From: a virus
Lineage: Duplodnaviria > Caudoviricetes
DNA: 57,042 nucleotides
IMG/VR virus record: IMGVR_UViG_3300046804_003910
Location: 1 to 57,042 of that record
Reading direction: 5' to 3' (one strand)
In this document: positions 1 through 57,042 of the stretch, in pieces
How the letters are laid out: the number at the start of each line of letters is the position of its first letter
Position numbering within the stretch: the stretch's first letter is position 1
The notes under the pieces: model-generated
Databases searched by the model: none
What the model saw: the letters and a program-made list of their open reading frames with translations, nothing else
What the model was told of the DNA's origin: nothing
Translations under genes and position numbers: made by a program

Positions 1-13
1 TAGTGTACGGATG

Positions 14-343
14 TCACCCCTCTGCGAAGGGGGAGACTTCCTCACCGCAGGCGAGGATCGCCGCGTACTGTTCGGCCAGAGCCGCCTTGCGTTCGGGCGA
101 ACCCGGCTTGCCAACCTTCACGATCATCAGATCGTCACCCCCCTTGTAGCGGGGATCGGCCTTTTCGGCCTTGGTCTTGCCAGCACGACGGAGAGCCTTG
201 CGATTGAACTTCAGCACCTTCTCACTACGGATCGGGCCGTACACACCATCGGCCAGGGTCGGCTGGTGGCGGATTGCGATGCCGAGAAAGCACATGCGAG
301 CCTGTCGCTTTGCATCTTCGATGATTTGGAACTTGGTGGCCAT
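14..343 (-). CDS. Hypothetical basic early protein (109 aa, start trimmed to MATKFQ)
   Basis: ORF with an AGAGGA RBS before ATG 343 and a TTGCAT-N16-TATAAT promoter at 374-401 (minus strand). Confidence 0.7.
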   Translation of the reverse strand: MATKFQIIEDAKRQARMCFLGIAIRHQPTLADGVYGPIRSEKVLKFNRKALRRAGKTKAEKADPRYKGGDDLMIVKVGKPGSPERKAALAEQYAAILACGEEVSPFAEG

Positions 344-465
344 TGTCGTTTTCCTCTTGGTGATGATGAATGGATTATACAGGCCATAAATGCAAATGCA
401 ATCGCAAAATCCGGATTTTTCTGTCAAGAAACTTTGACACAAAAGCCTAGCATTTTATGCTACTT

Positions 466-481
466 TGGCACAGCGTTTGCT
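466..481 (+). promoter_or_regulatory. sigma54 (-24/-12) consensus site
   Basis: TGGCAC-AGCGT-TTGCT matches TGGCAC-N5-TTGCW. Confidence 0.45.
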
Positions 482-488
482 TATATGT

Positions 489-570
489 CGTAAGTTGTTG
501 CCTCATAAGACTTTACATCAAACGCCGCCGCCACCGCTCGACGTAAAGTCTTGCGGCTATTGGGTTTACG
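489..570. repeat. 82-bp double-palindrome element, copy 1
   Basis: CGTAAGTTGTT-N7-AAGACTTTACA, 24-bp linker, CGTAAAGTCTT-N7-TTGGGTTTACG. Confidence 0.9.
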
Positions 571-781
571 TTGCGTGAATGAAAACCTTATCACTCGTGG
601 TCTTATTCGTGATGGTCACAATCCAGTTACGACCACTACCATCCTCACGCATGATACCATTCACAAGGCCGGCATAAACCCTACCCTTCGGGTCGATCAC
701 GCTAGTATACTTGCCAGCAATCATGGATGCGAAGATAGTATTGAGGCTGTTCTGTCGATTAGCGTAGGCGGTTCCGAACAT
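566..781 (-). CDS. Small hypothetical protein (71 aa)
   Basis: ORF with an AAGGA RBS and a TTGACA-N17-TATATT promoter at 811-839; its stop overlaps repeat copy 1. Confidence 0.75.
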   Translation of the reverse strand: MFGTAYANRQNSLNTIFASMIAGKYTSVIDPKGRVYAGLVNGIMREDGSGRNWIVTITNKTTSDKVFIHAT

Positions 782-844
782 TTTCTTTTCCTTGTGGTGA
801 TGATGAATGAAATATATCAGAATCTTTTTACCTTGTCAACCCCT

Positions 845-1066
845 CTATCGAAGGGTAATCAAACCATTGAAGTGCGAGAAGGTAAGGGTAAGAGTCTTTC
901 CAGGGTACTTCTGGTCGATATACGCTTGGGCGGTACTCTTACGATTATCCGTAGCGGCAACGTGCTGCACAACGCTACCACTCTCGTCCATAACCTTCCA
1001 CACCTTTTTCTGTACGATCTTAGGAAGGCTACCGATGAAGTCGTTGATATGAGTTGCTTTTTCCAT
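845..1066 (-). CDS. Small hypothetical protein (73 aa, start MEKATH)
   Basis: Purine-rich leader; TTGACC-N17-TAGACT promoter at 1092-1120. Confidence 0.7.
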   Translation of the reverse strand: MEKATHINDFIGSLPKIVQKKVWKVMDESGSVVQHVAATDNRKSTAQAYIDQKYPGKTLTLTFSHFNGLITLR

Positions 1067-1137
1067 TGTCTTTCTCTCTTTCTTTCTTTCTAGTCTATCA
1101 TCGGTTTTCAGGTAGGTCAATACTGTACAAAAGTTTC

Positions 1138-1383
1138 TCAGTAGTAGCCGCAATTCTGAGACAATCCGCGAATTTGTGGCGAGATTTTCCACAGCGGAGG
1201 AAGCACGTTGCTTTCGTGAATCCGCCAGAGTTTCTGGCCGTCGCTTTCGACCACGCTCACTTCTACCAGAATATAGTTGCCCATACTCGACTTCTCGTGA
1301 CCACGCACAGTACCAAGTCGCGTACCGATCTCGCAGTTCCGACGAAACCGAACACTATCACCGATATTGAAAGTGTTTTCCAT
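1138..1383 (-). CDS. Small KOW/SH3-like protein
   Basis: FNIGDSVRF...GTV motif; AGGAG RBS; TTGACG-N16-TATAAT promoter at 1418-1445. Confidence 0.65.
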   Translation of the reverse strand: MENTFNIGDSVRFRRNCEIGTRLGTVRGHEKSSMGNYILVEVSVVESDGQKLWRIHESNVLPPLWKISPQIRGLSQNCGYY

Positions 1384-1476
1384 CGCTGTCTCTCCTGGGG
1401 TTACTTCTTATATCGACATTATACCATGGTATGCTTGAGCGTCAAGCAAAAAGTTTCCTTAAAACATCGTAAGGTT

Positions 1477-1558
1477 CGTAAGTTGTTGATATATAAGAGT
1501 TTACGTCAAACGCGGGCGCCCCGGCTCGACGTAAAGTCTTTAGCCTTAAGGAGTTGCG
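1477..1558. repeat. 82-bp double-palindrome element, copy 2
   Basis: CGTAAGTTGTT-GATATAT-AAGAGTTTACG / TCAAACGCGGGCGCCCCGGCTCGA / CGTAAAGTCTT-TAGCCTT-AAGGAGTTGCG. Confidence 0.92.
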
Positions 1559-1813
1559 TCAAACCCCCTCGAAATAGTGGTCGGGGCTCGGCGGCTGACC
1601 GAGGTGATCGTTCCACTCTCCCCAAGTCTTACACTTGACCATCGTGCCGGGATGCGCCCACGGCAGGGGTGACGGCGAGTGTCGGACGATTGGGTGATCG
1701 GTCGAAATCGAATCACGGCGACCTTCCTTCCACTCGGTGAAGATGGCGACCGCTTCAGCGGTCAGAGTGCGGATACCGGCGGTGGTGGTCACGGTGATGG
1801 CGTTCATGGTCAT
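1559..1813 (-). CDS. Small hypothetical protein
   Basis: TTGACA-N17-TAGAAT promoter at 1844-1872 argues for a start at 1813 or 1807; its stop abuts repeat copy 2. Confidence 0.65.
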   Translation of the reverse strand: MTMNAITVTTTAGIRTLTAEAVAIFTEWKEGRRDSISTDHPIVRHSPSPLPWAHPGTMVKCKTWGEWNDHLGQPPSPDHYFEGV

Positions 1814-1900
1814 GCCCTTGGCGTTGGTGGTTGTGATAAGCATATTCTACAAAGTATTATCGGCATTGTCAAGTGGCTTTCTTGAAAAAATCTTTTTTGC

Positions 1901-1982
1901 TGTAACTTGTTGTGGCGTAAGAGTTTACGTCAAACGCGGGCGCCCCGGCTCGACGTAAAGTCTTTAGCCGTAAGGGTTTAGA
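1901..1982. repeat. 82-bp double-palindrome element, copy 3
   Basis: TGTAACTTGTT-N7-AAGAGTTTACG, same 24-bp GC linker as copy 2, CGTAAAGTCTT-N7-AAGGGTTTAGA. Confidence 0.92.
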
Positions 1983-2165
1983 TCAGGCCACAGCATCCAT
2001 CGCAGCCATCTTTTCCACAGCCCCACGATAGAGGGGGTAGAACTCGTCCAGTGGACAGTTGTTCACGACGAGGGAGCCGTCGATGTAGAGGCAGTACGTA
2101 TTCGGCACTTCGACCGAAACGGTCCAGACGAGCGGGCGAGGATCGTTGATGTTCTTCGGGTTCAT
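1983..2165 (-). CDS. Small hypothetical protein (60 aa, start MNPKN)
   Basis: TTGACA-N17-TAAGAT promoter at 2191-2219; its stop abuts repeat copy 3. Confidence 0.7.
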   Translation of the reverse strand: MNPKNINDPRPLVWTVSVEVPNTYCLYIDGSLVVNNCPLDEFYPLYRGAVEKMAAMDAVA

Positions 2166-2237
2166 TCTGTTCTCTCTTTCTTGTGATGGTATCTTATCAA
2201 GCCTTTTGTGGTTTGTCAATCCCCCTTAAGGGTGAGC

Positions 2238-2399
2238 CTAGTTGCTCATCCACGATGCTACGGTGGAGAGATCATCGGCCATTTCGACCGTCGATCCATC
2301 AACCAGACGAACAGTCCATACGTTGCCCTCATCAAAGTGCCAGCACACGATCACGCCAGAAACACCGCCAACCACAACCTTGTCACCAATCTCGAACAT
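2238..2399 (-). CDS. Small KOW/SH3-like protein (53 aa, not in ORF track)
   Basis: Manual translation MFEIGDKVVVGGVSGVIVCWHFDEGNVWTVRLVDGSTVEM...; GAGGAG RBS; TTGACA-N16-TATAAT promoter at 2430-2457. Confidence 0.75.
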   Translation of the reverse strand: MFEIGDKVVVGGVSGVIVCWHFDEGNVWTVRLVDGSTVEMADDLSTVASWMSN

Positions 2400-2488
2400 C
2401 TTGCGTTCTCCTCTTTCTCTTATATCGACATTATACCATATCCATCTTGAGTGTCAACAAAAAAGTTTCCTTACAATACCGTAAGGTT

Positions 2489-2570
2489 CGCAAACCATTG
2501 TGGGATAAGAGTTTACGAAAAACGCGGGCGCCCCGGCTCGACGTAAAGTCTTTAGCACTAAGGGTTTAGG
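2489..2570. repeat. 82-bp double-palindrome element, copy 4
   Basis: CGCAAACCATT-N7-AAGAGTTTACG, 24-bp GC linker, CGTAAAGTCTT-N7-AAGGGTTTAGG. Confidence 0.92.
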
Positions 2571-2571
2571 T

Positions 2572-2856
2572 TCAACCGATCCTTTCGGCCATAACCTTTC
2601 CAGCCTTGAACCGCACCACCCGACGCTCTCCGATCATCACGGTTTCACCCGTGCGTGGATTGCGAGCCTTGCGAGGAGCGGTCACCTTCACGGTGAACAC
2701 GCCGAAGTTTCGCAGTTCGATCCGGCCGGTCGTGGCGAGAGTTTCGATCATGCTATCAAGCGTAGCCTGCACGATCTCGCGGGCCTGATCGCCCGTTACG
2801 CCAACCTTCTCCGCGATCCCCTCAACCATGCTTCGCTTCGTTCCAACCATTTTCAT
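2572..2856 (-). CDS. HU/IHF family DNA-binding protein
   Basis: Signature IELRNFGVFTVK...RKARNPRTGETV.I..RRVVRFKAGK; TTGACA-N17-TAGAAT promoter at 2879-2907. Confidence 0.95.
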   Translation of the reverse strand: MKMVGTKRSMVEGIAEKVGVTGDQAREIVQATLDSMIETLATTGRIELRNFGVFTVKVTAPRKARNPRTGETVMIGERRVVRFKAGKVMAERIG

Positions 2857-2923
2857 CGTCTCCAGTGGTGATGTCGCTATTCTACCGAAAGTTTTTCAGC
2901 CTGTCAATCCCCCCTATCGGGGA

Positions 2924-3139
2924 TCATGAAACCCCCATCCAAGCCGCGTTCTCGACGCAGTAATCGTAGAACATATCGTTCAGCACAGCCTCGAAGTTGT
3001 TTTCCGTAAGCCTGCGACGATCACCCGTGAAATCACACTCCGCGAACAACCTACCATCGGGCGTATGCACCAACACCACATGATACGTCTCGCTACCCCA
3101 AATAGCCTTGAGAACGTTATTCACTTTGTTCGTATCCAT
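2924..3139 (-). CDS. Small hypothetical protein (71 aa)
   Basis: AAGGAG RBS; TTGAAA-N16-TATAAT promoter at 3168-3195. Confidence 0.75.
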   Translation of the reverse strand: MDTNKVNNVLKAIWGSETYHVVLVHTPDGRLFAECDFTGDRRRLTENNFEAVLNDMFYDYCVENAAWMGVS

Positions 3140-3227
3140 CTCTTTCTCCTTTTCTCTTTATATCGACATTATACCATTCATTCTTAAACTTTCAAGAGAA
3201 AAACTGCCTTAAAACTTCGTAAGGTTC

Positions 3228-3309
3228 CGTAAGTCCTTATTCTACAAGACTTTGGCACAGATCGTGCGGATCAAACTCGTCGTAAAGTCTTACGCCACAA
3301 CACTTTACA
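3228..3309. repeat. 82-bp double-palindrome element, copy 5 (divergent linker)
   Basis: CGTAAGTCCTT-N7-AAGACTTTGGC, 24-bp linker of different sequence, CGTAAAGTCTT-N7-AACACTTTACA. Confidence 0.85.
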
Positions 3310-3456
3310 TCAAGAGGGGGTTTTTTCGTTTCCTACAAGGGCTGGCGTCCATGACAAAACCTCGCCGGTGGTCTAAACATAATAAGGACCATCCAATATA
3401 ATTGGCCAGTTTTCCCCTATATATTTCTCATTCTAAAATAATTCTTAATATTGACA

Positions 3457-3753
3457 CTAGTAACCATAAGAATATCTGACACCACGATTCCAGCATCCAT
3501 TATGAGAATTCCAAAAACGTGGTCGTTCATTTACAATTGGCCAGTTTCCCCATATAACATTATTATTCTGCACCACTATTGGTTGTTGTACCACAGGAAC
3601 ATACTGAACACTAATTACTGGTTGCACAGGATAGTAAACTACCACAGGATATTGTACCACTACGGGTTGTGGCTGATAATATACAACAGCCCCAACATCT
3701 TGAGCACAACAACATCCACACATTACCATAAATAAAAATAAACTTTTGATCAT
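3457..3753 (-). CDS. Secreted-type Val/Tyr/Pro/Gln-rich small protein
   Basis: N-terminal signal peptide (MIKSLFLFMVMCGCCCAQ), low-complexity PVVVQY repeats, AAGGAG RBS. Confidence 0.65.
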   Translation of the reverse strand: MIKSLFLFMVMCGCCCAQDVGAVVYYQPQPVVVQYPVVVYYPVQPVISVQYVPVVQQPIVVQNNNVIWGNWPIVNERPRFWNSHNGCWNRGVRYSYGY

Positions 3754-3771
3754 TTTAATATCTCCTTAAAT

Positions 3772-3810
3772 AAAAATGGCCACGACTAACATTATATTAA
3801 TCGTGACCAT
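3772..3810 (-). terminator. Probable intrinsic terminator downstream of the HTH gene
   Basis: Imperfect stem ATGGCCACGACTAA / TTAATCGTGACCAT followed by a T-run on the minus strand. Confidence 0.5.
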
Positions 3811-3841
3811 GTTATTGTAATATTACTTTTTTTAGTAAATA

Positions 3842-4075
3842 TCAACTAATAGCAGATTCAATATTAGCCGAATTCCCCACTGGTTTCACCTTTCGTGGAC
3901 GACCCCTACTCTTCTTAAGAGCAAGCTTTCGTCTTTGACGTCTCACCATTGCTGTACTAATATTTTGTCCTGTCATTTTACTCAGAGCAACCCCTAAACT
4001 TTCATCACATAATAGTGTATGGTTTTGTTGAATATAATCAAGTTCGCTCTGAGACCATTTTTTATAATTAGCCAT
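3842..4075 (-). CDS. HTH DNA-binding protein with an AT-hook-like motif
   Basis: KKWSQSELDYI Myb/HTH-like start; RGRPRK motif; GAGG RBS. Confidence 0.7.
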   Translation of the reverse strand: MANYKKWSQSELDYIQQNHTLLCDESLGVALSKMTGQNISTAMVRRQRRKLALKKSRGRPRKVKPVGNSANIESAIS

Positions 4076-4156
4076 TTTTCACCTCGTTTATTATTGACAA
4101 ATCCTTCCTGCAACATACTATAATAGGTGTTGACAAGTTTCTAGCAAGGAATTTTT

Positions 4157-4315
4157 ATGATCAATTTAAATACTTTTAATCCAGACTCTATTGTTGATTC
4201 CGTCTTATCCATTAAAGCTTCAGGATCAATCAATGATGAAGCTATTAATGATTTGCTATTAGAGAACGGAAAAACCATAGCAGAATTACTACATGACCAA
4301 AGCGAAACAGAATAA
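4157..4315 (+). CDS. Small acidic hypothetical protein (52 aa, not in ORF track)
   Basis: AAGGA RBS; open frame MINLNTFNPD...QSETE*; overlaps the start of the sigma gene. Confidence 0.5.
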   Translation: MINLNTFNPDSIVDSVLSIKASGSINDEAINDLLLENGKTIAELLHDQSETE

Positions 4316-4952
4316 TACAAATACTGATTTACCAAATGGTGTGACCACAGAAGAATTCTTACTAGTTTTAGAAAATATAACCAAAAGACTAGCTAATAAA
4401 TTCAGATTCGCATATCATACCACAGAAGATATGAAACAACAAGCAGCAATTTTTGCTCTTGAAGGATTGCAAAATTATGACAAAAAAAGGCCCCTAGAAA
4501 ACTTTCTTTGGACCCACGTTAGAAATCGACTATTTAATTACAAACGCAATAACTATCAAAGGCCCGATAAACCCTGCTTCAGTTGTCCTTTCTTTGATCA
4601 ACATTGCAAAGTTAGCATTAATCAGTGTGAGCAGTATTCTAACAAACAAGATTGTGAACTATATGCTAGTTGGTCCAAGCGCAACGAAGCCAAAAAGAAT
4701 ATTATTCAGCCAGGATATTTAGAAAATACTAATCATTTGTGTCCATCAAGCAAAGATAATTTATTAGAAAACAAAGAATTAATTAATCTATTAGATCAAT
4801 ATATTCATAGTGACTATAGAGAAATTTATCTAAAATTAAAACACGGATATAAAATTAATAAGGTTGATATGAAAAAATTAAAAAATCATATTCTTAAATT
4901 AGCGGAGGAAAACAATTGGACAGCAACATTCCAAAAAAACGAGGACAACTAA
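4293..4952 (+). CDS. Phage RNA polymerase sigma-70-like factor with a Cys-rich insert
   Basis: Region-2-like EDMKQQAAIFALEGLQNYD..RPLENFLWTHVRNRLFNYKR; insert with CxxC and three further Cys. Confidence 0.75.
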   Translation: MTKAKQNNTNTDLPNGVTTEEFLLVLENITKRLANKFRFAYHTTEDMKQQAAIFALEGLQNYDKKRPLENFLWTHVRNRLFNYKRNNYQRPDKPCFSCPFFDQHCKVSINQCEQYSNKQDCELYASWSKRNEAKKNIIQPGYLENTNHLCPSSKDNLLENKELINLLDQYIHSDYREIYLKLKHGYKINKVDMKKLKNHILKLAEENNWTATFQKNEDN

Positions 4953-5728
4953 GTCTGGACGAAGAAAAATATATTCGTGACAACTACGCCTCAACTTCTC
5001 TGCAACAAATTGCTGATCATCTTAATCGCAATATTGCTCCAATAGAGCGATATGTTAATGAAAATCAATTATCTGTTATAACCAGCAACGTTGACAACCA
5101 GATACTAAAACAGAAATTGCACACCAAAACGTTTTGGCCAGAAATTACACGACAATTTGATGTTGAAACGGGCGAACTAGAATACTTTGAAAGCACATGG
5201 ATAGGACTTATTAAGCAGTTTCGTGAGGATGTTTTACCGGCCGAAGAACTTCAAATCAAACAATTTATCACTATTGATATTCTTATTAATCGAAGCATGA
5301 AAGAAAGAAAGCGCCATATTGCCGAAACTGATAAACTTCAAAAACTAGTAGATAAAGAATATGAGAAGCCTGAGGACCAAAGAGACATACCGAAATTGGC
5401 CAATCTAGAAACTCAATTAAGTTTTGCTCGAAACAGCATCGCCAATTATACTAATGAATATACCAAACTTTTAAATGAGCAACAAAAAATTAGTAAAGAT
5501 CTTAAGGCTACTCGTGAACAGCGTATTAAAAGAATAGAAGATGGAAAAAGCAGTTGGACAGGATTAATACGAATGCTAGAAGACGAAGAAGTACGAGAAA
5601 AAGAAGGTCGCGAAATGGAAATTCTCAGTATGGCCACCAACAAGGTTAAACAAAAACTTTATGACTATCATAACTATCAGGACGGAGTTATCGATAAACC
5701 ATTCCTAAATTCAGAAAGCGTAAATTAA
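4916..5728 (+). CDS. HTH/coiled-coil protein, possible terminase small subunit
   Basis: N-terminal HTH (SLQQIADHLNRN), long coiled coil, position upstream of the large terminase. Confidence 0.5.
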   Translation: MDSNIPKKRGQLSLDEEKYIRDNYASTSLQQIADHLNRNIAPIERYVNENQLSVITSNVDNQILKQKLHTKTFWPEITRQFDVETGELEYFESTWIGLIKQFREDVLPAEELQIKQFITIDILINRSMKERKRHIAETDKLQKLVDKEYEKPEDQRDIPKLANLETQLSFARNSIANYTNEYTKLLNEQQKISKDLKATREQRIKRIEDGKSSWTGLIRMLEDEEVREKEGREMEILSMATNKVKQKLYDYHNYQDGVIDKPFLNSESVN

Positions 5729-5729
5729 T

Positions 5730-6725
5730 ATGACAAAGATCGCAGCAATTACGGGCATAACAGGACAGGACGGAAGCTATCTTGCCGAGAATCTTTTAAA
5801 CAGAGGATACGGCGTGGTAGGATTATATCGTCGTAGTAGTAGTTCTAATTTTACTAGAATAAAACATATACTAAAACATCCTCGATTATTACTAGAAGAA
5901 TTTGATTTAACAGACCCTAGTGATTGTACTGACGTTATAACAAAACATCACCCAAATGAGTTCTACAATCTCGCTGCTCAAAGTCATGTTGCTACCAGCT
6001 TCAAACAGCCAACAACAACATTTGAGATTAATTCTGTTGGAGTAACAAATTTATTAGAAAATATCAGAAAGTTTAGTCAAACCACACGATTTTATCAAGC
6101 CAGCACCAGCGAAATGTTTGGCTGTAACTATACTGAAAAGGATGGAAAAAAGTACCAAAATGAAGAAACCACCTTATTGCCCCAAAGTCCTTACGCAGTA
6201 TCTAAGTTAGCTAGTCATCGCATGGTACAAATATATCGCGAAGCATACGGATTATATGCTTGTAGCGGCATACTATTTAACCACGAAAGTCCACGACGCG
6301 GTGAAAACTTTGTAACGCGCAAAATTACTCGGTATATTGGACGCTTGGTAAATAATAAGCTAGAACCTGATGAAAAACTCAAATTAGGTAATATTAAAGC
6401 GGTACGAGATTGGGGTCATGCTAAAGATTATGTAGAAGCTATGAGACGAATGTTGGCGGGCGGAATCGCTGATGATTTTGTTATTAGTACCGGTCACTCA
6501 TATACTGTGGAGCAATTTTTAGTAGCAGCTTTTGGTTTAATTGATAAAAATTATCAAGACTATTTTGAGATTGATCCTGCTCTTTATCGACCAGCAGAAG
6601 TAGAATATTTACACGGTGATTGCTCTAAAGCTCAACGAGTATTAAAGTGGCAACCTCAAATAGCTTTCGAAGATCTTGTTAAAGATATGGTAACCTCAGA
6701 TATTCAATTGTTCCAAAATGATTAG
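5730..6725 (+). CDS. gmd: GDP-mannose 4,6-dehydratase
   Basis: ITGITGQDGSYLAE, YNLAAQSHV, FYQASTSE, SPYAVSK, LFNHESPRRGENFVTRKI, RDWGHAKDYV. Confidence 0.97.
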   Translation: MTKIAAITGITGQDGSYLAENLLNRGYGVVGLYRRSSSSNFTRIKHILKHPRLLLEEFDLTDPSDCTDVITKHHPNEFYNLAAQSHVATSFKQPTTTFEINSVGVTNLLENIRKFSQTTRFYQASTSEMFGCNYTEKDGKKYQNEETTLLPQSPYAVSKLASHRMVQIYREAYGLYACSGILFNHESPRRGENFVTRKITRYIGRLVNNKLEPDEKLKLGNIKAVRDWGHAKDYVEAMRRMLAGGIADDFVISTGHSYTVEQFLVAAFGLIDKNYQDYFEIDPALYRPAEVEYLHGDCSKAQRVLKWQPQIAFEDLVKDMVTSDIQLFQND

Positions 6726-6993
6726 AAATTTCGATGATCCTGAATATAAAAAGTGGAGAAAAAAAGTTTACGCAAGAGATAACCATAAGTGTCAATGGCC
6801 AGGATGCTCTAATAAGAAAAAACTTAATGCACATCATATAAGACGCTGGGCAGATTGTCCGGGCTTACGATTTGAAATAGATAATGGAATAACACTATGT
6901 AAAGATCACCATAAAATGATTACTGGTGTAGAAACTTATTATGAGGCCGTTTTTTACAATATCATAAAGCAAAATAAAAAACATGACAAATAA
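6718..6993 (+). CDS. HNH endonuclease
   Basis: RDNHKCQWPGC...LNAHHI...NGITLCKDHH. Confidence 0.9.
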   Translation: MIRNFDDPEYKKWRKKVYARDNHKCQWPGCSNKKKLNAHHIRRWADCPGLRFEIDNGITLCKDHHKMITGVETYYEAVFYNIIKQNKKHDK

Positions 6994-7471
6994 TAATACT
7001 TATAATAATTTTACAATAATAGTAGACACACGAGAACAACAACCGTGGACCTTTGATAATTATGCCAAGGCTCACAAGAAGCTGGATACTGGAGATTATA
7101 GCATAGAAGGCTTAGAGCATATATTAACCATCGAAAGAAAAAAGAGTTCTAGTGAATTTGCAACGAACATTGTTGAGAGTCGATTCAAAGATGTTGTGAT
7201 GCGTTTGAGTCAATTTAAATATTCATTTTTATTATTAGAATTTGATGTAGAAGACTTATTAATATATCCTATCGGAAGCACTGTTCCTAAAAGGATGTGG
7301 GATAAAGTTAAAATTACTCCTTCATTCTTAATCAAACACATTATTGAACTACAACTAAATCATAACATAAAAGTTATGTTTTGTGGTAATGCGGCAAATG
7401 CAGAAAAGATAGCTGAATTCATTTTTAAAAAAATACATTACATAGAAATGGTAAAAAAACAAGATGAATGA
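6983..7471 (+). CDS. ERCC4/XPF-domain nuclease
   Basis: IIVDTREQ, LDTGDYS and IERK motifs of the ERCC4 family. Confidence 0.88.
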   Translation: MTNNNTYNNFTIIVDTREQQPWTFDNYAKAHKKLDTGDYSIEGLEHILTIERKKSSSEFATNIVESRFKDVVMRLSQFKYSFLLLEFDVEDLLIYPIGSTVPKRMWDKVKITPSFLIKHIIELQLNHNIKVMFCGNAANAEKIAEFIFKKIHYIEMVKKQDE

Positions 7472-9488
7472 TCTAAGCAATAAAATATCATTTGATGATG
7501 CTTGGTTAGATCTGGGCGATATTAGTAAAATTAACATAGATAAAAATGTAATGATTCACAGGTCAGAAAGCGATATTGAGCTTCCTGATCTTCATCTAAT
7601 GAAAGTTTTAAAAAATCCTAAGTATATAGGAAGTATGGTAAAGCTTTTATTTAATATTGAATTGCATCCTATACAAATATTAATTTTACAAGAGTTTTGG
7701 ATTCGACCATTTCCTATGTATATTGCTAGTCGTGGTTGGGGTAAATCGTTTCTATTAGCTTTATATTGTGTTATTAAATGCACATTCTGTCCTGGTACTA
7801 AAATAGTCGTAGTAGGTGCTGCATTTCGTCAAAGTAAAATCATCTTTGAATATATGGAAACTATTTGGCGCAATAGTCCCATATTAAGAAGTATCTTTAA
7901 TGGTAATGATGATGGTCCAAGACGAGATGTTGACAGATGTACTATTCGTTTAGGAGACAGTTGGACAATAGCCATTCCTATGGGTGATGGTAGTAAAATC
8001 AGAGGTTTACGCGCGCACATTATAATCGCTGACGAATTTGCATCTATAAGTCCTGATATTTATGAAACAGTAGTATCAGGATTCGCTGCGGTATCAGCAA
8101 GTCCAATACAGAATGTTAAAGAAGAAGCTAAGAAAAAAGCCATGATTGAAGCAGGAATATGGAATGAGGAATTAGAAGTATTAAACACAAAGATGGGCAA
8201 TCAGGCAATTATATCAGGAACAGCAGATTATGATTTTAAACATTTTGCTTCTTACTGGAAAAGATACAAAGCCATTATAGAAAGCAAAGGAGAAAAAAGA
8301 AAACTAGAAGAAATATTTAAGGGCGAAGTTCCAGATAACTTTAATTGGAAAGACTATAGTATTATTCGTATACCGTATGAACTAATACCAAAGGGCTTTA
8401 TGGATGATAAACAGGTGAGTAGAGCTAAAGCAACTATTCATAATGGTATATATAATATGGAGTACGCTGCTTGTTTCGTAAAAGATAGTGAAGGATTTTT
8501 TAGGAGAAGTCTGATAGAGAGCTGCGTAGTTTCTAATAATCAAATTATTATTGATGGAAAACCAATAATGTTTGATGCAGTTATTAAAGGAGACCCCAAT
8601 AAGCAGTATGTATACGGGATCGATCCTGCTAGTGAACAAGATAATTTTAGTATCGTTATATTAGAAGTAAATCCTACGCATTCTAAAATCGTGTATTGCT
8701 GGACTACTAATAGAGCTAATTTTAAAGAGCGTCAAAAAACCGGGCTTATAACGGAACATGATTTCTATGGATTCTGTGCTCGTAAAATTAGAAATTTGAT
8801 GAAAACTTTTAAGCCAATTAAAATAGGTATGGACGCACAAGGAGGAGGGGTCGCAATTGAGGAATCATTACATGACCCCAACAGGCTAGAAGAAGGAGAA
8901 ATATTAATTTGGCCAACAATAGAGGATAAAGAGAAAGATACCGATGACCAACCAGGACTACACATATTGGAACTTATTCAATTTGCTAAAGCAGAATGGA
9001 CGAGCCAAGCCAACCATGGACTAAGAAAAGACTTAGAAGATAAAACCTTGCTATTTCCTGCTTTTGATAATTTAACTCTAGGATTAGCTATTGAAAGAGA
9101 GGGTAAAGATATATTAGAAATGGATCTTAATCCTCTTTATGACAGCTTAAGTGAATGCATATTAGAAATAGAAGAATTAAAGAATGAATTGACAACCATA
9201 GTAATGACACAAACTAGCCAAGGCCCAAATGCCAGAGACAGATGGGACACCCCTGAAACAAAACTTGGTCAAGGCAAAAAAGGAAGACTAAGAAAAGACC
9301 GCTATAGTTCATTAATAATAGCTAATATGTTAGCAAGACAACTAAATAAAGCATTAAAACCTATTAACTATGATATTATTGGAGAGAATGCTAGGGACTC
9401 AGTTAAGAATAATGGTAATATGTATCGTGGACCAGAATGGTTTATAAATGGAGCTAATGACGATGTATATACGGGAATCTACAGATAA
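7464..9488 (+). CDS. terL: Terminase large subunit
   Basis: Walker A ASRGWGKS, IRGLRAHIIIADE Walker B, nuclease domain YGIDPA...KDRYS. Confidence 0.92.
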   Translation: MNDLSNKISFDDAWLDLGDISKINIDKNVMIHRSESDIELPDLHLMKVLKNPKYIGSMVKLLFNIELHPIQILILQEFWIRPFPMYIASRGWGKSFLLALYCVIKCTFCPGTKIVVVGAAFRQSKIIFEYMETIWRNSPILRSIFNGNDDGPRRDVDRCTIRLGDSWTIAIPMGDGSKIRGLRAHIIIADEFASISPDIYETVVSGFAAVSASPIQNVKEEAKKKAMIEAGIWNEELEVLNTKMGNQAIISGTADYDFKHFASYWKRYKAIIESKGEKRKLEEIFKGEVPDNFNWKDYSIIRIPYELIPKGFMDDKQVSRAKATIHNGIYNMEYAACFVKDSEGFFRRSLIESCVVSNNQIIIDGKPIMFDAVIKGDPNKQYVYGIDPASEQDNFSIVILEVNPTHSKIVYCWTTNRANFKERQKTGLITEHDFYGFCARKIRNLMKTFKPIKIGMDAQGGGVAIEESLHDPNRLEEGEILIWPTIEDKEKDTDDQPGLHILELIQFAKAEWTSQANHGLRKDLEDKTLLFPAFDNLTLGLAIEREGKDILEMDLNPLYDSLSECILEIEELKNELTTIVMTQTSQGPNARDRWDTPETKLGQGKKGRLRKDRYSSLIIANMLARQLNKALKPINYDIIGENARDSVKNNGNMYRGPEWFINGANDDVYTGIYR

Positions 9489-9558
9489 AAGTGTATAATT
9501 CCTTTATAATCCCATTGCATTACTATTAAGATATATTCTAGCTAATAAAGAGGCCAAA

Positions 9559-11736
9559 ATGCCAAGAAAAAAGTCCAAAGATGAGGTTATTAATCCTGGA
9601 AATACTGTTCCTCCAGAAGCTTATATAACATGGGGAGATGATTTAGATAGTAAAAGAGAAGCGCTAAAAAGCGCAGGATCATCTTTAGATGAATTTACTT
9701 TGATAGAAAAAGCAACAGCCGCTGGTGGTCGTAGATATAGTTTAGATTTTTCTAGTCTAGATGGACTTACAGGAAGTCGCCCAGGATTAACCAAAGATGA
9801 TTACTATACATTTAGACCTCAAGAGGCTCCTCCTAATGAGATAAAAATGATTCTGCAACGAGCAGAAAGAATTTATCAAAGAGTAGGGTTGGTAAAAAAT
9901 GTTATTGATCTTATGGGAGATTTTGCTAGTCAAGGAATACGATTAGTACACAGAAATAAAAGGATAGAAAGATTTTATAGAAGATGGTTTAAAAAAATAA
10001 ATGGTAAAGATAGGAGCGAAAGATTCCTTAACAATCTATATAAAAGTGGTAATATTGTTATAGACAGAAGAACAGCAAAGATAAGTATAAAAGTTGCAGA
10101 CAAGCTGTATAAAGCTCTTGGTACGGCAGATATGCAATTGAATGATCTTCCAGAAGTAAATGTTGATAAAAGAGAGATTCCATGGAAATATACATTCATA
10201 GATCCTATATGTGTTGAGGTCTCAGCAGGAGCACTCTCTTCATTTTTAAATGACAAAACATATGAATTAATTTTACCAGCAGCATTGCGTAAAGTTATTA
10301 ATAATCCAAAAACAGAAAATGAAAAAAGAGTTATCGATAATTTACCTGCACAAATTATAGAAGCTGCTAAAAATAAAAAACCATACCCTCTTGATCATGA
10401 TAAAACATTAGTATTCCACTACAAAAAAGATGATTGGCAAGCATGGGCATATCCTATGATTTATGCTATCATGGACGATATTACAGTAGTTGAAAAACTT
10501 AAATTAGCTGATATGGCAGCTTTGGATGGTGCTATTAGTAATATTAGAATATTTAAATTAGGAAGTTTAGAACATAAAATTGCTCCTACAAAAGCAGCCA
10601 CATCTAAACTAGCCCAGATTCTTGGAAATAATGTTGGAGGAGGAACTATGGATCTTATATGGGGTCCAGATATTGAATTATTAGAAAGTAATACTAATGT
10701 ACATAATTTTCTAGGAGAAGGAAAATATATTCCACATCTTAATGCTATATATGCCGGATTAGGTATTCCTCCAACCCTAACAGGCACATTTGGTGCAGCA
10801 GGAACAACAAATAATTTTATCAGTTTAAAAACTCTAACACAAAGATTACAATATGGTAGAGATAGATTAATAGAATTTTGGGAAGAAGAAATAGCTATAG
10901 TTCAAAAAGCTATGGGATTTAAGTACCCTGCTAAAATTGAGTTTGATAGAATGGATCTTAGTAATGAAGATAGCGAAAAAGCTTTATTGGTACAGCTTGC
11001 TGATCGTAATCTTATTAGTGATGAACTATTACAAACAAGATTCGGTTTTGATCCTGATATGGAAAAGAGTAGACTAAATAGAGAGAGTAGAGAAAGAGAT
11101 AGTAATAGAATGGTTCAAAAATCTGGTCCGTGGTTTGATCCTGAATTCGAAAACTCACTAAAGAAAATAGCTTTACAAACAGGAATAGTAACTCCCAGTC
11201 AAGTTGGTTTAGAATTAGAAAAAAAGAAAACCAGTGAAAAAAGCGCTTTGGAAATGAAAGTACCATCATCTCCCATTGGGGGAGGCGGTCCAATTCCAGC
11301 AAAAAATCCTACAGGCGTTCCTGGCGAAGGAAGACCAAAACTATCCAAGGATTCAGAAAAGAGAAAAACTAAAACATTTAGTCCAAGAACCGGAGCTAAA
11401 TTATCACTATGGGCAAATTCAGCACAAGATAAAATTAGCGATATAATTAATCCTATCATGTTAGAATTTTTTAATAAAAAGAACATTAGAAGTCTTAGTA
11501 ATATAGAGTTTGAAAAATTAGAAGATATTAAAACAAGTATTTTATTAAGTTTATCTCCTTATGATAACATTAATAATCAATCTATTAGCAATATAAATAT
11601 TAATAACAATACTGTAAGTACTTATTATAATTGGCTAAAATTATTAAAATCTGATTTAGGAAGAGCTTTAACGGTTGAGGAAACAAAACAGGCTAAGGCT
11701 TCTTTTTATAGTATGGTGTATAGCCAAGATGTATAA
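9559..11736 (+). CDS. Portal protein
   Basis: Follows terL; size and portal-like features (KNVIDLM.DF, IYAGLGIPPTL, KIEFDRMDL). Confidence 0.8.
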   Translation: MPRKKSKDEVINPGNTVPPEAYITWGDDLDSKREALKSAGSSLDEFTLIEKATAAGGRRYSLDFSSLDGLTGSRPGLTKDDYYTFRPQEAPPNEIKMILQRAERIYQRVGLVKNVIDLMGDFASQGIRLVHRNKRIERFYRRWFKKINGKDRSERFLNNLYKSGNIVIDRRTAKISIKVADKLYKALGTADMQLNDLPEVNVDKREIPWKYTFIDPICVEVSAGALSSFLNDKTYELILPAALRKVINNPKTENEKRVIDNLPAQIIEAAKNKKPYPLDHDKTLVFHYKKDDWQAWAYPMIYAIMDDITVVEKLKLADMAALDGAISNIRIFKLGSLEHKIAPTKAATSKLAQILGNNVGGGTMDLIWGPDIELLESNTNVHNFLGEGKYIPHLNAIYAGLGIPPTLTGTFGAAGTTNNFISLKTLTQRLQYGRDRLIEFWEEEIAIVQKAMGFKYPAKIEFDRMDLSNEDSEKALLVQLADRNLISDELLQTRFGFDPDMEKSRLNRESRERDSNRMVQKSGPWFDPEFENSLKKIALQTGIVTPSQVGLELEKKKTSEKSALEMKVPSSPIGGGGPIPAKNPTGVPGEGRPKLSKDSEKRKTKTFSPRTGAKLSLWANSAQDKISDIINPIMLEFFNKKNIRSLSNIEFEKLEDIKTSILLSLSPYDNINNQSISNININNNTVSTYYNWLKLLKSDLGRALTVEETKQAKASFYSMVYSQDV

Positions 11737-11757
11737 ATTCTCGGAGAAATTATAATT

Positions 11758-13293
11758 ATGAAAATTTTTGAACAAGAAAAATTAGATGGCTTACAAGATC
11801 TACTGTCAGCCACCGCCTCAATATCATATGCTAGTGCGGTTTCTCCTTGTGATAAACTAAAAAGTACAAAAAATCTTAAAAGCATAGCGTCATTTAACGA
11901 TGATGATCTATATTATGTTCAATCTATTTTAGTAAGTAGTTCATGGAATAAAAATGATGATATTTTTGACAAAGCAGAAGTTTGGAATGCTCGAAATACT
12001 CCAGAAGACAAACCAACTAATTTAGAGCATGACGAATCACTAATAATAGGACATATTGTATCCAATTGGCCGATTACAGAAGATGGTATATTAATTGATG
12101 AAAATACTCCAATAGAAAATTTACCAGATAAATATCATATTTTAACAGGATCAGTTATCTATAAAGCCTTTTCTAGTCCAGAACTTAGAGAAAGATCAGA
12201 AAAACTAATAGCTGAAATAGAAAATGGCCAAAAATATGTTAGTATGGAATGTTTATTTAAGGGATTTGATTATGGATTATTAAACAAGGCTAATAACGAA
12301 TATAAAATATTAGCTAGAAATAATGAAACAGCATACTTAACAAAATACCTAAGAGCCTACGGCGGATTAGGCGAACACCAAGACTATAAAATTGGCAGAG
12401 TTCTGCGTAATATAACTTTTACAGGCAAGGGATTTGTTGATAAACCAGCAAATGAAGATAGTATTATTTTTTCAAAAAACCTTATTCCTGTAACAAATGA
12501 TAATCCTGAACCTATTATTGCAGCAGAAAAAAATTGCGAAATTGATAAATTAGGTGTATTAAATTTTCAATCCAATAAAGAATCGGAGACTTTAACTATG
12601 AGTTCAGCTAAAACAGAAACAACTATGGAAGACACACAAGCCGAAACAGTATCAGAAGTGAATACTGTTGCTTTGGAGTTAACCTCTAAAGTTGAAGAAT
12701 TAACAGCTTCCAATGAAACATTAAAGAGTGAATTACAGGCTTTAGCAGAAACTAAAGACAATGAAATTAAAACACTCAAAGAAGAAGCAGCTAAGAAAAT
12801 GGAAGATAAAGAAGAAGAAGCTAAAAAAATGAAAGCTGCTATAGAAAATATTCAAAATGAACTTAATGCTGCAAATGAGTTAGTTGCTGCTTATAAGACT
12901 AAAGAAGAAGAAATGATGAAGAAAGAAAAGAAGAACAAACGCATGGCTTCTTTAGTTAGTGCTGGTGTAGATAATGCAACAGCAGAAGCAACAGTTGACA
13001 AATTCGATAGTTTGGATGACGACGCTTTTGATGCTATGACCTCTCTTTTCGCTGGTAAGATGCCACCTTGGCTAGAGAAGAAAAAAGAAGAAGAAGACAA
13101 AACAGAAAAGAAAAAAGCATCAGAAGAAGAATCCAATGTTGAGGCGGATCCATCGGTGCTAGAAACAGCCGAGGTTGAAGCTAATATTAATCTAGCTGTT
13201 GGTAGTAACGATTCAGAATCTGCACTAGAATCTGCCAGAGCAGAACTGGTCGAGTTTGTTTGTAGCAAAATCGGCAAAAAAAATAACAAGTAG
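11758..13293 (+). CDS. Prohead protease fused to a coiled-coil scaffold
   Basis: NKNDD, TNLEH...IIGHI, YVSMEC and GKGFVDKPAN protease-like motifs; acidic coiled-coil C-terminal half. Confidence 0.75.
   Translation: MKIFEQEKLDGLQDLLSATASISYASAVSPCDKLKSTKNLKSIASFNDDDLYYVQSILVSSSWNKNDDIFDKAEVWNARNTPEDKPTNLEHDESLIIGHIVSNWPITEDGILIDENTPIENLPDKYHILTGSVIYKAFSSPELRERSEKLIAEIENGQKYVSMECLFKGFDYGLLNKANNEYKILARNNETAYLTKYLRAYGGLGEHQDYKIGRVLRNITFTGKGFVDKPANEDSIIFSKNLIPVTNDNPEPIIAAEKNCEIDKLGVLNFQSNKESETLTMSSAKTETTMEDTQAETVSEVNTVALELTSKVEELTASNETLKSELQALAETKDNEIKTLKEEAAKKMEDKEEEAKKMKAAIENIQNELNAANELVAAYKTKEEEMMKKEKKNKRMASLVSAGVDNATAEATVDKFDSLDDDAFDAMTSLFAGKMPPWLEKKKEEEDKTEKKKASEEESNVEADPSVLETAEVEANINLAVGSNDSESALESARAELVEFVCSKIGKKNNK
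12598..13293 (+). CDS. Putative nested in-frame scaffold protein
   Basis: Internal GGTGTAT motif at 12553 and a GGAG RBS before in-frame ATG 12598. Confidence 0.5.
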   Translation: MSSAKTETTMEDTQAETVSEVNTVALELTSKVEELTASNETLKSELQALAETKDNEIKTLKEEAAKKMEDKEEEAKKMKAAIENIQNELNAANELVAAYKTKEEEMMKKEKKNKRMASLVSAGVDNATAEATVDKFDSLDDDAFDAMTSLFAGKMPPWLEKKKEEEDKTEKKKASEEESNVEADPSVLETAEVEANINLAVGSNDSESALESARAELVEFVCSKIGKKNNK

Positions 13294-13319
13294 TACCCAA
13301 TTAATACGGAGAAATTACA

Positions 13320-13781
13320 ATGGCTCTAAAACCAGATCGTATCGAACTTTTAACTGATGTTTCATTCTTCATGAACACAACTGCTGAACGCGGTGGCGTA
13401 GTTAGTGTTGTAACAGCAACAAGTGGAGTTGGCATCTCTATGGATGATGGCAACGCTGTTGTAGCATATGCTGCGACTGTTTCTGGATCAAAACCAGTTG
13501 GCGTATTGCTAAATGATGTTGTTAATCTTGATCTAACAAGACAACACATCAACTGGCACAAAGACGAAACCCAGGTTGGCGGCAAAGTCACTCTGCTTCG
13601 TCAAGGTCAAGTAACAACAAATATGCTAGTTGCGGGCACAACGCCATCTGCTGGTGCTGATGCTTATGTTGGTGCTAGTGGTTATATTGGAACCAGTTCA
13701 ACGAACGCTGTTAAAATTGGTCAATTCCTAAGTGCCAAAGACACCGACGGATACGCTAAAGTATCAGTTAACCTAACCTAA
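13320..13781 (+). CDS. Capsid decoration/cement protein
   Basis: Small beta-rich protein between scaffold and MCP; GGAG RBS. Confidence 0.65.
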   Translation: MALKPDRIELLTDVSFFMNTTAERGGVVSVVTATSGVGISMDDGNAVVAYAATVSGSKPVGVLLNDVVNLDLTRQHINWHKDETQVGGKVTLLRQGQVTTNMLVAGTTPSAGADAYVGASGYIGTSSTNAVKIGQFLSAKDTDGYAKVSVNLT

Positions 13782-13809
13782 TTCATTTTTCATTAAGGGA
13801 GAAAAACAC

Positions 13810-14829
13810 ATGTCAGCTAAAACCGAAAGATTTCAGCCAACTCCAGAACTAACAGATCTTTTAGTTCGTTCTGGTTCAGCAAATAGGGAGGTTGCTCTTG
13901 CTGCAAACGCTGAGTTTGCCAAAGCTCTTGAGCTTCCTCTTCGTAGAGGCGTATTAAATGGTGATATTCTTGATGGCATTTTTGAGCCAATTCAACTAGC
14001 TCAAAGTGCTACCCCTGAATTTCCCCTAGATTTTCTAGCTCCTGGCACAGAGAAGGACTTTGTTGCCTATACAATTCCTAATCACGGATATATACCAGAG
14101 CGTCATGTTGAAGGCGATTACGTCATGGTTCCAACCTATGACATTGGCGCTTCAATCGACTATCTTTTAAAGTATGCTCGTGATGCTCGTTGGGATGTTG
14201 TTGGTCGTGCTATGGAAGTACTAGAAGCTTCATTCGTTAAAAAGATGAATGACGATGGCTGGCACACGCTATTAGCTGCTGGCGTTGATCGTAACATTGT
14301 TGTTTATGATAGCGATGCCAACAGTAGTCAGTTCACAAAGAGATTAGTTTCTCTTATGAAAACTGTTATGCGTCGTAACGGCGGTGGTAATAGCACATCA
14401 GCTAACAGAGGTCTATTAACAGATCTTTATGTTAGTCCAGAAGCTATGGAAGATATTCGCAACTGGGGTCTTGATCAAGTTGATGAGGTCACACGTAGAG
14501 AAATCTATACCGCTGCTGATGGCGCTATCAACCGCGTCTTTGGTGTTAACCTACATGACGTTGATGAGCTTGGTGTTGGGCAACAATACCAACAATTCTT
14601 TACCTCCAGTACTGGCGGTTTAGGAGCCTCAATGCCCGGTGGAGATACCGAGATTGTTGTTGGACTAGATCTTCGCAAGAGAGATAGTTTCATAATGCCA
14701 ATCCGTCAAGAAGTTCAAATTTTTGAAGATGAGTCACTTCATCGTCAAAAGAGAGCTGGCTTCTATGGTTGGGCAGAATTAGGTTTTGCTGTTCTTGATA
14801 ACCGTAGAGTTCTAATTGGTTCTCTATAA
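13810..14829 (+). CDS. Major capsid protein (HK97-like)
   Basis: 339 aa, position, strong RBS, downstream terminator, C-terminal GFYGWAELGFAVLD. Confidence 0.85.
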   Translation: MSAKTERFQPTPELTDLLVRSGSANREVALAANAEFAKALELPLRRGVLNGDILDGIFEPIQLAQSATPEFPLDFLAPGTEKDFVAYTIPNHGYIPERHVEGDYVMVPTYDIGASIDYLLKYARDARWDVVGRAMEVLEASFVKKMNDDGWHTLLAAGVDRNIVVYDSDANSSQFTKRLVSLMKTVMRRNGGGNSTSANRGLLTDLYVSPEAMEDIRNWGLDQVDEVTRREIYTAADGAINRVFGVNLHDVDELGVGQQYQQFFTSSTGGLGASMPGGDTEIVVGLDLRKRDSFIMPIRQEVQIFEDESLHRQKRAGFYGWAELGFAVLDNRRVLIGSL

Positions 14830-14858
14830 TATTTATTATTATTTTTGACACAACAACT

Positions 14859-14884
14859 AAGGCTGGCTTATGCCAGCCTTTTTT
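14859..14884 (+). terminator. Rho-independent terminator after MCP
   Basis: AAGGCTGGC-TTAT-GCCAGCCTT followed by a T-run. Confidence 0.85.
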
Positions 14885-14931
14885 GTTAGGTGTATTAGAT
14901 ATTATACTTCTTAACACTCAAGGTACTCATT

Positions 14932-15336
14932 ATGGCAGCGAGCAAATACGACTTTGCTATAGAACAAGGTACGTCATTTAAGATGAGCCTAGTATATAAA
15001 GACGCTAATAATAATCCTATTAACTTAACTGATTGGTGTGCTAGATTAACGGCTAAAACTAATACTGGAGCAATGCTGGTTTATACTACAGAAAATACTG
15101 ATTATGATCATTACAAATTTATTATAGACCCAGTAGCTGGTAAATTAACATTAATGTTTCCGGCCCGAACAACAAACGGTTTTACTTTTAATATAGCAAA
15201 ATATGATTTAGAACTACAAAGTCCTGATGATCTATATGACGGAGGAGGTAAATATACTGTACGTTTATTGTATGGAACAATAACAATGGCTAAAAGATTT
15301 AGTCAAGGTACAACATTATTGGATTGTGATATATGA
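14932..15336 (+). CDS. Virion structural protein (adaptor-like beta-sandwich)
   Basis: YDFAIEQGTSF...YDLEL motif; paralogous to the N-terminus of 27978..28973. Confidence 0.55.
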   Translation: MAASKYDFAIEQGTSFKMSLVYKDANNNPINLTDWCARLTAKTNTGAMLVYTTENTDYDHYKFIIDPVAGKLTLMFPARTTNGFTFNIAKYDLELQSPDDLYDGGGKYTVRLLYGTITMAKRFSQGTTLLDCDI

Positions 15337-15680
15337 GCGACTTTATTGTAGATATATTAGAACCTGTTAGTAATATTATTAGTATTGAAACTAGCATATT
15401 AAATGAGATAGATACTTTAGAAATTGAATTATTTGATCAATTTAATATTGATATAGTCAATACTGAAAAAATATTATGGAGTGATTTACCAGATAATATA
15501 CCTTTTAGTAAAATTAGTGGAAATATACCAGTTGAAAGAATAGAAGATTTAGATCAATATATTACAGGTTTTTTATCAGATAATGCAACTATTCACGTAG
15601 ACGATATACTTTGGGGTAATAATAATGTAGGACTGAGCGGATATTTAGACCAGTACCATTTTGATTGCGGTCCAGCTTAA
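15333..15680 (+). CDS. Acidic hypothetical virion protein
   Basis: ATGA-coupled ORF in the structural operon. Confidence 0.6.
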   Translation: MSDFIVDILEPVSNIISIETSILNEIDTLEIELFDQFNIDIVNTEKILWSDLPDNIPFSKISGNIPVERIEDLDQYITGFLSDNATIHVDDILWGNNNVGLSGYLDQYHFDCGPA

Positions 15681-15712
15681 AATTTAATTCACACATATAA
15701 AAGGGCTTAACA

Positions 15713-17929
15713 ATGGCAGACAACAGAAATACCAGAATTCAATTACGAAGAGGCACAGCTGCTCAATGGGCAAATCAAGGCAAAACATTAGCAGTTGGTG
15801 AAATTGGATACGAAGTTGATACTGGTAAATTCAAGATAGGTACTTCTGCACAAGGGGCCTGGGACTCTCTACCATATGCTGGCGGTAGCGCAATATCAGG
15901 AATGAGTGGAGTAGCATTTACGTTTGATAGTAGTACTAATGCTTACTATTTATATAGTTTTATTACTGGACTTGGTCAAGATGGAATTTCATTTAGTACT
16001 GGAAATTTAGCAGAGTATGTTCCAGGTGCGACAGGATCTTACTATAAAATTAGTATCAGTAATAAATTAGAAAATTTTCATGACCTAACAGGTAGCGGCT
16101 TTGTTGTTCAAAGTGGAACAGGAAACTTTTTTGCTAGAAATTTAGCTTCAGGAGACAATATAGTATTAACGAATGCTAATGGAGTTTTTGGCAATCCAAC
16201 AATTGGTCTTAATCCATCGCTAACAGGTATAAGTAGCATAAGTGGCATACCCAATTCTGCATTAAATATATTATCTAATAGTGGTATTTATCTTAATGGT
16301 GGAAATGTATCTGCTGGTAGTAGTGGTGTTAGAGTTAGTGATTTGACTATAGATGGAAATCTTACTATTGGTGCCGGTGGAATAGACATACTATTAGCTG
16401 CAGAAATATTGGCAACCGGTCCAATATCTTATTCTGGTAATCCTATAAGATTCCAGGGAGATGTATACTATGACAATATTCCTAAAGTTGGACCAACAGG
16501 CAACGGTGGAATTAATGCTACTGGAGTCAGTCTAAGCGGACACAAACATACATATACAGATATTACCGATTTCTGCACCGGTGTTACGGGTTGTGTAGAT
16601 ACTCAACTATTAGTATCAACAGGACTTCAAACAACATACTCTTCATCTGCTCCTAGCTTAACATTGTCTTTATCTGGTCAGGCATTAAGATTGCATAATT
16701 TAAGTTCTGACGGTTTTATTGTTCGTAGTGGTGAAAATATTTTAGCTAGAAGTATTACTGCTAGCGGTAGTAATATAGTTATTGGTAGTGGTGATGGAGT
16801 ATTAGGTAGTCCACAAATCGGACTTAATCCCGATATCAGTATAAATACTATTAGTACATCTAGTAATGCTACGGTTGGTGGAAATTTAACTGTTGGTGGA
16901 AATTTAGTAATTGAAGGAACTACTGTTACTCAAAATGTTAGCAATGTTTTAATCGAAGATCCAATACTAAGACTCGGAGCAACTACAGGAATATTAGATG
17001 GTAGTGATCAATGTGATCGAGGTATAGAATTTGTTTATAGACGCTCGGGTACTGTGCCTATTACAGGATTCATGGGATACGATTGGAGTAATGATAGATT
17101 TGATTTCTTAACAAATGTAACAGCTATTACCAGTGCCAACTGTCAGTACAATTCTACAAGCTCCGGAGTACTAGGTGTTGGGGGTATAGTTAGCGTTGGA
17201 GCAATTACTGGAACAAGACTAGTCTCAACAGAAAGCAACAACGCTAATGCTCCAATTATTGTAACATCAACCGGATTGGTACCAAATCTTAATGTTGGTA
17301 TGTTGAATGGTTCGAGCGGATGGTATTATAGACTAGCTTCTAGTATTACTGGAGAAGGCTTACTAAGCTCAGGAGTCCTACCAACACTACACGCTAATCC
17401 TATATCAACGGGTGTTGCATCATCTAGTATAACTAATTTTGTTAGCAATATTCTTGTTGATAGGATAGGTAGAGTTAGTGGAGTAACCACTGGAACTGGT
17501 AAAGTTACTATTGGTACCACAGATGTTAATTTTGGCTCTGCAGTAACTGCTTTTACTGGTATAAGTGGAATAACATCAGTTGTATTTAGCGGATCACTAT
17601 CTGGACTAGCGTCTAGTGGAGATGCAATTAATATATATAGCACCAATGTATCCAACATAAGTGCTGCTGCGATAGTTTTAGTAACAGGACAAGGAGCAGG
17701 AGCAAATAGAACGTTCTCCGATGCCTCATTATATTATGATACTATTAATGATAGATTAGCAATCAATTCTCTTAGTGGATTAATTAATGCGGCTTTTAGT
17801 GGATGGAATATGACTACGGCTCAGGCGCAGGCCACATTACCAACATGGTCATCAACATCTATAAGCGGCTTTGGAACTAGTCCAACATATTACTTACATA
17901 ATTTTATTATAGATGGCGGAACTCCGTAA
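15713..17929 (+). CDS. Fibre protein with an Mtd-N/hyaluronidase-N-like domain
   Basis: RIQLRRGTAAQW...LAVGEIGYEVDTGKFKIG; Gly/Ser/Thr-rich body. Confidence 0.75.
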   Translation: MADNRNTRIQLRRGTAAQWANQGKTLAVGEIGYEVDTGKFKIGTSAQGAWDSLPYAGGSAISGMSGVAFTFDSSTNAYYLYSFITGLGQDGISFSTGNLAEYVPGATGSYYKISISNKLENFHDLTGSGFVVQSGTGNFFARNLASGDNIVLTNANGVFGNPTIGLNPSLTGISSISGIPNSALNILSNSGIYLNGGNVSAGSSGVRVSDLTIDGNLTIGAGGIDILLAAEILATGPISYSGNPIRFQGDVYYDNIPKVGPTGNGGINATGVSLSGHKHTYTDITDFCTGVTGCVDTQLLVSTGLQTTYSSSAPSLTLSLSGQALRLHNLSSDGFIVRSGENILARSITASGSNIVIGSGDGVLGSPQIGLNPDISINTISTSSNATVGGNLTVGGNLVIEGTTVTQNVSNVLIEDPILRLGATTGILDGSDQCDRGIEFVYRRSGTVPITGFMGYDWSNDRFDFLTNVTAITSANCQYNSTSSGVLGVGGIVSVGAITGTRLVSTESNNANAPIIVTSTGLVPNLNVGMLNGSSGWYYRLASSITGEGLLSSGVLPTLHANPISTGVASSSITNFVSNILVDRIGRVSGVTTGTGKVTIGTTDVNFGSAVTAFTGISGITSVVFSGSLSGLASSGDAINIYSTNVSNISAAAIVLVTGQGAGANRTFSDASLYYDTINDRLAINSLSGLINAAFSGWNMTTAQAQATLPTWSSTSISGFGTSPTYYLHNFIIDGGTP

Positions 17930-18002
17930 TCTAGACAATTCTTTTGATACGTTTATAATATAATATGACAATAATACAGGAAAATAGACCAACGGAAACA
18001 CT

Positions 18003-19220
18003 ATGCCAAGAAATAATAATTTAGCATTTAGAAGGGGATCGTCATCAGTTTGGGCAACATCAAATTCTGTATTGGCTAGTGGGGAACCGGGGTTTGCTAT
18101 AGATACTAATATATTTAAAATTGGTGATGGAAGTAAAGAATGGAGCGAACTTCCTGCTATTAATGATAATTTAATTACCATTGTTCGCAACGATACTGGT
18201 AGTACTATAAATAAAATGAGCGTCGTTTATATTAGCGGCGCTCAAGGAGATACTCCAAGAGTAGCTTTAGCTTTGGCTAATGGCGAACCATCTAGCAGTA
18301 AAACATATGGTTTAGTAGTTAATAATATACCCACGGCCGGCACAGGAACAGTAATTGTTGATGGTACACTAAGAAACTTAGATACTAATACGCAATTTTC
18401 TGCTATTAGCGAGGGAACAGCATTATGGCTTAGTCCCACAGTGTCCGGAGGCATAACATCAACAAAACCATATGCCCCAGATCATTCAGTATTCATTGGA
18501 ACATTAATAAGAAAACATTCTCAACAAGGGGTTATTAATGTTAAAATTCAAAATGGATACGAATTAGAAGAACTTCATAATGTAGCAACAACTGGAGTAA
18601 CAAATGGACAATTCCTACAATATAATAGCATTAGTGGACTATGGGTTCCAACTAGTAGCGGAAATTTTACATCATTAAATATTAATAATACAGGCGTTAT
18701 TGTCAGTAGTGGTGGAACATCCGGATACTTAGGCAAATTTACTAATGCATCAAGTTTAAATAACAGTATTATATATCAAAACGGAACTGATGTTGGAATA
18801 GGAACAACTAATCCTGGTTATAAACTCCAAGTTAGTGGAAGTTTCGGTGCTACAACTAAAAGTTTCAGAATAGACCATCCAAATAAACCCAATTGGAGTT
18901 TAGAATATGGAAGCTTGGAAAGTCCATACCATGGAGTAAGATTAACTGGTCGCGACAAGATTGTTAAAGGAGTAGGAATAGTCATCTTACCAAATTATTT
19001 AAAAGATCTAATTCATGATGATATAAATTTAAATATTCAAATTACAAATATTAAACATAGTAAAACTATTTATATTGATAAAATAGACTTACTAAATAAT
19101 CAATTTATTGTTAAGGCTGATCGCTCTAAATCCTTGGGTGACTTACATTTTTTCTGGACCTTAACAGGAGTTCGCAAAGATGTTGAAAACCTAGTTGTTG
19201 AAAAGGAGAATGTGTTATGA
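18003..19220 (+). CDS. Fibre protein with an Mtd-N-like domain
   Basis: FRRGSSSVW...LASGEPGFAIDTNIFKIGDG; VGIGTTNP repeat; C-terminal KSFRIDHP...LESP domain. Confidence 0.75.
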   Translation: MPRNNNLAFRRGSSSVWATSNSVLASGEPGFAIDTNIFKIGDGSKEWSELPAINDNLITIVRNDTGSTINKMSVVYISGAQGDTPRVALALANGEPSSSKTYGLVVNNIPTAGTGTVIVDGTLRNLDTNTQFSAISEGTALWLSPTVSGGITSTKPYAPDHSVFIGTLIRKHSQQGVINVKIQNGYELEELHNVATTGVTNGQFLQYNSISGLWVPTSSGNFTSLNINNTGVIVSSGGTSGYLGKFTNASSLNNSIIYQNGTDVGIGTTNPGYKLQVSGSFGATTKSFRIDHPNKPNWSLEYGSLESPYHGVRLTGRDKIVKGVGIVILPNYLKDLIHDDINLNIQITNIKHSKTIYIDKIDLLNNQFIVKADRSKSLGDLHFFWTLTGVRKDVENLVVEKENVL

Positions 19221-19777
19221 GTATTATTTTTGGGCAACCTCCATACTTTGATACTAATGACCCATATTTTAATCCTATTGGAGATAGTTATCTCACAGAA
19301 AATACAGAGAATCCTACGCCAATTTCATCAGGAAAAGCAATTTTATACGGATCAACCACAGGAAATACTAGAGTTAAATTTTGTTTAAGAAGATATATAT
19401 ATAGATTTGATAGCATAACTCATACTTTTATTTACTATAAAACATATAAAGGCGTTAGAAATTTTGAACAACCAAATAATGTTACTAATATTACAGAATT
19501 AAATAATAGATCACTGATGCATTCCACGGAAATACTTAATGCTCCAGAACCTACATTTTTAACACAATCTTTATTTCAAGATCTATTTAAATATCCTAAA
19601 AATAATGATTATTTTTTTGTAGAAGGCAGTCATTATAAATTAAGGCCGGATGTTAATAATATTTATGTTCAGACAAAACCCATGTTTTATAAAATATACA
19701 GATATGGTAAAATTACAAGTAATAATGTTGTTATAGTGTATAAAAACAATAATGAAGAAAGGAGACCAAGTAATTAG
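19217..19777 (+). CDS. Hypothetical protein
   Basis: AAGGAG RBS, ATGA-coupled ORF; no recognisable motif. Confidence 0.55.
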   Translation: MSIIFGQPPYFDTNDPYFNPIGDSYLTENTENPTPISSGKAILYGSTTGNTRVKFCLRRYIYRFDSITHTFIYYKTYKGVRNFEQPNNVTNITELNNRSLMHSTEILNAPEPTFLTQSLFQDLFKYPKNNDYFFVEGSHYKLRPDVNNIYVQTKPMFYKIYRYGKITSNNVVIVYKNNNEERRPSN

Positions 19778-20002
19778 GCCCATTAGGGGTGAATTCGGTG
19801 AAACCTTAACGTGTAATGACGATGGCAATACCGAGCCAAGCATAGAACCATTTCTATGAAGGTGTAGAGACTACCTGAGACAAAATGGCTTGTCTTAATA
19901 ACAGGCACGAGCGCCCCTACCACAACTGTGGAAGATATAGTCCAAACTATAAGAAATTATAGAATTAAAGCTTAGCGTTTTAGCTAGGGGTCAAAGCTTT
20001 TG
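19764..20002 (+). ncRNA. Group I intron/ribozyme catalytic core
   Basis: P3 GGGGTG/CGCCCC; P4 TTCGGT/ACCGAG; P6a CATAGAA/TTCTATG; J6/7-P7 GTGTAGAGACTA; J8/7-P7' AAGATATAGTCC; P9 CTATAA-GAAA-TTATAG; candidate omega-G at 20002; boundaries uncertain. Confidence 0.85.
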
Positions 20003-20111
20003 CAAAATTAATATGATATAGTGTTACAAAATGAGATAGTCCATACTATAATGCTCTTAAATCCAATTTGAATTATAGTGTATTATTATAATATCACCAT
20101 GGAGCAGATAA

Positions 20112-22352
20112 ATGGCTAATATCATTATAACACCTAGTAGCGGTATAATAGACTTCTATCCGGAATCAACAAAAGTTGGCAGGATTGATGGGTCGGGAAA
20201 CTTATTTAATATTACCAATCCTTCTGGATATATCGCCCTATCTAGCAGCGGACTGAGCATTAATAAGTCCTCGCCGTTTGCTACCATCCACGCGTATTCT
20301 GCTTCGTCTGGTGCGGCATTATTAAATCTTGAAGGTACTAATGGTTCATTATTTACTGTTATTGATTCGAGTGGAGCTTTAATAAGCGCAAATAATGATG
20401 ATGGATTTCCAGTATTTGAAGTATTTAGAGATGGCAAAATAGTTGCTGGTAGAGTTGGTCAAAATGATTTTGTTCTTACTAGTGGAGGTAAAATTGGAAT
20501 CGGCACATCAACACCATCTAGCACATTACAAATTAGCGGATTAATAACCTCTAATAGTGGAAATTTTACTAACAGTTTAACAGTTAATAACAATACTGTT
20601 TGGCATAGTGGTAATTTTGATAGTAATAATATTGTCAGAACTACTGGCTCTCAAAGTATAAATGGAATTAAATCATTTGATTCTCAACCAGTTTTCAATA
20701 ATGGTATATTGGTTGGAGGATATAGTAGATTTACTATTGCTGGAACAGCGCTTGATTTCTCTATAGACAGAGGCAATCTTAATGAAGGTTTTAGTGGAGA
20801 CATCCTCAAATTTGATGTTGATGATGATAACGGTACTGGATATGCTACTACATTAAAAAGTAATGCTCCTTTACAAAATATTATAGTAAGATTACCAAAC
20901 ACTAGCGGTACGTTAGTCCTAGATAAAGTAAATATAATTGCTGGTAGTGGATTAGCAGGAGGAGGAAATCTTAGTGCTGATAGAACGTTCAATATTGGTC
21001 AGGGTGATGGTGTTACAGTAAGTGCCGACACCATAGCCATTAATAATACTGTAATTAGAACCACTGGGAATCAAACTATTAATGGAAATATAATTGCTAA
21101 TAGTGGAATGTTTAATACCATATACACTACTGGTAGCATTAGTAATGAAACTGGAAGTAGTCAATTATATCTAAATAATCCTAGTGGAAATAGAATTGAT
21201 TTTAATGGTAGTGGTATTGGGCCACCTAATTTTACCACAAATAGAAGTCTTGGTACTAAAATTATTTTATCTCCCAATATCAGTTCAACTCAAACAGAAT
21301 TTGCTCTTGGCATGGAAGCTGGAGCAATGTGGTTTTCTGTTCCTGTAGCAGCATCCAGAGCTTTTAAGTGGTATGCTGGAACAGCAAACATAGCAACATT
21401 ATTTGGAAATGGTACTCTAGATATATATGGTAGTACTAGTCAAATTAATGTTGATAGTCTTAGATTAGATAATAATGTTTTATCTGCAACAACATCTAAT
21501 AGTGATTTAATACTCAGGCCCAATGGTGATGGATCATTACTGGCTGATACAAGCGGTAATGCTAGAGGTATTTATAGTAATGATTTTCAAAGAGTAAGAA
21601 CCTCTATATCTGGCGTGGCTGCTGGAAGCTATAACGTTATATGCGGAGGATCAGATAATCGTACGGCAAATTCTTATAGTACCATTGGCGGAGGACAAAC
21701 TAATATTGCTAGTAATACACTATCTACGGTTTGTGGAGGAGACCTGAATACCGCCGGAGGTAACCGATCCACAGTATGCGGAGGTGGCAGCAATACAGCT
21801 TCGGTACAATCAGCAACGGTAGGTGGAGGATCAAACAATCAGGCCACCGGAACATATTCTACTGTGCCTGGAGGATTTAGAGCCAAGGCCACAAGACATG
21901 GAGAATTAAGTCATGCTGCTGGATTTTTTAATGCTGTTGGAGATGCTCAACATACTATTTTAGTAGCTAGAAGATTAACATCTGATGATACAGAAAGCGC
22001 TTTGACTCTAACTGGTTTAGCTCCAGATCCAGCGACTAACTTATTAATTATTCCGGCTAGAACAACATGGACTTTTACCATACAAATAAGTGCTTATAAC
22101 AATAATGATAATACAGCAGCTGGATGGAATATACGAGGTTGTATAAGACGTAATGCTAATAATGTAACAACTATGGTCGGTTCTAATATTGTCGAATCAT
22201 GGTCAGAATCAACAATGAGTAATTGCGTTGTATCGGTAATAGAAGACAATACTAATGAGGCACTACAAATTAATGTAACTGGACTAACTGGGAAAAATAT
22301 ACGATGGGTTGCTACTGTTGATATTAGTCAAGTTAGTTACGGCGCACCATAA
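20112..22352 (+). CDS. Long fibre/adhesin protein
   Basis: IGIGTSTP repeats, AGSGLAGGG motif, STVCGGxxNTA beta-roll-like repeats. Confidence 0.75.
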   Translation: MANIIITPSSGIIDFYPESTKVGRIDGSGNLFNITNPSGYIALSSSGLSINKSSPFATIHAYSASSGAALLNLEGTNGSLFTVIDSSGALISANNDDGFPVFEVFRDGKIVAGRVGQNDFVLTSGGKIGIGTSTPSSTLQISGLITSNSGNFTNSLTVNNNTVWHSGNFDSNNIVRTTGSQSINGIKSFDSQPVFNNGILVGGYSRFTIAGTALDFSIDRGNLNEGFSGDILKFDVDDDNGTGYATTLKSNAPLQNIIVRLPNTSGTLVLDKVNIIAGSGLAGGGNLSADRTFNIGQGDGVTVSADTIAINNTVIRTTGNQTINGNIIANSGMFNTIYTTGSISNETGSSQLYLNNPSGNRIDFNGSGIGPPNFTTNRSLGTKIILSPNISSTQTEFALGMEAGAMWFSVPVAASRAFKWYAGTANIATLFGNGTLDIYGSTSQINVDSLRLDNNVLSATTSNSDLILRPNGDGSLLADTSGNARGIYSNDFQRVRTSISGVAAGSYNVICGGSDNRTANSYSTIGGGQTNIASNTLSTVCGGDLNTAGGNRSTVCGGGSNTASVQSATVGGGSNNQATGTYSTVPGGFRAKATRHGELSHAAGFFNAVGDAQHTILVARRLTSDDTESALTLTGLAPDPATNLLIIPARTTWTFTIQISAYNNNDNTAAGWNIRGCIRRNANNVTTMVGSNIVESWSESTMSNCVVSVIEDNTNEALQINVTGLTGKNIRWVATVDISQVSYGAP

Positions 22353-22370
22353 TATAGCATAGGAGATATA

Positions 22371-22712
22371 ATGAGCATATTAAATAATAATAATAATCAA
22401 CCACTACCAGCAGAAGTAGCTGCTCAGAAATTGATACAAATCACCAAACATACATACCAAGAAATGGTAAATGCTTTTAATCAAGGAGCAGAAATTTTTT
22501 GGAATAATAGTATGGGCGCTAGTCCGATAGATATTGCTGATAAATTAGACACCAATGCAAAAGAAATTTTTGAACTACATTATAAATTGGGTCAACTATT
22601 ATCTAGTGTAAATAATAATACTATTGCAGATGCTAATAATTTGATCGGAGATTTTATTTTGAATCAAGATGGAACAGTAACAATTATAGAATCAGAACCA
22701 GAAAATCAGTAA
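22371..22712 (+). CDS. Hypothetical protein (possible fibre chaperone)
   Basis: AGGAG RBS; follows a fibre gene. Confidence 0.6.
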   Translation: MSILNNNNNQPLPAEVAAQKLIQITKHTYQEMVNAFNQGAEIFWNNSMGASPIDIADKLDTNAKEIFELHYKLGQLLSSVNNNTIADANNLIGDFILNQDGTVTIIESEPENQ

Positions 22713-22722
22713 GAGATAAACT

Positions 22723-23607
22723 ATGCCAATCAATTACGGAAATAATAATGTATCTACTAGCGGTATAATCACTGCTACTAGTGGTAATTTTACTAATTTA
22801 CAAGTTGATAGCAATAATGTTTGGAACTTAGGAAATCTACCAAATGCTGTAAATGGTACTGGAGTCACTAATCACATTGCTTATTGGAATAATAGTAGCG
22901 GTATAGTTGCTGGTAGTGGTCAGTTGTATTGGGATAGTTCTAATAATAGATTAGGAATAGGAACAGTCACCCCATTATCAAAACTGCACGTAGTTGGAGA
23001 TATAACCTGTGATAATATTGTTCCAACAGATCCTGGCTCAACAACTATGAGGGTAGGATCAGCTTCAGCATATGTTGATCTTATAGATAATGTTGGTATA
23101 AAAGGAGCCAATGTTTCTTTAACATATGAAGGAGGGGCTGGTGGAGTAATAAATATTCTTACTGATAATAATATATCAACACTATTTATTAGCGATGATG
23201 CTAATAATAATAATATTGGTATTGGAACAACAAGTCCAAGTAGTAAATTAGATATTAATGGAAATGTTAATATTGATGGCAATCTTACTTTTGATAGCTA
23301 TACCGAAAGTGTAGTAGCTAATGGTAATAGTGGAACTAGCAAAACTCTCAGTTTAACCAGCGGAACAGTTCATACTTGTACACTAACCGGTAATTGTACT
23401 TTTACTATGCCAACAGCAACTGCTGGTAAGAGTTTTAGTATGTTTTTAAATAGTGGTAGCGGTAATTATACTGCAAGTTTCAGCGGAGTAAGATGGGCTG
23501 ATAGTGCCACACCAACAGCAACAATTACTGCTAGTAAGGTTGATATATATAGTTTTATTAGTGATGGAACTTATTGGTACGGAAGTTTCTCTCAAAATTA
23601 TGGTTAA
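22723..23607 (+). CDS. Fibre protein
   Basis: NNRLGIGTVTP and IGIGTTSPSSKLDI repeats; C-terminal TLTGNCTFT...DIYSFISDGTYWYG domain. Confidence 0.7.
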   Translation: MPINYGNNNVSTSGIITATSGNFTNLQVDSNNVWNLGNLPNAVNGTGVTNHIAYWNNSSGIVAGSGQLYWDSSNNRLGIGTVTPLSKLHVVGDITCDNIVPTDPGSTTMRVGSASAYVDLIDNVGIKGANVSLTYEGGAGGVINILTDNNISTLFISDDANNNNIGIGTTSPSSKLDINGNVNIDGNLTFDSYTESVVANGNSGTSKTLSLTSGTVHTCTLTGNCTFTMPTATAGKSFSMFLNSGSGNYTASFSGVRWADSATPTATITASKVDIYSFISDGTYWYGSFSQNYG

Positions 23608-23612
23608 TAATC

Positions 23613-24611
23613 ATGTTTAGTATAAGACAAAATTTTACACAACGATCATCAAGACTTCCTAAAAAACTAAACCTTTTAGGTATGGATACTATATATAAGG
23701 CTCAACCATATGTGGATGTTGTTGGTAAAAATGAAAACACCATCGGATTAGATGTTATCAACAAGTCCCAACCATTTGTTGCTGCTTATAATAATATGAC
23801 AAAACCATTTCCCTTTACGCCTAGTGGAGCAAATCATATAGATGTGCAAATGTGGCAATATTTGGGAGGATCCGCTAACTCTACAACTATTGCTGCAATG
23901 AATACTTTTTGTAATAGTATAGACAGTGCCGGATTAAGAAAAAAATTTTATAGACTTAATTTATTTTGTGGAAATAATCTAGCTTCCTGTCTAATACCAT
24001 TATATATATCGACTTCTTGGCTATCCTCCAATTATGGATTTTTAACCGATACTAATTATAATTTTGACAGTAATGATTATACAGAAACAGGAACTAGCGG
24101 AGGATTGCTCGGAAATGGAAGTACAAAATATTTAGACACAAAATTAACACTAAATGAAGCTGGTTCTGTAGGACATGTTAGCTGTTACCATAAAGGAGCT
24201 ATGAATACAGCATCTGCTAATGTTCTTATCAGAGGAGGAGATGGAACAAATAGTATAGGACTAGATCAGTCTGCAGGACTAGTCAGAGGTTTTTGGTCAC
24301 CAGCAAATACAGCGTCTTTTTCTACCAATAGTGGTGGTCATTATGTTATAACAAGACGATCACCAACAGATATGGTATTATATACAAATGGATCTACAAC
24401 AAGAGGAGATTCAACAGTTACTACTAGTGTATCTTTTCCAGTGTCTTCATGGAGTATATATGTATTTGCTCTAAATAATGTCGGAACAGCATCGTCTTTG
24501 TGTCCAACAAGAATTCAAGGATATTCTATAGGAGCATCTATGACAGCATCTGAAGTTAGTTCATTTTCTACTATTATGCAAACTTTTCAAACATCATTAG
24601 GTAGGAATTAA
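23613..24611 (+). CDS. Virion protein with a possible lectin/LamG-like C-terminus
   Basis: GNGSTKYLDT motif, beta-rich; start trimmed to MFSIRQ. Confidence 0.55.
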   Translation: MFSIRQNFTQRSSRLPKKLNLLGMDTIYKAQPYVDVVGKNENTIGLDVINKSQPFVAAYNNMTKPFPFTPSGANHIDVQMWQYLGGSANSTTIAAMNTFCNSIDSAGLRKKFYRLNLFCGNNLASCLIPLYISTSWLSSNYGFLTDTNYNFDSNDYTETGTSGGLLGNGSTKYLDTKLTLNEAGSVGHVSCYHKGAMNTASANVLIRGGDGTNSIGLDQSAGLVRGFWSPANTASFSTNSGGHYVITRRSPTDMVLYTNGSTTRGDSTVTTSVSFPVSSWSIYVFALNNVGTASSLCPTRIQGYSIGASMTASEVSSFSTIMQTFQTSLGRN

Positions 24612-24613
24612 TA

Positions 24614-27169
24614 ATGGCAACTCTATACATAGATTATGAAAATGGAAATGATAACTATGCTGGAACTAGTTTCGCATTATTGGCATCTGGATCTGATGGA
24701 GCAATAACAAGTTCAACTTTCAGTTCAGCATCTGCTAGTTTTCCTAATGATGGAAGTTTAATAAATCAATACTTAAGTATATTTAATGGAACCATTTATG
24801 CTGTTTATCAAATTACGGCATGGGTTAGTAGTACAAGTTTGACTATAGCAGCAATTAGTGGCGGAACAGCTTTGGCAAATACTAGTGGTCGCCAATACTA
24901 TGTTGGAGGACGATGGAAAACGATAAATAACGGATCGACTGCTGTAAGAACCATACCAGGAGACACTATTCGTATCATGGGTAGTCCAGCACCAACATTA
25001 GTTGGTAGCGGAACATGGACAGCCGCATCTTATTTTGCTAATAGTAATATTGTTGCCGCAACCAACACCTCGCCAATAGTCGTTACTTGTGCTAGCACCA
25101 TGGCTACTTTGGGCATTGTTAACGGAGATACTGTACAGATTGCCGGGTCTACTGTAAATACTAACTGTAATGGAACTTGGGAAGTAACAAATGTGAGTGG
25201 TAGTACTTGCGCTTTAGTTGGATCATCTGGTAATGGAATTGGTGGGGCGTCTGGCAATTTAAAGAAAAGAACAAACCATATTGTAAAATTAGCGTCAGCA
25301 GTTACTCAAAATGTTGCTAGCTGCGGAAATAGAGGAGAAGGACGAACAGCTTGGACAGCAAGTTCAAACGTTACAGCAACGCTATTAGATACCGACAGTA
25401 AAGAAGGAGATGTTAGTGATAGTATAGCAATAGGAGCATCATTTACAACTGGCAAAGCAGCATACAAAGCAACAGGAACATTAAATCTAAGTGGATATCA
25501 ACAATTAAGTTTTTATATCAAACAAACAGCCGGAACAGTTGCAGTATCGGGAGATATTAGTCTAAGATTATGCTCTGATACTATTGGTGATACTACAGTA
25601 CACACTTTTAATATAGAAAATTTATTAGCACTTAATACATGGATTCCTATAACTATTGATTTGGCTACAAATATGAATAGTAGTATACAAAGTATTGCTT
25701 TATATGTTGATGCGGACAAGGGCGCACAAACTTTTCTTTTAAGTAATATAATTGCTTGTAAAGCAAGGTCTAGTGCCGATAGTTTAAATTTGCAGTCTAT
25801 TATTGGCAAGAATACATCTAATGAGCCATGGTGTCCAATAATGAGTATTAATGGAACCAGAGTTATTTTAGGAGCTAGTGCAGCATATAGTCATGGAACC
25901 ACTTTACCAGGACACAGATACGGATATGATGGAACATCAGAAACTGTAAATACATACAAAAGAGAAACAATAAAAACTGATTTACAAACAACACAAAATG
26001 CTATTTCAACCGGCTTTCAAGAATCTGGCTCTACAGGATCACGAATAACATATGCTGGCGGATGGGATCGAACAAATATGAGTACTCAAAATCTAGAAAC
26101 GTGGTATGATGGAAGAAACGGATTAGGATGGGGTCTATTTAGCGATACCAAAAGCAATATTAATATTGAAAAATTAAGTTTTGTTAGGTTTGATAGAGTA
26201 AGATTGCTTACTTTTCAAAGTTGTAGTATTAGCGATATGAATATTATAGGATGCACAAATTATGGATTAGACTTTGCTAGCGCATCTTCTTCTAATACAT
26301 TAACCAATTTAAATTGTTCTTTTAATGCTGGAAATGCAATATATTGTTCTTTCGGAGATGGTTCTAATTCATTTAGTAATTTAGTTATGGTGGGTAACTT
26401 TACTAATGCGTTTTATGCTATTCAATCATTTTCTAATAATTCTATAACAAATTTTTATTGTAGAAATAATGCAGGAGTAGGGCTTTTAATTGAAAATGGA
26501 GCGAATAATACTTATACTAGTGGAACTATAACCTGGAATAGTACGAATGGATTCAGACATTACGCTGCAATGAATGAGAACTTCATATCATGTACTACAT
26601 CAAATCATGGAAATAATGCTAATAATGGTTTTTATTTATTTGGTGGTGAATATTATTTAAAAAATTGTACTATTAATGAAAGTTCAGAATTTGGTTTTTA
26701 TGGAATGAATAATGGCAAAATGTATTGCACTAATCATGATAATACTTCTGGCAATTATCTAATAAGCGTAGACTATGGAACCATAATACCTCAAACAAGC
26801 GTAAGATATTCTAATAGTGGTTATGCTTGGGCATTATCTCCAACAAATTCTACATGGAGAACATCGTCATATCCTCTGGATCTTAAAATTGCTACTGTAG
26901 CAGTTAGCGCTAATGCTCAAGTAAATGTTAAAGCATGGATGAGAAGAACAAATACTGGTTTAACTTTTAGATTAAGAGTAAAAGGTGGTCAAATTGCCGG
27001 CGTATCTAGTGATGTAACATCTAATATGTCCGCAGCTGCTGACACCTGGGAACAGGTATCTTTAAGTTTCACTCCAACAGAGGCTGGTGTTGTAGAAATA
27101 CTAGCAGAATGTTGGGGCGGAAGTACATATACAGGATATATAGACGAATTAAGTATAATACAAATATGA
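24614..27169 (+). CDS. Large virion protein with a right-handed beta-helix region
   Basis: YIDYENGND start; Asn-rich periodic repeats (SSSNTLTNLNCSFN...) resembling the pectate-lyase fold. Confidence 0.65.
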   Translation: MATLYIDYENGNDNYAGTSFALLASGSDGAITSSTFSSASASFPNDGSLINQYLSIFNGTIYAVYQITAWVSSTSLTIAAISGGTALANTSGRQYYVGGRWKTINNGSTAVRTIPGDTIRIMGSPAPTLVGSGTWTAASYFANSNIVAATNTSPIVVTCASTMATLGIVNGDTVQIAGSTVNTNCNGTWEVTNVSGSTCALVGSSGNGIGGASGNLKKRTNHIVKLASAVTQNVASCGNRGEGRTAWTASSNVTATLLDTDSKEGDVSDSIAIGASFTTGKAAYKATGTLNLSGYQQLSFYIKQTAGTVAVSGDISLRLCSDTIGDTTVHTFNIENLLALNTWIPITIDLATNMNSSIQSIALYVDADKGAQTFLLSNIIACKARSSADSLNLQSIIGKNTSNEPWCPIMSINGTRVILGASAAYSHGTTLPGHRYGYDGTSETVNTYKRETIKTDLQTTQNAISTGFQESGSTGSRITYAGGWDRTNMSTQNLETWYDGRNGLGWGLFSDTKSNINIEKLSFVRFDRVRLLTFQSCSISDMNIIGCTNYGLDFASASSSNTLTNLNCSFNAGNAIYCSFGDGSNSFSNLVMVGNFTNAFYAIQSFSNNSITNFYCRNNAGVGLLIENGANNTYTSGTITWNSTNGFRHYAAMNENFISCTTSNHGNNANNGFYLFGGEYYLKNCTINESSEFGFYGMNNGKMYCTNHDNTSGNYLISVDYGTIIPQTSVRYSNSGYAWALSPTNSTWRTSSYPLDLKIATVAVSANAQVNVKAWMRRTNTGLTFRLRVKGGQIAGVSSDVTSNMSAAADTWEQVSLSFTPTEAGVVEILAECWGGSTYTGYIDELSIIQI

Positions 27170-27179
27170 GGTTTAAATT

Positions 27180-27371
27180 ATGAATTATAAAATTACCGAA
27201 TTGTTTCTTGATCCTGCTGATAAATACAGAGTAAGAGTAGCAGTTGACGAAAACTCAACCCAGTTCTTCAAATTTGATCATTATCCAACCCAAGAAGAAG
27301 TTAACGAACTAGTATCAAACTATTTACAGTCACAAGAATCAATTATCGAGCTACCAGAAACAGGTCAATGA
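27180..27371 (+). CDS. Small hypothetical protein
   Basis: GAGG RBS; 63-aa ORF in the operon. Confidence 0.6.
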   Translation: MNYKITELFLDPADKYRVRVAVDENSTQFFKFDHYPTQEEVNELVSNYLQSQESIIELPETGQ

Positions 27372-27458
27372 GTAGTAAATACTGATATTGATAATATCTA
27401 ATACTATAGAGGGTGTATAGGATAATAGATATTATATACTTTAATAAAAGGCCGTATT

Positions 27459-27968
27459 ATGTCGTGGCAAATCGAAATACCGTTGATTGTTAGAACATTA
27501 ATTAATGATTTGGGGGATAGTCCTACATATAGTGATGAAAGATTACAACAGGTTATCACTGTAGCGGCTAAATATGTTCAATTTGATGTTGTATTAGACC
27601 ATAAATATGATGTTAATGTAGCAGAAGCAATAATATCTCCTGATCCAACAGATGACGATGATGATATTTTCATTAGTTTGGTTAGCTTAAAAGCTGCTTG
27701 CATTATTGACCAAAGCGCGCTAAGAACCAGAGCCGCGGCAGAAGGGATTAGGGCTGCGCTAGGACCAGCTAGTTTAAGTGTTAATGGTAGTGTAAGTGGA
27801 TTTATAGCTATTCTAGACAAAGGCCCATGCGCATCATATGATGAACTAACTAGCCATTGGGATGTTAAAGAGGCAACGGCTATTCGTGCTATACTCAGTC
27901 CGTTTGTTGGTAATAAATTTGATCCTCGTTCGTTGTTTTCCGACAACAGAGGCAGAGACCTATTTTAA
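27459..27968 (+). CDS. Head-tail adaptor (neck) protein
   Basis: VRTLINDL...YSDERL motif typical of connector proteins; position. Confidence 0.6.
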   Translation: MSWQIEIPLIVRTLINDLGDSPTYSDERLQQVITVAAKYVQFDVVLDHKYDVNVAEAIISPDPTDDDDDIFISLVSLKAACIIDQSALRTRAAAEGIRAALGPASLSVNGSVSGFIAILDKGPCASYDELTSHWDVKEATAIRAILSPFVGNKFDPRSLFSDNRGRDLF

Positions 27969-27977
27969 GGATAAATT

Positions 27978-28973
27978 ATGCCAGCGATTAATTATAATTT
28001 TGTAATTGAACAAGGTTCAGAATTTAATTTACAATTTCAATATAATGATATTGCTAATAATCCTGTAGATTTATCATCTGGATATTGTGTAGTTTTACAA
28101 ATGGTTCCAGCAAGTTTACCTATATCTAGTGGTATTATATTTTCTAGCAAAACTGGGGCGGTATATTCTGTTGATGGTTGGGAGCTGACCGCCAATAACC
28201 AAGGATTAATTAACTTTAAATTAGGATCAACATATACACAAAATTTGAATTTCAATAATGCTGTTTATGATTTAGACATATTGCCAATAAATGATTCTAC
28301 GAATAAAAATTTAAGGCTATCATTTGGAAATGTAACAATACAAAAAAGACAAACTGTATACCCTATATCTGGATTATCTAATGAGTTTTCAGATAATTTT
28401 TTCAATACGACAGGATCTTCGTCAGATAATTATGATCTTTTACCAATTCCTCCAAATGGAGATTTGTGTTCGCCAATTGATTGTTTAAATTTAGATATTT
28501 ATTCCACTATATATCCTGGATCAGGACTATCTATATCAGATGCATCGTTAATAAGCGGTATAATCAATACAACAGATACAAGATTAATTGAAAACGTAGA
28601 ATTAATTATTAGCAACCTTAATCATACAAATCCTCAAGATTTACAACTATTATTGGCGCCTCCTTCAGGAGATAAAATATTGTTATGTGCTAATCAAAAG
28701 ATTAATAATTATACTAACAATTTTAATTTTATGTTCTCTAATAAAGCACCAGCTTTATCTTATTTACATAATATTAATAATGGAGGAATGTGTTCAATAT
28801 ACGACAAAACTAACATAGTTAAATATTCATCAGAAAATTTATTATCTAGTTTTTCTCACTTATTTGGACACTCACTAACAGGGAACTGGACGCTTATAGC
28901 AAGGGACACAGATCCGATAGGATCAGGATATATCGACGGATGGAAATTAATTATCACATATGTTCCAGAATAA
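27978..28973 (+). CDS. Virion protein with a C-terminal proprotein-convertase P-domain
   Basis: VELIISNLNHTNPQDLQLLLAPPSG...GNWTLIARD...GYIDGWKLII. Confidence 0.7.
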   Translation: MPAINYNFVIEQGSEFNLQFQYNDIANNPVDLSSGYCVVLQMVPASLPISSGIIFSSKTGAVYSVDGWELTANNQGLINFKLGSTYTQNLNFNNAVYDLDILPINDSTNKNLRLSFGNVTIQKRQTVYPISGLSNEFSDNFFNTTGSSSDNYDLLPIPPNGDLCSPIDCLNLDIYSTIYPGSGLSISDASLISGIINTTDTRLIENVELIISNLNHTNPQDLQLLLAPPSGDKILLCANQKINNYTNNFNFMFSNKAPALSYLHNINNGGMCSIYDKTNIVKYSSENLLSSFSHLFGHSLTGNWTLIARDTDPIGSGYIDGWKLIITYVPE

Positions 28974-28998
28974 ATAAGACTACTACAAAGGAGACTAT

Positions 28999-29238
28999 AT
29001 GAACTTATCTTACACAATAGACCCAAATAATTTTGCTGTTAAAATTTTTGTCAGTGGTCAAGAATTACCTATTGTTTATCAACCCGATTGGCCCAACGCT
29101 ACTCCTTGGAGTAGTGCAACAGAGGCAGAATTATGGGCTCAATTATGTATACAGTCCATAGTTGATGCAGATGCCCCTTATGCGCCACTTGGTCCAGGGC
29201 TACAGGGAGAGCCCAAAAATATACCACAGCCACAGTAG
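28999..29238 (+). CDS. Small hypothetical protein
   Basis: GAGGAG RBS; QPDWPNATPW motif. Confidence 0.65.
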   Translation: MNLSYTIDPNNFAVKIFVSGQELPIVYQPDWPNATPWSSATEAELWAQLCIQSIVDADAPYAPLGPGLQGEPKNIPQPQ

Positions 29239-29243
29239 TACAT

Positions 29244-29456
29244 ATGGACATATTATTAATTAATGCCGAGCCACAATATACTGTAGAATCAAGAATACAG
29301 TCTTTGGATGCTTTATTGATAGATAGTACCAGAAAAGACTTTACTATAATAACAGTTAAAAGAGTTATTATAAGCAATAATAAACAATCATTAAATATAA
29401 AAGAACACATAGACGTACAACGAACCAGATCTAATACTGTGAGTATCAATCTATGA
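29244..29456 (+). CDS. Small hypothetical protein
   Basis: ORF coupled to the next gene by an ATGA overlap. Confidence 0.5.
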   Translation: MDILLINAEPQYTVESRIQSLDALLIDSTRKDFTIITVKRVIISNNKQSLNIKEHIDVQRTRSNTVSINL

Positions 29457-29986
29457 ATCCATTCTCACACTTGTTAAATACCGATTTAAAAAACACATAT
29501 AATAATGCTATAGACGCACTATTAGATAGTACAGGATTAGCTGTACCTTGTTTATTTAGGTACGACGGAGCAGCCAACTCTGTATATTGCAATAATTGTA
29601 TATTTGATGTTATCTCACAACTTTCAGCCAATAAGTACAATGAAGCCGGCCCAAATCCTTTTCCCGACAATTCTGTTTGCCCTGTTTGTATGGGAATGGG
29701 CAAGGTTAATTCTGCATTATCTTCTGAAACTATATATTTGGCTTGTATATTTGATAGTAAATACTGGTTAAAAATGTCTTCTCAAATAGTGAATGTTCCA
29801 AATGGGTCGGTACAAACAATTTGTAAAAACTCCTTATTGCCAAAAATAAGAAATGCTAAAGATATTATTATTGATACAACAAACATTGGATCCTATGGTA
29901 ATTATACATATCAAAGAGGATCTGATCCTGAGCCTGTTGGTCTTGGTGATCACAAATATATTATAACTATGTGGACAAGAAAATGA
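29453..29986 (+). CDS. Head-closure/neck protein with CxxC motifs
   Basis: CNNC...CPVC; position in the neck module. Confidence 0.55.
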   Translation: MNPFSHLLNTDLKNTYNNAIDALLDSTGLAVPCLFRYDGAANSVYCNNCIFDVISQLSANKYNEAGPNPFPDNSVCPVCMGMGKVNSALSSETIYLACIFDSKYWLKMSSQIVNVPNGSVQTICKNSLLPKIRNAKDIIIDTTNIGSYGNYTYQRGSDPEPVGLGDHKYIITMWTRK

Positions 29987-30621
29987 AATATTCACTCAAG
30001 CTTTTGGAAACAGATAGACAAGTTTATGATTTAATTTTACAAGAAATACAAAAAGTTATTGCTAAAGCTTTAGACAGATCAATACCAAATATATCTAATG
30101 AACTTAAAAATTTAATTAGTAATGCCCTTCGTAGTCAACCAGAGTATACCTCCTTGATGACAGGAACTTTGAAAGCAGAGTTCGGCTTGCCAGACTCATC
30201 TGTTGTAGATGGCGTTATACAAGCTCTAGTGGATTCATTAGTTATTACAAAACAAACTATTTCAATAAGATCCAGATCTGGAATTTCTGGGGGTTTGACA
30301 ATTAATATGATAAAGTCTGATTTTAGTAATATAATAGATACAGATATGGCAAATGTAATTACAGACAAATACAGTTTGCCATGGCTAAAATGGCTATTAT
30401 TAGAAGGTACATCAGATATAGTTAAAAATTATGAAGTTCTATACGGACCATCAGAATACTCCAGATCAGGATTGGCTGTTATGAAACACTCAGACTCGAA
30501 CTGGTCTGTGCCGCAACAGTTTGCCGGTGTAGAATCGGATAATTGGACAACCAGAGCAATAAATAGTGTAGAAAAAGAGATCTACAACATAATGCAAAAA
30601 AATATAGAGAATTATTTATGA
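29983..30621 (+). CDS. Neck/tail completion protein
   Basis: LPWLKWLLLEG motif; position; ATGA coupling. Confidence 0.5.
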   Translation: MKYSLKLLETDRQVYDLILQEIQKVIAKALDRSIPNISNELKNLISNALRSQPEYTSLMTGTLKAEFGLPDSSVVDGVIQALVDSLVITKQTISIRSRSGISGGLTINMIKSDFSNIIDTDMANVITDKYSLPWLKWLLLEGTSDIVKNYEVLYGPSEYSRSGLAVMKHSDSNWSVPQQFAGVESDNWTTRAINSVEKEIYNIMQKNIENYL

Positions 30622-31553
30622 CTACTTTTCAAAATGTAAGATCTATTACGGAAAAAAATAAAAGTTCTATATTAGAAGATAACTTAAAAAGTTTCTTAGA
30701 CTGGTCCTTTTTACACATTGGTGGATTTATTAATGTAGATATACCCACTAATGGCATAACCGGAGTGGCAGGGTTCCATTCTTTGCAAAAGTCTAATGAT
30801 ACAACTATCAAAGGTAATAAATTGTGGGAAGCCCCCAGAAAGGATTGGGTTTATGAATCTGGCGTTTCTTATAGTGGTTCGATCCCAAACTCATTTTCTG
30901 GATTATATTTAAATGGAGTATTTTTACCATCGCCATCAGGGAGTGGTAATTATACATATTCGGTCAATTATCCATTGGGTCAAATATTATTTGATAATCC
31001 AGTATCATCCAGCAGCAAAGTATCGGCCAGTTATTCATATAGAAATGTACAAATTTATAAAGCTAGTGAAAATTCATGGTGGAAAGAAATACAAAAAGAA
31101 ACGTATAATCCCTCTAATTACAAATTAAATGGTGACTTTAGCATATCATCATCCCACAGAGCGCAACTTCCATGCATAATATTAGAGTTATCTCCAAGGA
31201 TACAATTAAAACCACACTCATTAGGAACTACTGAGAACATATGGGAGCAAGAAGTATTTTTACATGTTTTTGCAGAAACTGGCTATCAACGCAACATATT
31301 AGTAGATATACTATTATCACAAAAAGATAAAGTAATTTGGCTATATAATAGTAATAGTGTTGCCCAAAATGAGAAATATCCATTAAATAAATATGGTAAT
31401 ATTAATACTAATGGCTATAATTATCCTCAATTGGTTGACGCTTTTAGACACAAGTGGTGTACTATTAATAATAGTACTGTTGGAGAAATTAATAATTTAA
31501 GTAATAGTTTATTTAATAGTATAGTTCGTTGGTCAATAGAAATTTTTCCATGA
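30618..31553 (+). CDS. Tail terminator-like protein
   Basis: Immediately precedes the tail tube gene; QLPCIILE motif. Confidence 0.5.
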   Translation: MTTFQNVRSITEKNKSSILEDNLKSFLDWSFLHIGGFINVDIPTNGITGVAGFHSLQKSNDTTIKGNKLWEAPRKDWVYESGVSYSGSIPNSFSGLYLNGVFLPSPSGSGNYTYSVNYPLGQILFDNPVSSSSKVSASYSYRNVQIYKASENSWWKEIQKETYNPSNYKLNGDFSISSSHRAQLPCIILELSPRIQLKPHSLGTTENIWEQEVFLHVFAETGYQRNILVDILLSQKDKVIWLYNSNSVAQNEKYPLNKYGNINTNGYNYPQLVDAFRHKWCTINNSTVGEINNLSNSLFNSIVRWSIEIFP

Positions 31554-31626
31554 TTTGGTGTAATAACAATCATACTATCAGTACCAAGACAAAACACTCT
31601 TTACAACCTTATATCGGAGAATAACA

Positions 31627-32727
31627 ATGGCAAATAACAGAATTTTTTATGCCACACAGGCTATAGCACTAAAGCCACAGACCGGAGACGGAGCAATTCG
31701 TTCAGGGTGGTATTTTCCTCGCGGAGTTCAGAGTGTTGGTATCACAACCAACTTTGGATTAGAGCAAATTTTCCAACTTGGACAGATCGAACTATATGAC
31801 AATATTGAAGACGTTCCAGAAATTGAAGTAACTTTAAATAAGGTTATTGACGGAACACCTCCATTATATCTTATGGCGATGGGTGGTTCTGATGGTATCA
31901 GTGGAGCCAATGGTAAAGAATTAGTTAATCTAGCAAATAATAGAGTTAATTTCCGTTTAGGTGTTTGGGCAGATACATTACCAGCCGCTACCGGAACTCC
32001 ACAGCAGTATGTAGATTGCAGTGGTATGTATTTGTCAAGTGTTAGTTATACCATTCCTGTGGATGGCAATTCTACAGAAGATATTACTCTAGTAGGAAAT
32101 AACAAAGTATGGAATAGCGGAATATTAGGGGGTGGTATGAGCAGTGCCTTCAGTAGTGCTAATGATGCTGGAACAATGACAGCACCATCTATCGCTAGAC
32201 GCTATAAGTTCAATAAAGCAGGAAGTGTTGTTCCAACCGGAGCTGGTGGAGGTATTCCAGTTCCAGTAGGCCAAACACTACCATATTTACAAAATGTCAC
32301 AGTTAGCACAGACCTTGGTCGTGAAGCTATCTATGAGCTAGGTCGCATGGCTCCTTATCATAGATATGTTACATTCCCAGTAGAAGTAACAAGCGAATTC
32401 GAGATTATTGCTTCTAGTGGAGACGCAGTAAATGCTGCTGACTTCTCTGATTTAACTGCAGATTGCAGTACTGTTTATCGTAATTTACAAGATAAAACTG
32501 TTTTCATCACAGTCTGTGGAAGTGGTGGAGATAGTTCATTAGGTCTTGATCTTGGTAGTAAAAACAAATTAACAAGTGTTAACTATAGTGGCGGAGATAC
32601 TGGTGGTGGAAATGCTACTGTTACATATAGTTATCAGACCTTTAATAAATTAGTGGTTATAGCATCAGGCTCATTTGCTTCTGAGGATTGGGTTGATACA
32701 GATAATGATAGTATAATTGGAGACTAA
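31627..32727 (+). CDS. Major tail tube protein
   Basis: GVQSVGITTNF.LEQIFQLGQ and REAIYELG motifs; own promoter-like motif and GGAG RBS. Confidence 0.7.
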   Translation: MANNRIFYATQAIALKPQTGDGAIRSGWYFPRGVQSVGITTNFGLEQIFQLGQIELYDNIEDVPEIEVTLNKVIDGTPPLYLMAMGGSDGISGANGKELVNLANNRVNFRLGVWADTLPAATGTPQQYVDCSGMYLSSVSYTIPVDGNSTEDITLVGNNKVWNSGILGGGMSSAFSSANDAGTMTAPSIARRYKFNKAGSVVPTGAGGGIPVPVGQTLPYLQNVTVSTDLGREAIYELGRMAPYHRYVTFPVEVTSEFEIIASSGDAVNAADFSDLTADCSTVYRNLQDKTVFITVCGSGGDSSLGLDLGSKNKLTSVNYSGGDTGGGNATVTYSYQTFNKLVVIASGSFASEDWVDTDNDSIIGD

Positions 32728-32790
32728 TTAAGTTAAAGTTTAAGGTATTGTAAGTAGACACTGGATTTTAGTGATCGGACAAAGGAACTT

Positions 32791-32937
32791 ATGGAAGATT
32801 TATTTATTATAATAGGAAAACTTTATGTTGATATGCATAATATCCAAAAGATATTAGAGCATATGCAGCAACAGATTAAAGATAAAGATTCGGAAATTAT
32901 AAAACTAAAACAGCAAATCAGGAAACAGGATGAATGA
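32791..32937 (+). CDS. Small coiled-coil protein (48 aa, not in ORF track)
   Basis: AAGGA RBS; MEDLFIIIGKLYVDMHNIQKILEHMQQQIKDKDSEIIKLKQQIRKQDE. Confidence 0.55.
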   Translation: MEDLFIIIGKLYVDMHNIQKILEHMQQQIKDKDSEIIKLKQQIRKQDE

Positions 32938-33973
32938 TGCCGACTTTGAGCTGTTATTATATAGGATTCTATCAGGAAAAATTAAATTTTATTACAATAA
33001 TGAACAATATGAGCTACGAACTCCAACTGCTGAAATAAGATATGATGCAGAATTACTCTATAATAATATTCTTAATGAAGAAAAATTTGATGAATGGATT
33101 AGATTAGAAAATTTAGATTATATATTGATTAATTTGGGCTTGTGGACTAAGGATACAAACATTATTATCAAAGATATAGAAAAAAAAATTGAAAGATCAA
33201 AAGTAGAGTTATTTTTAAATTGTATACTCATGGATAAAGTTAAAAAAATAAAAAAAGAATTAAATAATTTTAGGAATCAACTAAATACTATTATGAATCA
33301 TAAAAATGAAATGTATTCTAATACTTTGGAAGGTTATGCTTCTAGCATAAAAAATGAATATATTATATGTAAAACATTATTTAAAAACAATAAACCTGTT
33401 TTTCAATACAGTAACCATAATAATCAAACCTCCTATGTACATTTCAATCATATAGTTATGGAAATTAATAAACAAAATATTTCTATAGAACAATATAAAG
33501 CATTAGCAAGACATAATATTTGGAGATCTTATTGGGGATGTAATAAAGAAAATTTATTTAATCAATCTGTTTCTGATTGGACAGAGGATCAAAGAACCCT
33601 TGTTAATATTAGTAGAATGTACGATAATGTTTATAATCATCCAGAATGTCCAGATGATAAAGTTATAGAAGATGACGACATGCTAGATGGCTGGATGATA
33701 TATCAACAAGATCAAGCAAAGAAAAATAAGAAACAAGACCAAATTGATAAACTTAATCCTAAACTAAAAAATGCACAAGAAGTATTTATAACTCCATCTG
33801 GTAAAGAAGATGTTTCTGAGATTATGGGGCTAAATTCTGCTGAAAGCTTGGCAAAGATTAAAAATAGAACTAATATAATTAATAAAAGTGGTAGTGTTAA
33901 TGCTATAAATTTGCCAGATGTTCAATCTGATTTAAGACAACAAATATTAGCAGCCAATAAATCTAAACAATAG
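32930..33973 (+). CDS. Hypothetical protein (tail assembly region)
   Basis: 347-aa ORF between tail tube and tape measure genes. Confidence 0.65.
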   Translation: MNDADFELLLYRILSGKIKFYYNNEQYELRTPTAEIRYDAELLYNNILNEEKFDEWIRLENLDYILINLGLWTKDTNIIIKDIEKKIERSKVELFLNCILMDKVKKIKKELNNFRNQLNTIMNHKNEMYSNTLEGYASSIKNEYIICKTLFKNNKPVFQYSNHNNQTSYVHFNHIVMEINKQNISIEQYKALARHNIWRSYWGCNKENLFNQSVSDWTEDQRTLVNISRMYDNVYNHPECPDDKVIEDDDMLDGWMIYQQDQAKKNKKQDQIDKLNPKLKNAQEVFITPSGKEDVSEIMGLNSAESLAKIKNRTNIINKSGSVNAINLPDVQSDLRQQILAANKSKQ

Positions 33974-33981
33974 GACTTATT

Positions 33982-34278
33982 ATGACAAACGAAGAAAAAG
34001 AACTAGCCGATAAAATATATAAAAGAATACAAACAACTATGATAGGCGCTTTAGCTAGATTTGAAAATACATTTGGTTACCTCTGGGACGAAGATTCTGT
34101 CCAAGGAGATAAGTATGCAGATATGTGGGAATATACTAGAAATAGCATATTAAATAATGGAAATAAACAATCAAGAGGCGCTGTTAATGATATTGGAGAA
34201 ACATTTAACAAACTAAATAATACCATAAATAATAAATACAATTATCAATTTCGTATTAAAAATAACCCAGGAGAGTAA
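33982..34278 (+). CDS. Hypothetical protein
   Basis: AGGA RBS; ORF in the operon. Confidence 0.65.
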   Translation: MTNEEKELADKIYKRIQTTMIGALARFENTFGYLWDEDSVQGDKYADMWEYTRNSILNNGNKQSRGAVNDIGETFNKLNNTINNKYNYQFRIKNNPGE

Positions 34279-34280
34279 TT

Positions 34281-35192
34281 ATGAAGACTAAAACTTTTAA
34301 GTCAACTATTGACGGCGTTGAAAAAGAATTCCTAGTAAAAACACCATCTTTGAATGATCAGAGAGAGGCTCAAAAGATATATAATCAGGCTTTTACAGAC
34401 GCTATTAAAAGCAAAAGCGTTGTGAGAGCTAAATTAGATGATCTATTAGAAGATCAGGGATTATGGAATGACGAGAAACAGGCCAAGTTCACCACTCTAC
34501 AAAAAGAATTATTAGATGGCGAGAAAAGACTTGCTAAGGGTGGTTTTAGTTTAAACGAGGCCAAAGACCTTGCTATTAAAATGAAGGCCGTACGAGATGA
34601 AATACGAGACCTAATCAGTGTCCGCACATCTCTGGATAATCATAGCGCAGAAGGACAGGCGGATAATGCTAGATTTAACTATTTAGTCAGTGTTTGTGTG
34701 GTGTATAATGATACTAAACAACCATATTTTAACAATATGGAAGACTACCTAAATAGATCAACAGATCCTGTTGGTTTATCAGGAGCTCAAAATTTGGCTA
34801 ACATGCTTTATGGTTTGGATAATGATTACGAAAGTAATTTACCAGAAAACAAATTCTTGAAAAAGTATAAATTTGTTGATGATAAGTTACGTTTAGTTGA
34901 TAAAAAGGGCAGATTAATAGATGTTGAAGGTAGACTAATAGACGAGAGTGGCAGATTTATCGACGAAGAGGGTAATTTTGTTGATAAGTATGGTAATAAG
35001 GTAAATTCCGATGGAGATTACATTGTTGATCCACAGCCTTTCTTGGATGACAGTGGAAATCCAATTGTTTTAGAAGAAGATAAAAAAGATGAACCAAAAG
35101 TTGCAAGCCCAGAAACTGTATCAGAAGTTACATCTGCGCCAGAAGCAGCAGTTGTTGCTGAAAACAAAACTGAACCAGTCGCAACAGCTTAA
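34281..35192 (+). CDS. Tail assembly chaperone-like protein
   Basis: Directly upstream of the TMP; AGGAG RBS; 7-aa DxxGRLI repeats. Confidence 0.55.
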   Translation: MKTKTFKSTIDGVEKEFLVKTPSLNDQREAQKIYNQAFTDAIKSKSVVRAKLDDLLEDQGLWNDEKQAKFTTLQKELLDGEKRLAKGGFSLNEAKDLAIKMKAVRDEIRDLISVRTSLDNHSAEGQADNARFNYLVSVCVVYNDTKQPYFNNMEDYLNRSTDPVGLSGAQNLANMLYGLDNDYESNLPENKFLKKYKFVDDKLRLVDKKGRLIDVEGRLIDESGRFIDEEGNFVDKYGNKVNSDGDYIVDPQPFLDDSGNPIVLEEDKKDEPKVASPETVSEVTSAPEAAVVAENKTEPVATA

Positions 35193-35217
35193 TTATTTTA
35201 ATAGTTTCATTTTTTCT

Positions 35218-35263
35218 ATATTCCCAATAATGGAAGATGCTCTGTTATTGGGAATATTTTTTT
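35218..35263 (+). terminator. Hairpin terminator upstream of the TMP gene
   Basis: ATATTCCCAATAA...TTATTGGGAATAT followed by a T-run. Confidence 0.65.
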
Positions 35264-35289
35264 ATAATTAATTAGGATAAATAAAAAAT

Positions 35290-38200
35290 ATGGCACAAGG
35301 ATTTAATCTTACGGCCCAGCTTAATTTAGTTGGACCAACAAATGTGAGACAAATAGCATCTCAGATCAGGAGAGATCTTGGTACTGTTGATGCAACTGTA
35401 AACTTTAAATTAGATCCGGCAGCAACAAAAAATGTTACAGCTTTAAATACGGCGCTCAAACAACTAAATACAACACTAAATGCAACTAATACATCTGCAA
35501 CTTCTGCAGCCAATGCTATAAAAAATCTGAGCAGCAGCATTAATTCTGTAAAAGCTAATAACTTGTCCAAACAACTTAATAGTGCAGCAAAAGCCACTAG
35601 CAATCTTAATAAGTCCAACAATAAGATCCAAAGCTCTATTGCTGGTGCTAGTAATGAAATGCAAGAATTCGGCAAGCAAGCTGGACTTGCTGTTAGAAGA
35701 TTTACGGCATTTGCTACTGTCACTAGTGTTATATATGGATTAACAAATAGTATTAATAGAGGAGTTCAAGCATTTATTGATTATGATAAAGAATTGGTTA
35801 GATTACAACAGGTTACAGGTCAGTCTTTAAAAGGTTTATCTTCACTACAATCTGCTATTACAAATTTAGCAACATCTCTAGGAGTAGGATCAAAAGAATT
35901 AACCACAGTTGCTGTTACTTTGGCTCAGGCTGGATTAAGCGCTAAGGATACAGAGAAATCTTTGAAGGCTTTAGCATTAAGTAGTTTAGCTCCATCATTT
36001 GACAATATGAATGAAACGGTCGAAGGTAGTATTGCTTTAATGAGACAGTTCGGAATAGGTGCTGTAGATTTGGAAAAAGCGCTAGGTTCTGTAAATGCTG
36101 TTGCTGCAAAGTTTGCTGTAGAAGCTAGTGATATTATCACAGCTATACAGCGTACCGGTGGTGTGTTTGCAACAGCCAGTAGAGGAGTCAGCGAAGGAAC
36201 AGATGCGTTAAACGAATTTATAGCAGTATTTACTAGCGTAAGAGCAACAACTCGTGAAAGTGCAGAAACTATTGCTACCGGTTTAAGAACTATTTTTACA
36301 AGAATACAACGTGGAGATACTATTGATGCACTGAAAGAATTTGGAGTTAATTTAACAGACGCTCAAGGAAAATTCGTTGGAGCATACAAAGCTGTTGAGT
36401 TATTAAGTAAAGGATTAAATTCTATAGATCCTAGAGATCTAAAATTCTCACAGATAGTTGAAGAACTTGGTGGATTTCGACAAATTGGAAAAGTTATCCC
36501 ATTAATTCAACAGTTCGCCACTGCACAACAAGCCTTAGCAGTAGCCCAACAAGGACAAGGCTCTTTAGCCGAGGACGCTGCTACAGGACAAAAAAGCTTA
36601 GCAAATCAAATATCAAAAGTTAAAGAACAATTTTTTGCCCTATTTAGAGAGATTGGTCAAAGTCAAGGATTCCAAACTTTAGCCAAAGGAGCACTTAATT
36701 TAGCAAGCGCATTAATAAAAATCCTTGATGCTACTAAATCTTTATTACCAGCATTAAGTGTGGTATTAGCTTTTAAAGGATCAAAAGCATTAACGGAATT
36801 TGTTGGTGGTTTGGGCAGAGGTTTTAGAAGAGGTCCTGATAATAAAGCTGGAGCTGGTAAAAACGAACCATTTGCTCGCGGAGGTGTTGTTAAAAAGTTT
36901 GCCAGAGGAGGTGTTGTTCCTGGTAGCGGTAATAGAGATACTGTTCCGGCAATGTTAACCCCAGGAGAGTTTGTTATACGAAAAAAGGCTGTTGAAACTA
37001 TTGGTGCTGATAATCTTCATAATATGAATAAGTATGGAACTGGCGGAAGTATAAGAAAAGGAACATCAAATAGAAGAAGAAAATTTGCCAAGGGTGGTAA
37101 AGCAGCTAAATTAGCTAGCATAGATGGTGACTTTAGGGCGGTTGATGGAGATACATTTGATGCTACGGTGACTCCAACAGGAGATCAGTTCACAGCAAGA
37201 TTTAGAGTTGCTGAATTTGATACGTATGAAGGAAGAGGAAAAGCTAGTTTAGTTTCTGCGGATAAAGCAAAAAAAATAATGTCATTAAATAAAGGTAAAC
37301 CTCCGTTAGAAGAATCTTCTGGAAGATATAAGGTTCCAAAAGACTATAAAGTAACTAAAAATGACACAGCAGCAACGGCGGCACAAGAAGCAAAAAAAGA
37401 ACTACAAAGTAAACTGGATCAATTCGTAGGACCAGAAGCAGCTAAAAAAACAGTTCCTGGCGGAGGCGGTGTTGGTAGATATTTAGCTAAAACTGGATTC
37501 TCTATGCCAGATAGTTTGACAACAGGAAGAAAATGGGATGAAAAAGGAAAAGAACTTCTTAATGTTGGAGGTGTTGTTAAAAAATTTATGGCGGGTGGAA
37601 AAGCTCCAGAAGTTGTATTCGGAACAGGACAAACAAAATTTCCCAAGCGTATAACAAATGCCTATGCTAAAGAACTACAGAAAAAACTAGATTCAGAAAG
37701 AGTAAATAATGCTTTCGATCCTTATCCGACCAATGAAAGAATAACAATCGATCCTGCAGAAGTACAACAAAAATTTCAGGGCGAACCTTTTGATCGTAAA
37801 AGATTTTTAAGCTTATTTAATACTAAAGTTAGTCGCAATGAATTAATAGGTAATCTATCTGATTTTGCTAAGTTCATAGGACTACCGGGAGAGGATTTAA
37901 GTAAAATTTTACCACAAACTATAGATTTTGGCGGAGAATTACAGCGATATGGTAATCGTGGAACATTTAGTAGAGATCCTTTTAGTACTCAAGGATATGA
38001 TACTAAGGGTCTTGAAGCTTATGGCTTTACAGCTGCTGATGAACAAGATTTATTCGGATATCAAAAATTAATAGATGAAAAAACTAAAGAAATCAAAAAA
38101 ATAATAAAAACTCCCATAGAAACATTTGAGGATGGATCATTTAGTTATGATAGTGCGGCTTTTCTTAAGGCTACGAGCGAAAAAGATGAATTAAGTAAAA

Positions 38201-41200
38201 AATTATCCGCAGTTATGGATAAAAGGGCGGTTGCTCGTAAAGCTCTTATGGAACAAAAAAAGAGTATATTAGCATCAACAGGACGCGGGTTTGTTTCATT
38301 AGCCAGTAATGCTTTTGAACGTAATCAACCAAAAAATGTATTATATCATGAATTAACACACCAACTATTTAATTCTTTACGAGCTAAATCAGAAGACAGT
38401 TTTGCCAAATATAAAGAAAGGGTATCTCAATTATTCGGTGGAGATAATGACGATTTAGCAGACGCATTTGATGCGTTGGGTGGAAGTTATAACAGCGCGG
38501 ATGTTGTTTATGGACGCTCTTATAAGAATGGTTTACTTGATACTGTTTTACAAAATTTAAGACAAGGGACTATTAACTCAGGGGGAAGAAGCGCAAATCC
38601 TGAACTATCTAAAGAAGCATACTCTATGTGGGTAGAGTCTGGACAAAAAAAGAATGCTCGCGAATATCGTCCAATAAATCCAAAAATTAATGAGATACTA
38701 TTAAAAGGCGGACAGAGACAAGACACAATAGATAAAGTAGAAGATTATGGTAAAGAAGAATTTTTAACTACACTTATTCAGAATGCTCCTAAATTAGATT
38801 CTAATATGCAAGGAATTTTAGATTCCACTTTAAATGAATTATTAGGAAATGCTGGAATACAAAGACAAACCTACGCTGGCGGCGGCAAGGTTATGAGAAA
38901 CCTAGGATATATTGATTTTGATGTAATTAATGATCCAGCTAATGCTAAAACTGTTGAAAAAGCTATGAAAGAAGCTGGTGTTGATGGACCAAGAAAATAT
39001 ACTGAATATTTAATGGATTTAGCTACTAAGGCCAGAAAAAATACTAGTATTCAAAAATTAACAGCATTATATGGTGTGGCTGGTGCTGGAAAAAGCAGTA
39101 TCGCAATGGGTCGTGGAGCAAACGATATAGGAACATTAAGACAAACTAATCGTTTTCCAATATTAACGCCAGAAGATATATCTAAAGCTTCTGAGGTTAT
39201 GCTATTGAGTAGTACTGTCTCTCAAGATAAATTAGAAGGTATGTTTAAAGAAGCTGATAAAATTTATGGATTATCAACCACAACACAAGAAGAAAAAGAT
39301 AGAGTTCGTAAACAAAGAACAATGAGAGATGTTAGTGGTATAGGTCTATTTGGCAGAGAGGCTGGTAGTACCACAGGCGCTCCAACTGATACCGCAAAAG
39401 AAGAAGCTCTTTTAATGGATAGATTTGGAGATAAAACAACTATTTTGGGACGAGGAGATTCTAATAGACTACGCAGAAAAAAAGGAAATGAATTAGTAGA
39501 AATAACAAAGAAAAAACTAGCCTTTACATGGGGAGGATTTGCTCCAACAACAGCAGGACACGAATCTATTATGGAAGCAGCAAAAGCTGCTGGTATACCT
39601 TATGAAGATTTTATAGCTTTGGTTGGAGCTAATGAAGGTATAGATGCTAAAAGCTATAGAACAGCAGTATTTGATCAAGACTTCAGATTAGCATTAGCAA
39701 AAGCGGGATTTGGATCAAAGGGTGCCTCTGTATTACCAAAAGCTTTCGGAGATATGAGTGTTCCATTAGCTTTTGACATGGGAGAGAAGGGTGGCCGTAG
39801 ACAGATTACACTAGCTGGTGAAGGAAGTATGGCTTTTGTTGCAGATAAAACAGAGCAACAAATGGAGAAATATAAAAAAGCAGGATACGGAGTTACTAAT
39901 CTAGAAAGAACGGGTGGAATTAGTGGAACCCAAGTTAGAGACCTATTACTCAATGGAGATTTAGAAGGTCTTCAGAAAATTGTTTCTCCTGGAGTATTTT
40001 CATTATTAAAAGATAATATTTCTCAATTACAAAACAGAGCTAATGTATTACCAGTATTAATAGAACAAGCAGAAGCTGCATATAAGCAAGAAGTAGCCGC
40101 TATAGACGAGCAACTAGCAGCCACAGGAATAACTCGCGCAAATAATAAAAAAGCAGAGACAGACCCAGAGTATGCCGAGCAATTAAAACTTTATCAGTCT
40201 TTAAAAGAGAAAAAGAAAAAATTAGAAACTAAAAAATCATTTGAGCCGTATCGTCTGCTTAGACAATTGGCAGACAGTGATCCTGCCAAATATGGATTAA
40301 GATTTGATACAGTTTCTTCTGCCGTTTCTGGTCCGTCTTCTGCTATGCAGCAGGCTATTCTAGAAAAGGTGGCAAAACAAACTGCTGTTAAAAAATCTTC
40401 TGGCATATTACCAGCAGAAGGAAGAGAAATCTTGAAACGATTTGGGGCCGACAGATTACCAACAGATCCTATGTTTGGTCCGTTCGCAGGAAAAACAGTA
40501 CGAGATACGGCTGAAGGTGGAAAATTAAAATATTGGAATTCCGCTTTTAGGCCAGAGACAAAAGCAGATAAGCTAGCCTATTATACTGCAACAAGAGACT
40601 ACTTAATAGATAAATTTAACGAATCTCAAGGTTCTCAAAGAGCAACAGCATTAAAAGATACTACAAATGCTGTTTTATCATCAGCACAATTAGGTCTAGT
40701 AGGATTAAATCCACTAGGATACACCGGATTATTAGGTCCAGAAACTTGGAATCTTGGTACAGACCCATCCGGCCAAGAAAGATCAATAGACGCCTCCATA
40801 GTTCAAAGAGGATTACCAAGACAGTATCAAAATGTTATTGATTACCTGAGCGGAGAAACAGAGCAACTAGTCGGCGGGGCTGCTAAATTGCTTGGTATTA
40901 ATCCTAAAAAATTAACTCAAAAACAAAGAGAAACATTAGGTCAAGGTAATATAGAAGGAGCATTATTAGAACAAATTTTTGGATCAGCAGATGCTACCAT
41001 ACTAGATGACGCTTTAAGAACTCGTCCAATAGATTTTCCAAGTGGTATCGGTCCTAAAGCAGCATCAATATTTGGCATTGATCCTGATATTCCAACAGAA
41101 GTTAAAAGAACAATAGATAGCGGTAGTAGGGCTAAGGCTGTTGAAGAATTTCAAAGATATTTTAGACAACAATATGGTATTCCTGATCCAGACAAACAAA

Positions 41201-44200
41201 AAGTTCAAGCCTTAGCTGACGGAGGAGCTGTTAAATTATATCACGGATCCAATACTGGAATAGATGATAATGTTTTAAAGAACTTTAAAGAAAAAGGAGC
41301 ACTGAGCAATATTGCTACAGGATATGGCCAAGGGGCCGGATTCTATTTATATACAGAGAAGAATAAAGCTGAACAACAAGCAAAAATGAGAGTTAATGGT
41401 GGAAGTGGTTTTACCCTTGCTAGCGGCGACAGATCAGGAAAGCCAATGGTCCTTAGTTTTAATGAAGTATTAGATCCTAAAACTTTTGATCTTGATTATG
41501 AATTACAAAAAAAATTAGTAGTACAATGGATTCATGATAATTATGATCTTTTAAAAGATAAATATGCTCCTTCAGAAACTCAAACAGGATTAAAAGATAA
41601 ATTTGATAAAAATCCAGATGCTGGAATGATGTCTGTTGGTATACGAGTTCAAGAAGGATCTCAAACCTTAAAGTCTGAAGATGGAGCAGAGTTTGAGGTA
41701 AAAGGAGGAGCTAGAAAATCTATCTATGCTGGGAGCGAAGGAGATGTTAGAGAAGGAGCTTTGCTTGGACAGCTTATGTCCAGAATACAAGCCGGTGATC
41801 CTGATCTAGTACAACAGTTTGAGAGTGGTTTATTTAAACATCCTCTAGGATTAGCACTAAAATATGTTGGATCAACGCCACTTAAGCCAACCAACATAGA
41901 AACTTTTGCAACAGGAGGGCGAGCAGGAATATCTCCAAAAGATACAGTTCCCGCTCTTTTAACTCCTGGCGAATTTGTTATAAATAAACAAGCAGCACAA
42001 AAAATTGGTTACGGTAAATTAAATCAATTAAATAAAGCAGATAAAGTTAAAGGATATAATAAAGGAGGAGCTGTAGGAGCTGTACAAAGATTAGCATTGG
42101 GGGGATCTGTCGATCCAAATTCAATTATTAGACAACTTGGCGATTGGATAATGGCAACATCCAAAGAGAACCAAATAACAAAATTTGATACTAGACCATC
42201 AAATATTAGCAGATCAACCACGGCCACCTCCAAAGACGTTAATGAGGATTTAGAATCGATTGTTAAAAGTCTTAATGATTTAGGTTATAGTGCCGCGGAA
42301 TCTGCTACATTAATTAAAAAACTTAGAAATACTAGTGAGATTAGTTACAAAGAATTAGAAAAAGCTTTATCTAAAGATATTGCTAATCTAAAAGCCTTAG
42401 GTGCTGGTTTTGATACTATTATTCAAGCTGAAACGGCTCTAGCTAAGATTCGCGAAAAAGGACAATCTCAAGTTGATTTAAAGAAAAATTTAGAAGGAGC
42501 ATTTGGTCAAAGAGGTAATGTATCAGATAAATTATTAGGAGGAAAACTAAATATCGGAGACATCGGAGGAGGTTCCGCAGCGGCACAAACAGCCATAGAA
42601 AGACAAGCAGAATATCTTATAAAGCAACGAACATCTAGTTTAAAATCTGCCGGAAAAGAAGTAGACTTGGCTAAGATAACAGAACAAGCATATGTAAAAG
42701 CGACTTCTAAAGTATCTGGAATAGATAGTAAAGCATTTAAGAGTTATGGAATAAGTGGCAAAGATATTAAAAATTATATAGATGAATCAAAGAAAAATGC
42801 AAAAACTCTTCAAGAATTAGATCAAGCATTATTATCTCAAAAATTAGCAGAATTAAGAAACTCAGCAGCATACTCTGCCGCATCAAGATCAGAAAAAGCA
42901 AGGCTTGAAAAAGATCTAAGAGCAGAAACAAGAAGAGAAATTTCTGTTCGACGATCATTAATTAACGATCTAGCAAAAAGAACAGGATCAAAAGGCGTTG
43001 GCGCTACAGACATGATGGACTTCAATAATAGTCCTATTCTTAAAGCATTAAAATCTATCACATTGCCAGGGGCACTGATGGGAGCTTCTACTGCTGCTGG
43101 ATTAATAGGAGGACAAGGAGCCCTAATAGGCAAAGCAATGTATGGAGCAAAAGATGATGCATCACAACTACAGGCGGCCAAAACAGCCGTAGCTGTAGAA
43201 AATGCAGGAGTAACTATAAGTACAGGATTAGCGACAGCCGCACAAATTATACAAACTGTTCCTGGCAAAGCTGGATTAATAGCAGCAGCAGTTGTTGCAA
43301 TAGGTAGCGCTATTTATGCCGCCGCTGATTGGTTTGGTGATTTTAGCGGAAAGCAACAAGAAGCAGCTATACAAAAACAAAAAGAGTTAATGGCCACCCG
43401 AACAGAGGCCGCTCAAAGAAATCTTGATTTGGCATCTACTAATCTGGATAGAGATCCAAATAATATTGGATTTATTAACGCTTTCACTGATGCGCTAAAT
43501 AATATTAACACTATCAATGCAACAAATGCAGTCATAGATGTTAAGACTGCTGAATTAGACTTTAAGATGAATGCTCCAGTAGATGAAAAAGCATTATGGG
43601 CAGGGTCAGAAAATGTAGACATGGGATTCTTAGGACTAAACAAATTAGGAGATACACTAGGAAGATGGGCTTCTCAATTCTTGCCAGAATGGACAGGCAT
43701 GGGTGCTCCAAAACAAAAATTTGGTGCTCCAGAAATGGCAAAAGTTAGTGCTCAAATAGCTTCGCAGAATCAAGGAGCTGCTAATAAAGCATTACAAACA
43801 GTAACTCAGGCGATGATGGAACAAAATGTTGGGCGAGAATCTATTCTAACAGGAGAGAAATATCAGTCTCAAAGAACAGCTGTTATGATGGGTGATTTAG
43901 ATGGCGTTAAAATGTTTAATGCTATGTTGGTAGAAGCAAAAAACAGAGCAGGAGGAAGGGAACTTAGCGAAGAGGAAGTAATAGCTGTACAAAAAAGAGC
44001 AACAGAAGAATACATTAAAAATGGAAGTGCTGTTCTAGAATCAACTATAAAAAGTGCTGAAGTTGCTAAAGCTATGGAAGAAGCAGATAGGGCTGGTAGG
44101 AAATTAGCTACAAGCTTAAATAAAATGATTGATGCTATAGATCAATCTATTAATAGAATTCAAGCAGAATCTCAGGAACGAGCAAAAGCCAGTAAGCAGA

Positions 44201-47200
44201 TGATCAAAGCAATAGGAGGAGAAGGAGGTCCAGCATCGTATACTAATCGCGCTCGCTCTATTATAGATAATCCTATGGCATATAGTGAAGATGAGTATAA
44301 AGGAGCAATGAAGCAAGTTGGTGATATGGTAGGAGGAGAACAAGGCAGAAATCTTACAGGATTAGTTGGCATCGGCGCAAATATGTCAGATGCTATGTAC
44401 GCTGGTATTGTTAACAAATTAGGGGGCAAAGCTAGCACAAGCAAAGAAGAAGCAGCGAAAGAAGCCATAGCCACAGGAACAGAATACATTAATAATTTGG
44501 ATGTTAGTGATGATGTTAAAAAAGTTTTAATAGAAAAACTAACAGCAAATGTTAATCAAATTGCTGAAAAAATGGGAGAGGCATCATTTGCTAATAATCC
44601 ACAACAAGCTGTTGATCAATTTGCTGCTGCTGTTAGAGATAGTTCTTCTGCGCTTGGAGATAATTTAGAGTCTAAGGCAAAAGAAACAGCAAAAGCACTA
44701 TTAGCTCTAAAAGATAATGCATTAAATGAGTTTGCTCAAGGATTACAAGAAAGCTCAGAATATCTCAGGCAAGCTGCAAGACTTCGTATTAAAGCAGATA
44801 AAATAGCTTATGATGCTAATAATGATCTTAGAGAGATAACAACAGGAGTTGGAGAAAGCTATGGCGAAGCGAAAGGTCAATTAATGAAAGAGGTTGGCTC
44901 TCTGACCGGAGGAGCTACTGATCCGGCTGCAATTGGTAAAATGATCGAGGATGAGGCAGGAAAAAATAGAGCTTTGAACCAAAAATTACAAGATGCTCAA
45001 AATTCAGGAGATGTTGACGCTGCTTCTAAGTTAATAAGAGAAATTCAAGAGAGTAATGATAAATTATATAACTACAATGACGCTCTAGACAAATTAGCAG
45101 ATAGTACAGAACTTTACCAAAAAGCTCTTGATGAAGCTAGAAATATTGCTGGACTACAAGATCAACGTAAAGGATTTATTGAAAAACTATTAACTAATAC
45201 CCCTGAAGAAGCCGACAAGCTAAATCAATCATTTATAAGATTACAAAGAAATTTATCAGGAGGATTTAATAATCCTCAAAATCAAAGAGACGCTCGTAAA
45301 GCATTTAATGAAACATATTTTAAAACAGGAAATGTAAGGGAGGCTGCTAGAGCAGGAAATACTGTCCTAGCTAATCAACGTAAAGAAACACTAGCTCTGC
45401 AACAAGATCCTGGTTTTAGAGCTATGAGAGAATTGAATTTAAGAAACCAAGGCGCTTCTGAAGCTGATATAAAGGCTATGTTTGCCAAAGAAGAAGCAAA
45501 TTTAATGAGGCAAATGGCGGTAGAGAGCGGTTATGCTAATAATCCTGCTATTATGCAAGCTATAAACTCTATTGAAAATCGTAATGTCGATCCTGCATTC
45601 CAAAAAGCATCTCAACAGGTACTAGAAGCTGCAGGATTACGCAAAGCAGCCACAGAAGAACAAGCTCGCGTTAAAGAAACCCAAGCTTTGATTGCTAATG
45701 AAACCGCTACTATAAATCTAACAAATGCAGTTAATAATTTAAGCATTGTCATGCAAGATGCTTTTGCTAGAAATATGAGGGTGGAAGGCGGAAGGATTCC
45801 TGGACCAGCAGGAGGAAAAGTTCCTTTAAATCTGGGAGTTGGAGCGCCTGCTGCTCCTAAATCTAAGGGTGGATTAATTTATGCTGCTGATGGTACATAT
45901 GTTAACTTTGAGCCAAAAGGAACAGATACAATACCAGCAATGTTGTCTAAGGGAGAATATGTTGTTAACGCCAAGTCTACTAAAAAGAATCTTTCTCTTT
46001 TAGAGGCTATTAATGGTGGCAAAGTTAATGGCATGAGTAAAGGAGGAATCGTTTATTTATCAACGGGTGGGGAACCAGTAAAACCGGCATCTCCAAAATT
46101 CAAACCAGACAAAGGACCTAGAAAACCAAATGAAGTTGAAGCAGATACTGTTCCACTATTAGTTATTAAAAATAGAGACTATCCAGGATCTTTGACTCCG
46201 GAAGAGCAAGCAAGAGTAAATAGCTATGTCGGATTTACAAACTTTACATCAAATATGCCAGGACAAGTATGGTATGTAGATCCTAAAACAGGACAACATC
46301 GTGTCAAAGATGCTCCAAAGTCTAGAGATTTATATGGATGGGATTTTCATGATGCGTCTGACCCAGCATGGATCAAGAAGAAAGAAACATTATTTAAACA
46401 AGCAGAAGCCCGAGCAGAGTCACAATTAACGCAATTAACTCTACAAAGAGGATTCATGGGTAAGGGTAGTGGTCCCAACAAAGGCAATAATAGACTCGTA
46501 ACACCAGCAGCAGAACCTCTGAGTAGAATGAGTAATATTATTCCTCAAGAAGACCTCAATAAAATGGCAAGTATTCAAAGAGGAATTAATGACGGAACTT
46601 ATCAACCAACAGTCAAAGATCAAGATTTCTTGGACAGCATGGAGGCCAAAGTTAAAGAACAAATAACTCCTTTTAATACTATGGCTGGTGACTATGGTCA
46701 GACAATGAATTATATTACTGATTTAAGATTAAAAGTAAGCGATATCAGTATTAAAGCGGGCAAAGATGAAAATTCAAAAATTGTTCCTATTAACCTAACA
46801 GATCCTCGTTTAGATTTTGCTAGAGAACGTATTCGTAAATTAAAAGAAGAAGGAAGAGAAAAAGAGATTCCAGCATATATTGATGGCCTAAAGAAAAAAA
46901 TGGGCTATGGAAGAGATATAAATGCTCCATCTAGCGAGATTGATCCTAAATTTAAAGGAGCAAATTCATATTCCGCTTCTTGGAGACAAAATAGATCAGT
47001 ATTATTTGGAAAAGCAGACTACGAGTGGTTGGACAGGGTAAAAGAAGGAGATCCAGAAGCAACAGCTAAGTTTTTAGATCCTCAGAACAATGCTACTGCA
47101 AACATAGGCCCTGCACCAACAGCACCCAAAGTGAGTGATTTTAAAGGGTCTGGTGGAGCGGATGCATATAGAGAGGCTCAAACAAAATATAAAGCAGACT

Positions 47201-50200
47201 TGGCAAGATGGGAAAGTGGGAAAGCTGCTGTTGATAGTAGATCAGGAACTAATAAACCAGGAACAATGAAATATAGCGAAGAAGAATTACAGGCCATGAG
47301 AGAATATTTAAAGTATCATGGCGGTCCATTAACCGAGCATTATCCAAGTAACTATGATACTTATCGCCTAAATAATGATCCATCGGTCTTAGGCAGAAGA
47401 TTATATCTTATGAGTCGCATGACGAGCGGTGGAATGACAGTTAGTGAAAGAAAAGAATGGGAATTATTACGATATAATAATCCAGAAGGTATCAGAAAAT
47501 GGAGAAAAGATATTGAAGAATGGAGACAAACTCCGCAAGCAAAAGCTCTTGATCCAAGAAGTGGAGCAGGAAAAAAATACCCATACTCTATTCCAGATGA
47601 AAGTCAGGCGCAAAAAGAATCTAGACAAAGACAACTAGAAAATAGAGATAGAGCAACAACTAATGGAAACAAATTTACTATCGAAGGCGGTAGATCAACT
47701 CAAAATTCTGCTCCTTTGGTTCTGCCAGAGCCAAAAGAAGGATTTCCTATAACTTTACCGAATATTCCAGAAAATAAAGCACAACAAGAGCAGCCAGAAG
47801 TTAAAACAAATACCGGCATTGTACCTAGTGTTATACCACAAAAACCATTTAGTGGTAAAGTTTGGAGATTAACTACCGTTGGAAATAATGGAGAAATTAC
47901 TACTAGAAATTATAGATCAAAAGAAGCATACTTAAACGCAAAGAAAAAACAAGCAGAAGCCAAGGCCAACGGTGGATTAATATATGCTTCATTAGGTCAG
48001 CACATTGATTTTGCTCCAAAAGGCACGGACACTATTCCTGCTATGTTAACTCCTGGTGAGTTTGTTGTTAATGCTAGGGCAACCAAGGAGAACTTGCCAT
48101 TATTGCATGCTATTAACGATGGCAAAACTAATGGGATGAGTAAAGGAGGAATTGTTTATCTCGCAACAGGAGGAGATCCGTCAAAACCACAAGGACCAAA
48201 ACCACCAGCCACTAAGACAAAATCAAAAGCTCCTACAAAGGCAGATGTACAAAAATTAGAAAGAGCCCGAACAGATGCTCAACAAACATCATGGATGATG
48301 AGTGAGGCTGCTGGAGTAGCACCAGATGAGGTTGTAAATAGATCAGCCGCTAGTTGGACAGAATCACAAGTCGGTTATGGTAAATGGCAAACTATGAGCG
48401 AGCAGCAAAGACAAGAAGAAATAGATAAAAATAAACCAGTATTTCAAAGGAAGTGGGACTCATACAATGCAAGACAAAATGCTGCAATGGAGCAGTCGGC
48501 TAGAGAAGCAGGGTATGAAAATGCTAAAAATGATCCTAATGCTGGTATAGTTGGAGCTAATTTTTTCAATACTGAAAAAACAAGATCAATGACCGAGTTT
48601 GATAAGGCTCAAGCGGATTATGAGAAGGCAAGAGATGCTGCGATAGCCGCACAAGAGCCTATGCCAAATTCTTCTGCTCCTCCAATGATAGGACAATCGG
48701 CCTACCCTAATCAAGCTGCTCGCGACCAAGCAGTACAACAAAAAGCAGAAGAACTGGCTAGAAAAGAAGGAATTACTCATCCTCCAGTAACAACAGGAGA
48801 AGATGGAGAAACTGTAATTGGTGCTGTGCCAAGGTTTGAAGCTTTACCACCTTTACAAAAGGCTTTTATTGCATTACATAAAGATAACGCTAGAAAATCT
48901 AATACTGAAACCAGTGTAACACAAGGAAAAGCAGAAATAGAACATGATATTCAGACAATGAGATCGTATGTTGGTGCTGTCGATGATAAAGGCAATCCTT
49001 TAGTAAAACCAGAGGACGCTGCTAAAGTTAATGCAATATTAGATAAATATGATCCGAACAATCCAACAGCTTATGCTGAAGAGTTAGATCAAGCTTTACA
49101 AAATAATGAACCAGGATCCAGCGGAAGAACATTTAATGATATTCGAACCAAGGCATTAGAGAGAAATTTAGACACTACATATCAAGAAGCTGTTCAGTCT
49201 AAAATACCAGTAGCAGAACAACATATAGCAGGAGATGCTAAAGCAGAAGCAGAAGCACAAAGATTAATGCCTGGACAAACAATGGCCCCAACGACGAAAG
49301 GCGGGAATAATCCAACAACATGGTTATATGAGCCGGCTGGAACTATGAAACCAGTAGATCTAGATCCTAAAACCAAAAAGGCGGCAGAAGAAGCTGCTAA
49401 TACTGTTTTTGCCCAAGCGGAATATGGAGCATCTGGACAACTAAAAGCCAGAACAGACGCTCTGGCAAAAGTAAATAGTCCAGATTTTGATAAACTACCT
49501 AAAGACGAACAAGAAAAAATTCGAAAAGATGCTATAGCAAATCCACCATCGGAGGTAACAAGGGCAGTAGAAAAAGAAATAAAAGAGAATATGGTAAGAG
49601 AATACTCGCAAAAAGAGTACGATAAAGCACGAGCTGCTGGTAAAAGCGAAGAAGAAGCAAATAAGGCAAGAGCAAAAGTAGAGAGAGATTTACAACAAAA
49701 TAATACCGCAACATATTCTGGTTTTGATAGCGAATATAAACTTAGAACACAACCTAGTCATGTATACAAACCAGGAACAGTTGGAGAACAATATAAAAAA
49801 ACCTATGATAATATTTTAAAAAGACAAGTAGATGAAGCTCAACAACAGGTCGCAACTATGGCAGCTCAAGGGGAGAATGCCACCTTTGAATTCCAAGGAC
49901 AACAAATTCCTGTACAAAACTTGTCAACAAAAAACTCAATGGGTCGTGATACTAGTGGAGGAGCATCTAATGCTCGTTTAAGACTAGATAGATATAACAC
50001 ATTAACACAAACTCAAGCAAATTTGGATGCTACTATTAATAAGGCCAGGAGAGATGCTGCTGACGCGGAAAGAGAAATTGGATCACGAACAATCGGCGAA
50101 AAAGTTGGCGAATCACTAGTTGGATTGGGTTCTGAATTACAAGGAAACTTTACTTATCAAAGCGGGGCTGAAAAAGCTAAAGCTAAAGCAGATGCGGCAT

Positions 50201-52095
50201 TAGCAGAAGCAGAAAGACGTAAACAAGAATTATTAATTGGTGGCGGCCGAGGTAATGTAGAAAATGTTGCTAGAAAACCACAGATACAAACAATATTAAC
50301 GCCACAAGAAAACGAGGCAGCAAGACAACAAACTCTTGAAGCGGCTAATGTTGCGGATCAAGCGGCCATAAGTGCTGCTACTATTGGTGTTGGCGTAGCA
50401 ACAGGAGGATCCTCTTTAGCTGTACAGTTGGTGGCAGGAACAGCCACAAGCGCTGCTGGGAATATATATGCTGCAGAAAAGGGTAATATTAGCTATGAAG
50501 AGGCGGGACGAAATGTTGCTTTAGAGGCCCTTGGAACAGTTGCTGGGGTGGCACTAGCTCCTGGGGTAGTCAAAGGAGCACGAGCAGCAGCGGCACCAGT
50601 TGGAGATGCTGCTACAAGCGCCACAAAAAGAGCAGGACAAAGAGCTGCTGATTTTGTATTCCCTCCTAGAACAAGAGATGTTTATGATAGTATTAAACCA
50701 TGGGAGCTTGGACCAGGACCAGACGCACGATTATCATCGCCTCTTGATGTTCCTGGAAGACCGGGTAGAATAGATTTGTATGATGGTAAAGATTTTGTAA
50801 GATCTATACCTCAAACAAGGCCAGATTTTAGTGCAATGCCTTCTACATCTTCCAATAAACCAATGAAATCTGGTAGCAGAGGTAATAAATTAACAAATGC
50901 AGAAATAAAACAAATCAATGCTGAGGCAGCAGCATCGTCCGCAAAACCTATAAATGCTGATTTAGCTCAATCTCAGAGTAAGAGTAAAAAAATTGTACCT
51001 AAAAGAACACCTGATCAAGAACGTGCATTTTCTAAATATAAGGCTGATGCTATGGAGCAAAGGAGACAAAGAGAAAGAAATTTTAGAGATTATGCTTATA
51101 GAGAAGCGGATTACAGTACAGTTAATTACAATTACAATCAAGAGTATGAAGATTATCTAGATTCTCTTGGTTTTTATCAGTGGGAGTATGAATCTGACCT
51201 AATGGACCTATATAAATATAAAAAGAATTTAAAGGCTCCAAAAAGAAACCTTGTGTCTCAACCATCTTCTATTAACGAAATAAGAAAAGCAAAATACGAG
51301 CAATTAAAAAAACGTCGCACTAGAGATATCATAAGAAAAGCCAGAGCGGATAAAACAGCGTCACCCTCGCTTCGAAAAGCCCCAGCAACTCTAGCTCGCG
51401 GAGGAGTAGCATACGCCAGTAATGGAGCGCTAATGTCTGCAAGATCTGGCACAGACACTGTTCCTGCAATGTTAACTCCGGGAGAATTTGTTGTTAATAG
51501 AGAAGCATCACAAAGACATATGCCAATATTAGAAGCTATTAATAGTGGACATTTTAATAGAGGTGGAATAGTTAATTATTTGGCCAATGGAGGCGTAGTT
51601 GCTCCAAAATATTATGCTGAAGGAGGTAATATACCAGCTTCTAGCGCTAAGAATAGTGGTGGTGTATCTAGTAATGTGGCAGAAGTGCAAAATGCTATTA
51701 GCGAACAAATACAAGCACAAATGGGTCAAATGCAATCAATGTATGAGACTGCCGGTGCTATGATGGCAAGCATGAACACCACAACCTCCAACTTGGTTAA
51801 TGGATTAACTACTACGGCCAGTAGTTTACAAACTTATTCTACTAATATTAGTAATATTAGTTTACCAGAAACAATAACATTCCAAGGAAACATAACCTCT
51901 AATCATAATTTTAACGGCGCAGATGCGGCAAACCATGTATTAAAAGATCTAGGCCCAACAATGAAACAACAAACAAATAAACAAATCAAAGGAGCATTTG
52001 ATAAAGTAAATAAAGGAGTTGGTAATTTAGATTCTGGATCTTTGGGCGTTAATACCAATGGAATTATAGGCGGCAGCACCGGTAACACAGCTTAA
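35290..52095 (+). CDS. Giant tape-measure protein (5601 aa) with multiple enzymatic cargo domains
   Basis: N-terminal TP901-type TMP domain (FIDYDKELVRLQQVTG...LAQAGLS...SAETIATGLRTIFTRI); five DT[VI]PA[ML]L[TS][PK]GE[FY]V modules; internal DGDT, HELTH, GVAGAGKS, TAGH and YHGS motifs. Confidence 0.9.
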   Translation: MAQGFNLTAQLNLVGPTNVRQIASQIRRDLGTVDATVNFKLDPAATKNVTALNTALKQLNTTLNATNTSATSAANAIKNLSSSINSVKANNLSKQLNSAAKATSNLNKSNNKIQSSIAGASNEMQEFGKQAGLAVRRFTAFATVTSVIYGLTNSINRGVQAFIDYDKELVRLQQVTGQSLKGLSSLQSAITNLATSLGVGSKELTTVAVTLAQAGLSAKDTEKSLKALALSSLAPSFDNMNETVEGSIALMRQFGIGAVDLEKALGSVNAVAAKFAVEASDIITAIQRTGGVFATASRGVSEGTDALNEFIAVFTSVRATTRESAETIATGLRTIFTRIQRGDTIDALKEFGVNLTDAQGKFVGAYKAVELLSKGLNSIDPRDLKFSQIVEELGGFRQIGKVIPLIQQFATAQQALAVAQQGQGSLAEDAATGQKSLANQISKVKEQFFALFREIGQSQGFQTLAKGALNLASALIKILDATKSLLPALSVVLAFKGSKALTEFVGGLGRGFRRGPDNKAGAGKNEPFARGGVVKKFARGGVVPGSGNRDTVPAMLTPGEFVIRKKAVETIGADNLHNMNKYGTGGSIRKGTSNRRRKFAKGGKAAKLASIDGDFRAVDGDTFDATVTPTGDQFTARFRVAEFDTYEGRGKASLVSADKAKKIMSLNKGKPPLEESSGRYKVPKDYKVTKNDTAATAAQEAKKELQSKLDQFVGPEAAKKTVPGGGGVGRYLAKTGFSMPDSLTTGRKWDEKGKELLNVGGVVKKFMAGGKAPEVVFGTGQTKFPKRITNAYAKELQKKLDSERVNNAFDPYPTNERITIDPAEVQQKFQGEPFDRKRFLSLFNTKVSRNELIGNLSDFAKFIGLPGEDLSKILPQTIDFGGELQRYGNRGTFSRDPFSTQGYDTKGLEAYGFTAADEQDLFGYQKLIDEKTKEIKKIIKTPIETFEDGSFSYDSAAFLKATSEKDELSKKLSAVMDKRAVARKALMEQKKSILASTGRGFVSLASNAFERNQPKNVLYHELTHQLFNSLRAKSEDSFAKYKERVSQLFGGDNDDLADAFDALGGSYNSADVVYGRSYKNGLLDTVLQNLRQGTINSGGRSANPELSKEAYSMWVESGQKKNAREYRPINPKINEILLKGGQRQDTIDKVEDYGKEEFLTTLIQNAPKLDSNMQGILDSTLNELLGNAGIQRQTYAGGGKVMRNLGYIDFDVINDPANAKTVEKAMKEAGVDGPRKYTEYLMDLATKARKNTSIQKLTALYGVAGAGKSSIAMGRGANDIGTLRQTNRFPILTPEDISKASEVMLLSSTVSQDKLEGMFKEADKIYGLSTTTQEEKDRVRKQRTMRDVSGIGLFGREAGSTTGAPTDTAKEEALLMDRFGDKTTILGRGDSNRLRRKKGNELVEITKKKLAFTWGGFAPTTAGHESIMEAAKAAGIPYEDFIALVGANEGIDAKSYRTAVFDQDFRLALAKAGFGSKGASVLPKAFGDMSVPLAFDMGEKGGRRQITLAGEGSMAFVADKTEQQMEKYKKAGYGVTNLERTGGISGTQVRDLLLNGDLEGLQKIVSPGVFSLLKDNISQLQNRANVLPVLIEQAEAAYKQEVAAIDEQLAATGITRANNKKAETDPEYAEQLKLYQSLKEKKKKLETKKSFEPYRLLRQLADSDPAKYGLRFDTVSSAVSGPSSAMQQAILEKVAKQTAVKKSSGILPAEGREILKRFGADRLPTDPMFGPFAGKTVRDTAEGGKLKYWNSAFRPETKADKLAYYTATRDYLIDKFNESQGSQRATALKDTTNAVLSSAQLGLVGLNPLGYTGLLGPETWNLGTDPSGQERSIDASIVQRGLPRQYQNVIDYLSGETEQLVGGAAKLLGINPKKLTQKQRETLGQGNIEGALLEQIFGSADATILDDALRTRPIDFPSGIGPKAASIFGIDPDIPTEVKRTIDSGSRAKAVEEFQRYFRQQYGIPDPDKQKVQALADGGAVKLYHGSNTGIDDNVLKNFKEKGALSNIATGYGQGAGFYLYTEKNKAEQQAKMRVNGGSGFTLASGDRSGKPMVLSFNEVLDPKTFDLDYELQKKLVVQWIHDNYDLLKDKYAPSETQTGLKDKFDKNPDAGMMSVGIRVQEGSQTLKSEDGAEFEVKGGARKSIYAGSEGDVREGALLGQLMSRIQAGDPDLVQQFESGLFKHPLGLALKYVGSTPLKPTNIETFATGGRAGISPKDTVPALLTPGEFVINKQAAQKIGYGKLNQLNKADKVKGYNKGGAVGAVQRLALGGSVDPNSIIRQLGDWIMATSKENQITKFDTRPSNISRSTTATSKDVNEDLESIVKSLNDLGYSAAESATLIKKLRNTSEISYKELEKALSKDIANLKALGAGFDTIIQAETALAKIREKGQSQVDLKKNLEGAFGQRGNVSDKLLGGKLNIGDIGGGSAAAQTAIERQAEYLIKQRTSSLKSAGKEVDLAKITEQAYVKATSKVSGIDSKAFKSYGISGKDIKNYIDESKKNAKTLQELDQALLSQKLAELRNSAAYSAASRSEKARLEKDLRAETRREISVRRSLINDLAKRTGSKGVGATDMMDFNNSPILKALKSITLPGALMGASTAAGLIGGQGALIGKAMYGAKDDASQLQAAKTAVAVENAGVTISTGLATAAQIIQTVPGKAGLIAAAVVAIGSAIYAAADWFGDFSGKQQEAAIQKQKELMATRTEAAQRNLDLASTNLDRDPNNIGFINAFTDALNNINTINATNAVIDVKTAELDFKMNAPVDEKALWAGSENVDMGFLGLNKLGDTLGRWASQFLPEWTGMGAPKQKFGAPEMAKVSAQIASQNQGAANKALQTVTQAMMEQNVGRESILTGEKYQSQRTAVMMGDLDGVKMFNAMLVEAKNRAGGRELSEEEVIAVQKRATEEYIKNGSAVLESTIKSAEVAKAMEEADRAGRKLATSLNKMIDAIDQSINRIQAESQERAKASKQMIKAIGGEGGPASYTNRARSIIDNPMAYSEDEYKGAMKQVGDMVGGEQGRNLTGLVGIGANMSDAMYAGIVNKLGGKASTSKEEAAKEAIATGTEYINNLDVSDDVKKVLIEKLTANVNQIAEKMGEASFANNPQQAVDQFAAAVRDSSSALGDNLESKAKETAKALLALKDNALNEFAQGLQESSEYLRQAARLRIKADKIAYDANNDLREITTGVGESYGEAKGQLMKEVGSLTGGATDPAAIGKMIEDEAGKNRALNQKLQDAQNSGDVDAASKLIREIQESNDKLYNYNDALDKLADSTELYQKALDEARNIAGLQDQRKGFIEKLLTNTPEEADKLNQSFIRLQRNLSGGFNNPQNQRDARKAFNETYFKTGNVREAARAGNTVLANQRKETLALQQDPGFRAMRELNLRNQGASEADIKAMFAKEEANLMRQMAVESGYANNPAIMQAINSIENRNVDPAFQKASQQVLEAAGLRKAATEEQARVKETQALIANETATINLTNAVNNLSIVMQDAFARNMRVEGGRIPGPAGGKVPLNLGVGAPAAPKSKGGLIYAADGTYVNFEPKGTDTIPAMLSKGEYVVNAKSTKKNLSLLEAINGGKVNGMSKGGIVYLSTGGEPVKPASPKFKPDKGPRKPNEVEADTVPLLVIKNRDYPGSLTPEEQARVNSYVGFTNFTSNMPGQVWYVDPKTGQHRVKDAPKSRDLYGWDFHDASDPAWIKKKETLFKQAEARAESQLTQLTLQRGFMGKGSGPNKGNNRLVTPAAEPLSRMSNIIPQEDLNKMASIQRGINDGTYQPTVKDQDFLDSMEAKVKEQITPFNTMAGDYGQTMNYITDLRLKVSDISIKAGKDENSKIVPINLTDPRLDFARERIRKLKEEGREKEIPAYIDGLKKKMGYGRDINAPSSEIDPKFKGANSYSASWRQNRSVLFGKADYEWLDRVKEGDPEATAKFLDPQNNATANIGPAPTAPKVSDFKGSGGADAYREAQTKYKADLARWESGKAAVDSRSGTNKPGTMKYSEEELQAMREYLKYHGGPLTEHYPSNYDTYRLNNDPSVLGRRLYLMSRMTSGGMTVSERKEWELLRYNNPEGIRKWRKDIEEWRQTPQAKALDPRSGAGKKYPYSIPDESQAQKESRQRQLENRDRATTNGNKFTIEGGRSTQNSAPLVLPEPKEGFPITLPNIPENKAQQEQPEVKTNTGIVPSVIPQKPFSGKVWRLTTVGNNGEITTRNYRSKEAYLNAKKKQAEAKANGGLIYASLGQHIDFAPKGTDTIPAMLTPGEFVVNARATKENLPLLHAINDGKTNGMSKGGIVYLATGGDPSKPQGPKPPATKTKSKAPTKADVQKLERARTDAQQTSWMMSEAAGVAPDEVVNRSAASWTESQVGYGKWQTMSEQQRQEEIDKNKPVFQRKWDSYNARQNAAMEQSAREAGYENAKNDPNAGIVGANFFNTEKTRSMTEFDKAQADYEKARDAAIAAQEPMPNSSAPPMIGQSAYPNQAARDQAVQQKAEELARKEGITHPPVTTGEDGETVIGAVPRFEALPPLQKAFIALHKDNARKSNTETSVTQGKAEIEHDIQTMRSYVGAVDDKGNPLVKPEDAAKVNAILDKYDPNNPTAYAEELDQALQNNEPGSSGRTFNDIRTKALERNLDTTYQEAVQSKIPVAEQHIAGDAKAEAEAQRLMPGQTMAPTTKGGNNPTTWLYEPAGTMKPVDLDPKTKKAAEEAANTVFAQAEYGASGQLKARTDALAKVNSPDFDKLPKDEQEKIRKDAIANPPSEVTRAVEKEIKENMVREYSQKEYDKARAAGKSEEEANKARAKVERDLQQNNTATYSGFDSEYKLRTQPSHVYKPGTVGEQYKKTYDNILKRQVDEAQQQVATMAAQGENATFEFQGQQIPVQNLSTKNSMGRDTSGGASNARLRLDRYNTLTQTQANLDATINKARRDAADAEREIGSRTIGEKVGESLVGLGSELQGNFTYQSGAEKAKAKADAALAEAERRKQELLIGGGRGNVENVARKPQIQTILTPQENEAARQQTLEAANVADQAAISAATIGVGVATGGSSLAVQLVAGTATSAAGNIYAAEKGNISYEEAGRNVALEALGTVAGVALAPGVVKGARAAAAPVGDAATSATKRAGQRAADFVFPPRTRDVYDSIKPWELGPGPDARLSSPLDVPGRPGRIDLYDGKDFVRSIPQTRPDFSAMPSTSSNKPMKSGSRGNKLTNAEIKQINAEAAASSAKPINADLAQSQSKSKKIVPKRTPDQERAFSKYKADAMEQRRQRERNFRDYAYREADYSTVNYNYNQEYEDYLDSLGFYQWEYESDLMDLYKYKKNLKAPKRNLVSQPSSINEIRKAKYEQLKKRRTRDIIRKARADKTASPSLRKAPATLARGGVAYASNGALMSARSGTDTVPAMLTPGEFVVNREASQRHMPILEAINSGHFNRGGIVNYLANGGVVAPKYYAEGGNIPASSAKNSGGVSSNVAEVQNAISEQIQAQMGQMQSMYETAGAMMASMNTTTSNLVNGLTTTASSLQTYSTNISNISLPETITFQGNITSNHNFNGADAANHVLKDLGPTMKQQTNKQIKGAFDKVNKGVGNLDSGSLGVNTNGIIGGSTGNTA

Positions 52096-52111
52096 TCATA
52101 TAAGGTTAATT

Positions 52112-55100
52112 ATGCAAAATTTACTTAGAATTTTTGACAATATTGCTTTTACTTTTAGTTTGAATGGAGACCATATAAAACCCGGCTCCCCACTGCAAAA
52201 CTATAAACTATTAGACAACAATCACATAGGATACAATATTCCATATATAGCAAGAAATTCTAGTGCTAAAAGTTATGAGACAGGTATTGGTGCGGTAGTT
52301 ATTAAAGACGGAATTATACAAGTAAAAAAAATTAAAGTATTATCATCATCTAATGATAACGCTTCTGTTCAATTTGAAAATGCTAACAATGAATTTTTTG
52401 TATTTGCCAATCAAGAATTTTTTGATAAAGCTATAACAAATGTTATGGTTATTAATTCTGACGCATCTTTAGAACCTATCTCTGCACTTTATCTGATAGA
52501 GTGTGAGAATAATCTAAATATAAAATTACCAGCTGTTGAAGAATGTAATAATACAATATTAGACTTTAAAATAATTAACCCAACTAATTATAGCGTGACC
52601 CTTAGATCATCAGACGATGCTGTTATAACAACTATTACTAATAATGACTATAAAAGATTTGCTGTTTATAATAATAGATGGATAGAGGTGTCTGGATCAT
52701 CAATTAGTTCTATTAAAGCATTATCTGTTAATGATTCTTTTACAGCACTATCTGACCCGGCCGGCGATAATAATTCTTTTCAATACAAGGTAGATAATAC
52801 AACTTTTGCGGGATCAGACATTTATTGGCACACAACTAGTGGACTATTATTCGGCTCAGATTCAGCCAGTTCTGCAAAAAATATTATACCATATACTGGA
52901 AACAATTCTACTTTATTTAATCTTTCTAATGATGCGAGTGATTTTATCATCTATGGAAGCGGAAATCCAAATAGAAACTTTTTCTTTGCTTATGATGGTA
53001 GAATAGGATTAAATATACCAACAGGACTTAGGCCACTAACATTAGTTCATATAATCAATACAGGATGTCAGCAAGGAATAAGATTAGAGAACAGAGTCTC
53101 ATGTGTTCCTGCTAATATTACTCTTTATCATAAACCAGCCACAGATGTTGTATCAGATACTGTCATTTCTCAAATTCATCTGAATTCTAAAAACTCTGAA
53201 GGTAATGAAACATATTATTCTAGGTTACAGGCTAAAGCTACAGAAGTAACAGCAGGAAACGAAAAAGGTGGACTAGAAATTATAGTAGTTTCTGGTTCAT
53301 CATATATAAAAACCATTAATACTAATACAGATTCTACAAGCATTGGATATAATAACCAAAAACTAAATATTTCTAATAACAGTAATATACTATTGTATAA
53401 TACAAATGCAGGACTAAGAATCAGTAGTACCGGAGTGGCAATTAGTGGCTCAACAATAAGTCTGAATGCTGCGGCAATACTTACCACTGGAGTTATCAGT
53501 GCAAAATTACAGTCAGAACAAATTAAATTAACTAATATATCCCCTAATAGCATTTTAACAATAGATAGTGAAGGAATAATATCTGCAGCATCATCGTCTG
53601 TTAATGACAACGGATCAATACAATTGTCAATAGCAGATAACAAATTATTGACAACTACTAATAATGGTAACATTACTGGCATATATAATATTGATGATTA
53701 TTTCTTAACAAATAAAGATATTTCTTGGAATTTTTATCCAAAAGAAACAGGAATAATATGCACAAGAGATATAACATTTGCAAGTCCTGTTAATGCCAAT
53801 GAATTTTCCGTTGGTGATCAAGTGGTTATTGACGTATCAGGAACTAATTATTATAGAACTGTTGATGAATTATCCTTAAATAATAATGAAATAATTGGAA
53901 TCAGAATAAATGAAATTTTATCTATTGGTGGAACTAATGATGTTCAAGTATATTCAATAACTAAGGGCGGATATCTTGAATTATCTAAATATGTTGATGA
54001 CGGAATAACATCAGATGCAACATCTCATATTTTAAGTATCAGACCAAATTTAAATACAACATTTAATACCAACAAGAAAAATACAAATTTTGAAATTTAT
54101 GGATTGAATTCTGATCCAGCATTTAGTGTTAAAGCCAGTGGATCTACTGTGGGTATAAATACTGCTGATGCATATGTGATACCTTCTGGTCGAACCATTA
54201 TTACAGAACAACCGGCAAGTAATATTGCTAATTTAACTGTTGATGGATGGCTTTATGCTAAAAAGATGATGGTTGGAGAAGTAGGCTCATCATCGTCAGC
54301 ATTAATTAGTCCATCATTTATTGAAACTAGTGGATTAAAAACTAAAACATTACAATATGTTAATTTACAACAGATAGATGTTAGTGGTAATATATTATCA
54401 ATTAATAATGGCCCACTATATGTTACATCAGGCGTTAACAATACTCAAAATATACAATCATACTCTAATATAGAATATTCTTCAAATCAAATAAATAATA
54501 AGACGCTAAGTGTATTTAGCAGTGGATTAAGGGCGTATTCTCAGTCTGGAAATCCAGCACTATATGTATATCCAAAAATTAATAATTCTGTTAGTGGAAG
54601 CGCATATAGTGGAGTATTTTTTAACACATTTCTGGACAGAGCCAAATCTACAGCCTCTGGGTGGTCATATGACACCAATGCCAAGATAACAATTAATACG
54701 GATACTCCTTATGTTATTAATTCTTTAGCAACAGGAACATATCTTGTAAATTCGATACTTGTTACAGGGTATGGATATTTATATTCTGATTTGACGGTTA
54801 ATGGAATAACATATAGTTCAGAGATTATTACTAATGACATATATTTAAAACCATCTCCTAGTAGTAATAATACTGGAAAATATATAGCTAATGCATTGTT
54901 AACTATAGATCGTAATGGAAAGATCATATCAAAAATTCCAACAGAAAATTACACTGTTCCTGGCGCCCCGCAAAATCTAAGTTCAACACAAGGAAACGGC
55001 ATTGGTAATGGAGAAATATCATTAATATGGACTGCGCCAGTAAATAATGGTGGAACACCCATATTATCATATATTATTGAATTTTCATTAGATGATGGAG

Positions 55101-55678
55101 ACACTTGGACCAGATTACCTGTTGGGAATTATACTCTAAATAGAGCCTCGTCAAATTCAACCCATTGTTCCATTCTGGGGCTTTCTCCTATTAATGACTA
55201 TCGCTTTAGAGTTGCTGCACAAAATAATATTGGAATAGGATCATTTTCCAATAATTCTGATACACTAACGCCAGAATCATCCGCTCCAAAAGCTCCAAAT
55301 AATTTAACATATACTAGAAATTATAACGAAAATAATACTTCTGATATTAGTTTGAGTTGGTTGGCTAGTGATGCCGGAGGAGCCCCTATAATAGGATATA
55401 CTATACAAGAATCTACAGATAAAGGATTAACATGGCAAGACTACAATAATACATCTAATTTTATAACAGGAACATCAGAAGTGGTATATGCTACTAATTC
55501 AAGTTTAGATTATTATTATAGAATTTCTGCGTGGAATGATTATAATAGCTTAAATAACCAAAGTTCATTTGCGTACATATATGTTTCTGGCACCAATCCT
55601 GGAGCACCATTTGATACAATAGATAACAGTTTATCTAATTGGGACTTTGGTGTTGTATTATTTACGGGAGTATGTTAG
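52112..55678 (+). CDS. Distal tail protein with two C-terminal fibronectin type III domains
   Basis: VPGAPQNL...LIWTAPVNNGGTPILSYIIE...YRFRVAAQNNIG, followed by a second similar domain. Confidence 0.8.
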   Translation: MQNLLRIFDNIAFTFSLNGDHIKPGSPLQNYKLLDNNHIGYNIPYIARNSSAKSYETGIGAVVIKDGIIQVKKIKVLSSSNDNASVQFENANNEFFVFANQEFFDKAITNVMVINSDASLEPISALYLIECENNLNIKLPAVEECNNTILDFKIINPTNYSVTLRSSDDAVITTITNNDYKRFAVYNNRWIEVSGSSISSIKALSVNDSFTALSDPAGDNNSFQYKVDNTTFAGSDIYWHTTSGLLFGSDSASSAKNIIPYTGNNSTLFNLSNDASDFIIYGSGNPNRNFFFAYDGRIGLNIPTGLRPLTLVHIINTGCQQGIRLENRVSCVPANITLYHKPATDVVSDTVISQIHLNSKNSEGNETYYSRLQAKATEVTAGNEKGGLEIIVVSGSSYIKTINTNTDSTSIGYNNQKLNISNNSNILLYNTNAGLRISSTGVAISGSTISLNAAAILTTGVISAKLQSEQIKLTNISPNSILTIDSEGIISAASSSVNDNGSIQLSIADNKLLTTTNNGNITGIYNIDDYFLTNKDISWNFYPKETGIICTRDITFASPVNANEFSVGDQVVIDVSGTNYYRTVDELSLNNNEIIGIRINEILSIGGTNDVQVYSITKGGYLELSKYVDDGITSDATSHILSIRPNLNTTFNTNKKNTNFEIYGLNSDPAFSVKASGSTVGINTADAYVIPSGRTIITEQPASNIANLTVDGWLYAKKMMVGEVGSSSSALISPSFIETSGLKTKTLQYVNLQQIDVSGNILSINNGPLYVTSGVNNTQNIQSYSNIEYSSNQINNKTLSVFSSGLRAYSQSGNPALYVYPKINNSVSGSAYSGVFFNTFLDRAKSTASGWSYDTNAKITINTDTPYVINSLATGTYLVNSILVTGYGYLYSDLTVNGITYSSEIITNDIYLKPSPSSNNTGKYIANALLTIDRNGKIISKIPTENYTVPGAPQNLSSTQGNGIGNGEISLIWTAPVNNGGTPILSYIIEFSLDDGDTWTRLPVGNYTLNRASSNSTHCSILGLSPINDYRFRVAAQNNIGIGSFSNNSDTLTPESSAPKAPNNLTYTRNYNENNTSDISLSWLASDAGGAPIIGYTIQESTDKGLTWQDYNNTSNFITGTSEVVYATNSSLDYYYRISAWNDYNSLNNQSSFAYIYVSGTNPGAPFDTIDNSLSNWDFGVVLFTGVC

Positions 55679-55679
55679 T

Positions 55680-56207
55680 ATGAAAATTTTATTAAAAAGA
55701 GACGAAACGAGTCTGGGTTTTCCTGGAGCAGATCAAATTAGTATTGGTGAGTTAGTGATTAATAGTAGAACTGGAAAGTTATATTCTAAATTAACAGATG
55801 GTTCGATTATAGAGTGGTCTGGCAAAGTTGTTTGTCCAAGTAATTATGTGACAGAAATTAAAATTTACTACAAGGCCGCTTTGGTTGACAGTGATAAAAT
55901 TGAAAATTTTTGCGGTAATGGAGAAGTGTTAGAGTTTGAGATTCTTCCTCTTATTTCTGATTTTACAGATTATACTTTTGACTTTGTAGAACTTACGAAT
56001 AACACATCTGGACAAGATATTATTGTTGAACAGCCAGTATACTCAAACTATATCGAGAATAATATTACAAAATCTAAAGCGTCTGTTAGAGTTAATTTAA
56101 CAATTGACGACGTAAAACAATCTACTAGTATTTTTAAATTTTCTGTAATAAGAAATGATATTAGTCAAAAAATAATTGAAAAACTAATAACAATACAGTG
56201 TTTATAA
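55680..56207 (+). CDS. Hypothetical tail protein
   Basis: MKILLKRDE...IGELVINSRTGKLY resembles fibre N-terminal motifs; GGAG RBS. Confidence 0.6.
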   Translation: MKILLKRDETSLGFPGADQISIGELVINSRTGKLYSKLTDGSIIEWSGKVVCPSNYVTEIKIYYKAALVDSDKIENFCGNGEVLEFEILPLISDFTDYTFDFVELTNNTSGQDIIVEQPVYSNYIENNITKSKASVRVNLTIDDVKQSTSIFKFSVIRNDISQKIIEKLITIQCL

Positions 56208-56211
56208 AATT

Positions 56212-57042
56212 ATGATAACAGAACTAAGCACAACTACATCAAATCTTGAAAAAGGCATTTTATTAACATTTAATGTGCCAACTTCTTTATTAAGTAAATA
56301 CCAAGAATATATTTGTTATTTTGATTCTCCAATGACAATCCCAGATGGAATAATAAAAACTATAAATTTTGATCCATCGTCATACAGTATTAGTGGAACT
56401 AATACTAGTAGTGCTAGTGTTTTTTTGAAAAGCACACTATCTCATCAAATAAATACAAAAATTTTAATTCGATTTGTTATCAAAGACACAAGCAATATAG
56501 TTGTCCATACAGACTACAAGTTAATTAGATGTTCTACTAGTGCTACTGTCACTATTAATGGTAAAATTTTAGTAGACAGTGGAGGTAATTATGGACCAAA
56601 TGGGGGTAGAATATTTGCAATGTCAACCCTCAATCAACTTGCACCGTCTTTAGTTACGCAAGGAGATATTCTTTCTGGAGGCGGTAGCACTACTACTATA
56701 CCAGACACCTTAATCGTGACCATAGGAACCAATATTGATCCTTTTACTTTTGAGTTGGATGTTGTGCCAAGTTCCAACATAGCACCAGGATCCATAAATG
56801 TTCCAAGACTTAATGATAATGAATATATTGGTCCATTTACTGTAACCAAAGCAACATGCGGAGGAGCAGTATTGCATAGTTATCCTGAGTATACTATATT
56901 AGATCAATATAATAATTGGACATATAAAATTAATAATAAAATATTAGCTAGATTTATTCCTGATGATCCAGATGAAGCTTATGATCTTATTATTATGCTT
57001 CCCTTAAAAGATTTTTCATCTTTAAACGATGCACAACCACAA
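56212..57042 (+). CDS. Partial ORF running off the window end (putative tail protein)
   Basis: ATG 56212 follows the previous stop; frame MITELSTTTSNLEKG... appears open to the end. Confidence 0.6.
   Translation, partial: MITELSTTTSNLEKGILLTFNVPTSLLSKYQEYICYFDSPMTIPDGIIKTINFDPSSYSISGTNTSSASVFLKSTLSHQINTKILIRFVIKDTSNIVVHTDYKLIRCSTSATVTINGKILVDSGGNYGPNGGRIFAMSTLNQLAPSLVTQGDILSGGGSTTTIPDTLIVTIGTNIDPFTFELDVVPSSNIAPGSINVPRLNDNEYIGPFTVTKATCGGAVLHSYPEYTILDQYNNWTYKINNKILARFIPDDPDEAYDLIIMLPLKDFSSLNDAQPQ

Follow-up and report, generated by a model that had tools for sequence, protein, structure and literature searches.

The 82-bp units that recur at the beginning of the window, by which we mean the whole 57,042-nt stretch of viral DNA that was analysed, are best read, with a probability of roughly 0.6, as the core of composite cassettes, in which a gene-end hairpin is combined with a promoter-upstream region and which double as homology for modular gene shuffling. 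The observation behind the original prediction is real, and it is larger than was first reported: about 95 copies of the unit, with near-identical geometry and zero indels, are distributed across seven related viral contigs, where the window carries 5 copies and the six related contigs carry 12, 8, 24, 12, 16 and 19.

As shown in Table 1, the five units lie where they were originally placed, and a sequence-only covariance model, for which 18 copies were used, returned exactly these five places in the 57-kb window. The geometry of 11-7-11/24/11-7-11 proved to be invariant, as the 61 copies of five contigs can be aligned over 102 columns without a gap; the mean pairwise identity of the copies is 64%. 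The stop codons at 566, 1559, 1983 and 2572 abut or overlap units as described, and the inner arms are complementary at 12 of 13 positions in copies 2–4, where a C-C mismatch is constant. The unit ends in the 61-copy alignment are CSTAAA and TTASG, which agrees with the earlier remark that canonical GTTRRRY ends are absent. The longest stretch of homology between copies is the 46-nt core. The motif CGTAAAGTCTT alone, with up to two mismatches allowed, is not enriched across the window (23 found versus 16.7 expected), which corrects the first reading; the signal is the clustered, phased arrangement of motifs, not CGTAAAGTCTT by itself.

Table 1. Units, cores, genes, promoters and hairpins at the proximal end of the early-gene array.
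Feature	Position	Strand	Remark
Early-gene array, proximal end	1..3330	-	cut by contig end; GC ~50% vs ~34% in rest of window
Unit 5	3228..3309	-	first in array along transcription; terminal type, 24-nt spacer not GC-rich
Unit 4	2489..2570	-	directly after stop codon of HU-like gene
Unit 3	1901..1982	-	found by covariance model
Unit 2	1477..1558	-	found by covariance model
Unit 1	489..570	-	stop TAA of upstream gene (566-568) inside first arm
46-nt conserved core, unit 2	1495..1540	-	inner arms and GC-rich spacer
Equivalent cores	507-552, 1919-1964, 2507-2552	-	inner arms and GC-rich spacer
Nine small array genes	14-343, 566-781, 845-1066, 1138-1383, 1559-1843, 1983-2168, 2238-2399, 2572-2856, 2924-3139	-	inside 1..3330
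Sigma-70-type early promoter after unit 2	1418..1445	-	TTGACG-16-TATAAT
Equivalent promoters	3168-3195, 2879-2907, 2430-2457, 2191-2219, 1844-1872, 1092-1120, 811-839	-	promoter scan
Small hairpin, then T run, between unit 4 and -35 box	2469..2486	-	repeat family D4; terminator-like site
Short C/G hairpin abutting -35 box	2908..2923	-	intergenic region without 82-bp unit; repeat analysis
Similar hairpins	2220-2235, 840-855	-	short C/G hairpins

The 16 and 19 copies in two further contigs have a spacing identical to that of the 61-copy alignment, and an indel-tolerant model and a fixed-spacing regular expression found identical places in all seven contigs. Throughout these contigs, all copies have the orientation of the genes and lie within a single GC-richer array of small early genes, 13–22 kb in length, where the largest set comprises up to 24 units over 22 kb. 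The single-unit core TAAR-N3-TT-N7-AA-N3-YTTA is similarly confined; 10 of 10 occurrences in the window fall inside positions 1–3330 and 40 of 40 in a 159-kb relative fall inside its array, where about 0.5–0.6 matches are expected outside the array from shuffling. The terminal-type unit at the array start is also present in the relatives G001, G002, G003, G004, G005 and G006. A gapped-pattern scan gave 101 loci, and the 80 listed of these 101 span at least 29 viral contigs. A pattern in which 30 Ns were fixed gave only 12 chance matches, none of which agreed with the model. The full unit was not found in the more distant relatives L023 and L024 (sigma-like protein 58–61% identical), in which degenerate or single 11-7-11 forms were read by eye, the terminal-type unit of L023 being one such degenerate form. 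A search of the units against Rfam gave no family match, and blastn of positions 1–3400 against deposited phages gave no match.

The step in GC content from 50% to 34% at about position 3330 might suggest a chimeric assembly, and this was rejected because the junction is repeated in three relatives. The phage carries a tape-measure protein of 5601 aa (PF10145) and a terminase about 24% identical to Bacillus siphovirus terminases; it is a large, siphovirus-like, uncultured freshwater phage. Only a handful of the array proteins scanned (13 from the window and 49 from relatives) have Pfam matches, and the sole family match among the nine array genes of the window is the HU/IHF-like gene at 2572–2856 (PF00216, 1.2e-27). 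This gene was considered as the general cognate binder of the units and was rejected, because it occurs in only three of the seven contigs and in neither of the two complete genomes.

The folding of the unit was evaluated on the 61-copy alignment. Columns 11–50 fold with a mean z of −2.83 relative to shuffles, and in 42 copies the sense strand folds more stably than the antisense strand, the reverse being true of 17 (Wilcoxon p = 2e-4). The bias was replicated in 36 copies from two further genomes, where the sense strand is the stabler in 25 versus 11 (p = 0.008, z = −1.98). In the stem formed by columns 17–27 with 36–46, 67.3% of the cells are paired versus 62.0 ± 1.0 after shuffling, and 46 cells are doubly changed versus 27.9 ± 4.5, neither value being reached in 500 shuffles, where the shuffle controls retain kinship effects among the copies. 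The hairpin is not uniform; it occurs in two registers, one at slide +2, and the predicted fold of window copies 1–4 is the inner-arm hairpin of the 46-nt core, not the covarying stem. The loop of the hairpin is invariant, and a conserved unstructured box, AAACTCTT, follows it. The 3′ half of the unit has z values of +0.2 and +0.3, which indicates no structure though its sequence is conserved, and A/T positions are invariant in the four boxes of the unit. The four-arm fold proposed originally, consisting of outer arms, a 7-nt bubble and inner arms, is not supported, as its pairing is 73.6% compared with 74.2% in column-shuffled alignments and the RNAalifold consensus contains 0 pairs. Among the outer-arm pairs only 3–80 covaries (p = 5e-4), which largely reflects orthologous copies, and the mutual-information scan is dominated by the kinship of copies. 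The arms conserve sequence rather than structure. An intrinsic-terminator scan flagged none of the units, and the U run (columns 59–63) lies about 12 nt beyond the covarying stem. The central GC hairpin with the U run was rejected as a terminator (z = −0.1), and a closing helix of the outer arms with the T run was rejected as well (pair 1–82 unassociated, Fisher p = 0.64).

A stop codon, counted when it closes an open frame of at least 40 codons and ends at −2 to 0 or at +5 (the +5 class being a TAA within the first arm), abuts the unit in 43 of 61 copies, compared with 168 of 2000 random array positions. The −35 box of a sigma-70-type promoter lies 18–32 nt downstream of the unit in 44 of 60 copies, and the distance is 18–19 nt in 16 copies and 26–32 nt in 28 copies (n = 60). 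Each cassette gene has its own sigma-70-type promoter, resembling TTGACA-17-TATAAT. Promoter-like sites in positions 1–4200 number 25 versus 6.6 ± 2.4 in shuffles, and the eight best sites on the minus strand each precede one gene.

In the arrangement that we propose, a cassette consists, in this order, of the stop codon, the 82-bp unit, an A/T-rich tract, a sigma-70-type promoter, a ribosome site and the next gene. The 5′ two-thirds of the unit forms the sense-strand hairpin, whose most likely role is to terminate or attenuate transcription of the upstream gene or to stabilise the 3′ end of its transcript. The remaining third, on the 3′ side, is conserved in its sequence and unstructured, keeps a fixed distance to the next promoter and is inherited together with it; it would most likely be a protein-contact or promoter-upstream region. 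Because the copies are co-oriented and share 40–160 nt of homology, the units, together with the repeated promoters and leaders, would be substrates for general homologous recombination, by which single genes may be added, deleted and re-paired between relatives; the agent is probably the phage's own RecA-like system. We infer both the function of the unit (terminator, operator or RNA signal), with the roles of the hairpin and the 3′ boxes, and RecA-type recombination as the agent of shuffling.

A plain terminator would need neither the invariant loop AAGACTTT nor the invariant A/T positions of the boxes, nor would it require about 95 copies to be free of indels; these features suggest that the recognition is more specific. 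Tentatively, and with clearly less confidence than the cassette arrangement as a whole, the unit can be regarded as a dedicated recognition module instead of passive homology, where the AAGACTTT-loop hairpin and three unstructured boxes at exact spacing would be read on the sense strand, as RNA or ssDNA, by a phage or host factor that stops or licenses transcription gene by gene or starts recombination at the unit. If this is true, the unit would represent a novel type of element that controls or diversifies the early regions of phages. Its rigid geometry and invariant loop make the unit amenable to study as a candidate for specific binding between RNA and protein or between DNA and protein.

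The original prediction was that cassettes are shuffled by a recombinase. The part in which the units bound exchangeable modules is supported, and the integron-like or dedicated site-specific recombinase is not. The comparison of gene order shows that genes have been gained, lost and re-paired among the relatives, and the breakpoints fall within units or next to them. The gene families f9, f5 and f10 each have 3–4 different partners across a unit, and the gene downstream of family f2 is a different one in each of five arrays, always at a unit-less junction; re-pairing at unit-less junctions is at least as frequent as at units. In mosaic copies, the left part tracks the upstream gene and the right part tracks the downstream promoter. 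The change-points lie at 14, 31, 44–46, 60, 65–68, 81–83, 90, 107, 118 and 129 in 33 pairs and at −13 to +3, 56–57, 69, 72 and 76–78 in 19 pairs, where some pairs derive from one shared event. They are spread over at least 12 positions between −13 and +129 and are not confined to the 7-nt centres. The cluster at 65–68 corresponds to the start of the second 7-nt centre and also to the end of the conserved core, and a site-specific cut may occur there. Metagenome contigs from four freshwater runs branch at the edges of unit cores, where strain variants and circles look alike; joints and loose ends of contigs are found at unit cores and promoter repeats, including positions 1493, 1540, 1919, 1926 and 1964.

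The search for a tyrosine recombinase, which the shuffling claim called for, gave 0 matches to PF00589 in four records and two complete genomes, a set that leaves out G004. The serine recombinase family PF00239 has no match over the cut-off in the contigs searched, including two genomes of 100% CheckV completeness, and the Y1 transposase family PF01797 has none in seven records; a single sub-threshold match to the latter in G005 (14.5 bits versus a cut-off of 23) lies about 110 kb from the array. A RecA-like protein exceeds the cut-off in both complete genomes, and G006 also encodes a PD-(D/E)XK nuclease, two SSBs and an ERCC4 nuclease.

These results bear directly on the reading in which cassettes are exchanged, in the manner of integrons or dif modules, by a tyrosine recombinase, phage-encoded or a host Xer, that acts on the 11-7-11 cores or on the folded single strand. 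Units and attC sites are both repeated imperfect palindromes behind cassette ORFs, with two box pairs flanking a variable centre, and in both cases they delimit exchangeable genes; the 11-7-11 geometry was confirmed, the units stand behind stop codons in the way of attC sites, a single-strand hairpin is present, some change-points are near the 7-nt centres (9 of 33 at 65–68 and 2 at 14), and the recombinase may be host-encoded. In integrons, however, promoterless cassettes are expressed from a common Pc and exchanged only at attC and attI, and attC consists of R″/L″/L′/R′ boxes with RYYYAAC...GTTRRRY ends. Here, no recombinase or Y1 transposase exceeds the cut-off even in the complete genomes, and IntI, attI and Pc are all lacking. 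The cassettes have their own promoters, and exchange also takes place at unit-less junctions with scattered change-points. While attC conserves its fold, the units conserve the sequences of their boxes without covariation of the R/L fold, which is the opposite of attC. The ends of the units also differ from those of attC. Xer/dif modules have XerC and XerD arms in an 11-6-11 layout; no resemblance of the unit arms to the dif consensus is apparent by eye. The integron- or dif-type reading is already weakened and is now very improbable. We consider it even less probable that the units are selfish miniature mobile elements of the MITE/REP type inserted behind genes. They are repeated, palindromic and intergenic and adjoin stop codons; however, adjacencies conserved in at least two of the seven arrays are consistently with or without a unit, and the seven arrays contain neither empty and filled sites nor orthologous pairs with and without a unit plus target-site duplications. 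Copies are absent outside the array and have a single orientation, and the Y1 (HUH) transposase associated with REP/BIME-RAYT systems has no PF01797 counterpart over the cut-off in the seven records.

A more serious, though still unlikely, alternative is that the units are DNA operators, where a phage or host protein would occupy the four boxes as two dimers 53 bp, or five helical turns, apart and would control the adjacent early promoter or block the elongating polymerase in an orientation-dependent, stoperator-like manner. The arms conserving sequence instead of pairing, the lack of indels in about 95 copies, the 3′ half without a fold and the one strict orientation are all consistent with this, as are the single 11-7-11 units read by eye in a more distant relative. 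The −35 distances also fall in two classes about 10 bp apart, 18–19 and 28–32 nt; these classes follow the linker sequence families as well, so that the phasing may be simple inheritance. As far as the account in PMC9283540 goes, cluster A mycobacteriophages halt elongation at stoperators, which are oriented sites for a repressor and occur in repeated copies; they are asymmetric sites of 13–14 bp, genome-wide and bound by a known immunity repressor (PMC9283540). Like them, the units are present in many copies between closely spaced genes and all face the same way with respect to transcription; in contrast to that description, they are 82 bp in length and confined to the array. No repressor or other cognate binding protein was found, and the HU/IHF-like gene, with the distribution given above, does not supply a general cognate binder. 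The sense-strand bias of the hairpin is also unexpected for a purely double-stranded site. An operator role could coexist with a recombination role. Another possibility is that the units are RNA signals on early transcripts, either a site for processing by an RNase III-type enzyme or an antitermination module of the nut/put type, in which a conserved-loop hairpin would precede a single-stranded CUCUUA box that recalls boxA; the T7 RNase III site and the boxB-boxA layouts of rrn and lambda form the basis of this comparison. In favour of this, the hairpin covaries, prefers the sense strand and has a conserved loop, the unit starts at the stop codon, and AAACTCTT after the hairpin is conserved and unstructured. 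However, the likeness to boxA amounts to five nucleotides, Rfam contains no matching family, and each gene has its own promoter, so that polycistronic processing or antitermination is not obviously needed; we regard the RNA-signal reading as improbable, less so than the integron-like one.

The composite cassette with a role in recombination has its closest counterpart in the PeSLs, the promoter-early stem-loop cassettes of T4-type phages (Arbiol et al. 2010, PMC2839356; Comeau et al. 2014, PMC4122927). As described there, PeSLs combine the stop codon of the preceding gene with an AT-rich tract, a stem-loop and a sigma-70-like promoter, and they sit in hyperplastic, ORFan-rich regions, where they mediate indels and replacements (PMC2839356; PMC4122927). 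To the extent of these descriptions, both are composite intergenic motifs that start at the upstream stop, and each includes a strong early promoter of the sigma-70-like kind together with an AT-rich tract and a stem-loop; both lie in a hypervariable region of small ORFans where the motifs are the places of indels and replacements between relatives, and both kinds of phage encode their own recombinase. Repeated intergenic promoters, the stop-to-stem-loop motif and indel or replacement variation among relatives are all found here, while a T4-type host is not. The PeSLs as described are short, variable stem-loops in or around the promoter, whereas the present unit is a rigid 82-bp, four-box element upstream of the A/T tract of the promoter, with an invariant loop and spacing, and occurs in a single GC-richer block of 13–22 kb, unlike the PeSL layout. 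Terminator activity and mini-circles have been shown for PeSLs, while a terminator role of the present units is putative. The hosts of PeSLs are T4-type myoviruses and the present host is siphovirus-like; with its tape-measure protein and siphovirus-related terminase, the system is therefore PeSL-like and not a member of the described PeSL set.

The PeSL principle of repeated terminator-promoter cassettes that double as recombination substrates would thus extend, on a large scale, to an unrelated lineage of large freshwater phages. This extension helps to explain the turnover of host-takeover and anti-defence ORFans in phages, and it cautions against taking such arrays for integrons. The window also contains short C/G hairpins abutting the −35 box of the classic PeSL type, as far as that type is described, and by eye these are present in three of the four intergenic regions of the window without a unit. 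The hairpin and T-run module (D4) is present after units 2, 4 and 5.

The five 82-bp units that the original prediction had placed in the window were all found at their positions, and a covariance model built from sequence only recovered them together with further copies in six related viral contigs. The model gives 5 places in the window, 12, 8 and 24 in the first three relatives, 12 in the fourth, and 16 (175 kb) and 19 (159 kb) in the two genomes of 100% completeness by CheckV. All places lie within one array of 13-22 kb per contig and are oriented as the genes. A fixed-spacing regular expression gives identical places, except for one false extra in the 175-kb genome, so no indel within the 82 bp occurs among about 95 copies. 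The mean pairwise identity of the copies is only 64%. In the transcription direction, the unit consists of CCTAAAGCCTT, 7 nt, AAGACTTTACG, a mostly GC-rich stretch of 24 nt, CGTAAACTCTT, 7 nt and AAsnACTTAsG, where A4/A5 and T10/T11 are invariant in every box, and AAA and T8 are additionally invariant in the two inner boxes. A degenerate pattern scan of IMG/VR gave 101 loci, with at least 29 contigs among the 80 matches listed, and an Rfam search returned no family matching the units. The 11-7-11 core is absent outside the arrays, which contain all 40 matches in the 159-kb complete genome (G006) and all 10 in the window. Therefore, the unit is neither a genome-wide operator nor a promoter for the phage sigma-like protein.

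The window is a fragment of an uncultured viral contig with an estimated completeness of 38%, and the sequencing runs containing it are labelled freshwater metagenome. The early-gene array is a compositional island in a phage of 34% GC, with about 50% GC at positions 1-3330 against about 34% elsewhere in the window; the arrays of the six relatives have 37-51% GC against 30-35% in their flanks. The GC junction of the window is also present in three related contigs, which rules out an assembly chimera at this step. Genes for a sigma-factor-like protein, a terminase, structural proteins and a tape-measure protein lie in the AT-rich part; the closest deposited relatives of the terminase share only about 24% identity with it. 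In other siphoviruses, tail length scales with tape-measure length; if this scaling holds for the present tape-measure ORF, the tail would be exceptionally long. In G006, judged complete, the array heads a minus-strand block that runs on into replication and nucleotide-metabolism genes, diverging from the late genes.

Positions of the features discussed, in window coordinates unless another stretch is named
Feature	Position	Strand	Remark
Unit, copy 1	489-570
Unit, copy 2	1477-1558
Unit, copy 3	1901-1982
Unit, copy 4	2489-2570
Unit, copy 5	3228-3309
Contig joints or loose ends at unit-core edges	1493, 1540, 1919, 1926, 1964, 3281		four freshwater runs, four studies
Contig joints or loose ends at promoter/leader repeats	362 to 825, 2439 to 3199		four freshwater runs
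Promoters with GTCGATA(T/A)AA or CGATAAT (examples)	1406-1427, 2418-2439, 3156-3177
TGGCAC-N5-TTGC(T/G)	466-481	+	beside unit 1
TGGCAC-N5-TTGC(T/G)	3252-3267	+	inside unit 5
TGGCAC-N5-TTGC(T/G), L004 (stretch of a relative)	~1950-1970
HU/IHF-like gene	2572-2856	-	PF00216, 1.2e-27; one of the shuffled cassettes
ATTGGCCAGTTT(T)CCCC...TATA	3397-3434, 3532-3569		adjoins array start; similar in L004 and L006 (relatives)
98-aa protein	3457-3753	-
Sigma-like protein	4293-4952
GDP-mannose dehydratase	5730-6725
Tape-measure ORF	35290-52095	+	single, 5601 aa; PF10145 (minor-tail/tape-measure), 6e-20, near N-terminus
Two Mtd_N proteins, L137 (stretch of G006)	5175-6479, 7702-9207

Gene order was compared in five arrays, each written as a series of gene families. 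Their distal parts are colinear apart from indels of whole genes, and the proximal parts show heavy re-pairing of genes. Family f2 has five different downstream genes in the five arrays, and f4 and f11 have two each; all of these partner changes occur at unit-less junctions, which carry only a promoter, in most cases accompanied by a short C/G hairpin. At junctions with a unit, three or four different genes follow each of f9, f5 and f10. Where an adjacency is kept in at least two arrays, the presence or absence of the unit is kept too, so the unit does not act like an element that moves on its own.

Copies with the same upstream gene have the left part of the unit in common, and copies with the same downstream gene share its right part and the promoter. 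A two-state analysis anchored on the unit, in which some pairs reflect one event, placed the change-points at 14, 31, 44-46, 60, 65-68, 81-83, 90, 107, 118 and 129 for a shared upstream flank (33 pairs), and at -13 to +3, 56-57, 69, 72 and 76-78 for a shared downstream flank (19 pairs). At 65-68, where change-points cluster, the conserved core ends and the second 7-nt centre begins. Contigs from freshwater runs have joints or loose ends at unit-core edges and also at promoter/leader repeats, as a population of alternative arrangements would give; circles are something that assembled contigs cannot show. The idea of cassette shuffling was right, as the relatives gain, lose and re-pair genes and the flanks swap within or next to the units.

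The minus strand encodes all nine genes at window positions 1-3330, of which eight have a near-consensus sigma-70 promoter upstream; a scan gave 25 promoter-like sites against 6.6 ± 2.4 in shuffled sequence. In 43 of 61 units, a reading frame of 40 or more codons terminates with its stop codon ending at -2 to 0 or +5, compared with 168 of 2000 random array positions. The distance from the unit end to the next -35 hexamer is 18-19 nt in 16 of 60 copies and 26-32 nt in 28. Therefore, the unit is tightly packed between a gene end and the A/T-rich tract that precedes the next early promoter.

The original prediction also proposed one possible fold in which outer and inner arms pair, with bubbles of 7 nt between them and a GC loop. 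This fold pairs 73.6% of cells, against 74.2 ± 0.9% after column shuffling, and two separate 11-7-11 hairpins pair 70.5% against 71.4%. RNAalifold predicted 0 pairs on 18 or 49 copies on either strand, and the inner arms have a constant C-C mismatch in 13 of 18 copies. The complementarity of the arms stems from the single consensus that all four follow rather than from selection for pairing, which is the reverse of attC.

In another hairpin, one side of the stem is the 3' end of box 1 with the first 7-nt spacer, the other side is the 3' end of box 2 with the beginning of the 24-nt spacer, and TAAGACTT is the loop. Several independent compensatory variants of this stem are visible in the alignment (5'/3' arms GCCGCA/TGCGGC, GCTGCA/TGCAGC, GGTGCA/TGCATC, GTCGCA/TGCGAC and GCGACGT/ACGTTGC), and a second register is visible at a slide of +2. 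Over 61 copies, 67.3% of cells are paired against 62.0 ± 1.0%, and 46 cells are doubly changed against 27.9 ± 4.5, values reached by 0 of 500 shuffles; the shuffle controls used for this hairpin do not correct for relatedness among the copies. Against mononucleotide shuffles, the 5' half has a mean z of -2.83 (61 copies), the sense strand being more stable than the antisense in 42 and less in 17 (p = 2e-4); in the 36 copies of the two complete genomes, the values are -1.98 and 25/11 (p = 0.008). For the 3' half, they are +0.2 and 27/33 (p = 0.51) and +0.3 and 19/15 (p = 0.83), respectively. For copies 1-4 of the window, folding predicts a different structure, namely the inner-arm hairpin (-25 to -34 kcal/mol). 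Thus, the inner-arm part of the proposed structure stands as a prediction for these copies, the four-arm whole does not, and the stem that forms varies between copies. The common denominator of the units is a predicted sense-strand hairpin in the 5' two-thirds. The intrinsic-terminator tools flag none of the units.

The unit system matches the promoter-early stem-loop cassettes (PeSLs) of T4-type phages in anatomy, setting and evolutionary behaviour. Two reports describe a PeSL as beginning at the upstream stop codon and comprising an AT-rich tract, an early promoter of sigma-70-like type and a stem-loop with demonstrated terminator activity; PeSLs cluster in hyperplastic ORFan regions, where recombination at them leads to indels and replacements (PMC2839356, PMC4122927). 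From this match, the unit is read, with a probability of about 0.6, as the conserved core of a composite cassette that combines a gene end with a promoter-upstream region, in which the repeated units would supply homology and homologous recombination would shuffle the array genes. The system is outside the described PeSL set because this phage does not belong to the T4 type, its repeat is a rigid four-box unit of 82 bp upstream of the promoter, and terminator activity and circles, shown for PeSLs, are putative here. A RecA-like protein exceeds the cut-off in both complete genomes. G006 additionally encodes a PD-(D/E)XK nuclease, two SSBs and an ERCC4-type nuclease, according to a scan of 95 of its 138 ORFs of at least 100 aa, leaving out 31 of the late module and 12 within the array span.

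The absence of indels and the invariance of the loop and boxes exceed the requirements of a plain terminator and keep specific protein or RNA recognition in play. It is unlikely, on balance, that the unit is an operator or stoperator-like site recognized by a specific protein, and a role as an RNA processing or antitermination signal is less probable still. The HU/IHF-like protein was rejected as the cognate factor, since only 3 of 7 related contigs carry its gene and both complete genomes lack it; this gene is cargo of the array. The least probable reading, and a highly doubtful one, is an integron-like or Xer-type mechanism, which would require an undetected or a host recombinase. Six-frame searches of six records, two of them complete, found no match to PF00589, the tyrosine recombinase family, or to PF00239, and the four-arm fold pairs no better than shuffles. 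The observation of the units is confirmed and extended; as a mechanism, the integron analogy is wrong. PF01797 gave nothing over the cut-off in seven records, with one match of 14.5 bits (cut-off 23) far from the array.

Many early promoters in all arrays carry a conserved GTCGATA(T/A)AA right after the -10 box, or CGATAAT in the spacer, which could be a second control site or a signature of the initiation region. The TGGCAC-N5-TTGC(T/G) motifs are kept in relatives, one time oppositely oriented, and resemble the -24/-12 promoters of sigma-54. The AT-rich repeated motif at the array start may be a promoter type for the phage sigma-like protein. The nearby 98-aa protein has a signal- or lipobox-like N-terminus with a cysteine run and a repetitive body rich in Q, P, V and Y, and a diverged counterpart is found at the equivalent place in relatives. 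In G006, two proteins with Mtd_N, the N-terminal domain of the major tropism determinant, hint at the target of a diversity-generating retroelement. Glycosyltransferase genes are unusually many at 64-98 kb of G006 (stretches L135, L136 and L137), with at least nine having Pfam matches, and together with the GDP-mannose dehydratase of the window they suggest sugar modification of DNA or the cell surface.

Follow-up and report, generated by a model that had tools for sequence, protein, structure and literature searches.

The window analysed here, i.e., the whole stretch of 57,042 nucleotides, is a 57-kb viral contig in its own record, with an estimated completeness of 38%. Every gene-like ORF of at least 90 amino acids in the window is carried by the + strand, which places the element described below within a long structural module of uniform orientation. 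Upstream of the element are two Mtd_N-type fibre genes, and the gene directly before it is ORF186 (19217-19777, + strand), a complete gene of the tail region with its stop codon TAG at 19775-19777. The protein collection held 19 homologues of ORF186 with lengths of 183 to 205 amino acids, which aligned with it end to end and had the C-terminus in common, and the stretch 19727-19777 is the conserved coding end of this gene, with a protein end that reads ...VYKNN-N(E/I)ERR.... No Pfam or PHROG family was matched by ORF186, and its AF2 model (pLDDT 79) gave no PDB fold match at E <= 0.001. On the other side, a spacer (20001-20111, + strand), which is not conserved in relatives and lies outside the ribozyme, precedes ORF746 (20112-22352, + strand), a whole gene with a BppL_N match that is tail-fibre or baseplate-like and has its own GGAG 7 nt 5' of the ATG. 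A sequence-only reading of this DNA had placed a free-standing group I ribozyme without a homing endonuclease between two apparently complete ORFs, and the present data agree: ORF186 is collinear with its homologues to both ends, ORF746 starts at 20112, and the ORF listing contains no endonuclease-sized ORF in the element interior. As both neighbours are whole, no gene is interrupted by the element.

The group I core was identified by a small-region Rfam scan, in which RF00028 (group I catalytic intron) matched 19722-19963 on the + strand with 56.3 bits (E 1.6e-13) in comparison to a gathering score of 50 bits; the covariance-model check proposed in the earlier reading thus came out positive, and a search of the window's own record placed RF00028 at the same position. 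A cmscan of the whole window with default filters and gathering thresholds gave no match, and whole-locus scans likewise missed the core; since the small-region scans find it, the miss in the whole window reflects filter loss and not absence. No other RNA family was matched across the element site in the Rfam scans. The helices P3, P4, P5, P6/P6a, P7, P7.1, P7.2, P8 and P9 are all present, in accordance with the full P3-P9 core which had been noticed from the letters. The helices from P3 to P9, including the P3/P7 pseudoknot, are backed by covariation, except that P7 itself never varies.

The conserved RNA extends from 19777 to about 20000 on the + strand, the strand of all parts listed here. 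It starts with a guide-like strand GGCCC (19777-19781), the 3' strand of a P1-type helix, which occupies the same position in 20 members and is connected to P3 by an unpaired joint of 2-3 bases (19782-19784). The 5' strand of P3 (19784-19789) pairs with 19914-19919, a 3' strand supported by RF00028 and by covariation, and compensatory change was seen in 4 of 7 pairs. The P4-P6 domain (19794-19863), defined by the RF00028 alignment, RNAalifold and covariation, includes P4 (about 19794-19800 with 19829-19835), P5/P5a (19804-19825), P6 (19835-19837 with 19861-19863), and P6a (19841-19847 with 19852-19858), the last with compensatory change in 6 of 7 pairs. P7, which is the guanosine site of ordinary group I introns, is formed by GACUA (19869-19873) and 19938-19942; it fits the RF00028 consensus and is invariant in 11 of 11 sequences, part of its 5' strand being a search pattern used to fetch members. 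An insertion lies between P7 and the 3' strand of P3, made up of P7.1 (19874-19877 with 19902-19905; 2 of 4 pairs compensatory) and P7.2 (19878-19883 with 19890-19895; 3 of 6 pairs compensatory). They are followed by P8 (19920-19923 with 19928-19931; RF00028 and covariation), by J8/7 and the 3' strand of P7 (19932-19942), which read GAAGAUAUAGUCC, and by the P9 hairpin with its GAAA loop (19947-19962; 5 of 7 pairs compensatory). The J8/7-P7 sequence GAAGAUAUAGUCC and the segment AGACUA correspond to the RF00028 consensus and were aligned at high posterior probability. J8/7-P7 keeps the catalytic consensus though it was chosen by no search pattern.

The first search for relatives, in viral and metagenome collections, used the protein family of ORF186 and not the RNA. 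In all seven loci found by protein for which downstream sequence was available (L026, L027, L028, L030, L031, L032, and L033, representing four distinct versions), the same RNA lies directly after the ORF186 homologue, and the gene downstream of it varies. Further members were obtained via exact-word core motifs, most of them with an exact 17- or 21-base core pattern, so that conservation of that particular stretch is circular, the stretch having been the retrieval pattern. Retrieval by exact pattern misses diverged members, and the sampling is biased in this respect. A BLAST match in Flavobacterium phage immuto led to a homologue scoring 76.9 bits on RF00028. The sorting into permuted and ordinary elements was done by eye on 69 distinct stretches around the 17-base word, 6 of which had no recognisable P7, and on 160 further cores; the counts leave out L058/L071/L075 and L100, which are ambiguous, and L043 is cut at its 3' end. 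A core was found in only one (L112) of 80 loci around relatives of the gene downstream of the L085 element, loci which were too distant to compare, and no intron-less allele was found among the related loci compared. Locus L002 has only the 3' half of ORF746 in common with the window.

The pairing statistics showed that the fold is preserved while its sequence changes. For 56 pairs in 11 members, 95.3% of 611 pair cells were standard, in comparison to 78.1% in shuffles (0 of 500 reached 95.3%) and 36-45% with slid partners. Changes on both sides were seen in 28 of the 56 pairs in these 11 sequences, the tally of RNAalifold gave compensatory change in 24 of 45 pairs, and every variable helix had some. 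The ribozyme is 82-84% identical between phages, in comparison to 61-72% for ORF186 DNA and 41-60% for ORF186 protein. Close variants in contigs of four other freshwater or marine runs carried no deletion joint in the element and only 4 differences in 19777-20000 (at 19927, 19978, 19981, and 19982), and many in ORF186. Based on the covariation, the identity above that of the flanks and the lack of deletions among variants, the core is a structure under selection and not a decaying relic.

The 5' limit of this conservation coincides exactly with GGCCC, and the bases before it differ in every lineage. The sequence-only reading had set the bounds of the element at 19736 and 20002; its 3' end holds, at near 20000, and the 5' end has to be moved to G19777. 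What had been taken as further RNA parts upstream is protein-coding: the purine tract at 19754-19764, regarded as occupying the place of an internal guide sequence, encodes the conserved ...N(E/I)ERR... C-terminus, and the small GTAA-capped P2 after it is also coding sequence and absent from relatives. The homologues of ORF186 share this C-terminus, and neither segment is conserved as RNA. An own promoter was suggested on the basis of a late-promoter-like AGTGTAT, and this suggestion was not upheld by the counts. The 57 kb contain TATAGTGTW at 3 places, each of them within 19732-20082, and at least 3 occurrences were reached in 34 of 100 shuffles; sigma-70-like sites numbered 7 in comparison to 8.0 expected, and the element sits within a run of same-strand genes.

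The guide strand GGCCC (19777-19781) is complementary to a substrate-like strand GGGUC (19988-19992) located 3' of P9, in which U19991 stands opposite G19778 and the next base is A in 19 of 19 members. The helix was scored over 19 members plus L306 (20 members), the two 5-mers having been positioned by eye from P3 and from the base that follows an inner hairpin. The first pair is G-C in 13 members, U-A in 5, C-G in 1 and a G/G mismatch in 1; the second is G.U in 20 of 20; the third is C-G in 17, U-A in 2 (immuto and L098) and G-C in 1 (L306); the fourth is C-G in 20 of 20; and the fifth is C-G in 18, U-A in 1 and a U/U mismatch in 1. Three of the five pairs therefore covary. Standard pairs fill 98 of the 100 cells, in comparison to 85.5 +/- 2.2 when the 3' strands were dealt at random (0 of 5000 reached 98), a shuffle that ignores relatedness, with an identical 5-mer pair in 13 of the 20 members. 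RNAalifold, given no hint, paired CCC with GGG, i.e., three of the five pairs. A loose automatic search found some 5-bp match with a stem in 88 of 110 cores, so that the pairing by itself carries no significance; what does is that its position is fixed and that it covaries. An unchanging G.U flanked by covarying pairs is the signature of P1 at the 5' splice site of group I introns, where the U is the reactive base. The end-to-end pairing thus reads, from the sequences, as a P1 helix with its strands in swapped order.

An upstream partner for the guide strand, as an ordinary intron would have, was not found: there were no NGGU matches within 600 nt upstream in the window, L041 or L101, and no partner at a conserved place in the other members. 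The earlier reading had likewise seen no 5' exon or P1 with a U-G pair upstream and no meaningful splice, and indeed no U...G splice adds at least 25 amino acids to ORF186, apart from artificial fusions to the first codons of ORF746. The 'P1/P2' aligned by the RF00028 model (19726-19775) has low posterior probability and contains no U.G pair. With neither a 5'-exon P1 nor an interrupted gene, the element is not an intron in the strict sense.

The region past P9 spans 44 to about 100 nt among the members and always ends in the G-rich 5-mer, after which an A follows in 19 of 19. In the window, this 3' domain (19967-20000, + strand) can be drawn as an outer stem (19967-19973 with 19994-20000) around an inner hairpin (19974-19986) and the U strand. 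Its sequence is A/U-rich. The domain cannot be aligned column for column, and the counts for P1 and the outer stem were made by script. An outer stem of 5-9 bp that encloses the inner hairpin and the U strand could be drawn 1-5 nt after the U strand in all 19 members (15 by search and 4 by eye), each with a different stem sequence, and singly these stems are not beyond chance, as 11 to 318 of 500 shuffled tails reached the observed length. Minimum-energy folds of the isolated domain had an enclosing helix in 14 of 19 members, and in only 5 of 19 was the U strand unpaired at 4 or more of its 5 bases. The drawn structures suggest that a three-way junction of outer stem and inner hairpin likely presents the U strand.

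The order of parts differs from that of ordinary group I introns, in which the U strand is followed by a loop, the guide strand, (P2) and P3. An ordinary relative, L103, located in a tape-measure-like gene, has exactly this order (GGGU, a 9-10 nt loop, GGCCC, P2, P3), and L108 has a similar P1 order. In the family of the window, the guide has kept its place directly 5' of P3 and the U strand is behind P9; by sequence, this amounts to a circular permutation with its opening in the P1 loop. A second arrangement was seen in L057 and L064/L096, which have no guide strand before P3; there, P9 is followed by GGGUA, a 3-4 nt loop and UGCCC, and a strand of 16-23 nt past UGCCC pairs with the strand immediately 5' of P3, the sequence of this pairing being different between L057 and L064/L096. 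As judged from these pairings, this is a second permutation of the same parts, opened in P2. The U strand always has a guide partner, whatever the position of that partner, which is the strongest internal argument that the helix matters. In all 20 members of the first type, guide and core precede the 5'-splice-site strand on one transcript, as in a permuted intron-exon arrangement.

The genomic context of the members is also constant on the 5' side. In 18 of 18 loci with sequence on that side, the end of a same-strand ORF lies between -1 and 31 nt before the guide strand, and the ORF186-family profile was matched by 12 of 17 upstream ORFs at E <= 1e-4 and more weakly by 1 more; the upstream ORFs of immuto, L098, L087, and L074 did not match this profile. 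In the window, the last base of the ORF186 stop codon, G19777, is at the same time the first base of the guide strand. On the 3' side, the next gene starts from 2 to more than 300 nt past the predicted cut. An ATG occurs 2-12 nt past it in L045, L085, L101, L104, and L107 (and L084, by eye); the 3' side of the outer stem consists of the ATG or the first codons in L045, L084, L085, and L107, and in L101 and L104 this stem is just before the ATG. Immuto and L098 have an intrinsic terminator within about 10 nt of the element (L098 by eye). A cut in these two would merely take off a terminator hairpin, an observation that counts against cleavage. The subfamily also includes ordinary introns, which turned up in phage genes for tRNA, ribonucleotide reductase and other products.

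The guide strand pairs with the element's own 3' end, so that the element probably cuts the mRNA at that site instead of splicing it. At about even probability, we favour a group I ribozyme in a naturally permuted form, the cut in its own transcript falling between U19991 and C19992; ligation of a small circle may come in addition. The element would be transcribed within the long same-strand structural operon, right after the stop codon of ORF186, and P1 would be put together from both of its ends, i.e., from GGCCC 2-3 nt before P3 and from GGGUC past P9. If the usual group I chemistry applies, the bond 3' of U19991 would be attacked by free guanosine, or by GTP, bound in P7. The upstream product would then consist of the ORF186 message with the folded ribozyme and end in a U with a 3'-OH, and the downstream product would begin with the added G followed by C19992, with a 5' triphosphate if GTP is used. 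A second step could follow, in which an internal G attacks back and the stretch from P9 to U19991 is closed into a small circle; this step is dispensable for the cut and nothing specific speaks for it, with no invariant free internal G found among the members read. The likely benefit is that cistrons are separated, or RNA ends set, independently of host enzymes. As stop codon and guide strand adjoin, P1 and P3 would be covered by a ribosome that terminates there, and folding and cutting may thus be tied to the translation of ORF186. For members with a start codon just past the cut, cleavage may expose a message with almost no leader. Among the options offered by the sequence-only reading was a role in RNA processing or circularisation, and this is the best reading.

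A rival reading, which would parallel natural permuted group II introns, is a permuted intron that completes both steps by back-splicing, with a small circular RNA from the P9-U19991 stretch as the functional product. The order of guide, core and 5'-splice-site strand is that of engineered permuted intron-exon constructs; P9 ends in G in 19 members (by eye), every 5' strand of the outer stem has a G in its last 4 bases which might be freed by release of the 3' fragment, and the motif UUUAUUGAAAG is common to the long inner regions of L085, L107, and L101. However, of the 3' splice-site candidates G19962 and G19970 none is both invariant and unpaired; apart from the G that closes P9, which is paired, no G is invariant in a fixed place. 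By reading, no conserved P10-type pairing between the bases after the candidate Gs and the bases 5' of the guide was present in the window, L026, L032 or L033, and the circle would be very small in the window, about 21-29 nt (up to about 100 nt in relatives). We regard back-splicing as unlikely, and as quite unlikely a catalytically silent RNA, i.e., the core of a former intron kept as a folded 3'-untranslated or intergenic element. Such an RNA might block exonucleases, act as a brake on translational coupling or serve as a conserved patch that promotes recombination of tail-gene cassettes, the pairing of the ends then being a closing pseudoknot. It would agree with an element which is more conserved than its flanks and always 3' of one gene family while the downstream gene varies, and with the place of the element just before a terminator in immuto-type phages. 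Nevertheless, a structural pseudoknot should allow G-C or A-U at the second pair, where G.U is kept in 20 of 20 members while its neighbours covary, and the J8/7-P7 segment, unselected by any search pattern, retains its catalytic consensus.

The remaining explanations are less probable still. The lack of an interrupted gene and of an endonuclease gene, together with the many ordinary introns from this subfamily in phage genes (tRNA, reductase and others), might suggest a relic of such an intron, or a functionless selfish insertion, whose P1/P2 and exons were lost. The earlier reading kept a relic as its alternative; it is made very unlikely by compensatory change in each helix that varies, among hosts with 41-60% identity in the flanking protein, by the constant position after distant members of one gene family, and by the variants from the four other metagenome runs, in which many differences fall in ORF186 and only 4 in 19777-20000, with no deletion. 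A trans-acting ribozyme with its own promoter, the exposed guide of which would cut or splice other phage or host RNAs, was also proposed there, and the guide strand does lie at the extreme 5' edge of the conserved RNA. We consider this highly improbable, in that the promoter signal is not above chance and its motif not recurrent, the purine guide then proposed is coding sequence, and the real guide, GGCCC, has its covarying partner in cis at 19988-19992, so that nothing points to a trans target. Least credible of all is a conventional cis-splicing intron with overlooked exons. The covariance model does align the weak 'P1/P2' at 19726-19775, but this segment encodes the conserved end of a protein in addition to its low posterior probability and missing U.G, no splice restores or lengthens an ORF, the guide is without an upstream partner, and with the stop codon abutting the guide strand there is no room for a 5' splice site after the stop.

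More tentatively, at somewhat below an even chance, the members may represent a family of phage group I ribozymes which are circularly permuted by nature and are not introns. This family would comprise at least two permutations (opened in the P1 loop or in P2), fixed 3' of one structural-gene family. Its members would cleave the polycistronic RNA of the late operon at a defined U, give the downstream message a guanosine (possibly with its triphosphate) and perhaps free a tiny circle of RNA. In those with a start codon 2-12 nt past the cut and buried in the outer stem, cleavage would turn on the translation of an almost leaderless message.

Among known systems, phage group I introns with P7.1/P7.2 (RF00028) are alike in the core helices, the J8/7-P7 consensus and the GAAA-capped P9, and they have the same P1 make-up of GGGU opposite GCCC with U.G; the core in the window presumably resembles the T4 td intron. 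In comparison to these introns, the element has no interrupted gene, exons, P2 or endonuclease gene, and its U-bearing P1 strand is placed after P9 and not before the guide. Engineered permuted intron-exon (PIE) constructs, which make circular RNA, and the back-spliced coral intron described below share the order of 3' ribozyme part, short insert and 5' splice site. The element would act like a PIE construct, or like a group I endonuclease in cis that stops at the first step. Another group I-derived core without an ordinary P1 is that of the lariat-capping ribozyme GIR1 in the twin-ribozyme introns of myxomycetes and Naegleria, which cuts once upstream of a gene, uses a helix between its own 5' end and sequence near the cut, forms a 3-nt lariat, and is found inside another intron before a homing-endonuclease gene in eukaryotic rDNA. 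The element in the window resembles GIR1 in that its 5' end pairs with bases close to the predicted cut. Unlike GIR1, it has no enclosing intron or endonuclease gene, and only 1-2 nt separate the inner hairpin from the paired strand. Its helix also carries the G.U typical of P1, and its core is scored like that of an ordinary group I intron; the element is thus not a member of GIR1. Hammerhead, twister, HDV-like and other small self-cleaving ribozymes in phage intergenic regions are alike in their presumed host-independent cutting of polycistronic RNA, while the present element is a group I core of about 220 nt, expected to add a guanosine to the downstream fragment, where the small ribozymes leave a cyclic phosphate and a 5'-OH.

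To our knowledge, bacterial and phage group I ribozymes are known as introns, the eukaryotic lariat-capping ribozyme being the only natural descendant that is not an intron. Full-text searches of the open literature led to engineered PIE systems and to the natural cases that follow, and to no report from phages or bacteria of a natural group I ribozyme that is permuted or free-standing. PMC8637638 mentions a back-spliced giant group I intron in mushroom-coral mitochondria and natural permuted group II introns, a large self-splicing class which is free-standing, interrupts no ORF and is active in vitro, and also mentions lariat-capping ribozymes. In comparison to the PIE constructs and the coral intron, the element in the window is broken in the P1 loop (in P2 for L057 and L064), occurs naturally in phage late operons and has an insert without a gene and a putative second step; in comparison to the permuted group II introns, it belongs to a different ribozyme class with different chemistry, and its activity is predicted. 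If the preferred reading is correct, the permuted ribozyme would be the group I counterpart of permuted group II introns, phages could set mRNA ends without host enzymes, and the members could provide natural scaffolds for RNA circularisation or site-specific 5' guanylylation, with the prediction narrowed to one bond and one wobble pair.

Several further candidates around the element were rejected. The repeats TATAGTGT and a P7-P9 look-alike at 20034-20052 were not significant, and neither was the likeness of the spacer to 19717-19761, the scores of which were reached by 87 and 42 of 300 shuffles. A fusion of p405 across GGGU at 19137-19140 was rejected, as relatives without ORF186 keep p405 residues past that point. 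In Clostridioides difficile, a ligand aptamer for c-di-GMP is located directly upstream of a group I ribozyme; a riboswitch-controlled ribozyme of that type was dismissed, as no riboswitch family matched in 19500-20300 at E <= 10 (Rfam) and the upstream sequence is coding, and so was a splice that joins a Shine-Dalgarno sequence, given that there is no conserved guide pairing with upstream GGAGG-like codons and ORF746 has its GGAG. With regard to annotation, immuto26A_226, listed as a 'hypothetical protein', lies wholly inside the ribozyme of immuto, which is a cultured phage.

The same ribozyme was also found in a second natural permutation, which is present in the related loci L057 (about 4810 to 5290, on the reversed locus), L064 and L096, the latter two carrying one and the same element. 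In these loci a closed P1 hairpin, in which GGGUA and UGCCC flank the loop, sits 3' of P9, and the ends of the element pair with each other in a closing helix of 16 to 23 bp, the sequence of which differs between L057 and L064. As in other permuted members, a stop codon lies directly 5' of the element. Among members with a long inner region in the 3' domain, the stretch that follows P9, the motif UUUAUUGAAAG in that region is common to the loci L085, L107 and L101, and a G+C-rich hairpin comes after it.

The gene upstream of the ribozyme, ORF186 (window 19217-19777), belongs to a family that also includes the homologues P0001-P0019 and L085 995-2173; its motifs are GQPPYFD, LRRY.Y.Y, YYKTYKGVRN and RYGKI, and no match was obtained in Pfam, PHROG or PDB. 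The family is also found within proteins of 300 to 400 aa with the C-terminal end ...GGNTALE, and the ribozyme is located 3' of both the stand-alone and the longer form.

Very small group I introns were also seen inside a ribonucleotide-reductase-like gene, with exon 2 reading GALM...HPD (loci L046, L056, L060, L066, L072, L083, L088, L091, L097, L311, L358 and L366). Only about 6 nt separate their 5' splice site from P3, and neither a guide strand nor a P2 is present in that interval. Exon 1 AAUGCGC pairs with exon 2 GCGCAUU in a 7-bp helix, which covaries through synonymous changes.

When cmscan was run at gathering thresholds on the entire window (1-57042) or on entire loci, the element was missed despite its above-threshold score, and runs on stretches of 3 kb or less recovered the intron-type RNA; Rfam annotation at genome scale may under-report this group I subfamily. 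In Flavobacterium phage immuto the 'hypothetical protein' immuto26A_226 (L044 1533-1667, corresponding to MW353175 145086-145220) is annotated wholly within the ribozyme, which scores 76.9 bits on RF00028, and is probably not a gene.

Three copies of TATAGTGTW are clustered around the ribozyme (window 19732-19740, 20017-20025 and 20074-20082), and a short segment of the spacer, at 20034-20052, resembles the stretch from P7 to P9. Because local alignments of these repeats and of this segment were no better than those of shuffles (87/300 and 42/300), they may represent chance or old recombination scars. Elsewhere in the window, a single ORF of 5601 aa occupies 35290-52095 on the plus strand; the ORF after it encodes 1188 aa, including a fibronectin type III domain.
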